DNA from: Podarcis muralis
Lineage: Eukaryota
Assembly: GCF_964188315.1 (NCBI RefSeq)
Contig: NC_135667.1
Coordinates: forward strand, 26,040,001-26,104,000
DNA: 64,000 bases
Reading direction: 5' to 3'
Shown: positions 1 through 64,000 of the stretch, in pieces
Layout of the letters: the number at the start of each line of letters is the position of its first letter
How positions within the stretch are numbered: the stretch's first letter is position 1
The notes under the pieces: model-generated
What the model was told of the DNA's origin: nothing
Database searches by the model: none
Seen by the model: the letters and a program-made list of their open reading frames with translations, nothing else
Position numbers and translations under genes: made by a program

Positions 1-1349
1 CAGAGACACCCATTTTGTGGGGGCGGTGCTCTCAAGCAAATCACCTGGCTCCTGCAAAAGCACAGCCCCCAAAGACATGTTTTGAGAGGCCAAGCTCTCA
101 TATAACTTCTGCGGGAGCCTGGCCCTGAAAGACATACGTCCCAATTTTCCTCTACAGGATGTTAGAGGGTATGCTATGCCAATGTTGGAGGTAGTGACAG
201 AGGAAGCCTGTTGGGCACCTGGGGCGTTGCACCCAGGGGTGGGGCCAACGCCCATAGGGGCGGGCAAAGGTGGAGCTAGCGGCGTTTTGTGGGCCCCAGG
301 GGGTGCATCAGTGTCAGCGCGCATCCCATGTGTGTGTGTTGTTGTCTGCGCACATCCTGAGGTGCGTCAGCGCACAGCCCAAGAGGGTGCACTGGCGGCA
401 GAGAGAGTCCCGGGGGGGGGGCGCCGCCTGCAGCGATGTCACCCCCCTCAGGAATGACACCCGGGGTGGAACGCCCCCACCACACCCACCTTGCTCTGCC
501 TCAGGTTGGAGGGAATGGCTGACATGAGGCAACCTTGCGTCTCCTACAGCCTTCAATCACTCATTCCTCCATCTTTTAATCAGTGCAGGTGAATTCCTGT
601 AGGGTGAAACAGGAAAGGGTGAGGGCCTCTCCAGGTGGGGCTTAAGCAAAGGGTTGGATGTAACACTTCCCCTTACCCTTGGCTAGGTAGATTCACCACA
701 GTTTGTTATGAACAGTTAGTATCCTGCACCATTGTCCTCTACTGTAAATCTATTGTGTTAAAATTAATAGTCACCCAAGATTGTGTTTTGCCTCCTTATT
801 TCCTGTGTGGTTGCAAATGGACACACATTCCCAAGCACTTCCTTCCTTCCATCCCCTCCACAGAAACTGGATAGGAAAGGTTGCAGCTGAATGTGTTTAA
901 TTTCTCACTGTTCTGTATAAAAGATGCATCCTACCAACTACACAATATATTTTATGTCTGGAGGTACAGACTAGGGTATTGAAATCGGAAGGACATTAAG
1001 TGTTCACAATATAATTTTGCAAAGGTATCCCCAATATTTCTCCAAAATGTTTGTGTATAATGGTGGCCAAGCAGAGCTGGGAGAAGCAGGTTGGAGGAAA
1101 TGTAATATATGCACGGTGCCTGCCAATTAGGAAGGCAGTATATAAGGCAATTTAAGCTTAAGCCAAATGAATTTGGTAGGGCTGTCTTCCTATACATCTT
1201 GGTGCTAAATTGGAATGGCTGCACTGAAATTAATAGTGTTGAAGTGTAAATCTATCTTTAGATCACATCCTGAACATAATTCCTAGGCCCTTTCATAAAG
1301 CAGACCATGACACAGGCATCTGCTGATGAGAAATGATTTTTTAAAAATT

Positions 1350-1580
1350 ACTCTTATTCCCCTTGACAACCTTATGTCATTAATGTGCAGCCTGGTTAAC
1401 AAGGTGCTTCGTATTTAGTAGTTAGCAGCAACCAGGTCATTAAAAAGTTTTACCCAAAGTAATTATAGGAATAAATGTCTCTCAGCCTTCTCCCTCTGGG
1501 AGTGAGAGTTCTGTCAGTTTCTCTGAGGGCTTTGAGCAAACACAAAAGCCCTAATTATAACTTGGCAAAACTCTTGAGGC
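1350..1580. promoter_or_regulatory. Candidate olfactory receptor enhancer/promoter (H/P/J-element-like homeodomain + O/E-like site cluster)
   Basis: TCATTAAAAAGTT at 1437-1449 is the reverse complement of AACTTTTTAATGA. Further HD cores: TCATTAATG 1377-1385, TAATTA 1460-1465 and 1552-1557. O/E-like sites: TCCCTCTGGGA 1491-1501, TCTCTGAGGG 1520-1529. Function is inferred. Confidence 0.5.
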
Positions 1581-2844
1581 CTTGTTGATGAGGGAGGGAA
1601 CAAAGCCTTCTGGAACCAAAGTTTGGAGTTGAACTTGGAGTCTCCAAGGTACAGCATTGGTTGTGTGACAGGCAGGTGGAAAAGAGACAGAGTGAGAGAC
1701 AAATGTTATGCCAAATGATTTTTTAATGGCACAAAACAAAGGCCTGAGGTCTAATGCTGTTGTTCACATCTATAAGACAATCAGTTTTATTGTTTATAGT
1801 CAATGGCCAGCACAATACAGTACGAGCACAAAACACACAGCTACAAAACAAAAGACATTACATGCACCTGACCAGGACAAATCTTCAATGTCCAAGATTT
1901 ACGAACATTATATATAATAATACCTGAACAGAGCTATGCAGATGTTCTAATTCATCAATGTGTAATGAATGTGCTCTATTTGGGGCTATCTTAGGACCAG
2001 TTGAGGAAGCTCAAGCTGCTGCAAAAGGCTATGGCCAAACTGTTGGTGGGGGCAGACTACTGCCAGCTCATAGCTTCATACCCTCCAACGTCTTTGAGCC
2101 AAAAGCCTGGGCACTCCCCCCGCCCCACATGCTGCCACCCGCATGTGTTCAGGCCCCCCACATGATTTCACCACTTATTCCCCCATCCAGTTTTGTCCCA
2201 CCATCACTGGCGCACCCTCCACTGCCTATCTTTGTTGTCTGGCCTCCCTCATTACTTCCGCTGCTGCTGCAACAAGGCCACTATCACGGCAAGGTCTGCT
2301 GTTGCCTTGCCACTGTGAGTCCTGATGAGGCCCGCTACCACTGTCCACTGCCATGAAGTTCATCGAGGTCTGCTGCTGCCACTGTGAAGCCCTATGAGGC
2401 CCGCCACTGCTGTGAGGCCCAGCAAACTGAGCCACTGCCTTGAGGCCTGATGAAGTTCACTGCCGCCACCAACCTCCACTGTGGCTGCTGACATACTTCC
2501 AGAAGTTGACACTGCACCAGAAGTGCATTTCCAGAAGTGCAGCCTGCTTCCTTGCAGCACATCAGTGGCCATGGTTGATATCTGGACCTAAATGGAGGCC
2601 TCTGTCAGTAGCAGAGAAACTGGGGCATCACAGATAGATATAAGGAGTCAGGGTGGCTTTTGTCAATTTGTGATGTCCCAGAGAAATCAGGACTATTGGT
2701 GGGTGTGTAACTCCAGTAATTTAAAGCTTGTCCATCTGCTACCAGGCCAGGTTCAAGGTTTTCATGTTGATTAAAAGGTCCTTAAAAACTTGAGTCCAGG
2801 GTACCTTAAGGAGCAATAGATGCCTTATTTGTTGTTGTTGTCGT

Positions 2845-4806
2845 TTAGTCGTTTAGTCGTGTCCGACTCTTCGTGACCCCATGGACCAGAGCACGCCAGG
2901 CACCTCTGTCCTCCACTACTTCCCGCAGTTTGGTCAGACTCATGCTGGTAACCTCGAAAACACTATCCAACCATCTCGTCCTCTGTCGCCCCCTTCTCCT
3001 TTTGCCCTCCATCTTTCCCAGCATCAGTGTCTTCTCCAGGGAGTCTTCTCTTCTCATGAGGTGGCCAAAGTACTGGAGCCTCAGCTTCACGATCTGTCCT
3101 TCCAGTGAGCACTCAGGGCTGATTTCCTTAAGAATGGATGCGTTTGATCTTCTTGCAGTCCATGGGACTCTCAAGAGTCTTCTCCAGCACCATAATTCAA
3201 AAGCATCAATTCTTCGGCAATCAGCCTTCTTGATGGTCCAGCTCTCACTTCCATACATCACTACTGGGAAAACCATGGCTTTAACTATACGGACCTTTGT
3301 TGGCAAGGTGACGTCTCTACTTCTCAAGATGCTGTCTAGGCCTGTCATTGCCCTTCTCCCAAGAAGGAGGCGTCTTTTAATTTCGTGGCTGCTGTCACCA
3401 TCTGCAGTGATCATGGAGCCCAAGAAAGTAAAATCTCTCACTGCCTCCATTTCTTCCCCTTCTATTTGCCAGGAGGTGATGGGACCAGTGGCCATGATCT
3501 TCGTTTTTTTGATGTTGAGCTTCAGACCATATTTTGCGCTCTCCTCTTTCACCCTCATTAAAAGGTTCTTTAATTCCTCCTCACTTTCTGCCATCAAGGT
3601 TGTGTCATCTGCATATCTGAGGTTGTTGATATTTCTTCCGGCAATCTTAATTCCAGCTTGGGATTCATCCAGCCCAGCCTTTCGCATGATGTATTCTGCA
3701 TATAAATTAAATAAGCAGGGAGACAAAATACAGCCTTGTCGTACTCCTTTCCCAATTTTGAACCAATCAGTTGTTCCATATCCAGTTCTAACTGTAGCTT
3801 CTTGTCCCACATAGAGATTTCTCAGGAGACAGATGAGGTGATCAGGCACTCCCATTTCTTTAAGAACTTGCCATAGTTTGCTGTGGTCGACACAGTCAAA
3901 GGCTTTTGCATAGTCAATGAAGCAGAAGTAGATGTCTTTCTGGAACTCTCTAGCTTTCTCCATAATCCAGCGCATGTTTGCAATTTGGTCTCTGGTTCCT
4001 CTGCCTCTTCTAAATCCAGCTTGCACTTCTGGGAGTTCTCGATCCACATACTGCTTAAGCCTTCCTTGTAGAATTTTAAGCATAACCTTGCTAGCGTGTG
4101 AAATGAGTGCAATTGTGCGGTAGTTGGAGCATTCTTTGGCACTACCCTTCTTTGGGACTGGGATGTAGACTGATCTTCTCCAATCTTCTGGCCACTGCTG
4201 AGTTTTCCAAATTTGCTGGCATATTGAGTGTAGCACCTTAACAGCATCATCTTTTAAAATTTTAAATAGTTCAGCTGGAATACCATCACTTCCACTGGCC
4301 TTGTTATTTGCAGTGCTTTCTAAGGCCCATTTGACTTCACTCTCCAGGATGTCTGGCTCAAGGTCAGCAACCACACTACCTGGGGTGTACGAGACATCCA
4401 TATCTTTCTGGTATAATTCTTCTGTGTATTCTTGCCACCTCTTCTTGATGTCTTCTGCTTCTGTTAGGTCCTTACCACTTTTGTCTTTTATTATGGTAAT
4501 CTTTGTACGAAATGTTCCTTTCATATCTCCAATTTTCTTGAACAGATCTCTGGTTCTTCCCATTCTATTGTTTTCCTCTATTTCTTTGCATTGCTCGTTT
4601 AAGAAGGCCTTCTTGTCTCTCCTTGCTATTCTTTGGAAATCTGCATTCAATTTCCTGTATCTTTCACTATCTCCCTCGCATTTTGCTTGCCTTCTCTCCT
4701 CCACTATTTGTAAGGCCTCGTTGGACAGCCACTTTGCTTTCTTGCATTTCCTTTTCATTGGGATGGTTTTTGTTGCTGCCTCCTGTACAATGTTACGAGC
4801 CTCCAT
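2845..4806 (-). pseudogene. BovB ORF, reverse transcriptase part
   Basis: 653-aa open frame with NYRTIALISHASK, FIDYAKAFD, GVRQGCILSP, LRYADDT and the RTE C-terminus (RGRQRTRWLD ... RTRLND). Confidence 0.92.
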
Positions 4807-5818
4807 CCACTCTGTCCACCAAATCTAAATCCTTAAACCTGTTCCTCACTTCCACTGTGTATTCATAAGGGATTTGACTTAGATTGTATCTTACCGGCCC
4901 AGTGGTTTTTCCTACTTTCTTCAGTTTAAGCTTGAATTTTACTATAAGAAGCTGATGATCTGAGCCACAGTCAGCTCCAGGTCTTGTTTTTGCTGCCTGT
5001 ATAGAGCTTCTCCATCTTTGGCTGCAGAGAATATAATCAATCTGATTTCGATGCTGCCCATCTGGTGATGTCCATGTGTAGAGTCGTCTCTTGTGTTGTT
5101 GGAAAAGCGTGTTTGTGATGACCAGCTTGTTCTCTTGACAGAACTCTATTAGCCTTTGCCCTGCTTCATTTTGATCTCCAAGGCCAAACTTGCCAGTTGT
5201 TCCTGCCAGAACATCCTTCTTTGGTGTCACTTCTATAAGGTGTTGTAAGTCTTCATAGAATTGGTCAATTTCAGTTTCTTCAGCACCAGTAGTTGGTGCA
5301 TAAACTTGGATTACTGTGATGTTAAAAGGTCTGCCTTGGATTCGTATCGAGATCATTCTATCATTTTTGAGATTGCATTCCAGTACAGCTTTCACCACTC
5401 TTTTGTTGACTATGAGGGCCACTCCATTTCTTTTACGGGTTTCTTGCCCACAGTAGTAGATGTGATGGTCATCCGAACTGAATTCGCCCATTCCCGTCCA
5501 TTTTAGTTCACTGATGCCCAGGATGTCAATATTTATTCTTGCCATCTCATTTTTGACCACCTCCAACTTACCCAGGTTCATGGTTCTTACATTCCAGGTT
5601 CCTATGCAATATTTTTCTTTACAGCATTGGACTTTCCTTTCGCTTCCAGGCATATCCGCAACTGAGCGTCCTTTCGGCTTTGGCCCAGCCGCTTCATCAG
5701 CTCTGGATCTACTTGTACTTGCCCTCTGCTCTTCCCCAGTAGCATGTTGGACGCCTTCCGACCTGAGGGGCTCATCTTCCAGCGTCATAACTTTTATATG
5801 CCTGTTGTCTTTGTCCAT
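4793..5818 (-). pseudogene. BovB ORF, N-terminal apurinic-like endonuclease part (GDWNA motif deleted, frameshifted from RT part)
   Basis: IGTWNVRTMN, ILGISELKW, VIQVYAPT and NQIDYIL motifs are present. KKDVL is joined directly to AGTTGKFG. The reading frame shifts near 4800-4810. Confidence 0.9.
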
Positions 5819-6439
5819 GGAGTTTTCTTGGCAAGGATACTGGAGTGGCTTGCCGGTTCCTCCTCCAGGTGGATCATGTTTGGTCGAAACTCTCCACTAT
5901 GACCTGTTCATCTTGTGTACCCTGCTCGGCGTAGTTCATAGCTTCTCTGAGTTCTTCAAGCCCCTTCGCCACGGCAAGGCAGTGATCCATGAAGGGGAGA
6001 TGCCTTATATCCCTGCCCAATCACTGAAGTGATTAGTGGTCTTCATTCACTGTCTGTAGTCCCCCATGGTTCAGACAGATAGATCATAGACATCAGGAGT
6101 TGTGATCAGTTCTGTGGAACTCCCTTCCTGTTGAGATAAATGATTTGATTATTTATTTGTTTAAAGGCCTGGGGGGCATTAATGTGCCTGATATGGAGGA
6201 TATAATTATTTTCTTTATATTTTTATTGCTGGTTGTCAGAAATCAAGAGCAAAGATTACAAAACAAACATTCAAAATGGTGGGGATTAAAAAACCCCAGC
6301 TGCCAGCTGCCTAAATTAAGTCTGGCAGAATAGTATTTTGCACTGGGCTGCCAGGTCAGGTGACTCAGCTGAAGGGGCCTAGAATCCAGCCTGAGTCCCC
6401 CCACCCCACCCGCTTGGTCTTGTCCCAAGCGTGTTCTCC

Positions 6440-7170
6440 CTCATAGAGAGCAAGTGTGGCGGTGGGGGCTGGCAAGACACCCCACTGTTGCTGGGCGGAA
6501 AAGAGTTTGGCCATCTTTAAACAGGGGCTGGCTATTACTGGGGAGGTTTTTATGTTGCCATTTCTTAATTGACAGCCCTAGTTGTTAAATACTCTGCACC
6601 CAACTTCGAGCTCCCTCTTTTCGCTGCATGCATCAGATCACCTGCCCTCCCTCCCTATTGTTAGGCTGTTCGCTTGACCTTGCTACGCCTGTCATGGGGG
6701 CGTCTGCTTTGGGGCAGGGGCCTGGTAGGAATTTTGCCCATTTGGCTGATTGGCTGGTGCTATTTGGGTTTTGCCTACTGCGTAGCAAATTGTCACAACT
6801 TGTAAGGTTGCAGTTGGGCATTGGTTTGGGAATTGGTTGGTGGAGGGGCATGGATTTGGCTGTGCCTGCCCCTCCAAAATGCTGCTGCTGCTTCAAGGGT
6901 TTTCCATTAAAGGAACCCAGGGGCTTGCCATGCTTTTGTCCGAACCCCTGGCAAGGGGCTAGGGCAACGCAAGGGTGACTTACCCTTTCTGACTTCGAGG
7001 GGGGTGCGAATGTCAGACTGTCCCTGAGCGGGGTCAGATAGTCGCAACCAATGCCTAAGCAACCACTCACATTGCTGTAATTTTAATAAAAAAGTTGTGG
7101 CCAACATTATGCCAAAACCTTAAACAAAAATCAAGTGTCATTGTGTTTTATTTGGGGTGTCTTGGGGACC
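6440..7170 (+). mobile_element. LTR-like non-coding repeat, family unassigned (related to 62611-63330)
   Basis: Core 6726-6797 (TAGGAATTTT...TTTTGCCTAC...TAGCAA.TGTCACA) and AATAAA..AAGTTGTGGCC at 7085-7102 resemble 62880-62948 and 63250-63264. Boundaries are uncertain. Confidence 0.4.
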
Positions 7171-7719
7171 TCGACACGCAATTATACCACTCTCATTTTA
7201 GCCATTTTCAGATCAACTGGCTGAGCAAATTACTTCAGCATACCTTTGACTGAGCTGGGTTGGGGACATAACACTGGCTGAGCCTGACTGAACTGGGAAT
7301 CAGCTGACCAAAGCTGAGATCCACTGCATCTTAAACTGCTCATCCTTGCAGATCTTGTCATAGCTCTGCCTCTGCTATGCACTAGCTGCTTGGCTGGGCT
7401 GCATTAGGAGTTTAGCAACAAGTCAGATAAAAGAAGAGTCTGTTTTCTGTTGGAGGTTGAAATTCCAATTGCACTTACATCACACATACACACACACACA
7501 CACATATATATAATGAGATTATGATGTTGGCAGTTTTATTTTTGATCCTTTTTTCCAACGTTCCCTAACACAGAATTCACCTTTTTCACAACTGTTTCAC
7601 ATTGAGTCAGCATTTTAATGTAGCTGTCCACTATGATCCCAAAGTCTCTTTCCAGGTCAGTCACCAACAGGTGACTATTGTGTGAAGTTAGCATTTTTTT
7701 GGCCCCAATGTATACTTAA

Positions 7720-8082
7720 AAAGGTAAAGGTACCCCTGCCCGTACGGGCCAGTTGTGTCCGACTCTAGGGTTGCGTGCTCATCTCACTCTAGAGGCCGTG
7801 AGCCGGCGCCGTCCGAAGACACTTCCGGGTCACGTGGCCAGCGTGACGAAGCTGCAGCTGGCGAGCCAGCACCAGCGCAGCACACGGAAACGCCGTTTAC
7901 CTTCCTGCTATAAAGCGGTTCCTATTTACCTACTTGCACTTAAGGGTGCTTTCAAACTGCTAGGTGGGCAGGAGCTGGGACCGAACGACGGGAGCTCACC
8001 CTGCCGCGGGGATTTGAACCACCGACCATACGATCGGCAAGTCCTAGGCACTGAGGTTTTACCCACAGCGCCACCCGCATTG
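7720..8082 (-). mobile_element. Sauria-type SINE
   Basis: (ACCTTT)n tail and tRNA-related head (GCGGGTGGCGCTGTGGGT..., GGTTCAAATCC on the minus strand). TSD CAATGTATACTTAA at 7706-7719 and 8083-8096. Confidence 0.9.
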
Positions 8083-8305
8083 CAATGTATACTTAAGCAA
8101 TGTATACTTGCTTAAACGAAATCACATTTGACATGTTAATACCCATTCACCCCATTCGGATATATGTTTTGGGTTGTATTGAACTTCCTTGTCTCCCCAC
8201 AAAAAATTGCTAGTCTTTGATAAAATCCTTTTGGCTTTCCTTGACATTCTTAGATTATTATGCATGACAAGAAACCCCCATATTTCACTGTACAATTTAG
8301 GCATA

Positions 8306-8531
8306 CAGTGGTACCTCGGGTTACAGACACTTCAGGTTACAAACTCCGCTAACTCAGAAATAGTACCTCAGGTTAAGAACTTTGCTTCAGGATAAGAACA
8401 GAAATCGTGCGGTGGTGGCATGGTGGCAGCGGGAGGCCCCATTAGCTAAAGTGGTACCTCAGGTTAAGAACAGTTTCAGGTTAAGAACGGACCTCCAGAA
8501 CGAATTAAGTTCTTAACCCGAGGTACCATTG
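8306..8531. mobile_element. Tc1/mariner (Tigger/pogo-like) MITE
   Basis: TIR CAGTGGTACCTCGGGTTA / TAACCCGAGGTACCATTG, with TA on both flanks. Confidence 0.85.
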
Positions 8532-8970
8532 TATTTCATTAACATCGTACTGATCTGTTACATGAAGTGGAGAACATACAGTCGCATCAGTATATGATTT
8601 TCTGCACCCTGGTGTTCATTATGAGTACCAACTAAAAATTTAGTCCATCTGTCTGTGCCACACTTGATGTTGCGATCTGTTGTCTTCTACTGCCCTCTTG
8701 TGCCTGTTATGCAGATTAGCTGCTCTATTATTAATTCAGATCCCATCAGTTCAACCTTGTTTAGGGACATCTACATGTGTTCAGGCTTTCCCAACACAGG
8801 TCACGTAACACAGAGCAGCCATCCTAGATTCTTGCACTGAATAATCTTGTGGCACCCTAAAGACTTTTAATAGTTAAACATCATCATACTTAAAAGTTAT
8901 TTTTAACTCTAACAGTAGTTATAATAGTTCATGATTTTGATTCCTTCTCTTTGGTTAATGTTGAGCATTA

Positions 8971-9320
8971 GGGACGCAGGTGGCGCTGTGGGTTAAACCA
9001 CAGAGCCTAGGGCTTGCTGATCAGAAGGTCGGCGGTTCGAATCCCCGCGACGGGGTGAGCTCCCATTGCTCGGTCCTTGCTCCTGCCAACCTAGCAGTTC
9101 GAAAGCACATCAAAGTGCAAGTAGATAAATAGGTACCGCTCCAGCGGGAAGGTAAACAGTGTTTCCATGCACTGCTCTGGTTCGCCAGAAGCGGCTTAGT
9201 CATGCTGGCCACATGACCCGGAAGTTGTACACCGTCTCCCTCGGCCAATAAAGCAAGATGAGTGCCGCAAGCCCAGAGTAGGTCATGACTGACCTAATGA
9301 TCAGGGGTCCCTTTACCTTT
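8971..9320 (+). mobile_element. Sauria-type SINE
   Basis: GGGACGCAGGTGGCGCTGTGGGTTAAACC head, B-box GGTTCGAATCC, tail CCCTTTACCTTT. Confidence 0.9.
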
Positions 9321-9525
9321 TTATGGGTTTGGTTGTAAGGAATGAAAAATACACAGAAATGGGTTTTGTTGATTTTTTTTTTTAGCCAGCTTTTATTTCA
9401 GACAGTGCATAACAATCCCCTTTGTGGTAGAGAAGGTGCATTTCCTGAAACAGCATTCTATCCATCTTTAAGAAATTACACTGTTCTCCACTTTGGGGGC
9501 AGAGACCTTTAAGAAAGTACCGGTA

Positions 9526-9845
9526 CTGTATTTTTCCGAGTATACGACAAGGTTTTTTATTTTAAAAAATGCTACAAATTTGGGGTCATCTTATACATGG
9601 ATAGTGCTGAGATGGGACGGGTGATCTGTGGCTGCCGCAAGCAGGAGATTGTCAGCGGCATTTGGGGAGGGGTGTTGAATGGTGGCTGTGGCAAGGTCTG
9701 CTGGCGATTGGCTGCTGCGACAATCAGGTCAGGTAGGTGAGCGATTGTTGGCACTCCCCCCCCCAAAAAAAAGCTCAACAAATCTGGGCAATCTTCCCCC
9801 ATTTCTCCAAAAAACAGAGGTTGTTTTATACACAGAAAAATACTA
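9526..9845. mobile_element. Tc1/mariner (Tc2-like) MITE
   Basis: Imperfect TIR CTGTATTTTTCCGAGTATACGAC / GTTTTATACACAGAAAAATAC, preceded by TA. Confidence 0.55.
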
Positions 9846-9984
9846 CAGATGGACATGGTTCTCAAAGGAAATCAATCTGACTTAAATAAATATAATCTAT
9901 AGATACTTTCTCCAGATATACACATACATATACAGGAATAAAACACACAGAACATATTATTATATATCTTTTTTATTTAGTGTA

Positions 9985-10244
9985 CAGTAGAACCTCTACT
10001 TACGGCCACCTCCACTTGGGCCCGACCACAGCAAACCCGGAAGTAAATACCAGGTTTGCCATGATTTGCGCACGCGCAGAAGCGGCTTCTGCCATTTACA
10101 CACATGCAGAAGCGGCTGCCGCAGTCTACAGAAGTGTGCTGCCGCTGAATGTGCCTTCACACAATGCCGCTTCTACCAGTGACCCATTATGCCTACAGGA
10201 CGGGTCACCAGAATGGATTATGGTGGTAAGTAGAGGTTCCACTG
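9985..10244. mobile_element. Tc1/mariner MITE
   Basis: 19-bp TIR CAGTAGAACCTCTACTTAC / GTAAGTAGAGGTTCCACTG (1 mismatch), TA flanks. Confidence 0.85.
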
Positions 10245-11625
10245 TATATATTTAAGTACATAGAATATAGGTCAGCTGTGATTATGTTGATCTTTTCCAG
10301 GCACCTTGATCTTTTTTTTAGCTTTGTACATGTAGGAATTATTTTAAATAGAAAGAGAGAACTAGCTGGTTTGGGTCATTCTATATGTCTAAACTAAAAT
10401 ACCCACAAATATACACATCTGGCCTATAGTCTATTTATATGTCATACATACCACCAAAGCAACAACAACAGAAAATTAAACATCTGTGGCATCTACCTAT
10501 TTGCTAATTTGTGGAAAGAATCATAGAAGCTCTCACTCAAGTTACAACCTGGGTTCGGAAACCATGTGTCAGAATATCCTTAGTGGGTTAGAAAACATAT
10601 TTATGAAGGTAGTGAGTACTGAAACTTTGAAAATTGGGCACTACTGCAAGAAGACAAGCAACACCTGGGAGTTCCTGACTCCATTGCTCTCACACACAGG
10701 AATACACACTCTCTTACACACAAACACACCAAGGAGAAACTTCCTCAGTCCAATACCTAGAACATCTGGCTTCCAGTTCTTCTCTGCCTGAATAGAGGCT
10801 GCCTCCATGACAGCAGGAGATCGTTGGGAAAAGAATAACAAGGTTGACTGCAAACTGACCCCCAGGGACAGGGGGAATGGACTTCATAGTTCGTCTTGGT
10901 ACCTGGCTCTCACTCTGGCATGGGATTTTGGGGGCAAGGAGGTACTGAATGCAAAAGTACTTCACCTACTGAAAACCCTCCAATGCCACCATTAAGAAGC
11001 AGAGGTTTTCCTGTTAGTTAGAGCTTAATTGGACTAAAGTACAGACGTGTGGTAGAAGAGATAAGATGACAAACTGCAGAACAAACCAACTGCAAGGACT
11101 TTAAAGTTTGAACTTGAGATAAGACTTCATTTGGTGCAAAGGACAGTGAGGGAAGAGACTACGGTTTATTTATTTAAAGTTTTCTTCTCTACATTTATGA
11201 TTCAGCAACCCTAAAATATAGAAAATCATCAAACCACCAAATCTAGCACGCGGGGGTGACTTTATCTAAATTAAATAATTTGTTATCTGAATGATTGGAA
11301 TTAATAATTGTATTATAAATGGGTATTGTTATAATGTCGTTACTATTGAACTGTAATTGAAAACTAATAAAAACTATTATATATAGAAAAAAATTACCCA
11401 GAACATCTATGTAGGCCCTATTGTTTGGCAAGTGGTCAAAGATCATGTGGGCCAGGACAATTGGATGGTACATATGCATTTTAAACTGACTGCCAGTGTT
11501 TCCCATAATACTCAAGCAAATAAATTTAAAATGAGTTAAAATATCTGCTGTTCTATGACTCTCCTTTTTGTTTAGATGCTAGATGAAGTAGACACTTTCA
11601 TTGGGCAGGGGGTTTTGAGGATTAA

Positions 11626-11676
11626 CACACACACACACAAACAAACAAACAAACAAACAAACAAACAAACAAACAC
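11626..11676. repeat. Compound (CA)n/(CAAA)n microsatellite just 3' of the OR14-like stop
   Basis: Read directly from the sequence. Confidence 0.9.
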
Positions 11677-11689
11677 ACCAGGCAGCACA

Positions 11690-12640
11690 CTACGAGATAA
11701 CAAGTTTTATTGTAGGGAATTTTAGTTTTTTAATTAATTTTCTCAAGGCCCCCTTTAGTTCTTTGTTCCTTAAGCTATAAATGATGGGATTTATCAATGG
11801 AGGCACCACAGAATAGAGAACAGCAGCTACGAGGTCCCGACCAACTGAGGATGCTGACCTTGGTCTTGTATAAGTAAAAGCTCCAGTGCCCAGAAACAAA
11901 CAGACAATGATTAGGTGTGGGAGGCAGGTGGAGAAGGCTTTGTACCTTCCTTGGGTAGAAGGGATCTTTAGCACAGTGGAGAATATGTATACATAGGAAA
12001 CTAGTATGATAGAGAAGCATATAGATGCCAATGAATATCCCAGGACAAACATTAAGATATCATTGACATACGTATCTGAACAAGAGATCTTCAGCAGTTG
12101 TGGGACATCACAGAAAAACTGTCCAATGGTGTTAGATTTGCAGAAGGATAACCTGAAGGTATTAGCTGTATGCACAACAGAATAAAGCATGCTACCAATC
12201 CAGCAACCAGCTGCCATTTCTACACACACACACCAGCTCATGAGCACCCTGTAATACAAGGGGTGACAGATTGCAGCATAGCGATCATAAGCCATTGCTG
12301 TGAGTAAGAACAATTCTGCATCTGCAAAAGTGATGACCAGGTAGACCTGAGCAACACACCCTGAGTAGGAAATCTGTCTGGAGTTGATCAAAGAGTTCAC
12401 CATGGATTTGGGGATGGTGACGGAGATGTAGGAGATGTCAAGAAAGGAAAGGTTTGCAAGGAAGAAGTACATAGGGGAGTGGAGGTTGTGATCAAGGCCT
12501 ACAGTTGTAATGATCAGAAGGTTTCCTACCAGAGTTGTCAAGTATATAAGAAGAAATGTGGCAAAATGTAGGAGCTGCAGCTCCCGTGTGTTTGAAAATT
12601 CCAGAAGCAAGAATTCACCCACAGAAGTCTGATTGGACAT
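11690..12640 (-). CDS. Olfactory receptor, class II, family 14-like (316 aa, intact)
   Basis: N-glycosylation site NQT, LHSPMYFFLANLS, MAYDRYAAICHPL, FFCDVPQLLKISC, KAFSTCLPHL, PIIYSLRNKE. The KAFSTCLPHL and CDVPQLLK variants are typical of OR14. Confidence 0.95.
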   Translation of the reverse strand: MSNQTSVGEFLLLEFSNTRELQLLHFATFLLIYLTTLVGNLLIITTVGLDHNLHSPMYFFLANLSFLDISYISVTIPKSMVNSLINSRQISYSGCVAQVYLVITFADAELFLLTAMAYDRYAAICHPLYYRVLMSWCVCVEMAAGCWIGSMLYSVVHTANTFRLSFCKSNTIGQFFCDVPQLLKISCSDTYVNDILMFVLGYSLASICFSIILVSYVYIFSTVLKIPSTQGRYKAFSTCLPHLIIVCLFLGTGAFTYTRPRSASSVGRDLVAAVLYSVVPPLINPIIYSLRNKELKGALRKLIKKLKFPTIKLVIS

Positions 12641-14643
12641 TTCTGATGCAGAAGCAGCCCCCTGTTAAAACAAACAGAACAGAACACCATATATTGTTGC
12701 TTATGGAAACAGAAGTAGGAAAACTGGGTGGTAGCACATTATTTATTTGTTTAACAGCATTTATATACCACTTGCTAGGACAAAATACTTCTATGTGCCT
12801 TACAACAGAATCTAAAACAGTCTTTAAAAATACAAATGAATACACATATTAAACAGAAATTTAAAACACTTACTAAAAATACATGTCAAAAGCACATTGC
12901 ATGCCTGGGAAGGCATTCTAGAACAAAATGGCTTAGCAAGCACTGGAAACAATACCATGAAGGCTCCTGTCTAATATCAAAAGCAGGAAGTTCCAACGTG
13001 TATGTCCTGCTACATGAAATGATTGATTTATTGTAAGTGTGGAATGAGCATTATGTGGCACTTGTAAAAGTGCCAGTTCCAAATTTCTAATCAGAGTTGA
13101 ATTTAGGGCACCAAGCCAAGGGGGTACCGCAGGATGCCATGACTATGACATAGTGCACATGCAGAATGGAAGGCAGGGGGCATCAAATTTGGGCCTCACA
13201 CAAGATGCTGATGAAATTTAATAGACCAAATCTGACCCTGTTCTAAGGCATCTAGTGTGCCCGTATGGGGTGGGGTGATCCTTGGCGTAACATAATCATG
13301 TCTTTTAAAGATGCACTAGAGGAAGAATGGAAAGGATTAATGTGGCCACAGAATTTCATCTATGGTAAAATTTGGAATGCAATTTGGAGGTTTATCCTTG
13401 GACAAAACATCAGAGAGCTTTTGAAGGAAATAGCAGAAGTCATAATGAAACTGGTTAGATCCTCCAGGAAGATTAAGGCCTTTAGAGCAGGTTGAAAAAA
13501 CCTTGTACAAATTAACATTAGAAAAGTGCATGATGCAATAATGTTCCCAAGGACCTCACCAGTTTTTCTGACCATAATGGATCTGTAAACAGCAGGTAAC
13601 TTTTTGCTGACCTTATCCACGAGCCCTAAACTAAGAGCAGCATACATAGTTTGGCCAGCCCAATTTTACCCCCCTCCCAAATCATCAATGTATTGTGAAG
13701 TAAACCTATGCAAACTATACAATTTCCCCCTCAAGCATAAAGTGCATTGAGTTGCCTTTAAAATATTTAGTTTAATCCAAATCATTAAAAGTGATGGTGG
13801 CAAAGGAGAAAGAGCAGCATGCAAATACAGGCAAAGGTATTTTCTGTGCGTTGTAATTTTACCTTCCTGGTATGATATATGGTGGTATGTCTGGGGAGAA
13901 AATGTAGATATTTAAAAAGGTGCAACAACAATCTTCTAACGACTGTGCAAAATTGTCCGCTTCAAAGCCAGAGTTGGAAGTTCTTTGAGCAGCCACAGAA
14001 TGAAGACCACCTGCAAGAAAGGCAGTAAGTAGCATTTGACAAAACATGTGATGGCAAAAATCGGAATCATTAGCAGGGCTCTTGTGAAAATCTGTGTTCC
14101 ACATAGGGAGTTTAATTCCCTAAGGCCAACATGAACTATATTCTCAACTGTGTCATTGGCATCTTATCCCTGAGGTGTATTATTCACGATGAATGCTCTA
14201 CTGTTTTAGAATCTTGAATAGTTATCACAGATTGGAAGAGTGAGCAGCCTGTGGTCTGATGGTCACATCTTGGGCTACTTTCATGCTAGTGACAAGGAAA
14301 GGAACAATGGGGGAAAGAGAGTGACAGGAAGAGAGGGAGTGAGGGAGCAGAAAGAGAAAAAGGAATGGAATTCCATCTTTTGGTACTGCCCACATTTAGC
14401 TCTGAAGTTGCCATTGCTGATATCAACCCACCCAACTGACAACATATGGCAAGCAAGCATCCCTCAATGAACTGTGTCATTCTACAGAGAAAATGTTCAT
14501 TTCCTCTGCTATATGGTGTGTGCCATCTCAGTTCTCTGGATCCCTATGTAAATAAAACTACAGTATCCACACACAAGAGAAGAGGTATCAGTGGCCTAAA
14601 GTGAAGTGGGGGTGAGGGTTGTGGGATCTGTTGGGGTCTGACT

Positions 14644-14810
14644 TTTAGAGGACATCTGAAGGCAGCCCTGTTTAGGGAAGTTTTTAATGTTTGCTGTTTT
14701 ACTGTATTTTTAATATTCTTTCGGGAGTTGCCCAGAGTGGCTGGGGAAATCCAGCCACGTATGTATGTATGTATGTATGTATGTATAAATAAATAAATAA
14801 ATAAATAAAT
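14644..14810 (+). mobile_element. L2-clade LINE 3' end fragment with (TATG)n/(TAAA)n tail
   Basis: Matches the 3' end of the L2 copy at 60330-60500 (GCCCAGAGTGGCTGGGGAAA.CCAGCCA). Confidence 0.75.
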
Positions 14811-14814
14811 ATTA

Positions 14815-15910
14815 GGCAGTCATCCAATGCTGAACCCTGTCTTGGTGCAAGCCAAGCTGGCAAGGTCTCACTGGGCAGCTGGGCTGAGGATTCCAGCCAG
14901 GCAGAGACCCAACCCAAGCTTGGGGCATGCCAAGGCCAATTCTCCCCTCAGGTCCCTTATGGAGCCCCCTTTCACTATGTTGATCCTTCCTAATACCATT
15001 TTCACCCCTATACATACAGCATCATTCTGCCTAACAAAAGCAAACCTTACATTTTACTGAAGGAAAGGTGGAAAAACCCCAACCAAGAGTTAATCAGGTT
15101 GAAGGGGGGGTCATTTCCAGCCCTGTCAATCAGTAACCAAATAGTTGTGTAAAGGCTCTAACTCAAGGGCTGGAGGGGAAGAAGTTTGCAGGGCAAAATT
15201 ACCCTAATCACTGGTGTGGAAAGACTTATATAGGCTTTTCTCCTCTCTACCTTCCTGCGAGGGCCTATGGACAGTGCCGGAGACCAAATGGGCCTATGGA
15301 CAGTGTGGCTGCAGACCAAAGCACTCATCAGGAGAGCTATGAGATTCAGGTGAGAGTCAGATGCCTTGTCAATCCCAGCAGGTATATAACAGGAAGATCC
15401 GGCCTGCTGGGCCTGAAGGTAGTGGAATGGAATCCAGCAGTTGGACTAAGCCAAGCCTGCACCATGGGAGTTGGTCAGTGCTGAACCTTGTCATGGTGCA
15501 AGCCAAGTTGGCAAGTTCTCACTGGGCAAAGAGAATGAGGATTCTAGCCAGGCAGAGACCCCAACCTGAGTTTGAGTGTGCCATGCCCAGTCCCCGCTAC
15601 CTTGGGCCCTTTAAGGGGGCTTTCCTTTTTACTAAGTTGATTCTTCCCAGTGTTGTTTCCATCCACCATACCAAGACAGCAATTTCCCACCTAACAAAAG
15701 AAAGCCATCATTTTCACTGAAAGAAAGGTGGTGGTGGGGAACCCAACCAAGTTTAAATCAGATGCGGGGGGATACTTTCTGGCCCTGTCAATCAGCAACC
15801 CAAATAGCTCAGTGATACACTAACCCATGGATTGGCAGGTGGGAAGCTTGTGGGGTGAAATGACCCCAAACTCCAGAAGGGGAAGCATTATAAAGCTTTC
15901 CATCCCCTCC
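14815..15910. repeat. Diverged local direct duplication (about 14815-15270 and 15470-15910)
   Basis: Both units carry GGTGCAAGCCAAG.TGGCAAG..CTCACTGGGCA, GCCAGGCAGAGACCC, CCTAACAAAAG and GCCCTGTCAATCAG in the same order. Confidence 0.8.
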
Positions 15911-16166
15911 TATGAATTAACCTGCAAGTAGAGAGGGAAGGCTCAGTGGAGAAAAGGGATGACTATGGAAATATCTCAGTTACCATAAAGGATCATCATG
16001 CCATCTTGAACATCAAGGTAGCAAGGAGAGAGTGCTCTAGAATTCTGATTCTATGAAACTCACAGGCACACATAAGTAGGGCAAGGAGGATGCAAGTGGG
16101 TTGCAGCTCCAGGTGTTGCTGTTAATGTGGAGAAAGGAATAATTCAAAGGAATGACAAAGTAGGAA
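15418..16166 (-). repeat. Inverted paralog of two separate flanks of OR-B (21969-22288 and 23739-23870)
   Basis: The reverse complement of 16035-16166 matches 23739-23870. The reverse complement of 15418-16037 matches 21969-22288, which lacks about 300 bp. Confidence 0.85.
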
Positions 16167-17559
16167 AACTCTTCCATTTTCTTTTAGTTGTGAGGGGCGG
16201 CTCACAAGTGGAGTAGCCTAGGGCCTTTCTTCATCTATCTCCAACTATCTGAACTCATTCCATTCTTCCTAAGCACCAAGCCATCTCCTTCATGACAACT
16301 CCACAGGTCATGTCCAGTCCCTTCCAATCCACTAAGGGATATTCAACAAAACAAAAACTATTTCTCTAAACTTCACTGTCAGGTCCAGTAATAAAGATGA
16401 CATCTAATTAGGTTTTTGGGGTAGGAAAATTGATAAGGGCTATGGGAAGATCGGAGGGATGTCATATGCTCTGTGGGTTCAGAGTGTTGCAGAATGTTAT
16501 GACATTTGATTTGCTGTAATGAATTCCCTCACTCCCCATTCATGGTTTTTGCAATATATTATTTCCCTAATGGTTGAGCGGTAGGTTCTGTTCATTGCTT
16601 TAAAAAAAACCCAGAGGACACATTATCACTGGTTGTATTGGTGGTATGGTGTTTAGTTCGTAGCACTGTAAGACACAAAGATGCTGAATGAGATGAAGGA
16701 AAGAAAAGGACTTAGGAACTGATCCATTTGTTATCATAAAATATCTCTGCACTGAATAACAGCAAAAGAAGTAGAGCTATAGACAAATCATAAATGAAGA
16801 GAGGTGGGTAACTATCAGGAAGTATGGCCTTTTCAGAGATGGCTGAGGGAGGTTTCTCCAACACTATTTTTGTGATCTGTTCAGTGCCAGGTGAATATAT
16901 TCACCCAGATCTTTAACTTATTTCTCATAGTCTGGTGCTTACTTTTAGCATATGTGTTTAAATTGTGGTTTCTACTGGTTTCCATTATATTTTAACTTTC
17001 CTCTTATTATTAAATTTGTATGTAACATATTTTGTTTTTGTTTTTTTAGACTTGCCCAGGGAACTTTTACTATAGACAGTCATATAAAAGGTAAAAGATA
17101 TAACAAAGTAATATAAACTCAGTTAAGTCCCTAAGTTATAAGATAAACATGTCCCACAAACTATTCTTCCAAAGCTATGACCATGGTAATCTGTTTCAGG
17201 AACCTTTTTTGCAACCTGTTAATGGCTGATTAATTCATTATGGCAGCAGCTGTCAAGGACTAGAGTTGCCTTCAGCAGATGCCCCCCCCCCACCAAAAAA
17301 CAAAAACAAAACCCATTTGAAATTAGTTTTACATTGAAAGGAAAATAAAAACCTTCGTGAGGATCCTTGAACTGTATTCATGATCTTTGATAAAATCTTA
17401 TACAAAAAATCTGTGATTTTCCTTTTTATTAATGAACCATCACTCTTAATCATGCTCAATCTTGTAAACTATTTGAAGAATTCTGCTGAAATATGAAGTG
17501 GTATATCATATGACTCCTCTCTCTGTATTGTTCTTTTCACAAAGATTTCATTTGTCTCA

Positions 17560-18489
17560 ATGTTGGGAAACCAGACAAAGATGGCAGAATTTATTCTCCT
17601 GGGATTTCGGGAATTCTACGAATTGCAGACACTTCTTTTCCTGACATTTCTGGTAATTTATGTTGTGACCATAACTGGAAATATTCTTACTTTTGCCCTT
17701 ATTGTCTTTGATCAGCACCTTCATACCCCCATGTACTTTTTCCTGGGGAATCTCTCCTTCCTGGAGGCCTGCTGTAGCTCCAATATATTCCCACGGATGC
17801 TTTTGGCTCTCATTACTGGAGACAGAAGGATTTCCTACAACAGCTGCTTAACACAGTGGTATCTCTTTGGTTCCTTGGAAGCTACAGAATGTTTTTTACT
17901 CTGTGTGATGTCTTATGACAGGTACCTAGCAATCTGTAAACCATTGCACTATGCAACAACTATGAAAACCCAGACTTCTATCCATTTAGCAGCTGCATCT
18001 TGGTTCAGTGGATTTATAGCTTGCTTGATCTTACTCATTTTGATATTACAGTTAATGTTTTGTGGCCCTAATGAAATGGATCATTACTTCTGTGAATACT
18101 TCCCTCTTCTCAGACTCTCTTGCAGCGACACCAGTGTGTTGGAAATTGCAAGTTACATTGTGGCTGTCATATTTACAGTCCCTCCATTTGTTCTAACTAT
18201 AACCTCCTATGTATACATTATTGCTGCCATTTTAAGGATCCCCTCTGCCACTGGGAGGCAAAAGGCCTTTTCCACCTGCTCCTCTCACTTGATTGTGGTT
18301 TCAATTTTTTATGGCACACTCATGATTGAGTATATGATACCGAAGTCAACAGAGAACAGAGAGATGCAAATGATTTCTTCTCTCTTGTACACAGCTCTGT
18401 CGCCTCTGGCCAACCCATTTATATACAGCCTAAGGAACAAGGAGGTAAAAAATTCACTGAGGAATAATATTAGGAAACTTGTGAGGTGA
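17560..18489 (+). CDS. Olfactory receptor A, class II (OR6/OR11-like), 309 aa, intact
   Basis: NQT, LHTPMYFFLGNLSFLE, MSYDRYLAICKPLHY, KAFSTCSSHL, PFIYSLRNKEV. Confidence 0.95.
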   Translation: MLGNQTKMAEFILLGFREFYELQTLLFLTFLVIYVVTITGNILTFALIVFDQHLHTPMYFFLGNLSFLEACCSSNIFPRMLLALITGDRRISYNSCLTQWYLFGSLEATECFLLCVMSYDRYLAICKPLHYATTMKTQTSIHLAAASWFSGFIACLILLILILQLMFCGPNEMDHYFCEYFPLLRLSCSDTSVLEIASYIVAVIFTVPPFVLTITSYVYIIAAILRIPSATGRQKAFSTCSSHLIVVSIFYGTLMIEYMIPKSTENREMQMISSLLYTALSPLANPFIYSLRNKEVKNSLRNNIRKLVR

Positions 18490-19160
18490 AGCAACTTAAT
18501 ATGTAATAGAAGGAACCTGAGCATTTTCTGTTGCATATCTCTCTCTCTCTTTTGGAGAGTGTTATACAGTTCAGTCTCTGAAAGGATGCATCAATCCATC
18601 CATTTCCAGGATTAATAATACATTTTATTGAAAATCATGAACCTGTTTAAATAATCCAGTCATTCTTATTATTTATTTAATTCTTATTTTTGTGTGTTTT
18701 ACTGTATTTCCATATATTGTCCACCCTCTTTATTTTAAATGAGTGCATAGTATAAAAATATTTTTAATAAATAGTGTTTGTAAAATAATAATAATGAGAT
18801 TATATAATTCATTAATTGCATTGGATGACTATTTGTAAAAACGAGCGTATTTTTGTGTGAGGAGAATATCAGCTCCGCAATCAGTCAATAAAGGTGTGGG
18901 AAACCCCAAACTGAAAGCATTGGTGGCTAAAAAAAACAAATGAGTGGCGTATGGCAGGGTTCAATCCACATTCCACATTCAAAACCAAACAATAATGCTT
19001 TCTATATTTTATGTAGCATAATTCAATAAATATATAACCACAAATATTTGTTTCCTAGTGATTTGTTTGTAAAACAAATGGAATGCCAATTGGGAGAGCA
19101 AAAACAAATGACACATTAATGTTTTTTCCACTAGAGTCAGAGAAACAGAAAGATCCAATA

Positions 19161-19223
19161 CAGTGGTACCTCGGGTTAAGAACTTAATTCGTCCAGAAGT
19201 GTCTGTAACCCGAGATACCACTG
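19161..19223. mobile_element. Minimal 63-bp Tc1/mariner MITE (essentially TIRs only)
   Basis: CAGTGGTACCTCGGGTTA / TAACCCGAGATACCACTG, TA flanks. Duplicate at 29780-29842. Confidence 0.8.
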
Positions 19224-19290
19224 TACAGAATTTTTTCATGTAGATTCTTAGCCCAGATTCAAATTGTATTAGGCAAAGAGGGTTTTTTAA

Positions 19291-19352
<62 letters not shown>
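19291..19352. repeat. (CA)n microsatellite (paralog at 29913-29938 is much shorter)
   Basis: Read directly from the sequence. Confidence 0.9.
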
Positions 19353-19368
19353 CAACAATGATTGATTA

Positions 19369-19610
19369 CAGTGTTACCTTGGGTTACAGACACTTCAGGT
19401 TACAGATGCTTCAGGTTACAGACTCCACTAACCCAGAAATAGAACCTCGGGTTAAGAACTTTGCTTCAGGATGAGAACAGAAATTGCACAGCAGTGGCAC
19501 GGCAGCAGCGAGAGGCCCCATTAGCTAAAGTGGTACCTCAGGTTAAGAACAGTTTCAGGTTAAGAACAGACCTCCAGAATGAATTAAGTTCTTAACCCGA
19601 GGTACCACTG
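19369..19610. mobile_element. Tc1/mariner MITE, same family as 8306-8531
   Basis: Same TIRs and body, TA flanks. Confidence 0.85.
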
Positions 19611-20290
19611 TATTGAAAAATAGTTTATTTTTTTCCTGATCTTCCGCTTACATGACATGAGAGACTGTTGCACTGGTTAGGAAGTGAAGTCACTTATTCT
19701 TTATAATAAAAGTATTTTGCCTAGTATATGGAGCTAGAGTTGGATAGGGAGATGGAAGATGAGCACAGAGCTCATTCATTGCTTGTGCATGCTTTTTAGT
19801 TAGCTAGTGTGGCTGCAATTCTTCACATACTTGGGAGTAAGCTTCACTGATTGCAATGGAACTGACTTCTGAGTAGACATGGTTGGGATAGCACACACAT
19901 CAAGAGAGTAACAAAGAAAACACAAAAATAAGGAAGATGAAAATGGCACCTCAAAATGATATGGGGGGTGGAGGTCAGTTTTACAGAATGAAACTAGTAG
20001 CATTCCTCCATTTCATAAGCATGCTTTACTATAATATAAAATGCATTTTACAGTCCTGTTTGGGGTGTTGACTCCTTTTTGCTTTAAGCTAGCTTTGCAC
20101 CAGCAACTGATTAAAATATGGGATTATTAGAACGTTATTACACCTAACAAAGAAGGAATGTGAGAATATATTTAGAAAACTTCATCTCATATTAAGCCAT
20201 TGTATATGTAGGTGATGTTTAATGCAGTTTCCAGTATTCATTTATAAAATGTAGCTTAAGAAAAACATGAGCACTGAGAGAAATGTGCAA

Positions 20291-20293
<3 letters not shown>

Positions 20294-20336
<43 letters not shown>
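20294..20336. repeat. (TG)n microsatellite (paralog at 30878-30921)
   Basis: Read directly from the sequence. Confidence 0.9.
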
Positions 20337-20337
<1 letters not shown>

Positions 20338-22556
20338 GCTGCTTTTATTTATATTTTGGAAAATATTAGCTTAATGTTTTGAATATCTGATTTTATCAGT
20401 AATTTTAATGTATATTTATATTTTATGTAAACCACTTAGAATTTTTTTGAGGATTAAGAGTCTATTAAATAAAAAGACTAAATTAAGATTAGAGTCCTAT
20501 TAGATTTCTATTCCTAATAAGGAGCTATCCATGCTGAAAGGTCTAGACACTGCTTTGGTACCATTCCAGTACTTTTGCCAAATGTTCCTGGAAAATTCGC
20601 TTAGGACATGATCTGATGGTTCCTGGGAAGGTGTTCCAGGGACCATAGGATTTCACAACCCTTATCTATGGGTAGAGAGAAAAGTCTACCCTTGGAAGCC
20701 CCCTGCCAGCCACCACCATCATCAGTGCTGTGGCAGCAGAGGGAGCAAAACAGGAGGCATTCTGGAGTCAGCCGTCCGTGAGTTGCACATATTGGTGTAT
20801 CCTAGTTGGTCAGATGCCAATCATGAGAGATGAGAGACCTTGCTGGCCAGGTTACTAATGCTTCAATCATGGATGATTAGATATTCTGCTTCTGTAACAG
20901 AATTCTAAATGTTAATTCCCTGACTAATCTCCTGGGGAAAGGTAGTTTAGTAAGAGTTGGCTGCTCAGCTGCAGACATATTGGGATCCTACCAGTTGCAG
21001 AGAGCATGCCCCTGTATGCCTGTTGCTGGCAGTCACAAGTAGGGAGGCTGCTGTGTACTCAAGTCCTACTTGCAGGCTTCCCAAAGGCATCTGGTTGGTC
21101 ATTGTGAACTAGATTGGCTTTTGGTCTCATCCAGCAGAGCTTTTCTTACATTCTTATGTACTATAGCATAAGATAAGGCAGCCTTCCACATTCCATCAGC
21201 TGTGAACCTGCTATTTACTTATAAACATCTGAGGTTAGTGTTGCTTCTAGTCTTTGGCACTCATATAAGTTGAAGAAGCTGGGTATAATGGTTTATGTTT
21301 TGATTTGATTTGATTAAAAGAATTCCTGCACTGATCTGAAAAGACTGATCTCTAGAAGCATCTAGGGATGTATTCTCCTGTGATTCTGAACTGAAGCAAT
21401 GGTAACCAGGAAAGATATTCCCTGCAGGACAACTCATGCCATACAACACATATAGAACAGAACATCTCAGATATCTTGTCTTCTAAATTGCAGGCAGGCA
21501 GGATAAAGGAAAGAAGGAAGGAAGGAAAGAACAAAAGAAGACAGATGTGCCTTAATTCTTAATAAAGTGAAGATGAGAAAGGAGAAAATGTGGTTTTCAT
21601 GCCATGGAGGTAAGCAGTTTTCTGTCTCACTTATCCTTCTGCAAATTTTCAATCTGATCAACTTAATTATATCCATGAACTTCAACAATCATGCTGTGAA
21701 ACATTCAGGAATTGTAATATTTAGGCAATGCATAACCAGTGTTACAAGTATACCTGCTGCTGCTGAGATAAGTTGGGTGTGGACCATATTGGTCTCCTTT
21801 TTATGGATGACCACTGGGACCCCATGTCATGCTACGAGATGTGCATGATAAATGTTTCTGAAATGCAAACATTGGACACATGTGCATCATAACACGTATA
21901 ATCATTGTTTTTTTGTGATGGCACCCCACTCTGTTCTGCACTTTACATAGGATTTTCATAAGACTTGGGAGCACTCTCTCCTTGCTACCTTGAAAATGAT
22001 GGCTTTCTTTGGTTAGGTGGGAAATTGCTGTCTTGGCATGGGGGATGGAAACTACACTGGGATAAATCAACTTAGTATAAAGGAGAGCCTCCTTAAAGGG
22101 CCCAAGATAGTGGGGACTGGCCATGGCACCTCAGGTTGGGGTCTCTGCCTGGCTAGAATCCTCATTCTCTTTGCCCAGTGAGAACTTGCCAACTTGGCTT
22201 GCACCATGACAAGGTTCAGCACTGGCCAACTCCCATGGTGCAGGCTTGGCTTAGTCCAACTGCTGGATTCCATTCCACTAGCATCAGGTAAGTGGAATGA
22301 TGAGCCGATCCAGGCCCTACTGCCATTCCAACCTGTATCATGCTTGGTGCCATCAATAAAGATTTGGCCTGATTTCATCCCAACTCCTGGTGTCCTGTCT
22401 GTTCATTTGCTGCTCTTCTGGGTCAAATAATTCGCCTGCCAGGCTAATCTATTAACTTTAATGTTATCTCTTTTTTCAAAGATAGATTCCAAGATCTCTT
22501 TAATCTCTGATGAATGCACTTCATAAACTATGGAACAGACTACATGAGGAAAGCAG

Positions 22557-23501
22557 ATGAATGTTACAGAATATATCCTCTTGGGTTTTGGAAAATTCGG
22601 TCAATGGCAAAATATCCTATTTTTTGTTTTCCTATTGATCTATATTGCAGCCATGATTGGGAATGTACTCATTGTAATTTTAGTGGTAGTTGATCAGCAT
22701 CTACATACGCCCATGTATTTCTTCCTGGGAAACTTGTCGTGCCTAGAGACTTGCTATATATCAAATGTCATGCCCAAAATGATGGTGGGCTTGTTGACTG
22801 AGGAAAATGTGATTTCATTCAGTGGCTGTTTTGTGCAGTTCTTTTTCTTTGGTTACCTAATAGGAACAGAATGCTATCTTCTCTCAGTAATGTCATATGA
22901 TAGATATTTAGCAATATGCAAACCACTGCATTACACAACAACTATGAATGCACAAATGTGCATCCAACTAGCAGTTTCTTCGTGGATAAATGGACTTATA
23001 GCTACTTTAATACTTTTGGGTTTTATGCTAGAGTTAACATACTGTGGTCCCAATGAAATTGATCATTATTTCTGTGATACTGTCCCACTTATAAAACTTT
23101 CCTGTAGTGACACCAACCTGGTGGAAGTTATGAGTTTTGTCCTGGCATTCATATTTACCCTGCCACCTTTTCTCCTCACCTTGACATCCTACATAGCCAT
23201 CATAACTACCATCTTGAAAATTCCTTCTACAACTGGGAGGAAGAAAGCATTTTCCACTTGCTCTTCTCATCTTATTGTAGTTTCTACCTTCTACGGAGCC
23301 ATCATGATAGTGTATATGTTACCGAAGAGAGAAGCACTCCGTGATCTCAACAAAGCTTTCTCTCTCTTGTATACAGTCCTACCCCCTGTTGCAAATCCTC
23401 TTATATACAGCTTGAGAAATAAGGAGGTAAAGCATGCCATAGGGAAATTATTTGGAAAGTATTGCATTCCTCCAAGAAGCTGGAGAGAATTGTTACAATG
23501 A
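22557..23501 (+). CDS. Olfactory receptor B1, class II (OR6/OR11-like), 314 aa, intact
   Basis: NVT sequon, LHTPMYFFLGNLSCLE, MSYDRYLAICKPLHY, KAFSTCSSHL, PLIYSLRNKEV. Confidence 0.95.
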   Translation: MNVTEYILLGFGKFGQWQNILFFVFLLIYIAAMIGNVLIVILVVVDQHLHTPMYFFLGNLSCLETCYISNVMPKMMVGLLTEENVISFSGCFVQFFFFGYLIGTECYLLSVMSYDRYLAICKPLHYTTTMNAQMCIQLAVSSWINGLIATLILLGFMLELTYCGPNEIDHYFCDTVPLIKLSCSDTNLVEVMSFVLAFIFTLPPFLLTLTSYIAIITTILKIPSTTGRKKAFSTCSSHLIVVSTFYGAIMIVYMLPKREALRDLNKAFSLLYTVLPPVANPLIYSLRNKEVKHAIGKLFGKYCIPPRSWRELLQ

Positions 23502-24082
23502 TTAAAAAAAAGCAGTGGTGAAGCAACTTCATAATCAGAATTTCAGGTGTGTTTTCCTTGAACTGTTTTACCTCTTTTAGCCCCCATCCTGAAGAAAATG
23601 CCGAAATAGTGTGCAAGTTGACCTAGTTCTCTTAGTAATATTGTAATGAAATATTACAGTAAATTGTCTCTAAAATGTGTTTTTGTTCATACTGCTTTAC
23701 CATGCGTACTTAGTATTCTGCTTAATAAAAATAATGTATTCCTACTTTGTCATTCCTTTGAATTCTTCCTTTCTCCACATTAACAGCAACACCTGGAGCT
23801 GCAACCCACTTTCATCCTCCTTGCCCTGCTTATGTGTGCCTGTGAGTTTCATAGTATCAGAATTCTGGAGTTGGAAGGCACTAGCTAGTCCACTCCCAGC
23901 AATGCATGAATCACAGTTAGAGAGTCCTGGAAAGGTGGCCATCCAAAATCTGTTTGGAAACTTCCAATGAAGGAGAGTTTCTATAAACATTTTCCTACAT
24001 TTTCTGCTAGGAAGGGGTGATACTTTTCTTTTCTTTTGTTCTGTTCTTTATATCCTTCATATTATTAATTTGATCATCATTA

Positions 24083-24289
24083 AAGGTAAAGGTACCCCTG
24101 CCTGTACGGGCCAGTCGTGTCCGACTCTAGGGTTGTGTGCCCATCTCACTTAAGAGGCCGGGGGCCAGCGCTGTCCAGAGACACTTCCGGGTCACGTGGC
24201 CAGCGTGATGAAGCTGCTCTGGCGAGCCAGCACCATCACAGCACACGGAAACACCATTTACCTTCCCGCTATAAAGCGGTACCTATTTA
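24083..24289 (-). mobile_element. Sauria-type SINE, 3' part (split by copia insertion)
   Basis: AAGGTAAAGG tail through GCGGTACCTATTTA. Continues at 27499. TSD TGATCATCATTA 24071-24082 / TGATCATTATTA 27654-27665. Confidence 0.9.
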
Positions 24290-24684
24290 GGGTTGGAACT
24301 TAACTGGTTAAGAAGTTCCCATGATGCCTCAATTCAGACGTCAGCTGTAGAAGCTGGGAGGAGTCTGGGAGGAGTTTCTGTCCTCTTCCCCTCTGGTCGT
24401 TGAGGGAGAAAGACGTAGCCGGTAATGGCGGAAAGGAGCCCAGGAGATTCCTGGGGGAATGTCGGAATAAAGAGCTGAAATGGACAAACCTGGACTCTGT
24501 GTTTGTTTGGAAGCTAAGTGAAGGACGTGACAGTTCATCACCGCTGTGTTTATCTCTGCTAAGGTGTGACTGGAGCTACCGGACGACGTAGCTGAGGGAA
24601 GCGTGCCGGACCGGGCTGCCATAAAAGCTAATTGGGGGCCAATAAATCAATTAGCTGGGGTCCCAATAAACCGATTTTGCCACA
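24287..24684 (+). repeat. 5' LTR (terminal TG lost)
   Basis: Matches 27101-27498. One substitution noticed by eye (GGTCGTTG vs GGTCATTG). Confidence 0.92.
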
Positions 24685-26299
24685 GGTTATGGGTAATTAC
24701 CGCTTGTAAAACTGTCACTGGAAGTGCCGGAATGCGTTTGAAGTCTGCGGTCTAAGGCAGAGCAACGGAGCACGGCAGGAGACGGAGAGCTGCGGAGTTT
24801 AAAAGCGGCTGGTAAAAGGACACAAAGTGGCTGCCTGTGTTGCTGAGTGCTGGGACCAGCTGGAGCTCTGGATCTGAGAGCTGAGAGCAGCAAGGAAACG
24901 TTTCTCCACGGAAGGGAGTGCCAGAGGAGCTTGGGAACTGTAAGTACAGCTTGGGGCCCCTTGGGAGAACGGAAGAGGATGGCAGGCTGCCAGGTCTTGG
25001 AGGACATTCCATGCTCACTTTAAGAAGTTGGGCAACCTGGCTGCTGATCTGCAGTCTACTGTTCTGGGTGTCAGGAAGCCAGAGGCCACTTGGCTAGTGC
25101 TCCAGGGTGTTTTATGAGGCTGGAGGCAACAGCAAGGGCCGGGAGATGGCTGCTTCAGAGCAGAAGGCAAGATGGCGCTGACCACCTTCGTGAGAGCCGG
25201 TGCACAGCTGGGAAGGGCTGTGGGCCCCAGAGGGGGGGCGAAAGGGCTATCTGGGAATGTGCTGCATTTGCTGGGAAGCTTCAGCAAAAGGCCAGAGCCC
25301 TGGAGAAGGAATACAAAAGCCTAGAGACGGCTGGAGCCCCTATCCCTGATGCTTTAGCCACAAGGAGTGCTGCTGAGCAGGTGGGGGGGGCGAACTTTTC
25401 CAAAGGCACGTTCGAAAAGTTTTCCACTGTACGTGCTGGAATGAAGTGGAGGTTCAGAGGGGGCGGAGCTGGCAAGGAGTGCTTTTCCGGAAGAAGGAGA
25501 AGGAGGCCAGCTGGGAGGAGCCCAAGAGCAGTGATTTTCCACTGGAGTTCGACATCTGCGTGAGGAGCTTGGAGAGAGGCAAGCTGCTGGGAGCCCTTTA
25601 CCTACCACTGGGGGTGCAGGAAAGCGTCCTGGGAGCCCTGGGAGCAGTGGGGGGGGGGCGGTGAGCAGTAAAAGCACAGAAAAGCCTCTTTTTCCAAAGG
25701 CTGCCAAGAGCTGTTTGCGTCGAAAGTCGAAGCCTGGGAAACAGGACACAGCTACAGACTTCAAGGCCAGCCATCTGCTGCAGCGGGAGTTACGTGCTGC
25801 AGAGGTGTCTGGGAACTCTGAGATAAGTCCAGTCTTCAGAGCAACGCAGGATGTTGCGGTTTTGGACGCTGCCAGGACAGAGGCAGCGGGACGTTTGTTG
25901 CTTCTATGGCAACTGTGGAGAACAACTCCAGCCAGGACACAGTGACACGCTGGGTGTTTTGGTTTCTGCTATCAGGCAGCACCTGATAGGCTGCGGAACT
26001 GCAGGGCTGTTTCGACAGGAACAATTGTTGTGCCGGGACTGAATTGTTGTCGGTTATCTGTATCTGCTCTTATGACGCAGGGGTTCAAAAAATGTGCTTT
26101 GAAAATGACACCTGTTCCATTTTCAGAGGGGGGCGACAACGGATCAACATGGCAAAGAGCAAGAATAATTTCTTTGTTCTGGAGTCACCTCTGGTGGGTG
26201 GTGGGAATGCTGAAAAAAGCACAGGCGCAGTGTGCTAAGGTTCCCAAAGATGTGCAAAAGTTGCACAGGTGCACAAAAGGGTACAAACTCCGGAAATGT

Positions 26300-26680
26300 G
26301 GGAGGTCCCAAGGGTGCAGGGCATGCAAAGGTGCAAAGGTACTTGGTTTTCCCGGGTTTTTGGGAGGGTAGCCAAGGAAGCTTTTGAGCTTGTTCACACA
26401 GATCTGTCATGACCCATGAGGTATGAGAGTCTGGGTGGGGCCAGGTATGTGCCATCGCTGACAGATGGCCACAGCCAGGTTGGCTGGTGTCTCTCTCTCA
26501 AATCACAGGGGGAGGCGGCGCAACTGATCAAGGATTGGGTTGCGGAGGTGGAACTAAAGTTCTCCACCAAGGTGCAAGGGTTCAAGAGCGACCGAGGGTC
26601 ACAGTTTACTGGGTCTGCTCTGGAGAAGCTTTTCAAGGAAAAGGGAATACGTCACCAGGTGGCGGGTGCAAAGTCTTCTC
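26300..26680 (+). pseudogene. Copia GAG-pre-integrase and truncated integrase core
   Basis: CRACKGAK zinc-ligand remnant, HTDLS*PMRYESLGGARY, FKSDRGSQF, EKGIRHQ. The sequence ends before the third catalytic residue (the expected NGVAER-like motif is absent). Confidence 0.85.
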
Positions 26681-27098
26681 AAGAGAGAAGGGAGGCTGTT
26701 GCTGAGCCCGGTGACGGGGATCAGGTCCAGAATCAGGGTTCAAATCCCGGTAATGGGGACCAAGTCCAGGGTCAGGGTTCAGGGCAGGTTTGGGCATCTC
26801 CAAGGGTTGTGAAAGGAGTGTCCAGGTGTGAGGCTTCATCTCCGGTAATGGAGAAAGCTCACAAACAGGGTGTCAAGTCAGAGGGGGAAGAGTCTGACGG
26901 AGAAGACACAACTGCTGGCTCTAAAGGGTCAGTAGGGTATCAGATCACAGGTGCGTGGAAAAGTGTCGCACAGTGTGATTCTGGGAATGTTGAAGGGGTT
27001 CAACAGGTGCCTGGGAAAGATGCCGGGAAGTGGCACAAGGCAAAGGGGAAGGTGTTGAACTCAAAAGGGTCTTGTCAGAATGCGAGGCATAGAGGGGG

Positions 27099-27498
27099 TG
27101 TTAGGGTTGGAACTTAACTGGTTAAGAAGTTCCCATGATGCCTCAATTCAGACGTCAGCTGTAGAAGCTGGGAGGAGTCTGGGAGGAGTTTCTGTCCTCT
27201 TCCCCTCTGGTCATTGAGGGAGAAAGACGTAGCCGGTAATGGCGGAAAGGAGCCCAGGAGATTCCTGGGGGAATGTCGGAATAAAGAGCTGAAATGGACA
27301 AACCTGGACTCTGTGTTTGTTTGGAAGCTAAGTGAAGGACGTGACAGTTCATCACCGCTGTGTTTATCTCTGCTAAGGTGTGACTGGAGCTACCGGACGA
27401 CGTAGCTGAGGGAAGCGTGCCGGACCGGGCTGCCATAAAAGCTAATTGGGGGCCAATAAATCAATTAGCTGGGGTCCCAATAAACCGATTTTGCCACA
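27099..27498 (+). repeat. 3' LTR (TG...CA)
   Basis: TGTTAGGG...TTGCCACA, 400 bp, with AATAAA motifs near the 3' end. Confidence 0.92.
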
Positions 27499-27653
27499 TT
27501 ATCTACTTGCACTTAAGGTTGCTTTCAAACTGCTAGGTGGGCAAGAGCTGGGACTGAAGGATGGGAGCTCACCCCACTGCGGGGATTCGAACCACCGAGC
27601 ATGCGATCGGCAAGCCCTAGGCACTGAGGTTGTACCCACAGCGCCACCAGGTG
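27499..27653 (-). mobile_element. Sauria-type SINE, 5' part
   Basis: TTATCTACTTGCACTTAAG...CCACAGCGCCACC, colinear with the intact copy at 39400-39758. Confidence 0.9.
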
Positions 27654-27822
27654 TGATCATTATTATTACACACTTATACACAATTTTGTGTGTAATTCCA
27701 TTCCAAGCCCAATCTACACAGTGTGGTTTTGCCTGGCAGTGCGAGCCCCAATGAAGCAGAAAATGAGGTGAGTTCCATCAATGGCTTGCTTCCACAGGTG
27801 TCCACAGGACAGGTTCCCCAAT

Positions 27823-28199
27823 AAGGTAAAAAGTTAAAGGACCCCTGGACAGTTAAGTCCAGTCAAAGGCGACCATGGGGTTGTTGTGCTCATCTCACTT
27901 TCAGGCCGAGGGAGCCAGTGTTTGTCCACAGACTGCTTTCCGAGTCATGTGGCCAGCCTAACTAAACCACTTCTGGTGCAATGGAACACCATGACAGAAA
28001 GCAGAGTGCATGGAAATGCCATTTACCTTCCTGCCACAGCGGTGTCTATTTATCTACTTGAACTGGCATGCTTTTGAACTGCTAGATAGTCAGGAGCTGG
28101 GACAGAGCAACAAAAGCTCATCCTGTTGTGTGGATTCGAACCCCAACCTTCTGATCGGCAAGGCCAAGAGGCTCAGTGGTTCAGACCACAGCGCCACCC
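27823..28199 (-). mobile_element. Sauria-type SINE (second, more diverged subfamily)
   Basis: AAGGTAAA tail, GGATTCGAACC B-box (reverse), CACAGCGCCACCC head. Duplicate at 39928-40297. Confidence 0.85.
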
Positions 28200-28579
28200 A
28201 TAGGCAGGGCTGGATTTAGATGAAGAGAGGCCCTAGGCTATTCCACTTGTGAGCAGGGTGTTTTCACTGGTGGCGCCCATTGTATGCCTTGCTATTCCCA
28301 GACCTGATCTCTTTTGGCCTGTATTTTGGAGCCTTATAATTTAGGAAGACTTTGGAAGAATTGGATGACATGTCTTATCAGTTGCTGACGTATGAACGGA
28401 TTTTATTTGCTGCTATTCTGGGCTCCTGGTGAACCAGGGTTTACACCAGCGTAAGAGACTTGGCCAGGACACCAGAATGGATACAATTTATAAGCTTTCT
28501 CCATCATCTGCACAGCAGTTGGTGTTCAGTCAACAGTGCAAAGGCTGAGCTGAACCGTTCCCTGCTGGTTACCTGTTTT

Positions 28580-29098
28580 CAGACTTCTATCCATTTAGCA
28601 GCTGCATCTTGGTTCAGTGGTTTTATAGCTTGCTTGATCTTACTCATTTTGATATTACAGTTAATGTTTTGTGGCCCTAATGAAATGGATCATTACTTCT
28701 GTGAATACTTCCCTCTTCTCAGACTCTCTTGCAGCGACACCAGTGTGTTGGAAATTGCAAGTTACATTGTGGCTCTCATATTTACAGTCCCTCCATTTGT
28801 TCTAACTATAACTTCCTATGTATACATTATTGCTGCCATTTTAAGGATCCCCTCTGCCACTGGGGGGCAAAAGGCCTTTTCCACATGCTCCTCTCACTTG
28901 ATTGTGGTTTCATTTTTTTATGGCACACTCATGATTGAGTATATGATACCGAAGTCAACAGAGAACAGAGAGATGCAAAAGATTTCTTCTCTCTTGTACA
29001 CAGCTCTGTCGCCTCTGGCCAACCCATTTATATACCGCCTAAGGAACAAGGAGGTAAAAAATTCACTAAGGAATAATATTAGGAAACTTGTGAGGTGA
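28580..29098 (+). pseudogene. 5'-truncated copy of OR-A (A'; TM4-TM7 only)
   Basis: Identity to OR-A starts at CAGACTTCTATCC (=17971). There is no in-frame ATG before the OR part. Conserved-site changes: TGRQK to TGGQK and IYSLRN to IYRLRN. Confidence 0.9.
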
Positions 29099-29953
29099 AG
29101 CAACTTAATATGTAATAGAAGGAACCTGAGCATTTTCTGTGGCATTTCTCTCTCTCTCTCTTTTGGAGGGGGTGTTATACAGTTCAGTCTCTGAAAGGAT
29201 GCATCAATCCATCCATTTCCAGGATTAATAATACATTTTATTGAAAATCATGAACCTGTTTAAATAATCCAGTCATTCTTATTATTTATTTTATTCCTAT
29301 TTTTGTGTGTTTTACTGTATTTCCATATATTGTTGTCCACCCTCTTTATTTTAGATGAGTGTATAGTATAAAAATATTTTTAATAAATAGTGTTTGTAAA
29401 ATAATAATAAGATTATATAATTCATTAATTGCATTGGATGACTATTTGTAAAAACTAGCGTATTTTTGTGTGAGGAGAATATCAGCTCCACAATCAGTCA
29501 ATAAAGGTGTGGGAAACCCCAAACTGAAAGCATTGGTGGCTACACCAATAAAAAACAAATGAGTGGCGTATGGCAGGGTTCAATCCACATTCCACATTCA
29601 AAACCAAACAATAATGGTTTCTATATTTTATGTAGCATAATTCAATAAATATATCACCACAAATATTTGTTTCCTAGTGATTTGTTTGTAAAACAAATGG
29701 AATGCCAATTGGGAGAGCAAAAACAAATGACACATTAATGTTTTTTCCACTAGAGTCAGAGAAACAGAAAGATCCAATACAGTGGTACCTCGGGTTAAGA
29801 ACTTAATTCTTCCAGAAGTGTCTGTAACCCGAGATACCACTGTACAGAATTTTTACATGTAGATTCTTAGCCCAGATTCAGATTGTATTAGGCAAAGAGG
29901 GTTTTTTAAAAACACACACACACACACACACACACACCAACAATGATTGATTA

Positions 29954-30195
29954 CAGTGGTACCTTGGGTTACAGACGCTTCAGGTTACAGACGCTTCAGG
30001 TTACAGACTCCACTAACCCAGAAATAGTACCTTGGGTTAAGAACTTTGCTTCAGGATGAGAACAGAAATTGCACAGCAGTGGCGCGGCAGCAGTGAGAGG
30101 CCCCATTAGCTAAAGTGGTACCTCAGGTTAAGAACAGTTTCAGGTTAAGAACGGACCTCCAGAATGAATTACGTTCTTAACCCGAGGTACTACTG
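29954..30195. mobile_element. Tc1/mariner MITE (duplicate of 19369-19610)
   Basis: TIRs and TA flanks. Confidence 0.85.
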
Positions 30196-30875
30196 TATTG
30201 CAAAATAGTTTATTTTTTTCCTGATCTTCCGCTTACATGACATGAGAGACTGTTGCACTGGTTAGGAAGTGAAGTCACTTATTCTTTATAATAAAAGTAT
30301 TTTGCCTAGTATATGGAGCTAGAGTTGGATAGGGAGATGGAAGATGAGCACAGAGCTCATTCATTGCTTGTGCATGCTTTTTAGTTAGCTAGTGTGGCTG
30401 CAATTCTTCACATACTTGGGAGTAAGCTTCACTGATTGCAATGGAACTGACTTCTGAGTAGACATGGTTGGGATAGCACACACATCAAGAGAGTAACAAA
30501 GAAAACACAAAAATAAGGAAGATGAAAATGGCACCTCAAAATGATATGGGGGGTGGAGGTCAGTTTTACAGAATGAAACTAGTAGCATTCCTCCATTTGA
30601 TAAGCATGCTTTACTATAATATAAAATGCATTTTACAGTCCTGTTTGGGGTGTTGACTCCTTTTTGCTTTAAGCTAGTTTTGCACCAGCAACTGATTAAA
30701 ATATGGGATTATTAGAACGTTATTACACCTAACAAAGAAGGAATGTGATAATATATTTAGAAAACTTCATCTCATATTAAGCCATTGTATATGTAGGTGA
30801 CGTTTAATGCAGTTTGCAGTGCTCATTTATAAAATGTAGCTTAAGAAAAACATGAGCACTGAGAGAAATGTGCAA

Positions 30876-30922
<47 letters not shown>

Positions 30923-33137
30923 GCTGCTTTTATTTATATTTAGGAAAATATTAGCTTAATGTTTTGAATATCTGATTTTATCAGTAATTTTAATGTATAT
31001 TTATATTTTATGTAAACCACTTAGAATTTTTTTGAGGATTAATAGTCTATTAAATAAAAAGACTAAATTAAGATTAGAGTCCTATTAGATTTCTATTCCT
31101 AATAAGGAGCTATCCATGCTGAAAGGTCTAGACACTGCTTTGGTACCACTCCCAGTACTTTTGCCAAATGTTCCTGGAAAATTCGCTTAGGACATGATCT
31201 GATGGTTCCTGGGAAGGTTTTCCAGGGACCATAGGATTTCACAACCCTTCGCTATGGGTAGAGAGAAAAGTCTACCCTTGGAAGCCCCCTGCCAGCCACC
31301 ACCATCATCAGTGCTGTGGCAGCAGAGGGAGCAAAACAGGAGGCATTCTGGAGTCAGCCGTCAGTGAGTTGCACCTATTGGTGTATCCTAGTTGGTCAAA
31401 TGCTAGTCATGAGAGATGAGAGACCTTGCTGGCCAGGTTACTAATGCTTCAATCATGGATGATTAGATATTCTGCTTCTGTAGCAGAATTCTAAATGTTA
31501 ATTCCCTGACTAATCTCCTGGGGAAAGGTAGTTTAGTAAGAGTTGGCTCCTCAGCTGCAGATATATTGGGATTCTACCAGTTGCAGAGAGCATGCCCCTG
31601 TATGCCTGTTGCTGGCAGTCACAAGTAGGGAGGCTGCTGTGTACTCAAGTCCTACTTGCAGGCTTCCCAAAGGCATCTGGTTGGTCATTGTGAACTAGAT
31701 TGGCTTTTGGTCTCATCCAGCAGAGCTTTTCTTACATTCTTATGTACTATAGCATAAGATAAGGCAGCATTCCACATTCCATCAGCTGTGAACCTGCTAT
31801 TTACTTATAAACATCTGAGGTTAGTGTTGCTTCTAGTCTTTGGCACTCATATAAGTTGAAGAAGCTGGGTATAATGGTTTATGTTTTGATTTGATTTGAT
31901 TAAAAAGAATTCCTGCACTGATCTGAAAAGACTGATCTCTAGAAGCATCTAGGGATATATTCTCCTGTGATTCTGAACTGAAGCAATGGTAACCAGGAAA
32001 GATATTCCCTGCAGGACAACTCATGCCATACAACACATATAGAACAGAACATCTCAGATATCTTGTCTTCTAAATTGCAGGCAGGCAGGATAAAGGAAAG
32101 AAGGAAGGAAGGAAAGAACAAAAGAAGACAGATGTGCCTTAATTCTTTATAAAGTGAAGATGAGAAAGGAGAAAATGTGGTTTTCATGCCATGGAGGTAA
32201 GCAGTTTTCTGTCTCACTTATCCTTCTGCAAATTTTCAATCTGATCAACTTAATTATATCCATGAACTTCAACAATCATGCTGTGAAACATTCAGGAATT
32301 GTAATATTTAGGCAATGCATAACCAGTGTTACAAGTATACCTGATGCTGCTGAGATAAGTTGTGTGTGGACCATATTGGTTGCCTTTTTATGGATGACCA
32401 CGGGGAGCCCCATGTCATGCTACGAGATGTGCATGATAAATGTTTCTGAAGTGCAAACATTGGACACATGTGCATCATAACACATATAAGCATTGTTTTT
32501 TTGTGATGGGACCCCACTCTGTTCTGCACTTTACATAGGATTTTCATAAGACTTGGGAGCACTTGCTACCTTGAAAATGATGGCTTTCTTTTGTTAGGTG
32601 GGAAATTGCTGTCTTGGCATGGGGAATGGAAATGACACTGGGATAAATCAACTTATTATAAAGGAGAGCCCCCTTAAAGGGCCCAAGATAGTGGGGACTG
32701 GCCATGGCACCTCAGGTTGGGGTCTCTGCCTGGCTAGAATCCTCATTCTCTTTGCCCAGTGAGAACTTGACAACTTGGCTTGTACCATGACAAGGTTCAA
32801 CACTGGCCAACTCTAATGGTGCAGGCTTGGCTTAGTCCAACTGCTGGATTCCATTCCACTAGCATCAGGTGCGTGGAATGATGAGCTGATCCTGGCCCTA
32901 CTGCCATTCCAACCTGTATCATGCTTGGTGCCATCAAAAAAGTTTTGGCCTGATTTCATCCCAACTCCTGGTGTCCTGTCTGTTCATTTGCTGCTCTTCT
33001 GGGTCAAATAATTCGCCTGCCAGGCTAATCTATTAACTTTAATGTTATCTCTTTTTTCAAAGATAGATTCCAAGATCTCTTTAATCTCCGATGAATGCAC
33101 TTCATAAACTATGGAACAGACTACATGAGGAAAGCAG

Positions 33138-34082
33138 ATGAATGTTACAGAATATATCCTCTTGGGTTTTGGAAAATTCGGTCAATGGCAAAATATCCTA
33201 TTTTTTGTTTTCCTCTTGATCTATATTGCAGCCATGATTGGGAATGTACTCATTGTAATTTTAGTGGTAGTTGATCAGCATCTACATACGCCCATGTATT
33301 TCTTCCTGGGAAACTTGTCGTGCCTAGAGACTTGCTATATATCAAATGTCATGCCCAAAATGATGGTGGGCTTGTTGACTGAGGAAAATGTGATTTCATT
33401 CAGCGGCTGTTTTGTGCAGTTCTTTTTCTTTGGTTACCTAATGGCAACAGAATGCTATCTTCTCTCAGTAATGTCATATGATAGATATTTAGCAATATGC
33501 AAACCACTGCATTACACAACAACTATGAATGCACAAATGTGCATCCAACTAGCAGTTTCTTCGTGGATAAATGGACTTATAGCTACTTTAATACTCTTGG
33601 GTTTTATGCTAGAGTTAACATACTGTGGCCCCAATGAAATTGATCATTATTTCTGTGATTCTGTCCCACTTATAAAACTTTCCTGTAGTGACACCAACCT
33701 GGTGGAAGTTATGAGTTTTGTCCTGGCATTCATATTTACCCTTCCACCTTTTCTCCTCACCTTGACATCCTACATAGCCATCATAACTACCATCTTGAAA
33801 ATTCCTTCTACAACTGGGAGGGAAAAAGCATTTTCCACTTGCTCTTCTCACCTTATTGTGGTTTCTACTTTCTATGGAGCCATTATGATAGTGTATATGT
33901 TACCAAAGAGAGAAGCACTCCATGATCTCAACAAAGCTTTCTCTCTCTTGTATACAGTCCTACCCCCTGTCGCAAATCCTCTTATATACAGCTTGAGAAA
34001 TAAGGAGGTAAAGCATGCCATAGGGAAATTATTTGGAAAGTATTGCATTCCTCCAAGAAGCTGGAGAGAATTGTTACAATGA
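33138..34082 (+). CDS. Olfactory receptor B2, 314 aa, intact
   Basis: Near-identical paralog of B1 with all OR motifs. Confidence 0.95.
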   Translation: MNVTEYILLGFGKFGQWQNILFFVFLLIYIAAMIGNVLIVILVVVDQHLHTPMYFFLGNLSCLETCYISNVMPKMMVGLLTEENVISFSGCFVQFFFFGYLMATECYLLSVMSYDRYLAICKPLHYTTTMNAQMCIQLAVSSWINGLIATLILLGFMLELTYCGPNEIDHYFCDSVPLIKLSCSDTNLVEVMSFVLAFIFTLPPFLLTLTSYIAIITTILKIPSTTGREKAFSTCSSHLIVVSTFYGAIMIVYMLPKREALHDLNKAFSLLYTVLPPVANPLIYSLRNKEVKHAIGKLFGKYCIPPRSWRELLQ

Positions 34083-35243
34083 TTAAGAAAAAGCAGTGGT
34101 GAAGCAACTTCATAATCAGAATTTCAGGTGTGTTTTCCTTGAACTGTTTTACCTCTTTTAGCCCCCATCCTAAGAAAACGCTGAAATAGTGTGCAGGTTG
34201 ACCTAGTCCTCTTAGTAATATTGTAATGAAATATTATAGTAAATTGTCTCTAAAATGTGTTTTTGTTCATACTGCTTTACCATGCGTACTTAGTATTCTG
34301 CTTAATAAAAATAATGTATTCCTACTTTGTCATTCCTTTGAATTCTTCCTTTCTCCACATTAACAGCAACACCTGGAGCTGCAACCCACTTTCATCCTCC
34401 TTGCCCTGCTTATGTGTGCCTGTGAGTTTCATAGAATCAGAATTCTGGAGTTGGAAGGCACTAGCTAGTCCACTCCCAGCAATGCATGAATCACAGTTAG
34501 AGAGTCCTGGACCATCCAACATCTGTTTGGAAACTTCCAATGAAGGAGAGTTTCTATAGACATTTTCCTACCTTCTTTGCTAGGAAGGGGTGATACTTTT
34601 GTTCTGTTCTTCATATCCTTCATGTTATTAATTTGATCATTATTATTACACACTTATACACAATTATGTGTGTAATTCCAATCCAAGCCCAATCTACACA
34701 GTGTGGTTTTGCCTGCCAAATGATCCAGGAAAATTTGCTTACGACACGATCTAGTGGTTCCTGTGAAGGTGTTCCAGGGACAATAGGATTTCACAACTCT
34801 TCGCTATGGGTAGAGAGAAAAGTCTACCCTTGGAAGCCCCCTGCCAGCCACCACCATCATCAGTGCTGTGGCAGCAGAGAGAGCAAAACAGGAGGCATTC
34901 TGGAGTCAGCCGTCAGTGAGTTGCACCTATTGGTGTATCCTAGTTGGTCAGATGCTAGTCATGAGAGATAAGAGACCTTGCTAGCCAGGTTACTAATGTT
35001 TCATTCATGGATAATTAGATATTCTGCTTCTGTAGCAGAATTCTAAATGTTAATTCCCTGACTAATCTCCTGGGAAAAGGTAGATTAGTAAGAGTTGGCT
35101 GCTCAGCTGCAGACTTATTGGGATACTGCCAGTTGCTTAGACCCTACCTACACTGGCTATCAGGTTGGACATAACACTGATAGTGTGCTTGTGGCTTTGA
35201 TAGATGATCACCATGTAGAGATTAGGGAACCTGTATACAAGTA

Positions 35244-35503
35244 CAGTGGTACCTCGGGTTACAGAAAGTTCAGGTTACGCGATTTCAGGTTGTGCACCGT
35301 GATGAACCCGGAAGTACCGGAACAGGTTACTTCCAGGTTTCAGCGCTCGCACATGTGCAGAAGCACTAAATTGCTTTTGCGCATGCACAGAAGTGCCGAA
35401 TCATGAACTGCGCGTGTACAGAATCGGCACTGCGGGTTGTGAATGGTGTGGGTTGTGAACATGCCTCCCGCACTGATCACGTTCGCAACCCGAGGTTCCA
35501 CTG
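35244..35503. mobile_element. Tc1/mariner MITE (different body, shared TIR)
   Basis: CAGTGGTACCTCGGGTT / AACCCGAGGTTCCACTG, TA flanks. Confidence 0.8.
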
Positions 35504-35844
35504 TATTTCATCTGAGCCTAATCCTTAGGAAGACTCTGGCAATAGCAAAATCACCATTATAGCCACATTTTAGGTTATTGTCAATTAAGAATTTATTATA
35601 TACCTCCCCCTTCCCTTCAAAAATACAGAATAATGTGTACGCAAACAGAGCTATAAGCAGTACTTTATAGGTGAGTCATTTTTTTTGGGGGGGGGATGTT
35701 TATGAACTGCCCTCAGATGAAGGGTGGTATACAGATTTAGTAAATAATATTAATAATGTAATAATTTTATGGTAGTGATATTTATCACCATTTGTCAAAT
35801 TAAAAATAAATTAATAAGATGATTATTCATTTCCAAAATTAGCA

Positions 35845-35907
35845 TGTTGTTGTTTAGTCGTTTAGTCGTGTCCGACTCTTCGTGACCCCATGGACTAGAG
35901 CACGCCA
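35845..35907 (-). mobile_element. BovB extreme 3' fragment
   Basis: Nearly identical to 2835-2899 (GTCGTTTAGTCGTGTCCGACTCTTCGTGACCCCATGGAC). Confidence 0.85.
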
Positions 35908-37881
35908 TACTGTGTTTTTAACATTTATTGCGAGGCAATTTAAGTAGCTTGTAGTAAAACCAGATGCCAGTTATGCTACTAGCAACTGAGCAAATATTTT
36001 TTGAAAGTAAATAGCTGACATAGTCAACCAATCTTGACTGAGACTCTGACAGAAGTTGTTGAGCATTAACCTTGTGCTCCCTGATCTCAATCCAGTTCAG
36101 ACCAATTACATTGAAAGGAAAGTTCCCGCCAGTGCAAAAAAGGAGGTATGGAGCCCTCATTCCTATTCTACCTCCTTTGTTGCAGAGAGTATGCCTCTGT
36201 ATGCCTGTTGCTGGCAGTCACAAGTAGGGAGGTAGCTATGTACTCAAGTCCTACTCAAGTCCAGGTTCCCCAAAGGCATCTTGTTGGTCATTGTGGACTA
36301 GATTGGCTTTTGGTCTCAGCCAGCAGAGCTTTTCTTACATTCTTATGTACTATAGCATGAGATAAGGCGGCCTTCCACATTCCATCAGCTGTGAACCTGC
36401 TATTTACTTATAAACATCTGAGGTTAGTGTTGCTTCTAGTCTTTGGCACTCATATAAGTTGAAGAAGCTGGGTATAATGGTTTTTGTTTTGATTTGATTT
36501 GATTAAAAAAAAAAAGATCCTGCACTGATCTGAAAAGACTGATCTCTAGAAGCATCTAGGGATATATTCTCCTGTGATTCTGAACTGAAGCAATGGTAAC
36601 CAGGAAAGCTATTCCCTGCAGGACAACTCATGTCATACAACACATATAGAACAGAACATCTCAGATATCTTGTCTTCTAAATTGCAGGCAGGCAGGCAGG
36701 ATAAAGGAAAGAAGGAAGGAAGGAAGGAAGGAAAGAACAAAAGAAAACAGATGTGCCTTAATTCTTAATAAAGTGAAGATGAGAAAGGAGAAAATGTGGT
36801 TTTCATGCCATGGAGGTAAGCAGTTTTCTGTGTCACTTATCCTTCTGCAAATTTTCAATCTGATCAACTTAATAAGAAACAGAATTATATCCATGAACTT
36901 CAACAATCATGCTGTGAAACATACAGAAATTGTAATAATTAGGCAATGCATAACCAGTGTTACAAGTATACCTGAGGCTGCGAAATTGTTGAGATAAATT
37001 GGGTGTGGACCCTATTGGTCTCCTTTTTATGGATGACTACTGGGAGCCCCATGTCATGCTACGAGATGTGCATGATAAATGTTTCTGAAATGCAAACTTA
37101 TAAACATTGGACACATGTGCATCATAACACATATAAGCAGTTTTGTTTTTTGTGGTTTTTTTGTGATGGGACTCAAGAGTACAGAGTACCACCCCCCTCC
37201 CCTGCTGGCATCCATGCCACTTTTAACCATATGTGAGTACCAGCACATATTTCCCCCACCCTGTTCTGCACTTTACATAGGATTTTCATAAGACTTGGGA
37301 GCACTCTCTCCTTGCTACCTTGAAAATGATGGCTTTCTTTGGTTAGGTGGGAAATTGCTGTCTTGGTATGGGGGATGGAAACGACACTGGGATAAATCAG
37401 TATAAAGGAGAGCCCCCTTAAAGGGCCTCAGATAGTGGGGACTGGCCATGGCACCTCAGGTTGGGGTCTCTGCCTGGCTGGAATCCTCATTCTCTTTGCC
37501 CAGTGAGAACTTGCCAACTTTGCTTGCACCATGGCAAGGTTCAGCACTGGCCAACTCCCATGGTGCAGGCTTGGCTTAGTCCAACTGCTGGATTCCATTC
37601 CACTAGCATCAGGTGAGTGGAATGCTGAGCTGATCCTGGCCCTACTGCCATTCCAACCTATACCATGCTTGGTGCCATCAATAAAGATTTGGCCTGATTT
37701 CATCCCAACTCCTGGTGTCCTGTCTGTTCATTTGCTGCTCTTCTGGGTCAAATAATTTGCCTGCCAGGCTAATCTATTAACTTTAATGTTATCTCTTTTT
37801 TCAAAGATAGATTCCAAGATCTCTTTAATCTCTGATGAATGCACTTCATAAACTATGGAACAGACTACATGAGGAAAGCAG

Positions 37882-38826
37882 ATGAATGTTACAGAATATA
37901 TCCTCTTGGGTTTTGGAAAATTCGGTCAATGGCAAAATATCCTATTTTTTGTTTTCCTCTTGATCTATATTGCAGCCATGATTGGGAATGTACTCATTGT
38001 AATGTTAGTGGTAGTTGATCAGCATCTACATACGCCCATGTATTTCTTCCTGGGAAACTTATCGTGCCTAGAGACTTGCTATATATCAAATGTCATGCCC
38101 AAAATGATGGTGGGCTTGTTGACTGAGGAAAATGTGATTTCATTCAGTGGCTGTTTTGTGCAGTTCTTTTTCTTTGGTTACCTAATAGCAACAGAATGCT
38201 ATCTTCTCTCAGTAATGTCATATGATAGATATTTAGCAATATGCAAACCACTGCATTACACAACAACTATGAATGCACAAATGTGCATCCAACTAGCAGT
38301 TTTTTCGTGGATAAATGGACTTATAGCTGCTTTAATACTTTTGAGTTTTATGCTAGAGTTAACATACTGTGGCCCCAATGAAATCGATCATTATTTCTGT
38401 GATACTGTCCCACTTATAAAACTTTCCTGTAGTGACACCAACCTGGTGGAAGTTATGAGTTTTGTCCTGGCATTCATATTTACCCTTCCACCTTTTCTCC
38501 TCACCTTGACATCCTACATAGCCATCATAACTACCATCTTGAAAATTCCTTCTACAACTGGGAGGAAAAAAGCATTTTCCACTTGTTCTTCTCATCTTAT
38601 TGTAGTTTCTACCTTCTACGGAGCCATTATGATAGTGTATATGTTACCGAAGAGAGAAGCACTCCGTGATCTCAACAAAGCTTTCTCTCTCTTGTATACA
38701 GTCCTACCCCCTGTCGCAAATCCTCTTATATATAGCTTGAGAAATAAGGAGGTAAAGCATGCCATAGGGAAATTATTTGGAAAGTATTGCATTCCTCCAA
38801 GAAGCTGGAGAGAATTGTTACAATGA
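37882..38826 (+). CDS. Olfactory receptor B3, 314 aa, intact
   Basis: Near-identical paralog of B1/B2 with all OR motifs. Confidence 0.95.
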   Translation: MNVTEYILLGFGKFGQWQNILFFVFLLIYIAAMIGNVLIVMLVVVDQHLHTPMYFFLGNLSCLETCYISNVMPKMMVGLLTEENVISFSGCFVQFFFFGYLIATECYLLSVMSYDRYLAICKPLHYTTTMNAQMCIQLAVFSWINGLIAALILLSFMLELTYCGPNEIDHYFCDTVPLIKLSCSDTNLVEVMSFVLAFIFTLPPFLLTLTSYIAIITTILKIPSTTGRKKAFSTCSSHLIVVSTFYGAIMIVYMLPKREALRDLNKAFSLLYTVLPPVANPLIYSLRNKEVKHAIGKLFGKYCIPPRSWRELLQ

Positions 38827-39399
38827 TTAAGAAAAAGCAGTGGTGAAGCAACTTCATAATCAGAATTTCAGGTGTGTTTTCCTTGAACTGTTTTACCTCT
38901 TTTAGCCCCCATCCTAAGCAAACGCCGAAATAGTGTGCAGGTTGACCTAGTTCTCTTAGTAATATTGTAATGAAATATTACAGTAAATTGTCTCTAAAAT
39001 GTGTTTTTGTTCATACTGCTTTACCATGTGTACTTAGTATTCTGCTTAATAAAAATAATGTATTCCTACTTTGTCATTCCTTTGAATTATTCCTTTCTCC
39101 ACATTAACAGCAACACCTGGAGCTGCAACCCACTTTCATCCTCCTTGCCCTGCTTATGTGTGCCTGTGAGTTTCATAGAATCAGAATTCTGGAGTTGGAA
39201 GGCACTAGCTAGTCCACTCCCAGCAATGCATGAATCACAGTTAGAGAGTCCTGGACCATCCAACATCTGTTTGGAAACTTCCAATGAAGGAGAGTTTCTA
39301 TAAACATTTTCCTACCTTCTCTGCTAGGAAGGGGTGATACTTTTCTTTTCTTTTGTTCTGTTCTTCATATCCTTCATATTATTAATTTGATCATTATTA

Positions 39400-39758
39400 A
39401 AGGTAAAGGTACCCCTGCCCGTACAGGCCAGTCGTGTCCGACTCTAGGGTTGTGCACCCATCTCACTTAAGAGGCCGGGGGCCAGCGCTGTCCAGAGACA
39501 CTTCCGGGTCACGTGGCCAGCGTGACGAAGCTGCTCTGGCGAGCCAGCAGCAGCACAGCACACGGAAACGCCGTTTACCTTCCCGCTATAAAGCGGTACC
39601 TATTTATCTACTTGCACTTAAGGGTGCTTTCGAAATGCTAGGTGGGCAGGAGCTGGGACCGAAGGACAGGAGCTCACCCCGCCGTGGGGATTTGAACAGC
39701 CGACCATGCGATCAGCAAGCCCTAGGCACTGAGGTTTTACCCACAGCGCCACCCGCTG
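39400..39758 (-). mobile_element. Sauria-type SINE, intact
   Basis: 12-bp TSD TGATCATTATTA at 39388-39399 and 39759-39770. Confidence 0.92.
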
Positions 39759-39927
39759 TGATCATTATTATTACACACTTATACACAATTATGTGTGTAA
39801 TTCCATTCCAAGCCCAATCTACACAGTGTGGTTTTGCCTGGCAGTGCGAGCCCCAATGAAGCAGAAAATGAGGTGAGTTCCATCAATGGCTTGCTTCCAC
39901 AGATGTCCACAGGACAGATTCCCCAAT

Positions 39928-40297
39928 AAGGTAAAAAGGTAAAGGACCCCTGGACAGTTAAGTCCAGTCAAAGGTGACCATTGGGTTGTGGTGCTCATCT
40001 CACTTTCAGGCCGAGGGAGCCAGTGTTTGTCCACAGACAGCTTTCCGAGTCATGTGGCCAGCCTGACTAAACCACTTCTGGTGCAACGGAACACCATGAC
40101 AGAGTGCATGGAAATGCTATTTACCTTCCTGCCACAGCGGTGTCTATTTATCTACTTGAACTATCCTGCTTTTGAACTGCTAGGTAGGCAGGAGCTGGGA
40201 CAGAGCAACAAAAGCTCATCCTGTTGTGCGGATTCGAACCACAACCTTCTGATCGGCAAGCCCAAGGGGCTCAGTGGTTCAGACCACAGCACCACCC
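39928..40297 (-). mobile_element. Sauria-type SINE (duplicate of 27823-28199)
   Basis: Colinear with the block 1 copy. Confidence 0.85.
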
Positions 40298-40705
40298 ATA
40301 GGCAGGGCTGGATTTAGATGAAGAGAGGCCCTAGGCTATTCCACTTGTGAGCAGGGCCTTTTCACTGGTGGTGCCCATTGTATGCCTTGCTATTCCCAGA
40401 CCTGCTCTCTTTTGGCCTGTATTTTGGAGCTTTATAATTTAGGAAGACTTTGGAAGAACTGGATGACAAGTCTTATCAGTTGCTGACGTATGAGTGGATT
40501 TTATTTGCTGCTATTCTGGGCTCCTGGTGAACCAGGATTTACACCAGTGTAATAGAGTTGGCCAGGACACCAGAATGGATACAATTTATGAGCTTTCTCC
40601 ATCATCTGCACAGCAGGTGGTGTTCAGTCAACAGTGCAAAGGCTAAGCTGAACCGTTCCCTGCTGGTTCCCTGCTTTCAGCAATAGGGGTCGCTGTTTTG
40701 TAGTA

Positions 40706-40947
40706 CAGTGGAACATCGGGTTAAGAATTTAATTCGTTCTGGAGGTCGATTCTTAACCTGAAACTGTTCTTAACCTGAGGTACCACTTTAGCTAATGGGG
40801 GCTCCCGCTGCCGCCACGCCACCGCCACCCAATTTCTGTTCTCATCCTTAAGCAAAGTTCTTAACCCGAGGTACTATTTCTGGGTTAGTGGAGTCTGTAA
40901 CCTGAAGCATCTGTAACCCGAAGTGTCTGTAACCTGAGGTACCACTG
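40706..40947. mobile_element. Tc1/mariner MITE, same family as 8306-8531, opposite orientation
   Basis: Body is the reverse complement of the 8306 and 19369 copies. TA flanks. Confidence 0.85.
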
Positions 40948-42515
40948 TACCCAATTGGTTAGCTGTCAGATTCTAGAGCTCCCTATAGGTGACTCTTAGG
41001 TAATTCACAAAATACAGAGTCCATTCATAAAACACAGTGTTCATTCATAAAGTAGTAACATAAATCTCCATTGCTACATATTGGGTGTATATTTCAGCTG
41101 CTGAAGTATGGGTTTATGGCCATGCTGTAGTGTAGTGCTTATGTGAATGTGAATAAAAGGTGGCTGGGCTCATTGTCTCAGGGTTTGGGGTGGGGAGAGA
41201 GGTGACAAAACTGATTTCCAATAACTGCCCCCCCCCATTTCTTAACAAGTCCTTGAGTCTGTACTCTGAATAGTGACACCAGGGACCTAGAAGGTGCAGG
41301 GCTTGTCAGTCCAACCCCTGCACAGCCTCATCGGGGCTGACCTTAAGGCAATTGAAGCAATTTGGCCAAATTGGGCCCCGCGTGCCGCTCTTAAGGGCCC
41401 CCACACACACCAGGGCAATCTAGATGGATTTTCTTTGTATCTATATGTTTTTTGCAAACTTTGGCTGTGACCTGGGGCCCTACAAAAAAAATAAAAATCA
41501 AGTTGTGCCCTACTGCTTCAAATTGGGCCTCACTGGCTAGCCCCGATTCTCACAGTTTCTGGGCCTGAGTTGCCCTGCCTTTGCATGACGTCTTGGGTTT
41601 ACGATTTGGGGAGAGGGGAGACTGCAGTACTGGGGAGTGGGCAGGCTGGTAAGGCCCCCTAGATTTAGAGGCCCAAGTTGCCCTCACATGAAGTCTTGGG
41701 TTTGCAATTTTGGATGAGGAGATTGCCTGCTTGGGAACTGGCAGGCTGATGAGGCCCCCTAGGTTTTGAGGCCCTAGGCTTCAGCCTACTTAGCCTATAC
41801 ATAAATCCAGCACTGCCCGAGAGAGAATCCTAGCAGATTGTGGGAGCCTAAAGCTTGACCCTAAATATATATCAGAGTCTAGGTAGTGGACCAATGGAAT
41901 TTGGAGTATGGAGCTAGATCTAGAGAAGGGCTCAAGCAGGTTGACAGAAAAGTGTTCTGCTCCTGTGGTGTCAGATGCCTCTAGCTAGGCACCTCTGATA
42001 GTAAAGTCACAGCTTACAGCCCCTCAGTTAGTGAAGCCCCCTCCAGCATGTTGGAGAGCTGAATAGGAGTAATTTGAGAGCCGGTGGTTGTATAGCGGTT
42101 AGAGTAGGAGAGCTGGACCTGGGAGACTGGGTTTCAAATAATATGTCATATACTGAGTCAGACCTGTCTTTACCTCTGTCACTCTGGACATGGAGACATC
42201 AGTAATGGAATGCCTGTTTGCTTCTTTATTCCTTAGACCCAAGCTGTTTGCCATTTTAAGAGGTGTTTTCCTGTCCCACTTTTCAAGAGGAAGAAGAAGG
42301 GGCGCACAATTTATTAAATAGATTATTTCATTCTTCTTATTTAAAATGTTTATTTATTTAATTAATTTTATACCATGGACTCACAGAAAAATATGAAAAA
42401 TGTATGTAAATACAAGAAAACATAAAATCCTTTAAAAATAGAACACAAAGGTAAGGCTGACTGAGACATTAAACAAGGAGATTAAACAATTTTGAGTAGT
42501 TTTCAATTAAAAAAA

Positions 42516-42651
42516 TGTGGGTTATCTGTGAGAGGTCTAGTACTGTGGCCCTACCTTATTTATGTACCCCTATGATGTTATAGTTTATAATTATTGTGTA
42601 ATGTTTTATTTCTGACTATCGGTCGAATAAAGGAAATTGATTGATTGATTG
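42516..42651 (+). mobile_element. Short 5'-truncated retroposon end with AATAAA and (ATTG)4 tail
   Basis: Absent at the paralogous site 48771-48790. Flanked by A-rich direct repeats (AATTAAAAAAA / AATAAAAAAAA). Confidence 0.6.
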
Positions 42652-43041
42652 AATAAAAAAAAATCATTGACCAATTTCTTTTGAGGGGATGATTGAAAAC
42701 ACTTTGAAACATTTATTTAAAGGTTAGTTTTTTTAAAAAAAATAGTGACTAACAAATGAAGAAAACAACAGCCCTAGAAATGCCATGATAACTTCAAATT
42801 GAGGATGAAACACCATTTAAGGATGTGTGTTATAATAAAATATGCATTTAAATGTGTTTTTTATTGTCATTTATATTTTTAATACCAATTTCTTTTTCTT
42901 CAGGGAAACAAAAACAACCCTAAAACTGTCATGCACTGGAAATGGACAGATCAACACATCCAAACCAGCGACTGCACTTTATATCACCTACCAAAAGAGA
43001 TGCTAGAGAAAATCACATTGTTGCTTCTTCTTCACATTAAT

Positions 43042-43992
43042 TCACTTCATGCGATTTGCTTTGCATGACACAAGTTTATCAATTTTATTTCTCAGGGCAT
43101 CTTTGACCTCCTTATTTCTCAGGCTGTATATGAATGGGTTGGCAAGAGGTGGCAAAACTGTGTACAAGAGAGAGGAAAATTTTTGCATCTCTTTGTTGAC
43201 TTCACCCTTTGGTAACATGTACACAATCATTAGTGAACTATAAAAAATTGAAACTACAATCAAGTGAGAGGAACAGGTGGAAAAGGCCTTTTGTCTCCCA
43301 GTGGCGGAGGGTATTCTTAAGATGGCGGCAATAATATATGAATAGGATGTTATAGTTAGAACAAAAGGAGGAAATGTGAATATGACAGCTACTATGAAAC
43401 CTATATTTTCCACGAGGCTGGTGTTGCTGCAAGAGAGTTTAAGAAGAGGGAAGTAGTCACAAAAGTAATGATCCATTTCCCTGGAGCCTGAAAATGATAA
43501 TTGTAGCAAAAGAATGAGTAATATAGAACACCCTATAAAGTCATTGAGCCAAGATGCAGCGACTAAATTGATACAAGTATTGGTTTTCATAGTAGTTGCA
43601 TAATGCAAAGGTTTGCAGATTGCTAGATACCTGTCATAAGACATCACACAGAGTAAACAGCATTCTGTAGCTTCCAAAGAACCAAAGACATACCACTGTG
43701 TGAAGCAGCCGTTGAAGGAAATTGTTCTGTCTCTGGTCAGGAGAGCTGAAAGCATTCTTGGAAATATATTGGAGCTGTAGCAAGCCTCCAAGAAGGAAAG
43801 ATTCCCAAGAAAGAAGTACATGGGAGTATGTAGATGGTGATCAATGACAACAAGGACAACAATCAAAGTATTTCCAGTTACGGTCACCATGTATATGATG
43901 AGAAATGTCAGGAAAAGAAGTGTCTGCAATTCATAGAATTCCCCAAATCCGAGGAGGATAAATTCTGTAATTGTTGTCTGGTTTCTCAACAT
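43042..43992 (-). CDS. Olfactory receptor C, class II (OR6/OR11-like), 316 aa, intact
   Basis: NQT, LHTPMYFFLGNLSFLE, MSYDRYLAICKPLHY, KAFSTCSSHL, PFIYSLRNKEV. Confidence 0.95.
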   Translation of the reverse strand: MLRNQTTITEFILLGFGEFYELQTLLFLTFLIIYMVTVTGNTLIVVLVVIDHHLHTPMYFFLGNLSFLEACYSSNIFPRMLSALLTRDRTISFNGCFTQWYVFGSLEATECCLLCVMSYDRYLAICKPLHYATTMKTNTCINLVAASWLNDFIGCSILLILLLQLSFSGSREMDHYFCDYFPLLKLSCSNTSLVENIGFIVAVIFTFPPFVLTITSYSYIIAAILRIPSATGRQKAFSTCSSHLIVVSIFYSSLMIVYMLPKGEVNKEMQKFSSLLYTVLPPLANPFIYSLRNKEVKDALRNKIDKLVSCKANRMK

Positions 43993-44030
43993 TGAGCAGA
44001 ATGAAATCCTGTTGAAAAGAGAAATGGATA
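43993..44030 (-). other. Probable 3' splice acceptor just upstream of the OR-C start codon
   Basis: Minus strand TTCTCTTTTCAACAG|GATTTC, 16 nt before the ATG. Similar pyrimidine tract + AG|GAT precedes D, E and F. Confidence 0.6.
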
Positions 44031-44267
44031 AGTATCTATACAGAGACAGGGAGGTAATTTATATTCTGCTTCATGTTTCTCCAGAAATCTCCAAGTCGTT
44101 TACAAATCTCAACAGAAATGAATCAATTTTAGAAATAAAATGGCAAATGCGCATGGAAAATCAAAGTCTACTTCTCACTTTAAAGCACAAAAAATTTATT
44201 TCTAAATGTAAGTAAAACACATAAAAATCAGGGGGGGGGGAACCAATCTTTTGCAAAGTATCAAAAA

Positions 44268-44413
44268 GCTGATAGCTCAGTTGGTCAGAGTGTGGTGCTG
44301 ACAAGGCCAAGGTTTCAGGTTTGATCCCCATATGGGAGAGCTGCATATTCCTGCATTGCAGGAGGTTGGATTAATTGATCCTCAGGGTCCTTTCCAACTC
44401 TACAGTTCTATGA
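44268..44413 (+). mobile_element. tRNA-derived SINE with CR1-type tail (Squam3-like)
   Basis: A-box TAGCTCAGTTGG, degenerate B-box GGTTTGATCCC, TTCCTGCATTGCAGG core, tail TTTCCAACTCTACAGTTCTATGAT. Confidence 0.75.
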
Positions 44414-44605
44414 TATTAAGAGACGTTAAAATGTGACATAATCACAGTAACGGCTAAAACATTAATAAATATTGCAAGAAGAACACCACACATTATGCAA
44501 TCATCAAAGTCATTCACTTCCACATTCAAGCTCCACAGAACTACATATCTGCAATAGGCAGATAGCTAATAGTAAGAATCAATTATTTCCCTTATTCTGT
44601 AATTT

Positions 44606-45099
44606 TTATATGCCTGTTGTCTTTGTCCATGGAGTTTTCTTGGCAGGGATACTGGAGTGGCCTGCCAGTTCCTGCTCCAGGTAGATCACATTTGGTCCAA
44701 ACTCTCCACTATGACCTCTCCATCTTGGGTTGCCCTGCCCCTTTGCCACAACAAGGCAGTGATCCATGAAGCAGAGTCCCATGGACTGCAAGAATATCAA
44801 ACCTATCCATTCTGAAGGAAATCAGCCCTGAGTGCTGACTGTAAGGACAGATCCTGAAGCTGAGGCTCCAATACTTTGGCCACCTCATGAGAAGAGAAGA
44901 CTCCCTGGAAAAGACCTTGATGTTGGGAAAGATTGAGGAAACAAGGAGAAGGGAACGACAGAGGACGAGATGGTTGGACAGCATTCTCGAAGCTACGAAC
45001 ATGAGTTTGACCAAGCTGAGGGCGGCAGTGGAAGACAGGAGTGCCTGGCATGCTCTGGTCCATGGGGTCACGAAGAATCGGACACAACTAAACAACAAC
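44606..45099 (+). mobile_element. BovB insertion: inverted 5' end fused to sense 3' end
   Basis: 44606-44772 resembles 5788-5993 (antisense 5' end). 44775-45099 is the sense 3' end with CAA tail. Flanking repeat ATTCTGTAATTT 44594-44605 / ATTCAGTAATTT 45100-45111. Confidence 0.85.
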
Positions 45100-45184
45100 A
45101 TTCAGTAATTTGAATCAAGACCCAATTTTGTATAAATAAATCCAGACCTGACCTGGATCCAGATCATTATTTCAAAGAAGTCTG

Positions 45185-45270
45185 GGATAGATCAGTGGGT
45201 AGAGCTTAAGACCCCTAATCTCACAGTCGTGGGTTTGAGCCCCACATTGGGCAAAATATTACTGCCTTGT
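45185..45270 (+). mobile_element. Squam3-like SINE head fragment
   Basis: GGATAGATCAGTGGGTAGAGC...GTGGGTTTGAGCCCCACATTGGGCAAAA. Confidence 0.6.
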
Positions 45271-47569
45271 ATATGACTGTCCTATAACATACATTCTTTG
45301 GGAAATTGCACACAAGCACACAAAGAAACATATTAAAATATGATATTAAGCAATATGAACTTTTTTAAAAAACACACACAAACAAACCACAATGAAAGTA
45401 AGGGACAGACCATAAGACATGGGACATAAGTTAAAGATCTAGCTGAGAAGAAAGTAATTTGCCAAGCGTTGAAAAGATCACAAAGATGTAACAGAAGCAC
45501 AGCATTTAAAAGTCCCCACTCCCTCTTCATTTACCCATCTTTCTTCATTTTTTCTCATCAACTGCTGTCATTCTCTGGTTGCTATTCGGGGCTGAGATAT
45601 TTCATGAAGCAAAAAGAACTGATGGTAGATCACGCATTTCCTAGATCTTTTCCTTCACTTTGCCTTATTCATTGTTAATGTATCTCTCAATACTGTGACA
45701 TGAATGTCATACCCCTTATCAGAACAACAAAATCAGATCTATTTTAAAATCATAAACTGTTTGCCAATAAAACTATTGTCCTATGAATAATTATAGGCTG
45801 AAAGTGAAAATGTGAGTTTTCCAGTTTGTGGCTTGTAATGGAAGGTGCATAGCAGTGACTGCTCAAGCCTTATTATGAAAATAATCTTTTGCAAACACAA
45901 GCTACTGTACACAGAGAATGTATGGAGAATGAGATGAGTTCTGTACAGCAATAAAATGTCACAACACTGTGAATCTCCCTGAGCTCAAAGAGCATATGAC
46001 ATTCATCTGGTCCTTTGAGAGTCCTGGCCAGTCCCCATACCTTGGTATCCCAGTGCATCCTTTGATATATCAACCTTCTTTATTGCTTTATTTCTGGGAC
46101 TAACAGCACAATTCTCTGTGTGTGACAAATAATAAAAATAAAAAAGCTCTGTGGGTTTCAGTAGGATGTACTCTCAGGGACGGAGATGGTCTTAACCCAT
46201 TGGGAATAGAAACATTGCACATTATGATCATTTGTTGCAATTTTGCAGGAGGAAATATTTCGTGAATGCGGTTTTGACATTAGTTTTGGGCACATCAGAT
46301 GCTGCTTTCCCCATCAAACTGTGCACCACTCTGTGAGGTCTTGCCTGCAAAAAAAATATTATGAAGTAAGATAAAGTGTCCACATATCAAAATAATATAT
46401 ATACCTGTTAAAGACAGTAAATATTCAAGTGGTATTTTTATTATTATTTTATATTAAAATCCAGATTAGAATGATATTCTCTGTGTGTGCCCCTCAATTA
46501 TGCAATGAATTTAAGGCTTGATGCTAAATGGTATAAAAGTATATTGGGGGGGAAATACTCCCACGTTGTCAAACTTTCTGTAGTTATAAGAGGCAGCCTA
46601 GATTTCTTCCCATTCCATAAAATAGAAGTTACCAACTTCTGCCATCCCCCCCAACTTCCACAATTTATTGATTGCAACTTCAAATGCACACAAACATACA
46701 AAACTTTTGCGATTATGTTTAGTCTTAGAATTTAGAATTAGCCATTCTGCCTCTCCAATGGTTTTCTAATTCATCCCCTTGTAAGGTCTTTATTTATTGT
46801 TTTTTATAAGAAATATGGATAGCTTGAAAATGTTATTCATCGGGGCTGTTAAATAAATCCCAAGGGTTATAATTATATGTGCAACTGTTCTTGTGCAAGA
46901 AACGTTGGATGGTGCTGCAGAACTTTTCCTGCTTCTCCTTCCTCCCAGCAGCTCCCTGTAAACACTCAAAATCTGCTGAAAACCTGAAGAACATATTTTG
47001 GTAGTATGAAGTGTGGGGAGAGGTAGGAGAACTCCAGGTGCATGAGTAGAGCTCCATTCATATACCTCAATATATTTAAGACTTAAATATGACCACCAAA
47101 CCCCAGTTGTTTTGTTATGCCATTTTTCATATTTTCTTTGACAGATTTATGCACATCATTTCTGATTGAACCCAGAAACATTTCTATATAAGCAAATTTA
47201 TTTGGTAAGGGGGCAAAGCTGTGTAGAAGCGGAGACTTTCAATATGTGACTCTCTCCAGTCTTTGATAAGATAAATTGCAAGTAAAAAAATTGTGGTCTT
47301 CCAACTGCTGTTGGACTGCAACTCCCATTAGCCCCAGAAAACATGGCCAGTAACAGATATTGTATACACAATATGGTTAGCATGGGTGTTTGGTATCACA
47401 CAAAGTGGATGTCGTAAGTGGAGCAGATGCCTTCAGGTGAAAAAAAAACCAAAAACAAAACAATACAATACACAATACACAACAAACAAAAACCAGCAAC
47501 CAAGGTATCATGTGTCTGAGTCAGAGGGAAAAGATGTGGGGAGGTTTAATGAGTCTCTAATTCTATGAC

Positions 47570-47938
47570 TGCTTTTGAATTATGGTGCTGGAGGAGACTT
47601 TTGAGATTCTCATGGACCTCAAGATCAAACCTATCCATTCTGAAGGAATTCAGCCCTGAGTGCTCACCGGAAGGACAGATCCTGAAGCTGAGGCTACAGT
47701 ACTTTGGCCACCTCATGTGAAGAGAAGACTCCATGGAAAAGACCCTGATGTTGAGAAAGATTGAGGGCATAAGGAGAAGGGGACAACAGAGGACGAGATG
47801 GTTGGACAGTGTACTCGAAGCTACGAACATGAGTTTGACCAAGCTGCGGGAGGCAGTGGAAGACAGGAGTGCCTGGCGTGCTCTGGTCCATGGGGTCACA
47901 AAGAGTTGGACACAACTAAATGACTAAACAGCAACAAC
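47570..47938 (+). mobile_element. 5'-truncated BovB
   Basis: AFELWCWRRLL and EKTLML..IEG.RRRG.QRTRWLD remnants, CAA tail. TSD AATTCTATGAC 47559-47569 / AATTCTAAGAC 47939-47949. Confidence 0.88.
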
Positions 47939-48100
47939 AATTCTAAGACCTTGGGGGCAGAGGTATGCACTGGGGGATAGGAAAAATCAGCAGAGGAGAG
48001 GGGAAGGTAGATACTTAATGTTGGTCACTGGTGCTGAGCCCCCATCCCATAAAGACTTAAGTAGCCTGTGCTCTCATCTTGTAGTGCTGTTAATGTTTTC

Positions 48101-48257
48101 TCTGGGAGGTTGTGGTTTCTCCTTCACTGGAGATTTTTTAGCAGAGGTTGGATGGCCATCTGTCATAAATGCTTTAGTTTAGATTTCTGTATTGCAGGGG
48201 GTAGGACTACATACCCCTCGGGGTCCCTTCCAACCCTATCATTCTGTGATTCTATGA
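48101..48257 (+). mobile_element. CR1 LINE 3' end fragment
   Basis: TCTCCTTCACTGGAGATTTT...GGTCCCTTCCAACCCTATCATTCTGTGATTCTATGA, the typical CR1 3' terminus. Confidence 0.8.
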
Positions 48258-49162
48258 CAGGCGCAACCTCTAGTGCAGTATTGAGGGATGATGTCAGCAG
48301 TCAAACAGCAGAAGGTATGATGCAATAGTTATGGTGCCTGATCTAACATGTTGATGAGCTTGTCCTCTGATTTGTAAAATTAAATTTCATTTTAAAAAAA
48401 ATTCTTGCCAATAGAAAACTCCTACCTGGGTTCAGACAATAACTGGAATTATGTTACAAATGAAACCCCATAAGTGATGAAAAACAGGCGCTGTGATTAG
48501 TTCCACACTATTATTTACTGGATCAGCTCCCCACACCCATGCATAAACATTCTTACAATTATGTCATTCAATGCAATTTATTACATAGATTATTTCATTC
48601 TTCTTATTATGTTTTTTCTTATCAGGTTTTTTTTTTTTAATTCTATACCATGGACTCACTGAAAAGATGTATGTAAATACAGGAAAACATAAAATACTTT
48701 AAAAATAGAACATAAGCGTAAGGCTGACTGGGACATTAAACAAAGAGATTAAACAATTTTGTGTGATTTTCAATAAAAAAATATCATTGACCAATTTCTT
48801 TGGAGGGGATGATTGAAAACACTTTGAAACATTTATTTCAGCGTTGTTGTTTTTTTAAAAATAGTTACTAACAAATTTAGATTAGAACAGGCCTAATAAT
48901 GCCACGATCACTTCATATTGAGAATGAAAGACCATTTAAGGATGTGTGTTATAATAAAATATGAATTTAAATGTGTTTTAATTGTCATCTATATTTTTTA
49001 TGCCAATTTCTTTTTCTTCAGGGGCGGGGGGGGACACCCTAAAACTGTCATGCAATGGAAACAGACAAATCAGCACATCCAATTCAGCGACGGAACTTTA
49101 TATCACCCACCAAAAAACAGATGCTAGAGAAAATCACATTGTTGCTTCTTTTTCACATTAAT

Positions 49163-50113
49163 TCATTTCATGAGAATTGCTTTGCACGATACAAGTTTAC
49201 CAATTTTATTTCTCAGGGCATCTTTGACCTCCTTATTTCTCAGGCTGTATATGAATGGGTTGGCAAGAGGCGGCAAAACTGTGTACAAGAGAGAGGAAAG
49301 TTTTTGCATCTCCTTGTTGGCTTCACCCTTTGGTAACATGTACACAATCATTAGCGAACTATAAAAAATTGAAACTACAATCAAGTGAGAGGAACAGGTG
49401 GAAAAGGCCTTTTGTTTCCCAGTGGTGGATGGTATTCTTAAGATAGCAGCAATAATATATGAATAGGATGTTAAAGTTAGAACAAAAGGAGGAACTGTGA
49501 ATATGGCAGCCACAGCGAAACCCATATTTTCCACCAAGCTGGTGTTGCTACAAGAAAGTTTAAGAAGAGGGAAGTAGTCACAAAAGTAATGATCCATTTC
49601 CCTGGGGCCAGAAAATGATAATTGTAGCACCAGAATGAATAATATAGAAAACCCTATAAAGCCATTGAGCCAAGATGCAGCGACTAAATTGATACAAGTA
49701 TTGGTTTTCATAGTAGTTGCATAATGCAATGGTTTGCAGATTGCTAGATACCTGTCATAAGACATCACACAGAGTAAACAACATTCTGTAGCTTCCAAGG
49801 AACCAAAGAGATACCACTGTGTGAAGCAGCTGTTGAAGGAAATTGTTCTGTCTCTAGTCAGGAGAGCTGAAAGCATTCTTGGAAATATATTGGAGCTGTA
49901 GCAAGCCTCCAAGAAGGAAAGATTCCCAAGAAAGAAATACATGGGAGTATGTAGATGGTGATCAGTGACAACAAGGACAACAATCAAAGTGTTCCCAGTT
50001 ATGGTCACCATGTAAATGACTAGAAATGTCAGGAAAAGAAGTGTCTGCAATTCATAGAATTCCCCAAATCCGAGGAGGATAAATTCTGTAATTGTTGTCT
50101 GGTTTCTCAACAT
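49163..50113 (-). CDS. Olfactory receptor D, 316 aa, intact (close paralog of C)
   Basis: All OR motifs present. Confidence 0.95.
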   Translation of the reverse strand: MLRNQTTITEFILLGFGEFYELQTLLFLTFLVIYMVTITGNTLIVVLVVTDHHLHTPMYFFLGNLSFLEACYSSNIFPRMLSALLTRDRTISFNSCFTQWYLFGSLEATECCLLCVMSYDRYLAICKPLHYATTMKTNTCINLVAASWLNGFIGFSILFILVLQLSFSGPREMDHYFCDYFPLLKLSCSNTSLVENMGFAVAAIFTVPPFVLTLTSYSYIIAAILRIPSTTGKQKAFSTCSSHLIVVSIFYSSLMIVYMLPKGEANKEMQKLSSLLYTVLPPLANPFIYSLRNKEVKDALRNKIGKLVSCKAILMK

Positions 50114-50388
50114 TGAGCAGAATGAAATCCTGTTGAAAAGAGAAATGGATAAGTATCTATACAGAGACAGGGAGGTAATTTATATTCTGCTTCATGTTTC
50201 ACCAGAAATCTCCAAGTGGTTTACAAATATCAACAGAAATGAATCAATTTTAGAAATAAAATAGCAAATGCGCATGGAAAATCAAAGTCTACTTCTCATT
50301 TTAAAGCACAAAAATTATATTTCTAAAATGCAAGTAAAACACATAATAATCGGGGGGGGCGGGACAAATCCCTTGCAAAGAATCAAAA

Positions 50389-50510
50389 GTGGATAGTTCA
50401 GTTGGTTAGAGTGTGGTGCTGATATGGCCAAGGTTTCAGGGAGAGCTGCATATTCCTGCATTGCAGGAGTTTGGACTAACTGATCCTCAAGGTCTTTTCC
50501 TACTCTACAA
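50389..50510 (+). mobile_element. Squam3-like SINE (duplicate of 44268-44413, B-box deleted)
   Basis: Colinear with the C-cassette copy. Confidence 0.7.
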
Positions 50511-51563
50511 TTTATTTATTTTTTATTATTATTCCATGGTTGTGATCAGAGATCACAAATAGACCTCCTATATTCACAGACCTCAACAGGAGTTTTCCTC
50601 CCAGGTGTAATGGTTTTGCATTTGCTGAAGTGGACTCTAGTCCATGCCAGATTCTTCCATAATAATTAGTTGGCCCTTAACATTTTGCAGAAATGTTTTT
50701 TATGATTGTTGCCGTGACAGAGTGACATAGCTACAGCTCAGGAAGATTATTTTGTGGGGCATGTTTATTTCATAGGCTAGTCCATTATTTCTATTCATTG
50801 CTCTGAAGGAACTTATAGGAACTTGGCTGTCTTATGACATAAGTTGCCTGGGCAACTCAGAGGAAGTAAAAAATACTTCAGAATTTTATGGACAAAGACA
50901 CACAAAGATTTCAGTGAACGCAAAGTTCTCTGCTAGGCACTGAACATATTACTACTATGGTGCCAGGTGAGCCTCTCTAGAAAGACTGTTCCAAAGCTGA
51001 TAGATCACCCTTGAAAAGGTCCCACTCTCTGATGGTTACTCACCTCTCTTTAATTTATGTTCTCACAATGGTTTCATTCTGTTGCTGTTTTTTCCATGCT
51101 AATATACACTGTCATGACAAACAACCAGTTCCCAGATCCTTCTCTTCATCTCATCACACTCAATGCTAGTGTAAATCTCAGTTCTATGGCATGAATGCTA
51201 TGCCAATAATACAAAGTGGGGATATGTGTACTCTAGGATGTTGGTTTTATTAAGAGAAATACAGAAGTGACGGCTCAATCATCAGGGACATAATATACTG
51301 CAAAAACAAGCAATGCGGCAATGTATTGGCTGGGGAGTGAGGGAATTCAGTGCAGCAAATTAAAGGACAGAACACTGTGTACCCCTCTGAGCCCAAAAAG
51401 CATATGACAACCCTCTGGTCCTTTTGAGAGTCTGTACCTATCTTTTTCTACTGCAACTTCAGGGAATCAGTTGGTCAACTTGATTAGATTTTCACCTTTA
51501 TCGCTGGGAGTGCATGCCTACCTTGAAAAATAACTTATTTGGAGTTCAACACTCCTAGGTAGC

Positions 51564-51656
51564 AGGTAAAAGGTAAAGGGACCCCCTGACCATTAGGTCC
51601 AGTTGTGACCGACTCTGGGGTTGCGGCACTCATCTCGCTTTATTGGCCGAGGGAGC
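51564..51656 (-). mobile_element. Sauria-type SINE 3' fragment
   Basis: Reverse complement of the 9230-9320 sequence. Confidence 0.8.
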
Positions 51657-51683
51657 TGCTAGTCATAATGGCTTTATCTTATT

Positions 51684-51962
51684 GACCTGTGTTATATGGT
51701 CTCGGCGGCCACTCCCAGTCACCAGTCTAGCTGCCGCATTCTAGATTAGCTGTAGTTTCCGGGCCCCTTCAAAGGTAGCCCCACGTAGAGCGCATTGCAG
51801 TAGTCCAAGCGGGAGATAACTAGAGCATGCACCACTCTGGCAAGACAGTCCGCGGGCAGGTAGGGTCTTAGCCTGTGTACCAGGTGGAGCTGGTAGACAG
51901 CTGCCCTGGACACAGAATTAACCTGTGCCTCCATGGACAGCTGTGAGTCCAAAATGACTCCC
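51684..51962 (-). mobile_element. L2-clade LINE internal fragment
   Basis: DSQLSMEAQVNSVSRAAVYQLHLV...ISRLDYCNALYVGLP, matching the 59.2-60.5 kb copy. Confidence 0.85.
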
Positions 51963-52094
51963 TGAATGGTTGTACTGCACCAGTCAAAGCAGGAGTTTCT
52001 GGATGTATGGGATCTTATGATGTAATAATGAAAACAATATAAACAAATTTAAGACTAGCTGCGAGGGGATGTTAAAGATAAGTATCAATATAGT

Positions 52095-52238
52095 CAGTGC
52101 TTGGGGGGGGCAACGCAGAGGTATGTATACCCCTACACATTTTGTGAATCTAAGTTTGGCCTCATTGAAGGGCAGTGTTTCAATATGAGTAGGAAAATGA
52201 GAGTACCCCTAAACATTTTTTATTTAAAAAAAGCACTG
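52095..52238. mobile_element. hAT-superfamily MITE
   Basis: TIR CAGTGCTT/AAGCACTG with a perfect 8-bp TSD AATATAGT (52087-52094, 52239-52246). Confidence 0.88.
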
Positions 52239-52512
52239 AATATAGTTGTATAAAGAAGAGTATACTTTCTTTTTTATAATTAATTTTTATTGAAAGTTTT
52301 CAACACAGAATACAATAAAAGCCACACTAGCCTAAATAAAAATAAATCTAAATAAAAATAAATCTTAATCCTTATTCTACACAAAGGAGGGTAAGCCCTC
52401 TCAGCTCTCACTTGGGAGTTTCTCCCTCTTCCCCCCACCCTGGGAAATACGCCCTACCCTGCCCCTCACATAGGGCCAAAAAGGCTATGTTTCCTATTGA
52501 TTGGGCTTTATC

Positions 52513-53656
52513 TGTAAGCGTGTAAAGGAGCAGAACAATAGATTGTAATATTCATTTTATGTATATGTATTAGAGCTAATGAGGCATCTGATCAAGATCT
52601 GTATTATGAGGCATCTGATCAAGATCTGTATTTTAAATTGAGCTTAAAAAATATATTTGCAGATGCTTGTTTCATGCCAGGCATAAAGCAGCTGGCTGGG
52701 TGGTTTGGCAGTTGTTTGTCTTCCTGCTCAGGGCCCCCACTGATCTATAGCAGTACGTCAGGGTTGTAAAAGGAAATTACAGGCTGGGAGCAAAAGTTCA
52801 TATTGACCATACAAATTACAGAATACAACCAAGCTGCAAAAACACTAATTAAGAGTTGGTAAATAGTAAGAATTATTGTGCCTCCCATTAGACTTGAGCC
52901 ACATCTTCCTAAGGTTAAAGGGCAAGAGCTAATAGGAACAGCAGCTGGCTGGGAAAACCGAAGAGGCTTCTCTCTGAAGTTGCTTTTAGAAAGTGCTTTT
53001 ACTAAGTTCCTTTTTACTTTGAAAAGGCCTTTCCTTTCCTTCTAAAAAGCTATATATGTTAATGTATGAAATATATTGGCTTAAATGTAAGTATGCAAAG
53101 GATTTAGAAAGTAAGAAATGTTAGATTCTTATGTTAGATTCTTATTCATTGATGGTGTGTGAGAAGGTGAACCCAAGATCTCTGTTTAAAATGAAATTAA
53201 AAACCATGCACCATCTGTTTTAGCCATCTGTTTTGCAGTGAATAGGGCAATAGGGCAAAAGGTGAAATGGTAATTAAAGTGCCTTGTCAGGCAAATGTAA
53301 GATATATGGCTACTTGTCTGCCATTTATGGATAGAAGGAAATATAGCTCTTTGTCTCCCATAAAAGGTAATAGGAAATGGGTGTATCTTTTATGATTGGT
53401 TCTAGCAAACAGCCAATAGGAATTTCAACCAGGCTGATTGGACAGAGGCAGCCAAAGGAGGAGCAAGGGGGCTGGGCTGAGGAAATATAAGTGCTGGCCA
53501 TCAGGGCTGGAGGGGGGCAGAGCTTTGGCAACCATATACCACTGTGTCTCTCATTTATTTGTCTGACAAATAAATTATTATTTTAATTTCTCTATTTCTG
53601 CGTTGAATATTTCATTCCAGCTAAGCGTTAACCACAAGCAGGGTGCTACACTAACA
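52513..53656 (+). mobile_element. Probable solo LTR (retroviral/gypsy-like)
   Basis: TGTAAG...CTAACA ends; CCAAT (53414), ATTGG, ATATAA (53486) and AATAAA (53568) in LTR order; internal 27-bp and 13-bp tandem duplications. No direct TSD found. Confidence 0.45.
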
Positions 53657-54153
53657 GATAAAAAATAATTAACCCTAGCACAAGAAGAAAACTATTCAGT
53701 ATTTTGAAACATCAGCAAAGTTTAGGGGTGAATCTGAATTGTGTTTGGTCCACAACGTAAGCAAAAAAATCACAATTTCCAGAGTAACACAGTGATTAGA
53801 ATGTAGTTGGATATTACCCTTCTCCAAACGTTTCAGTGCATGTCTTGGATTGAAAACCATACCAAAATGTGTAAAAATGTGTATATTAGAATAGAGTGTG
53901 TCTAGAAATATGTGAGATAAAAGATTAATTTAAATATCTACCTAGTTGAGCATTTAATATGAATTTTCATACCTTTATTTTACAGATCAATGGAAACAAG
54001 TTGGAATGGGTTTATGAATGTATACATTTGAAACTGACTTGAAGTGGAAATAGATGAATCAGCTGATCCCTATCAGAGTCTGAAATCTGTGTCATCCACC
54101 ATAAGGAAAGTTCTGGGAGCAGCATGGAGACAACACATAGCATGTTGCTTCTA

Positions 54154-55119
54154 TCACATATGACCACACTTCATGTGCCTTCCTTTGTGTGGCACAAACC
54201 TACCAATATTATTTCTCAGGGCATTTTTGACCTCCTTGTTTCTCAGGCTATATATAAAGGGGTTGGCCAAAGGGGGCAAAGCTGTGTACAAGAGAGAAGA
54301 AATCTTTCGCATCTCTCTGTTGACTTCAGCCTTGGGTAACAAATACAAAATCATTAGTGAACCATAAAATATGGATACCACAACCAAGTGAGAGGAGCAT
54401 GTAGAAAAGGCCTTTTGCCTCCCAGTGGAAGAAGGGATTTTCAAGATGGCAACAATTATATATACATAAGAGGTTAAAGTTAAAAGAAAGGGAGGGAGTA
54501 TGAATATGGCACTCACAAGAAAACCCAACATTTCCATCAAACTGGTGTCACTGCAAGAGAGCTTAAGGAGCGGGAAGTAGTCACAAAAGTAATGATTAAT
54601 TTCATTGGGGCCACAGAATGTTAACTGTAGCATCAGAATGAGCAATATCAGGAAGGCTATAAATCCATTGGACCAAGATGCAACTGCTAATTGGATACAA
54701 GTCTGGGTGCTCATCATTGTAAAATAATGAAGTGGCTTGCAGATTGCTAGATACCTGTCATACGACATCACACAAAGTAAACAGCATTCTGTAGCTATTA
54801 GGGATCCACAGAGATACCATTGCATTAAACAGCCGGTGAAAGAAATCCTCCTATCTCCAGTCAAGAGAGCTCGTAGCATCCTCGGAAATAAATTGGAGCA
54901 ATAGCATGTCTCCAGGAAGGAGAGATTTCCCAGAAAGAAATACATTGGGGTATGAAGATGCTGATCAAAAACAACCAGGACAACAATGAGAATGTTTCCA
55001 GCCATCATCACAACATAAATAACTAGAAATGCCAGGAAGAGAAATGTCTGCACTTCGTAGAATTCCCCAAATCCCAGGAGGATGAATTCTGTAATCTCTG
55101 TCTGGTTTTCAAACTTCAT
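54154..55119 (-). CDS. Olfactory receptor E, class II (OR6/OR11-like), 321 aa, intact
   Basis: NQT, LHTPMYFFLGNLSFLE, MSYDRYLAICKPLHY, KAFSTCSSHL, PFIYSLRNKEV. Confidence 0.95.
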   Translation of the reverse strand: MKFENQTEITEFILLGFGEFYEVQTFLFLAFLVIYVVMMAGNILIVVLVVFDQHLHTPMYFFLGNLSFLETCYCSNLFPRMLRALLTGDRRISFTGCLMQWYLCGSLIATECCLLCVMSYDRYLAICKPLHYFTMMSTQTCIQLAVASWSNGFIAFLILLILMLQLTFCGPNEINHYFCDYFPLLKLSCSDTSLMEMLGFLVSAIFILPPFLLTLTSYVYIIVAILKIPSSTGRQKAFSTCSSHLVVVSIFYGSLMILYLLPKAEVNREMRKISSLLYTALPPLANPFIYSLRNKEVKNALRNNIGRFVPHKGRHMKCGHM

Positions 55120-55750
55120 CTAATAGGAAAAAAGTCAAATCCTACTGAAAAGAGCAATTTTTATTAATGAAATAATGGATGAGTGCCATGCTAACATTAA
55201 TGCAATATGTTTGAGAGCTGATGTTGTCATACAAGCACTGCCATTGACTATAATAACAATTTTGGGATTCTGCAACATTTTTCAAAAGTGCAAGACATCC
55301 ACTGAATTTGACTGTTGTGCTTTGCCAGCAAAACAGCTTTTCCCCACAACTGGGTATCACTCATTTTCATAGGCACACTGAAACATTATATTAACAGGTA
55401 GTGAGAAGCTGATGTAAGGATCAATGGAGAAAACATTGGTTGAAGGCACTTGACCAAATCTGTTTTCATATTCACCTTACCATGATCATGATGCATGCTC
55501 AGAATCCCATGGTAGGTAGGGATGGAGGAAGGAAGAATCACCCTGAACACTGTTGCTTCTTAAGCTTAGGTTTTGGTCTGTTGTAGCAATGCACTGGGAA
55601 ATTCACAGTTCATATGTGAATATGAGGAATTATATTAAAAATAAATGTTTTTCAAAAAATTGGAAACTAGTGAAGTACTTTTCTGTAACATAATGTCCTG
55701 TGGTATTGATGTCCTGTGGTATTGTAGATTTATTTATTTTTTTGAAATCC

Positions 55751-55784
<34 letters not shown>

Positions 55785-56437
55785 TTATTATTTATACCCT
55801 GCCCATCTGGCTGGGTTTCCCCAACCACTCTGGGCGGCTTCCAACAAAACACTAAAATACAATAACCTATTAAACATTAAAACCTTCCCTAAACAGGGCT
55901 GCCTTTAGATGTCTTCTAAAAGTTATTTTTCTCTTTGACATCTGGTGGGAGGGTGTTCCACAGAGTGGGTGCCACTACTGAGAAGGCCCTCTGACTGGTT
56001 CGCTGTAATTTGGCTTCTCACAGCGAGGGAACCACCAGAAGGCCCTCGGTGCTGGACCTCAGTGTCTGGGCAGAACGATGGAGGTGGAGACGCTCCTTCA
56101 GGTATACTGGACCGAGGCCATTTAGGGTTTTAAAGGTCAGCACCAACACTTTGAATTGTGCTTGGAAACGTACTGGGAGCCAGTGTAGGTCTTTCAAGAC
56201 CGGTGTTATATGGTCTTGGCGGCCACTCCCAGTCACCAGTCTAGCTGCCTCATTCTGGATTAGTTGTAGTTTCCGGGTCACCTTCAAAGGTAGCCCCACA
56301 TAGAGCGCATTGCAGTAGTCCAAGCGAGAGATAACCAGAGCATGTACCACTCTGGCGAGACAGTCTGCGGTCAGGTAGGATCTCAGCCTGCGTATCAGAT
56401 GGAGCAGATAAACAGCTGCCCTGGACACAGAATTGAC
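55751..56437 (-). mobile_element. 5'-truncated L2-clade LINE with (TTA)n tail
   Basis: ISRLDYCNALYVGLP...LHWLPVRFQAQFK remnant. 3' end matches 60330-60500. Confidence 0.88.
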
Positions 56438-56488
56438 TTTATTTATATGGATTTCATATCATTAAAAAAAATCCTAGAGCTCTCAGTA

Positions 56489-56717
56489 CAGTGGTACCTC
56501 GTGTTATGGAAGGGATCTATTCCAGAGGCCCATCCGTAACGTGAAATGCCCACAACTTGAAGCACTGCGTCTGCGCAGGCGCGCAGCACAATTTGGCACT
56601 TCTGTGCATGCGTGAGCAGCGAAACCCGGAAGTAACCCGTTCCTGTACTTCCGGGTTGCTGCGGGACATAATGTGAAAAGACACAACATGAAGCGGATGC
56701 AACACAAGGCATGACTG
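56489..56717. mobile_element. Tc1/mariner MITE (related to 35244-35503)
   Basis: CAGTGGTACCTCGTGTT left end, degenerate right TIR ending in ACTG, TA flanks, shared AACCCGGAAGTA core. Confidence 0.65.
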
Positions 56718-58343
56718 TACTACTCTTTTAATCTCCTTGCTGAGTTCAGTTGGAATCAATTATAAACACCATATTAATGGTGAATTAATATTATGAATAG
56801 GAAGAAAACAAAAGGTAAGTTCAATGATACCTTATACAAGTGAGTCACTTTGGGTTGCCCTGGGCAAGATAAAGCAAAATAACAACAACAACAACAACAA
56901 CACAATAATAATGGCAGGACAGCTTTGTCACTTTCTCTAAGAAATTGTTTGAAATATGTGAGCTGAAACACAGCCAAACTTTAATGTGCAGCACACAAAG
57001 CAAAATGTAGATATTAAGGAGAAATATGAATAAATAAAAATGCACATATCAGTGAAAATATCACGCAAAATGCATTATAATTGAGAAAATTGTTTGCAAA
57101 GTTACACATCTCTGTCAGGAATGCAGACAAAAATGCACAAAAGTGCTGATGAATTTTCATGGGGTCTTTTGTTTATTTTTCAAATATTGAAAATCATTCA
57201 AACTGATACAAAAATTTGGAGAACTGTTAAGACTAGAAAAGTGATAACTTTGTATATGCCTAAAAGTAATAAATGTTTACCTTTCTGGTGAGATTTCTCA
57301 GTGCTATTTTACTGATCCATCTGTTCCCTGCTTATTGTGAACAGAAGAAAACATTATAAGGTCCTTTGCTTCTCCTGAAGTCATCTAATAGCATTGCCAC
57401 TTTCACTATCGGGAATTGTGCATGTCTACATATGTAAAGCAGTTTTGTTGCCCTGTGCTGTTCTAGATTACAAGGTGTCTTCAGGTGTTTTTATGTGAAA
57501 GAAATCATAATTTACTCCCTCCACTTCTAATTACCAGAAGAACAAACACTTTTACGGACACAAATTTTAAGTGCGTAAGTGTGTTTAAAAATGCTGTCCT
57601 TAAGAGAATACGATGGCAGAATATGGCGCTCCCAGGATGTTGGTGTTATTAAGGGACAGAGCCATCTGGGAAACAATATCTTTCAACACACTCACAAAAC
57701 CCCAGAGCAATAATAATGTAATGGAAAATGGAAAGTTTCTCAAGCACTGGTTTTTTATTGCCACTAAAACAGATGTGTGGGTATGAGCCTTTGAGAAACC
57801 TACCAGAGCAGGATAAGAATCCTATGTTGAGTAAACAAGCTTGACAGAGGATGCCCTAAGCGATTAGTGGGTAATAGCTTAAGTAAAGCTTCACAAACAT
57901 TACAAGCGGACTTTTCAAGAAAAAGAGCCCAGGTACCTTCTAGCTATTTAAATTGACATTTAATATTCAATAACATCACAAACAACGTACAGGGTAGCTT
58001 AAAGAAACACTGGCATGTTGAACACCACATATCTGGCTGTCAGGATTAGCCAATTAAGCTATTCAAAAGAACCAAGAACATACTGGCAAGAAGTGAATTT
58101 AGAGACCATAGGATGACCTTTCCCAATAGCTTATCAGAAACAGGTGTACCAAAAGGAGAACAATGTCTGTGAACACTGTGCTCATTTGAGGTACAAAATG
58201 TGGGAGGATTTGAAGACCACTCAAACCTACAAAAACACTTCATGGCCTGTGTACTATATTCTATTAAAAGCGACTGCCAACAAAATTATATGGAGAAATG
58301 ATCTAGGGACATTCAAAGAACAAATTAGGGGAACATATTTGTT

Positions 58344-58929
58344 AGTATTTTTCGCTCCATAAGATGCACCTGACCATAAGATGCACCTAGTTTTTAGAGG
58401 AGGAAAACAAGAAAAAAATATTATGAATGAAACAGTGGATGTATGATTTTTGTGGTTCATGCTGTGGCCACAGACATGTGATTTGACGGTGAGTTTGGGG
58501 TAGCCCAATGCAAAAATCCTGAGAATCCATTTGGATCCGTGCTTTGTAACCACATTTTTGCACCATTGCAGCCCCCAATCCCACTTATCGGCTGCTTCCT
58601 TTCAACACTCCCTTCCCTCTTGTTTGCTTTAGTGTCTTTTCCTTAGCTGGAGCAGTTTTTTGCTCCTCCTTTTCTTCTAATTTCTCTCCTCATTGATTTA
58701 TCCCTAGAGTGCCTTATCTCCCTCCCTGATAGCTTGCCAATCAGCTGCTCAGCGGCTTTGTTTCAACACCCACTTCCCTCTTTCAAAAAAAAAAAAAAAA
58801 AAGCATGATCTGCTTTTTGCCCCCAGGCAATTCGGCTCCAGGGACCACACATTCGCTCCATAAGACACACAGACATTTCCCCTTACTTTTTAGGAAGAAA
58901 AAGGTGTGTCTTACGGAGCGAAAAATACG
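58344..58929. mobile_element. Tc1/mariner (Tc2-like) non-autonomous element
   Basis: About 27-bp TIR GTATTTTTCGCTCCATAAGATGCACCT / AGGTGTGTCTTACGGAGCGAAAAATAC. Confidence 0.8.
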
Positions 58930-59196
58930 ATATATGTAAAAAAAAAGCAACAACAAAAACCACGGCCAAACCAGTCAATTTACGAAACAAAATTATTCTG
59001 TAAATGCTTTAAGGTTTGGGGCTCTAGAAAAAGGTGCATAAAAATGATAATGGGGAAAGTGGGGCAGATTGATGCAGAAAAATTCAATCTCATATTTTAT
59101 GTAACAAAAATGAGTCAAATAAAAAAAAATTGCTTTATGCATGGCATAACTAATCAATGTTATAATAGCAATCAAAAGAACCATTAAAGTTAGAAG

Positions 59197-60450
59197 TTGG
59201 TCGCACTGGTTGATGATCTCCGGCGGGCTAGGGACAAAGGTGAGAGCTGTTTCCTAGTTCTGCTGGATCTCTCAGCGGTGTTTGATACCATCGACCATAA
59301 CATCCTTCTGGACCGTCTTGAGGGGCTGGGAGCTGGGGGCACTGTCATACAGTGGTTCCGCTCCTTCCTCCTGGGCCGTGTTCAGAAAGTGGTGGTGGGG
59401 GATGAGTGTTCAGACCCCTGGGCTCTCACTTGTGGGGTGCCTCGGGGTTCTGTCCTCTCCCCCATGCTTTTCAACATTTACATGCAGCCACTGGGAGAGA
59501 TCATCAGGAGGTTTGGGCTGGGTGTTCATTAGTATGCGGATGATACCCAGCTCTACCTCTCTTTTAAATCAGAACCAGTGAGGGCGGTGAAGGTCCTGTG
59601 TGAGTGTCTGGAGGCGGTTGGAGGATGGATGGCGGCTAACAGATTGAGGTTGAATCCTGACAAGACAGAAGTACTGTTTTGGGGGGACAGGAGGCGGGCA
59701 GGTGTGGAGGATTCCCTGGTCCTGAATGGGGTAACTGTGCCCCTGAAGGACCAGGTGCGCAGCCTGGGAGTCATTTTGGACTCACAGCTGTCCATGGAGG
59801 CACAGGTCAAATCTGTATCCAGGGCAGCTGTTTACCAGCTCCATCTGGTACGTAGGCTGAGACCCTATCTGCCTGCGGACTGTCTCGCCAGAGTGGTGCA
59901 TGCTCTGGTTATCTCCCGCTTGGACTACTGCAATGCGCTCTACGTGGGGCTACCTTTGAAGGTGACTCGGAAACTACAGAATGCGGCAGCTAGACTGGTG
60001 ACTGGGAGCGGCCGCCGAGACCATATAACACCGGTCTTGAAAGACTTGCATTGGCTCCCAGTACGTTTCCGAGCACAATTCAAAGTGTTGGTGCTGACCT
60101 TTAAAGCCCTAAACGGCCTCGGTCCAGTATATCTGAAGGAGCGTCTCCTCCCCCATCGTTCTGCCCAGACACTGAGGTCCAGTTCCGAGGGCCTTCTGGC
60201 GGTTCCCTCACTGCGAGAGGCCAAGTCACAGGGAACCAGGCAGAGGGCCTTCTCGGTAGTGGCGCCCGCCCTGTGGAATGCCCTCCCATCAGATGTCAAA
60301 GCGATAAACAACTACCTGACATTCAGAATACATCTGGGAAGTTCAGGGAAGTTTTTAATATGTGACATTTTAGTTTATTTTTCATCTTTGTTGGAAGCTG
60401 CCCAGAGTGGCTGGGGAAACCCAGCCAGATGGGCGGGGTACAAATAATAA

Positions 60451-60500
<50 letters not shown>
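59197..60500 (+). mobile_element. 5'-truncated L2-clade LINE (RT C-terminal half), inactivated
   Basis: LVLLDLSAVFDTIDH, GVPRGSVLSP, H*YADDTQLY (stop at 59530-59532), ISRLDYCN, LHWLP, long (ATT)n tail at 60446-60500. Confidence 0.92.
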
Positions 60501-60501
<1 letters not shown>

Positions 60502-60686
60502 GAGAATATAATGACTTGCGTAAACAATGGGTTTTGTATCATTCTGCCCCACCTACGGGGCAGTTAGATACATTGGATGAGGCACTTTGATGCAAAGCGT
60601 AAATTGTATGAGAATGGTAATTATTTACAAAAATATAATAAAAAAACAATTTTTACTGTGAGAGATCATAATCAGCCTTACAATTT

Positions 60687-61037
60687 CAGATAGGTAGCCG
60701 TGTTGGTCTGCCATAGTCAAAACAAAAAAAATTCCTTCCAGTAGCACCTTAAAGACCAACTAAGTTAGTTCTTGGTATGAGCTTTCGTGTGCATGCACAC
60801 TTCTTCAGATACACTGAAACAGAAGTTGCCAGATCCTTCTATATAGTGAGAAGATGGGGAGGGGTACTACTCAGAAGGGTGGTGGGAATGGGTGATTGGC
60901 AGATAGCTGTGATGAGCCTGTTGATGACTCTTAACGACTGCAATAGGTCTTACAGGAAAAAGCAAGGGGTGAGAAGGTGAAAAATGGCTTTGTCATGTAT
61001 AATGAGATAAGAATCCAATGTCTTTGTTCAGACCAAT
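60687..61037 (-). mobile_element. Penelope-like retroelement 3' fragment
   Basis: The minus strand encodes the PLE C-terminus GLNKDIGFLSHYT*. Terminal GGTAGCCGTGTTGGTCTG...AGCACCTTAAAGACCAAC block. 13-bp TSD AGCCTTACAATTT (60674-60686, 61038-61050). Confidence 0.85.
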
Positions 61038-61521
61038 AGCCTTACAATTTGTTACTTAAAATCTAAATTAAGTATCAAAACTAACAGTGTCTCACACATA
61101 TCATAGACTCTATGGAAGGTTTTCTTAACAAAAGATCAAAACAAAATATAAGCCACACCCGAATATAATCTACATCTTTAAAATTCAAGGGGGGGGGGGG
61201 ACGACAATATCCAAATATAAGTTGCTCCCTTAAAATTCCACAGGCACTTACAGCCATTCCGTTTTATCGTGTGTCTGTAATATCATTAAAGCCAATTTTT
61301 GTAAGGTCATGAATTTAAGTTGCACTTTAACTTTTCATGGACGGAATTTGGGGGGAAAGCGAGGCTTATAGGCCAAGACGGGAGATACACAGGCGCGCGC
61401 GCGCGCACACACACACACACACTCTGGTATATATAACAACAACAGCTGTAGCACAACTATTATCACTTCCACAATAAACATTTATTATAAACAAAGGACA
61501 GTACATAGAATGTTGCTTCTT

Positions 61522-62487
61522 TTACACATTCACAAGCTTCTTAGCAGTTGTTTTGCATGATACAAGGCTACCAATATTATTTCTCAAGGCATTTTGCACT
61601 TCTTTGTTTCTCAGGCTGTATATAAATGGGTTGGCCAGAGGGGGCAAAACTAAATACAAGAGAGAGGAAAATTTTTGCATCTCTCTGCTGCCTTCCCCCT
61701 TTGGTAACATATACACAATCATTAGTGAACCATAAAAGATCGAAACCACAATCAAGTGAGAGGAGCAGGTGGAAAAGGCCTTTTGCCTCCCTGTGGTGGA
61801 AGGGATTTTCAAGATGGCAACAATTATATATACATAAGATGTTAAAGTTACAACAAAAGGAGGAAGTATTAATATGGCATCCAAAAACAAACCCAACATT
61901 TCTATCAAGCTGGTGTCACTGCAAGAGAGCTTAAGAAGTGGGAAATAATCACAAATGAAATGATTAATTTCATTGGGGCCACAAAACGTTAACTGTAGCA
62001 TTAGACTGAGTAATATAGAAAACCCTATAAAGCTACTGAGCCAAGATGCAGCCGCTAAATGGATACAAGCCTGGGTGTTCATGGTTGTAAAATAATGCAA
62101 TGGTTTGCTGATTGCTAGGTACCTATCATAAGACATCACACCAAGTAAACAGCATTCTGTAGCTAGTAAGGAACCACAGAAGTACCACTGCATCAAACAG
62201 CTGGTGACAGAAAGGCTTCCATCTCCGGTAGAGAGAGATGAAAGCATCCATGGAAATATATAGGAGCTGTAGCAAGCCTCCAGGAAGGATAGGTTCCCCA
62301 GGAAGAAATACATAGGGGTGTGAAGATGCTGGTTAAAAATAACAGCAGCAACAATGAGAATGTTTCCTGTCATGATCACAACGTAAATCACTAGAAATGT
62401 GAGGAAGAGAAATGTCTGCACTTCATGGAATTCCACAAATCCCAGGAGGATGAATTCCTCAATCTTTGACTGGTTTTCCAACTTCAT
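61522..62487 (-). CDS. Olfactory receptor F, 321 aa, open frame but with substitutions at conserved sites
   Basis: OR motifs present. Variants: FPWML, YLAISKPL, HFICDY. Confidence 0.9.
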   Translation of the reverse strand: MKLENQSKIEEFILLGFVEFHEVQTFLFLTFLVIYVVIMTGNILIVAAVIFNQHLHTPMYFFLGNLSFLEACYSSYIFPWMLSSLSTGDGSLSVTSCLMQWYFCGSLLATECCLLGVMSYDRYLAISKPLHYFTTMNTQACIHLAAASWLSSFIGFSILLSLMLQLTFCGPNEINHFICDYFPLLKLSCSDTSLIEMLGLFLDAILILPPFVVTLTSYVYIIVAILKIPSTTGRQKAFSTCSSHLIVVSIFYGSLMIVYMLPKGEGSREMQKFSSLLYLVLPPLANPFIYSLRNKEVQNALRNNIGSLVSCKTTAKKLVNV

Positions 62488-62610
62488 CTACTTGAGATAT
62501 GTTAGATCCTGTTGAAAAAAGGAATAACAAAAAACAGAAATAATTGAGGAGTCAATTGTCACATTAGTGCAAGAGGTTTGAGAGCTGATGTTGTCACTCA
62601 ACTCTTTTGG

Positions 62611-63330
62611 TGTAGCAGCGTTGCATCCACTGGGTCCCTGATGACGAACCATGCCTTCAGTGCCCCTACCTCCTATCAGGAGCCAGATCCTGGCCTGCAC
62701 CCTTCTTTGGCGAATGGGACTCAGGCTCAGGTCCGCCCCCTGGCTGTTTAAGCAGCCCACACTTGGGGCACTATCTACTTTTTCCTTCGTCGGGTTTTCC
62801 ACCCGCCCACCCTCTGTTTAAGCTGTTAGTCAAGGAATTTGCTGTGGTTACAGTGGTAGCCATTCTTTACAGGGACATATAGGAATTTGTCCACTGGGCA
62901 AATTGGGCCTGACCCAGGGATTTTGCCTACCTCATAGCAATCGTCACATTGGGTTGGGCACTGGGGCAATCTGTTGTCTTGGATGGACGGGAGGTTGTAG
63001 TCTCCACCTGCCCCTCTAAATTCTGGGATACCTCACTAAAGGGATCTGGGGGAAGTGGTCATGTTCGCGTGCCCAGGTGGGGCCAGAGCCAAAGGCACTC
63101 CCACAGACACTGGTCCCTATGGGGGTAATCTTACTTGATGTACGTCTTAGGAATCCCTGCCTGGGTTGACCAACGTGTCACTTCCAGTGGACACGTTGGA
63201 AGTATTTTGATTGCCCCATGCCCAAGCCAAACCTCTTTCATCTGTATTCAATAAAGTTGTGACCTGTTTGGATCCAACCAGTCTTAATGCTCTCTTATTT
63301 ATCTATGTTGGGGACATTGGAGACCGACCC
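62611..63330 (+). mobile_element. LTR-like repeat inserted just upstream of OR-F
   Basis: Homology to the OR-E upstream region stops at about 62597 (GAGAGCTGATGTTGTCA). The element starts TGTAGC, has AATAAAGTTGTG at 63250 and shares a core with 6726-6797. Confidence 0.5.
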
Positions 63331-64000
63331 CTGGACCTGCAAGTCATTGAGCTTGTGTATTAGTATCATTGAATATAGTGACCACAGTTCGTCTTGGGGT
63401 TGTGCACTGATTTGGCTGTTATGCTACACCACAGATGTACTGTTATATTGTCAGGTAGTAAAAAAGCTAAAGCAAGGATTTGTCAGTGGAGAAAGCATTA
63501 GTGAAACATCACCTAACATATCTTCCTGTAAACTTTTTAATCATGATGATGCATACTCAGATAATAACAACAACAACATCCCTACCTCTTTGCTCATATG
63601 AAGAAATTTATTTCATCATTTATTAAACATAAAATTCTTTTTAATAATTAGCCTATAATATTTGAAAACTAATGAGGTGTTTTTCCTCTAACAATTGATT
63701 CATGCCTCTATGCTTCTAACATTTAGAAAACTTTTCTGAAGCCCTAAATTTATTTACAGGGAATTTATATAATGGGGGGCAGGGATAATAGTTTTCTTCA
63801 GGTATCAGTCTTCCTCTTTTAATGACTTTGTTCAGGTTTTGGGTTTTTTGGAACCAATGATCAACACTATGAATATTAAATATAGGTGTAGAAAACAAAA
63901 CAAAATAGTAATTGATAACTTGTGAAGTGGTGGAGTACTGCAGTTCCTCTAAGTGTTTAGAGAGAACAGAAATTAATTTCAAATTTCATCACAAGCATTC

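What the first reader, a model, noticed from the sequence alone, without database searches (positions are those of the whole stretch)
1350..1580. Exact H/P/J-element 13-mer inside a homeodomain + O/E-like cluster: candidate reptilian OR enhancer
Seen: TCATTAAAAAGTT (1437-1449) is the exact reverse complement of AACTTTTTAATGA. Three more HD cores (1377-1385, 1460-1465, 1552-1557) and two O/E-like sites (1491-1501, 1520-1529) lie within 230 bp of non-repetitive-looking DNA, about 11 kb from the nearest OR start codon in the window. Known: this 13-mer is the conserved core shared by mouse OR enhancers (H, P, J) and some OR promoters, which are bound by Lhx2 and Ebf. Rough chance estimate: at about 60% AT, both strands, an exact hit is expected about 0.01 times per 64 kb. 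Inference: this is a cluster-control enhancer of Greek-island type in a lizard, a lineage where I know of no functional mapping of such elements.
Basis: partly seen in the sequence, partly recalled or inferred. Interest (0 to 1): 0.75.

Follow-up and report, generated by a model that had tools for sequence, protein, structure and literature searches.

The report
Conserved lizard smell-receptor control element
The flagged motif sits in a roughly 430-base non-coding stretch that wall lizards, a worm lizard, an alligator lizard and the Komodo dragon have all kept beside the same smell-receptor gene; it carries the docking sites that switch such genes on in mice, so it is probably a real, untested control element for these genes.

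Summary
The exact 13-mer AACTTTTTAATGA lies at 1437-1449(-), where 0.01 are expected per window.

The window is Podarcis muralis OZ076966.1:26,040,001-26,104,000, inside an OR cluster and not at its edge.

The decisive new result is conservation. Window 1340-1770 (shoulder from 845) is a single-copy conserved non-coding block. It lies 4-10 kb downstream of the same OR14A16-like gene in P. raffonei, Rhineura, Elgaria and Varanus, that is, across Episquamata.

- The TAATTA cores at 1460 and 1552 are essentially invariant.
- The O/E site is a perfect EBF palindrome in Varanus and is weakened in Podarcis.
- The 13-mer reads AACTTTTTAATTA in Rhineura and Varanus, so the exact identity to mouse is a Podarcis-specific last step.

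Against a strict Greek-island reading:
- There is no Lhx2/Ebf composite motif.
- There are no chromatin, binding or activity data.
- The block was not detected in skink, gecko, turtle or alligator flanks.
- A distal promoter or 5' exon is not excluded.

Verdict: a conserved OR cis-regulatory element, most likely an H/P-type enhancer (about 0.55). It is a new member of a known kind. The scan has noted similar elements elsewhere in this genome.

The parts
845..1339 (.). Left shoulder of the conserved block, conserved with Rhineura from 845 and with Elgaria from about 1153
   Evidence: blastn: window 845-1764 matches Rhineura at 72% over 931 bp (E 3e-149); window 1153-1766 matches Elgaria at 69% over 649 bp (E 3e-87).
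1340..1770 (.). CNE1 core: a single-copy conserved non-coding element present in five squamates downstream of the same OR
   Evidence: The nhmmer profile hits only the orthologous place in each locus. See alignments A1 and L-INS-i. 51% of columns are invariant. Depth is single-copy in three other Podarcis species. There is no Rfam match.
1377..1385 (-). Homeodomain site (TAATGA on the minus strand); the ATTA core is invariant in all five species
1437..1449 (-). Extended homeodomain site AACTTTTTAATGA, identical to the mouse H/P/P3 13-mer
   Evidence: locate it. It is exact in P. raffonei, reads AACTTTTTAATTA in Rhineura and Varanus, and is 10/13 in Elgaria with a shifted TAAT. Mouse function of the 21-mer that contains it: 10.1101/2021.09.28.462154.
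1460..1465 (.). Palindromic TAATTA homeodomain site; AATTAT is invariant (Varanus reads CAATTA)
1491..1501 (-). O/E (EBF) site, weakened in Podarcis
   Evidence: The orthologous site is a perfect TCCCNNGGGA palindrome in Varanus. It has 1 mismatch in Elgaria and Rhineura and 2 mismatches in Podarcis.
1520..1529 (-). Second O/E-like site (YYYCARRRR), kept in Rhineura and Elgaria but not in Varanus
1550..1557 (.). CCTAATTA, an invariant Lhx2-type homeodomain site
   Evidence: One of four invariant runs of 7 bp or more.
1594..1607 (+).
   Evidence: The factor assignment is from my own knowledge of consensus sites and was not tested.
1606..1617 (.). E-box CAYCTG present in Rhineura, Elgaria and Varanus but lost in Podarcis (CTTCTG)
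11690..12640 (-). OR14A16-like receptor gene, the constant syntenic partner of CNE1; the element lies 4.4-10.2 kb past its stop codon in every species
   Evidence: Pfam 7tm_4. Orthologues share 82-99% identity. Loci L002, L003, L006 and L007.

Best explanation
Window 1340-1770 is an ancient cis-regulatory element of this olfactory-receptor cluster. It most likely works as a distal enhancer of the mouse H/P (Greek-island-like) kind.

Proposed mechanism, inferred throughout: in olfactory sensory neurons a LIM-homeodomain factor (Lhx2, perhaps with Emx2) binds the three or four conserved TAAT sites, including the extended AACTTTTTAAT(G/T)A site. An O/E (Ebf) factor binds the site at 1491-1501. 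Together they keep the element accessible and raise the chance that a neighbouring OR is chosen, above all the OR14A16-like gene that has stayed next to it.

Shown here: the motifs, their clustering, single-copy status, intergenic position, and conservation with conserved synteny across Episquamata.

Inferred, not shown: factor binding, open chromatin, enhancer activity and the target genes.
For: - The exact 13-mer is present against 0.01 expected. The 21-mer that contains it drives OR choice in mouse when multimerised.
- This is the only HD plus O/E cluster of its density in 64 kb, against 0.035 expected.
- In the 11.6 kb between the window start and the OR, only this block and one other (8551-8950) align with distant squamates. 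Scores are E 3e-149 for Rhineura, 3e-87 for Elgaria and 8e-32 for Varanus. The block is always downstream of the same OR.
- The profile search finds it once per locus and nowhere else.
- HD sites are enriched 3-7 fold in the orthologous block of each species. An EBF palindrome with at most 1 mismatch sits at the orthologous place in Varanus, Elgaria and Rhineura.
- No OR coding remnant lies within 4.2 kb (P. raffonei) or 5.3 kb (Varanus) beyond it, or anywhere in window 1-11600.
- Depth is single-copy in three congeners and no Rfam family matches.
- Mouse OR enhancers are defined by the same HD plus O/E content inside OR clusters (PMC5318403, PMC7804114, PMC5638857).
Against: - There is no credible Lhx2/Ebf composite motif. 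The one pattern hit has no TAAT core. HD and O/E sites are 23-26 bp apart.
- The O/E site has 2 mismatches in Podarcis, and an E-box kept elsewhere is lost there.
- P. muralis versus P. raffonei shows no significant drop in divergence: 3.5 against 4.2 differences per 100 bp, P=0.59.
- The block was not detected in the 10-kb flanks of the related OR in Tiliqua, Eublepharis, Macrochelys or Alligator.
- OR-upstream (promoter-like) blocks in the same window are also conserved, so conservation alone does not prove an enhancer.
- The most constrained run (GAGGGAACAAAGCC) is neither an HD nor an O/E site.
- There are no expression or chromatin data. One bulk RNA run of unknown tissue gave no reads.
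- Genome-wide, the 13-mer should occur a few hundred times by chance. This is my extrapolation.
Confidence: 0.55

Rival explanations
1. It is a distal promoter plus non-coding first exon of an OR gene, for instance one transcribed leftwards towards the ORs that lie left of the window. OR promoters also carry HD and O/E sites.
For: - OR promoters share the HD plus O/E content and usually lack the composite motif, as this block does (PMC5318403, PMC11643329).
- The mouse 13-mer also occurs in the P3 promoter.
- Promoter-like blocks upstream of other ORs in this window are conserved too.
- On the minus strand the 13-mer is directly preceded by a donor-like G|GTAAA. GT is kept in 4 of 5 species, and Varanus reads CAG|GTAAAC.
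- Other follow-ups in this genome report upstream OR exons.
Against: - No OR coding sequence lies within 4.2-5.3 kb beyond the block in P. raffonei or Varanus. According to unchecked scan notes, the nearest OR to the left in P. muralis lies about 23 kb from the window start.
- The block is larger and far better conserved than the promoter-like blocks: E 3e-87 against 3e-28 in Elgaria. Its motif density is also higher.
- No gene model overlaps it in any of the annotated loci.
- Elgaria has GC at the putative donor.
Confidence: 0.2
2. It is a constrained non-coding element unrelated to OR choice, for example a tissue-specific enhancer of a non-OR gene, an architectural element, or an unannotated non-coding RNA. 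On this view the HD-type motifs are incidental, as they are in many developmental enhancers.
For: - The longest invariant runs (GAGGGAACAAAGCC, GTTGTGTG, AGCCTGG) are not HD or O/E sites.
- TAATTA, Sox/Tcf-like and TGTCA motifs are common in developmental enhancers (my own knowledge).
- The O/E site is degenerate in Podarcis.
Against: - The block is embedded in an OR-only neighbourhood. All nine long ORFs with Pfam hits other than transposon proteins are ORs, and unchecked scan notes place more ORs to the left.
- It has stayed linked to one OR through local rearrangements.
- It was not detectable beside the closest related ORs sampled in turtle and alligator (orthology uncertain), whereas developmental enhancers are usually conserved that deep.
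- There is no Rfam hit, and indels are not in multiples of three.
Confidence: 0.2
3. It is a chance motif match in unconstrained or repeat-derived DNA.
For: The 13-mer should occur by chance a few hundred times in a 1.5-Gb genome (my extrapolation). The scan has read many windows of this genome.
Against: The block aligns across Episquamata while its surroundings do not. It is single-copy in the window, in 191 kb of related loci and in three congeners.
Confidence: 0.03

Closest known systems
Mouse class II OR enhancers H and P (and the synthetic x21 choice enhancer derived from P)
   Same: - It is an intergenic element inside an OR cluster.
- Several homeodomain sites sit next to O/E-like sites.
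- It carries the same extended homeodomain 13-mer AACTTTTTAATGA.
- It is conserved between species over a few hundred bp (PMC7804114, PMC5638857).
   Different: - No sequence homology to H or P was shown or could be tested here.
- The exact 13-mer is a derived Podarcis state; Rhineura and Varanus read AACTTTTTAATTA.
- Activity and targets are unknown.
- The element lies downstream of its nearest OR.
Greek islands (63 Lhx2/Ebf co-bound mouse OR enhancers)
   Same: The position and the HD plus O/E content match, and the sites lie close together in a heterochromatin-prone, OR-only region.
   Different: The composite Lhx2/Ebf motif with fixed 1-bp spacing is absent. In mouse it is found in 35/63 islands at a stringent threshold and 55/63 at a permissive one. 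Co-binding and inter-chromosomal hub formation cannot be tested here.
J element (mammalian class I OR enhancer)
   Same: It has a roughly 430-bp core conserved over a very long time span, four HD sites plus one O/E-like site, and an extended HD site of nearly the same sequence (AAACTTTTAATGA).
   Different: - J contains a composite motif that is needed for its activity, and the class I motif AAACTTTTC.
- J acts over 3 Mb on class I genes.
- The neighbours here are class II-type ORs (OR14, OR2AP1-like).
OR gene promoters (e.g. mouse P3)
   Same: They have HD and O/E sites, lack the composite motif, and in P3 carry the 13-mer.
   Different: This block is at least 4-5 kb from any OR coding exon on one side and downstream of the OR on the other. 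Its motif density and conservation are higher than in the promoter-like blocks of the same window.

Membership tests
OR cluster enhancer of mouse H/P/Greek-island kind | Intergenic position within or beside an OR gene cluster | tested here: met
   Nine intact 7tm_4 ORFs lie to the right. Earlier scan notes, not checked here, place ORs 23 and 37 kb to the left. There is no OR coding remnant in 1-11600.
OR cluster enhancer of mouse H/P/Greek-island kind | Cluster of homeodomain (TAATKR) and O/E-like (YYYCARRRR) sites | tested here: met
   There are 4 HD and 3 O/E-like sites in 231 bp. This is unique in the window, against 0.035 expected. The same holds in the orthologous blocks.
OR cluster enhancer of mouse H/P/Greek-island kind | Extended homeodomain site AACTTTTTAATGA (H, P) | tested here: met
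   It is exact in both Podarcis species, 12/13 in Rhineura and Varanus, and 10/13 in Elgaria.
OR cluster enhancer of mouse H/P/Greek-island kind | Sequence conservation between species | tested here: met
   It is conserved across Laterata and Toxicofera. It was not found in skink, gecko, turtle or alligator flanks.
Greek islands in the strict sense | Lhx2/Ebf composite motif with stereotyped 1-bp spacing | tested here: not met
   The pattern from PMC11643329 gives one hit (1398-1414), which has no TAAT core. The nearest HD-O/E pairs are 23-26 bp apart.
Greek islands in the strict sense | Lhx2 and Ebf co-binding, open chromatin in mature OSNs, inter-chromosomal hub contacts | not testable with these tools
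   No lizard olfactory ATAC, ChIP or Hi-C data could be reached.
OR cluster enhancer of mouse H/P/Greek-island kind | Raises the choice frequency of ORs in cis (deletion or transgene) | not testable with these tools
   This needs an experiment.
OR promoter | Transcription start and first exon a few kb upstream of an OR coding exon on the same strand | tested here: inconclusive
   There is no OR coding sequence within 4.2-5.3 kb beyond the block. The block lies downstream of the nearest OR. A donor-like GT sits next to the 13-mer on the minus strand. No informative RNA data exist.
Dispersed repeat / transposon fragment | Multiple copies in the genome | tested here: not met
   There is no second copy in the window or in the loci. 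Depth is flat and single-copy at 560-1775 in three Podarcis species, against 250-1400 at the neighbouring repeat 1785-1906.

The most novel reading that the evidence does not exclude
The extended homeodomain grammar of OR choice (AACTTTTTAAT-type sites flanked by TAATTA and O/E sites) is not a mouse peculiarity. It would be an amniote-wide, more than 300-million-year-old code, and squamate OR clusters would carry long-lived H/P-type choice enhancers, each tied to particular receptor genes. This element, and the similar ones that the scan noted 12.9 Mb away and on another chromosome, would be the first members mapped outside mammals and fish.
Probability: 0.3. Interest if true: 0.7.

Novelty: new member of a known kind. 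Interest (0 to 1): 0.55.

Why it matters
OR choice enhancers have been mapped functionally in mouse only; from memory, mouse elements were also tested in zebrafish. My literature searches found nothing for reptiles.

This is a 430-bp element kept next to the same receptor gene since the common ancestor of lacertids and monitor lizards. From my own knowledge of published squamate timetrees, that is roughly 150-190 million years. It gives a concrete, short, testable candidate for asking whether the Lhx2/Ebf logic of one-neuron-one-receptor choice, and the extended homeodomain site used as a synthetic choice enhancer, operate in sauropsids.

It also shows natural motif turnover, which predicts species differences that could be tested. 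The O/E site is weakened and the E-box is lost in Podarcis, and TAATTA has changed to TAATGA.

Tried and rejected
- **Chance match:** rejected by the conservation.
- **TE or repeat origin:** rejected.
- **Structured RNA:** no Rfam hit at E of 1 or below.
- **Hidden OR exon or pseudogene:** tblastn with four window ORs found nothing in window 1-11600 or beyond the block in four species.
- **Deeper homologues:** profile and sensitive blastn searches of the flanks of related ORs in Tiliqua, Eublepharis, Macrochelys and Alligator found nothing. This shows only that the block is not within 10 kb of those genes.
- **Expression:** no indexed RNA run holds the stretch, and one bulk RNA run of unknown tissue (12% read) gave no reads on it. 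This is uninformative for an olfactory-specific element.
- **Shallow constraint:** P. muralis versus P. raffonei divergence is not significantly lower in the core.
- **Second motif cluster:** the near-13-mer at 63531-63543 and its cluster were tested as a second conserved example. They do not align with the Elgaria locus L011.
- **Vassalli 2011:** the original 13-mer paper is not held, so its claim is cited through PMC7804114.

Full report
**1. The observation**

AACTTTTTAATGA occurs once in the window, at 1437-1449 on the minus strand. Dinucleotide-preserving shuffles give 0.01 exact matches per window. With one mismatch allowed there are three matches against 0.33 expected. One of the other two lies inside a LINE reading frame (3555-3567). 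The other lies about 1 kb upstream of the OR at 61522-62487.

The other homeodomain cores are at 1377-1385, 1460-1465 and 1552-1557. The two O/E-like sites, at 1491-1501 and 1520-1529, are also present. I scored them with the published definitions TAATKR and YYYCARRRR (PMC5638857). The 231 bp hold four distinct HD sites and three O/E-like sites.

This is the only such cluster in the 64 kb. Second-order Markov simulations give 0.035 clusters of that density per window. Neither O/E-like site is a canonical EBF palindrome in this species: the better one has two mismatches to TCCCNNGGGA.

**2. Where this is**

The nearest OR protein is encoded on GCA_964188315.1, record OZ076966.1. This places the window at 26,040,001-26,104,000. 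A neighbouring hit on the same 59.6-Mb record is named Podarcis muralis.

The window holds nine intact 7tm_4 reading frames. It also holds a BovB-type LINE at about 2829-5997, an LTR element and recent segmental duplications. Earlier scan notes, which I did not check, place further ORs 23 kb and 37 kb to the left of the window. If they are right, the site is inside a cluster and not at its edge. The stretch 600-1960 has no second copy in the window.

**3. The decisive test: conservation**

The OR at 11690-12640(-), named OR14A16-like, has one-to-one-looking orthologues across squamates. Their identity is 99% in P. raffonei, 86% in Elgaria, 84% in Eublepharis, 83% in Varanus and 82% in Tiliqua. 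Rhineura and Lacerta agilis fall in the same 90% cluster. I fetched each locus with 10-kb flanks.

In the 11.6 kb between the window start and this OR, only two blocks align with species outside Lacertidae. One is the block that holds the finding:

| Species | Window range | Identity | Aligned bp | E-value |
|---|---|---|---|---|
| Rhineura | 845-1764 | 72% | 931 | 3e-149 |
| Elgaria | 1153-1766 | 69% | 649 | 3e-87 |
| Varanus | 1413-1760 | 67% | 354 | 8e-32 |

The second block is 8551-8950.

In every species the first block lies downstream of the same OR, from 4.4 kb away in Varanus to about 10 kb away. A profile built from the core (1340-1770) finds exactly one copy per locus. It finds nothing else in the window or in the other loci.

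By NCBI taxonomy these species span Laterata and Toxicofera, that is, Episquamata. The block was not found in the 10-kb flanks of the related gene in the skink, the gecko, a turtle or an alligator. This says only that it is not within reach there.

In three further Podarcis species, contig depth over 560-1775 is flat and single-copy. The adjacent 1785-1906 is a high-copy repeat.

**4. Motif-level reading (alignments)**

- **HD cores.** The ATTA core at 1377-1385 is invariant. AATTAT at 1460-1465 is invariant. CCTAATTA at 1550-1557 is one of only four invariant runs of 7 bp or more.
- **The 13-mer.** It is exact in both Podarcis species. It reads AACTTTTTAATTA in Rhineura and Varanus, and AACTTTTTAAAAT followed by a shifted TAAT in Elgaria. 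The ancestral state was therefore most likely the TAATTA form. The letter-perfect identity to mouse is a late Podarcis change within the same class of site.
- **The O/E site.** It is a perfect EBF palindrome in Varanus. It has one mismatch in Elgaria and Rhineura and two in Podarcis.
- **An E-box.** CAYCTG at 1606-1611 is kept in the three distant species and lost in Podarcis.
- **The longest invariant run.** It contains a Sox/Tcf-type AACAAAG; that assignment is my own and is untested.

**5. What it most likely is**

This is a constrained, single-copy, intergenic block in an OR-only neighbourhood. It has the densest HD plus O/E content of the window and has stayed linked to one receptor gene. 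That combination is the anatomy of mouse OR elements such as H, P and J (PMC5318403, PMC7804114, PMC5638857). The 21-mer that contains this 13-mer acts as a choice enhancer in mouse when multimerised.

I therefore read it as an OR cis-regulatory element, most likely a distal enhancer bound by Lhx2-type and Ebf factors. Binding, accessibility, activity and targets are all inferred.

**6. Limits and rivals**

The Lhx2/Ebf composite motif is what distinguishes Greek islands from OR promoters in mouse (PMC5608512, PMC11643329). It is absent here: the one pattern hit has no TAAT core. The block is therefore not a member of Greek islands in the strict sense, though 28 of 63 mouse islands also lack a strong composite.

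Conservation alone does not separate enhancer from promoter. Blocks 1-2 kb upstream of the OR at 22557 (20764-20996 and 21253-21480) align with Elgaria, Varanus or Tiliqua. The region upstream of the OR14A16-like gene aligns with Rhineura. Those blocks are shorter and score far lower, and they have fewer sites.

No OR coding sequence lies within 4.2 kb (P. raffonei) or 5.3 kb (Varanus) beyond the block. Even so, a minus-strand donor-like G|GTAAA directly abuts the 13-mer. GT is kept in four of five species. A distal first exon is therefore not excluded.

Divergence between the two Podarcis species is not significantly lower in the core. No informative RNA data exist. There is no Rfam hit.

The 13-mer should occur a few hundred times by chance in a genome of this size; this is my extrapolation. 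The weight of the case therefore rests on the conservation and the clustering, not on the exact match.

**7. Novelty**

My searches of the held literature found no mapping of OR enhancers in reptiles. Within this scan, follow-ups have already reported similar conserved elements elsewhere in this genome. They include the same 13-mer 12.9 Mb away on this chromosome (s1-179023) and a homeodomain-EBF element on another chromosome (s1-152536). I did not check those notes.

This is therefore a further instance of a known kind in a lineage where none has been tested. It is not a new kind of element.

Noticed in passing
window 8551-8950 (core 8595-8800): This is a second conserved non-coding block, 2.9 kb past the stop codon of the OR14A16-like gene. 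It is shared with Lacerta, Rhineura, Elgaria, Varanus and also the skink Tiliqua. It has only one HD site and no O/E-like site. It could be 3' UTR or another regulatory element. A GTAAGT-like string is present in Rhineura and Varanus but not in lacertids.
   Followed up: partly
window 2829-5997: A BovB-type LINE on the minus strand has long open frames: 653 aa with a reverse transcriptase and 341 aa with an endonuclease. It is absent at the orthologous place in P. raffonei and Lacerta agilis. It is therefore a recent insertion in the P. muralis lineage, only 1 kb from the conserved element.
   Followed up: partly
window 1785-1906: A short high-copy repeat directly abuts the conserved block. 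Summed contig depth is 250-1400, against 9-31 for single-copy DNA, in three Podarcis species. The only RNA reads laid fall here, and at low likeness.
   Followed up: no
window 63531-63543 and 63615-63963: AACTTTTTAATCA (one mismatch to the 13-mer) sits next to the second-best HD/O/E cluster of the window. It lies 1.0-1.5 kb upstream of the OR at 61522-62487(-). The region is AT-rich and does not align with the Elgaria locus of the closest relative, so it may be a promoter or chance.
   Followed up: partly
window 20764-20996 and 21253-21480: Short blocks 1.1-1.8 kb upstream of the OR at 22557-23501(+) align with the region upstream of its orthologue in Elgaria, Varanus or Tiliqua. They are likely a promoter or an upstream exon. 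They carry few HD or O/E sites.
   Followed up: no
window 12669-14588: The region upstream of the OR14A16-like gene is conserved with Rhineura. It carries a loose group of four HD and four O/E-like sites at 13418-14167, and is probably that gene's promoter.
   Followed up: no
window 17560-23501 versus L003 and L006: The two ORs next to the OR14A16-like gene are in the opposite orientation to it in Podarcis. In Elgaria and Varanus they are in the same orientation. This points to a local inversion, while the OR-CNE2-CNE1 order stayed intact.
   Followed up: no
window 24287-27400: Two 300-nt direct repeats are 100% identical (24287-24586 and 27101-27400). They flank a frame with an integrase core domain at 26416-27117. 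This looks like a young LTR element inside one copy of a roughly 10.6-kb segmental duplication (17971 onwards and 28580 onwards, 99% identical). I only describe it.
   Followed up: no
L002 18983-19056 and L006 17664-17741: There is a weak 78-bp match (69%, E 5e-4) about 1.9-2.0 kb beyond the conserved block in both P. raffonei and Varanus. In Varanus it sits next to another HD/O/E cluster at L006 17724-17960. In P. muralis it would fall about 0.9 kb left of the window.
   Followed up: no
L003 12919-12931: In Elgaria a one-mismatch copy of the 13-mer (AACTATTTAATGA) lies about 100 bp from the second conserved block.
   Followed up: no
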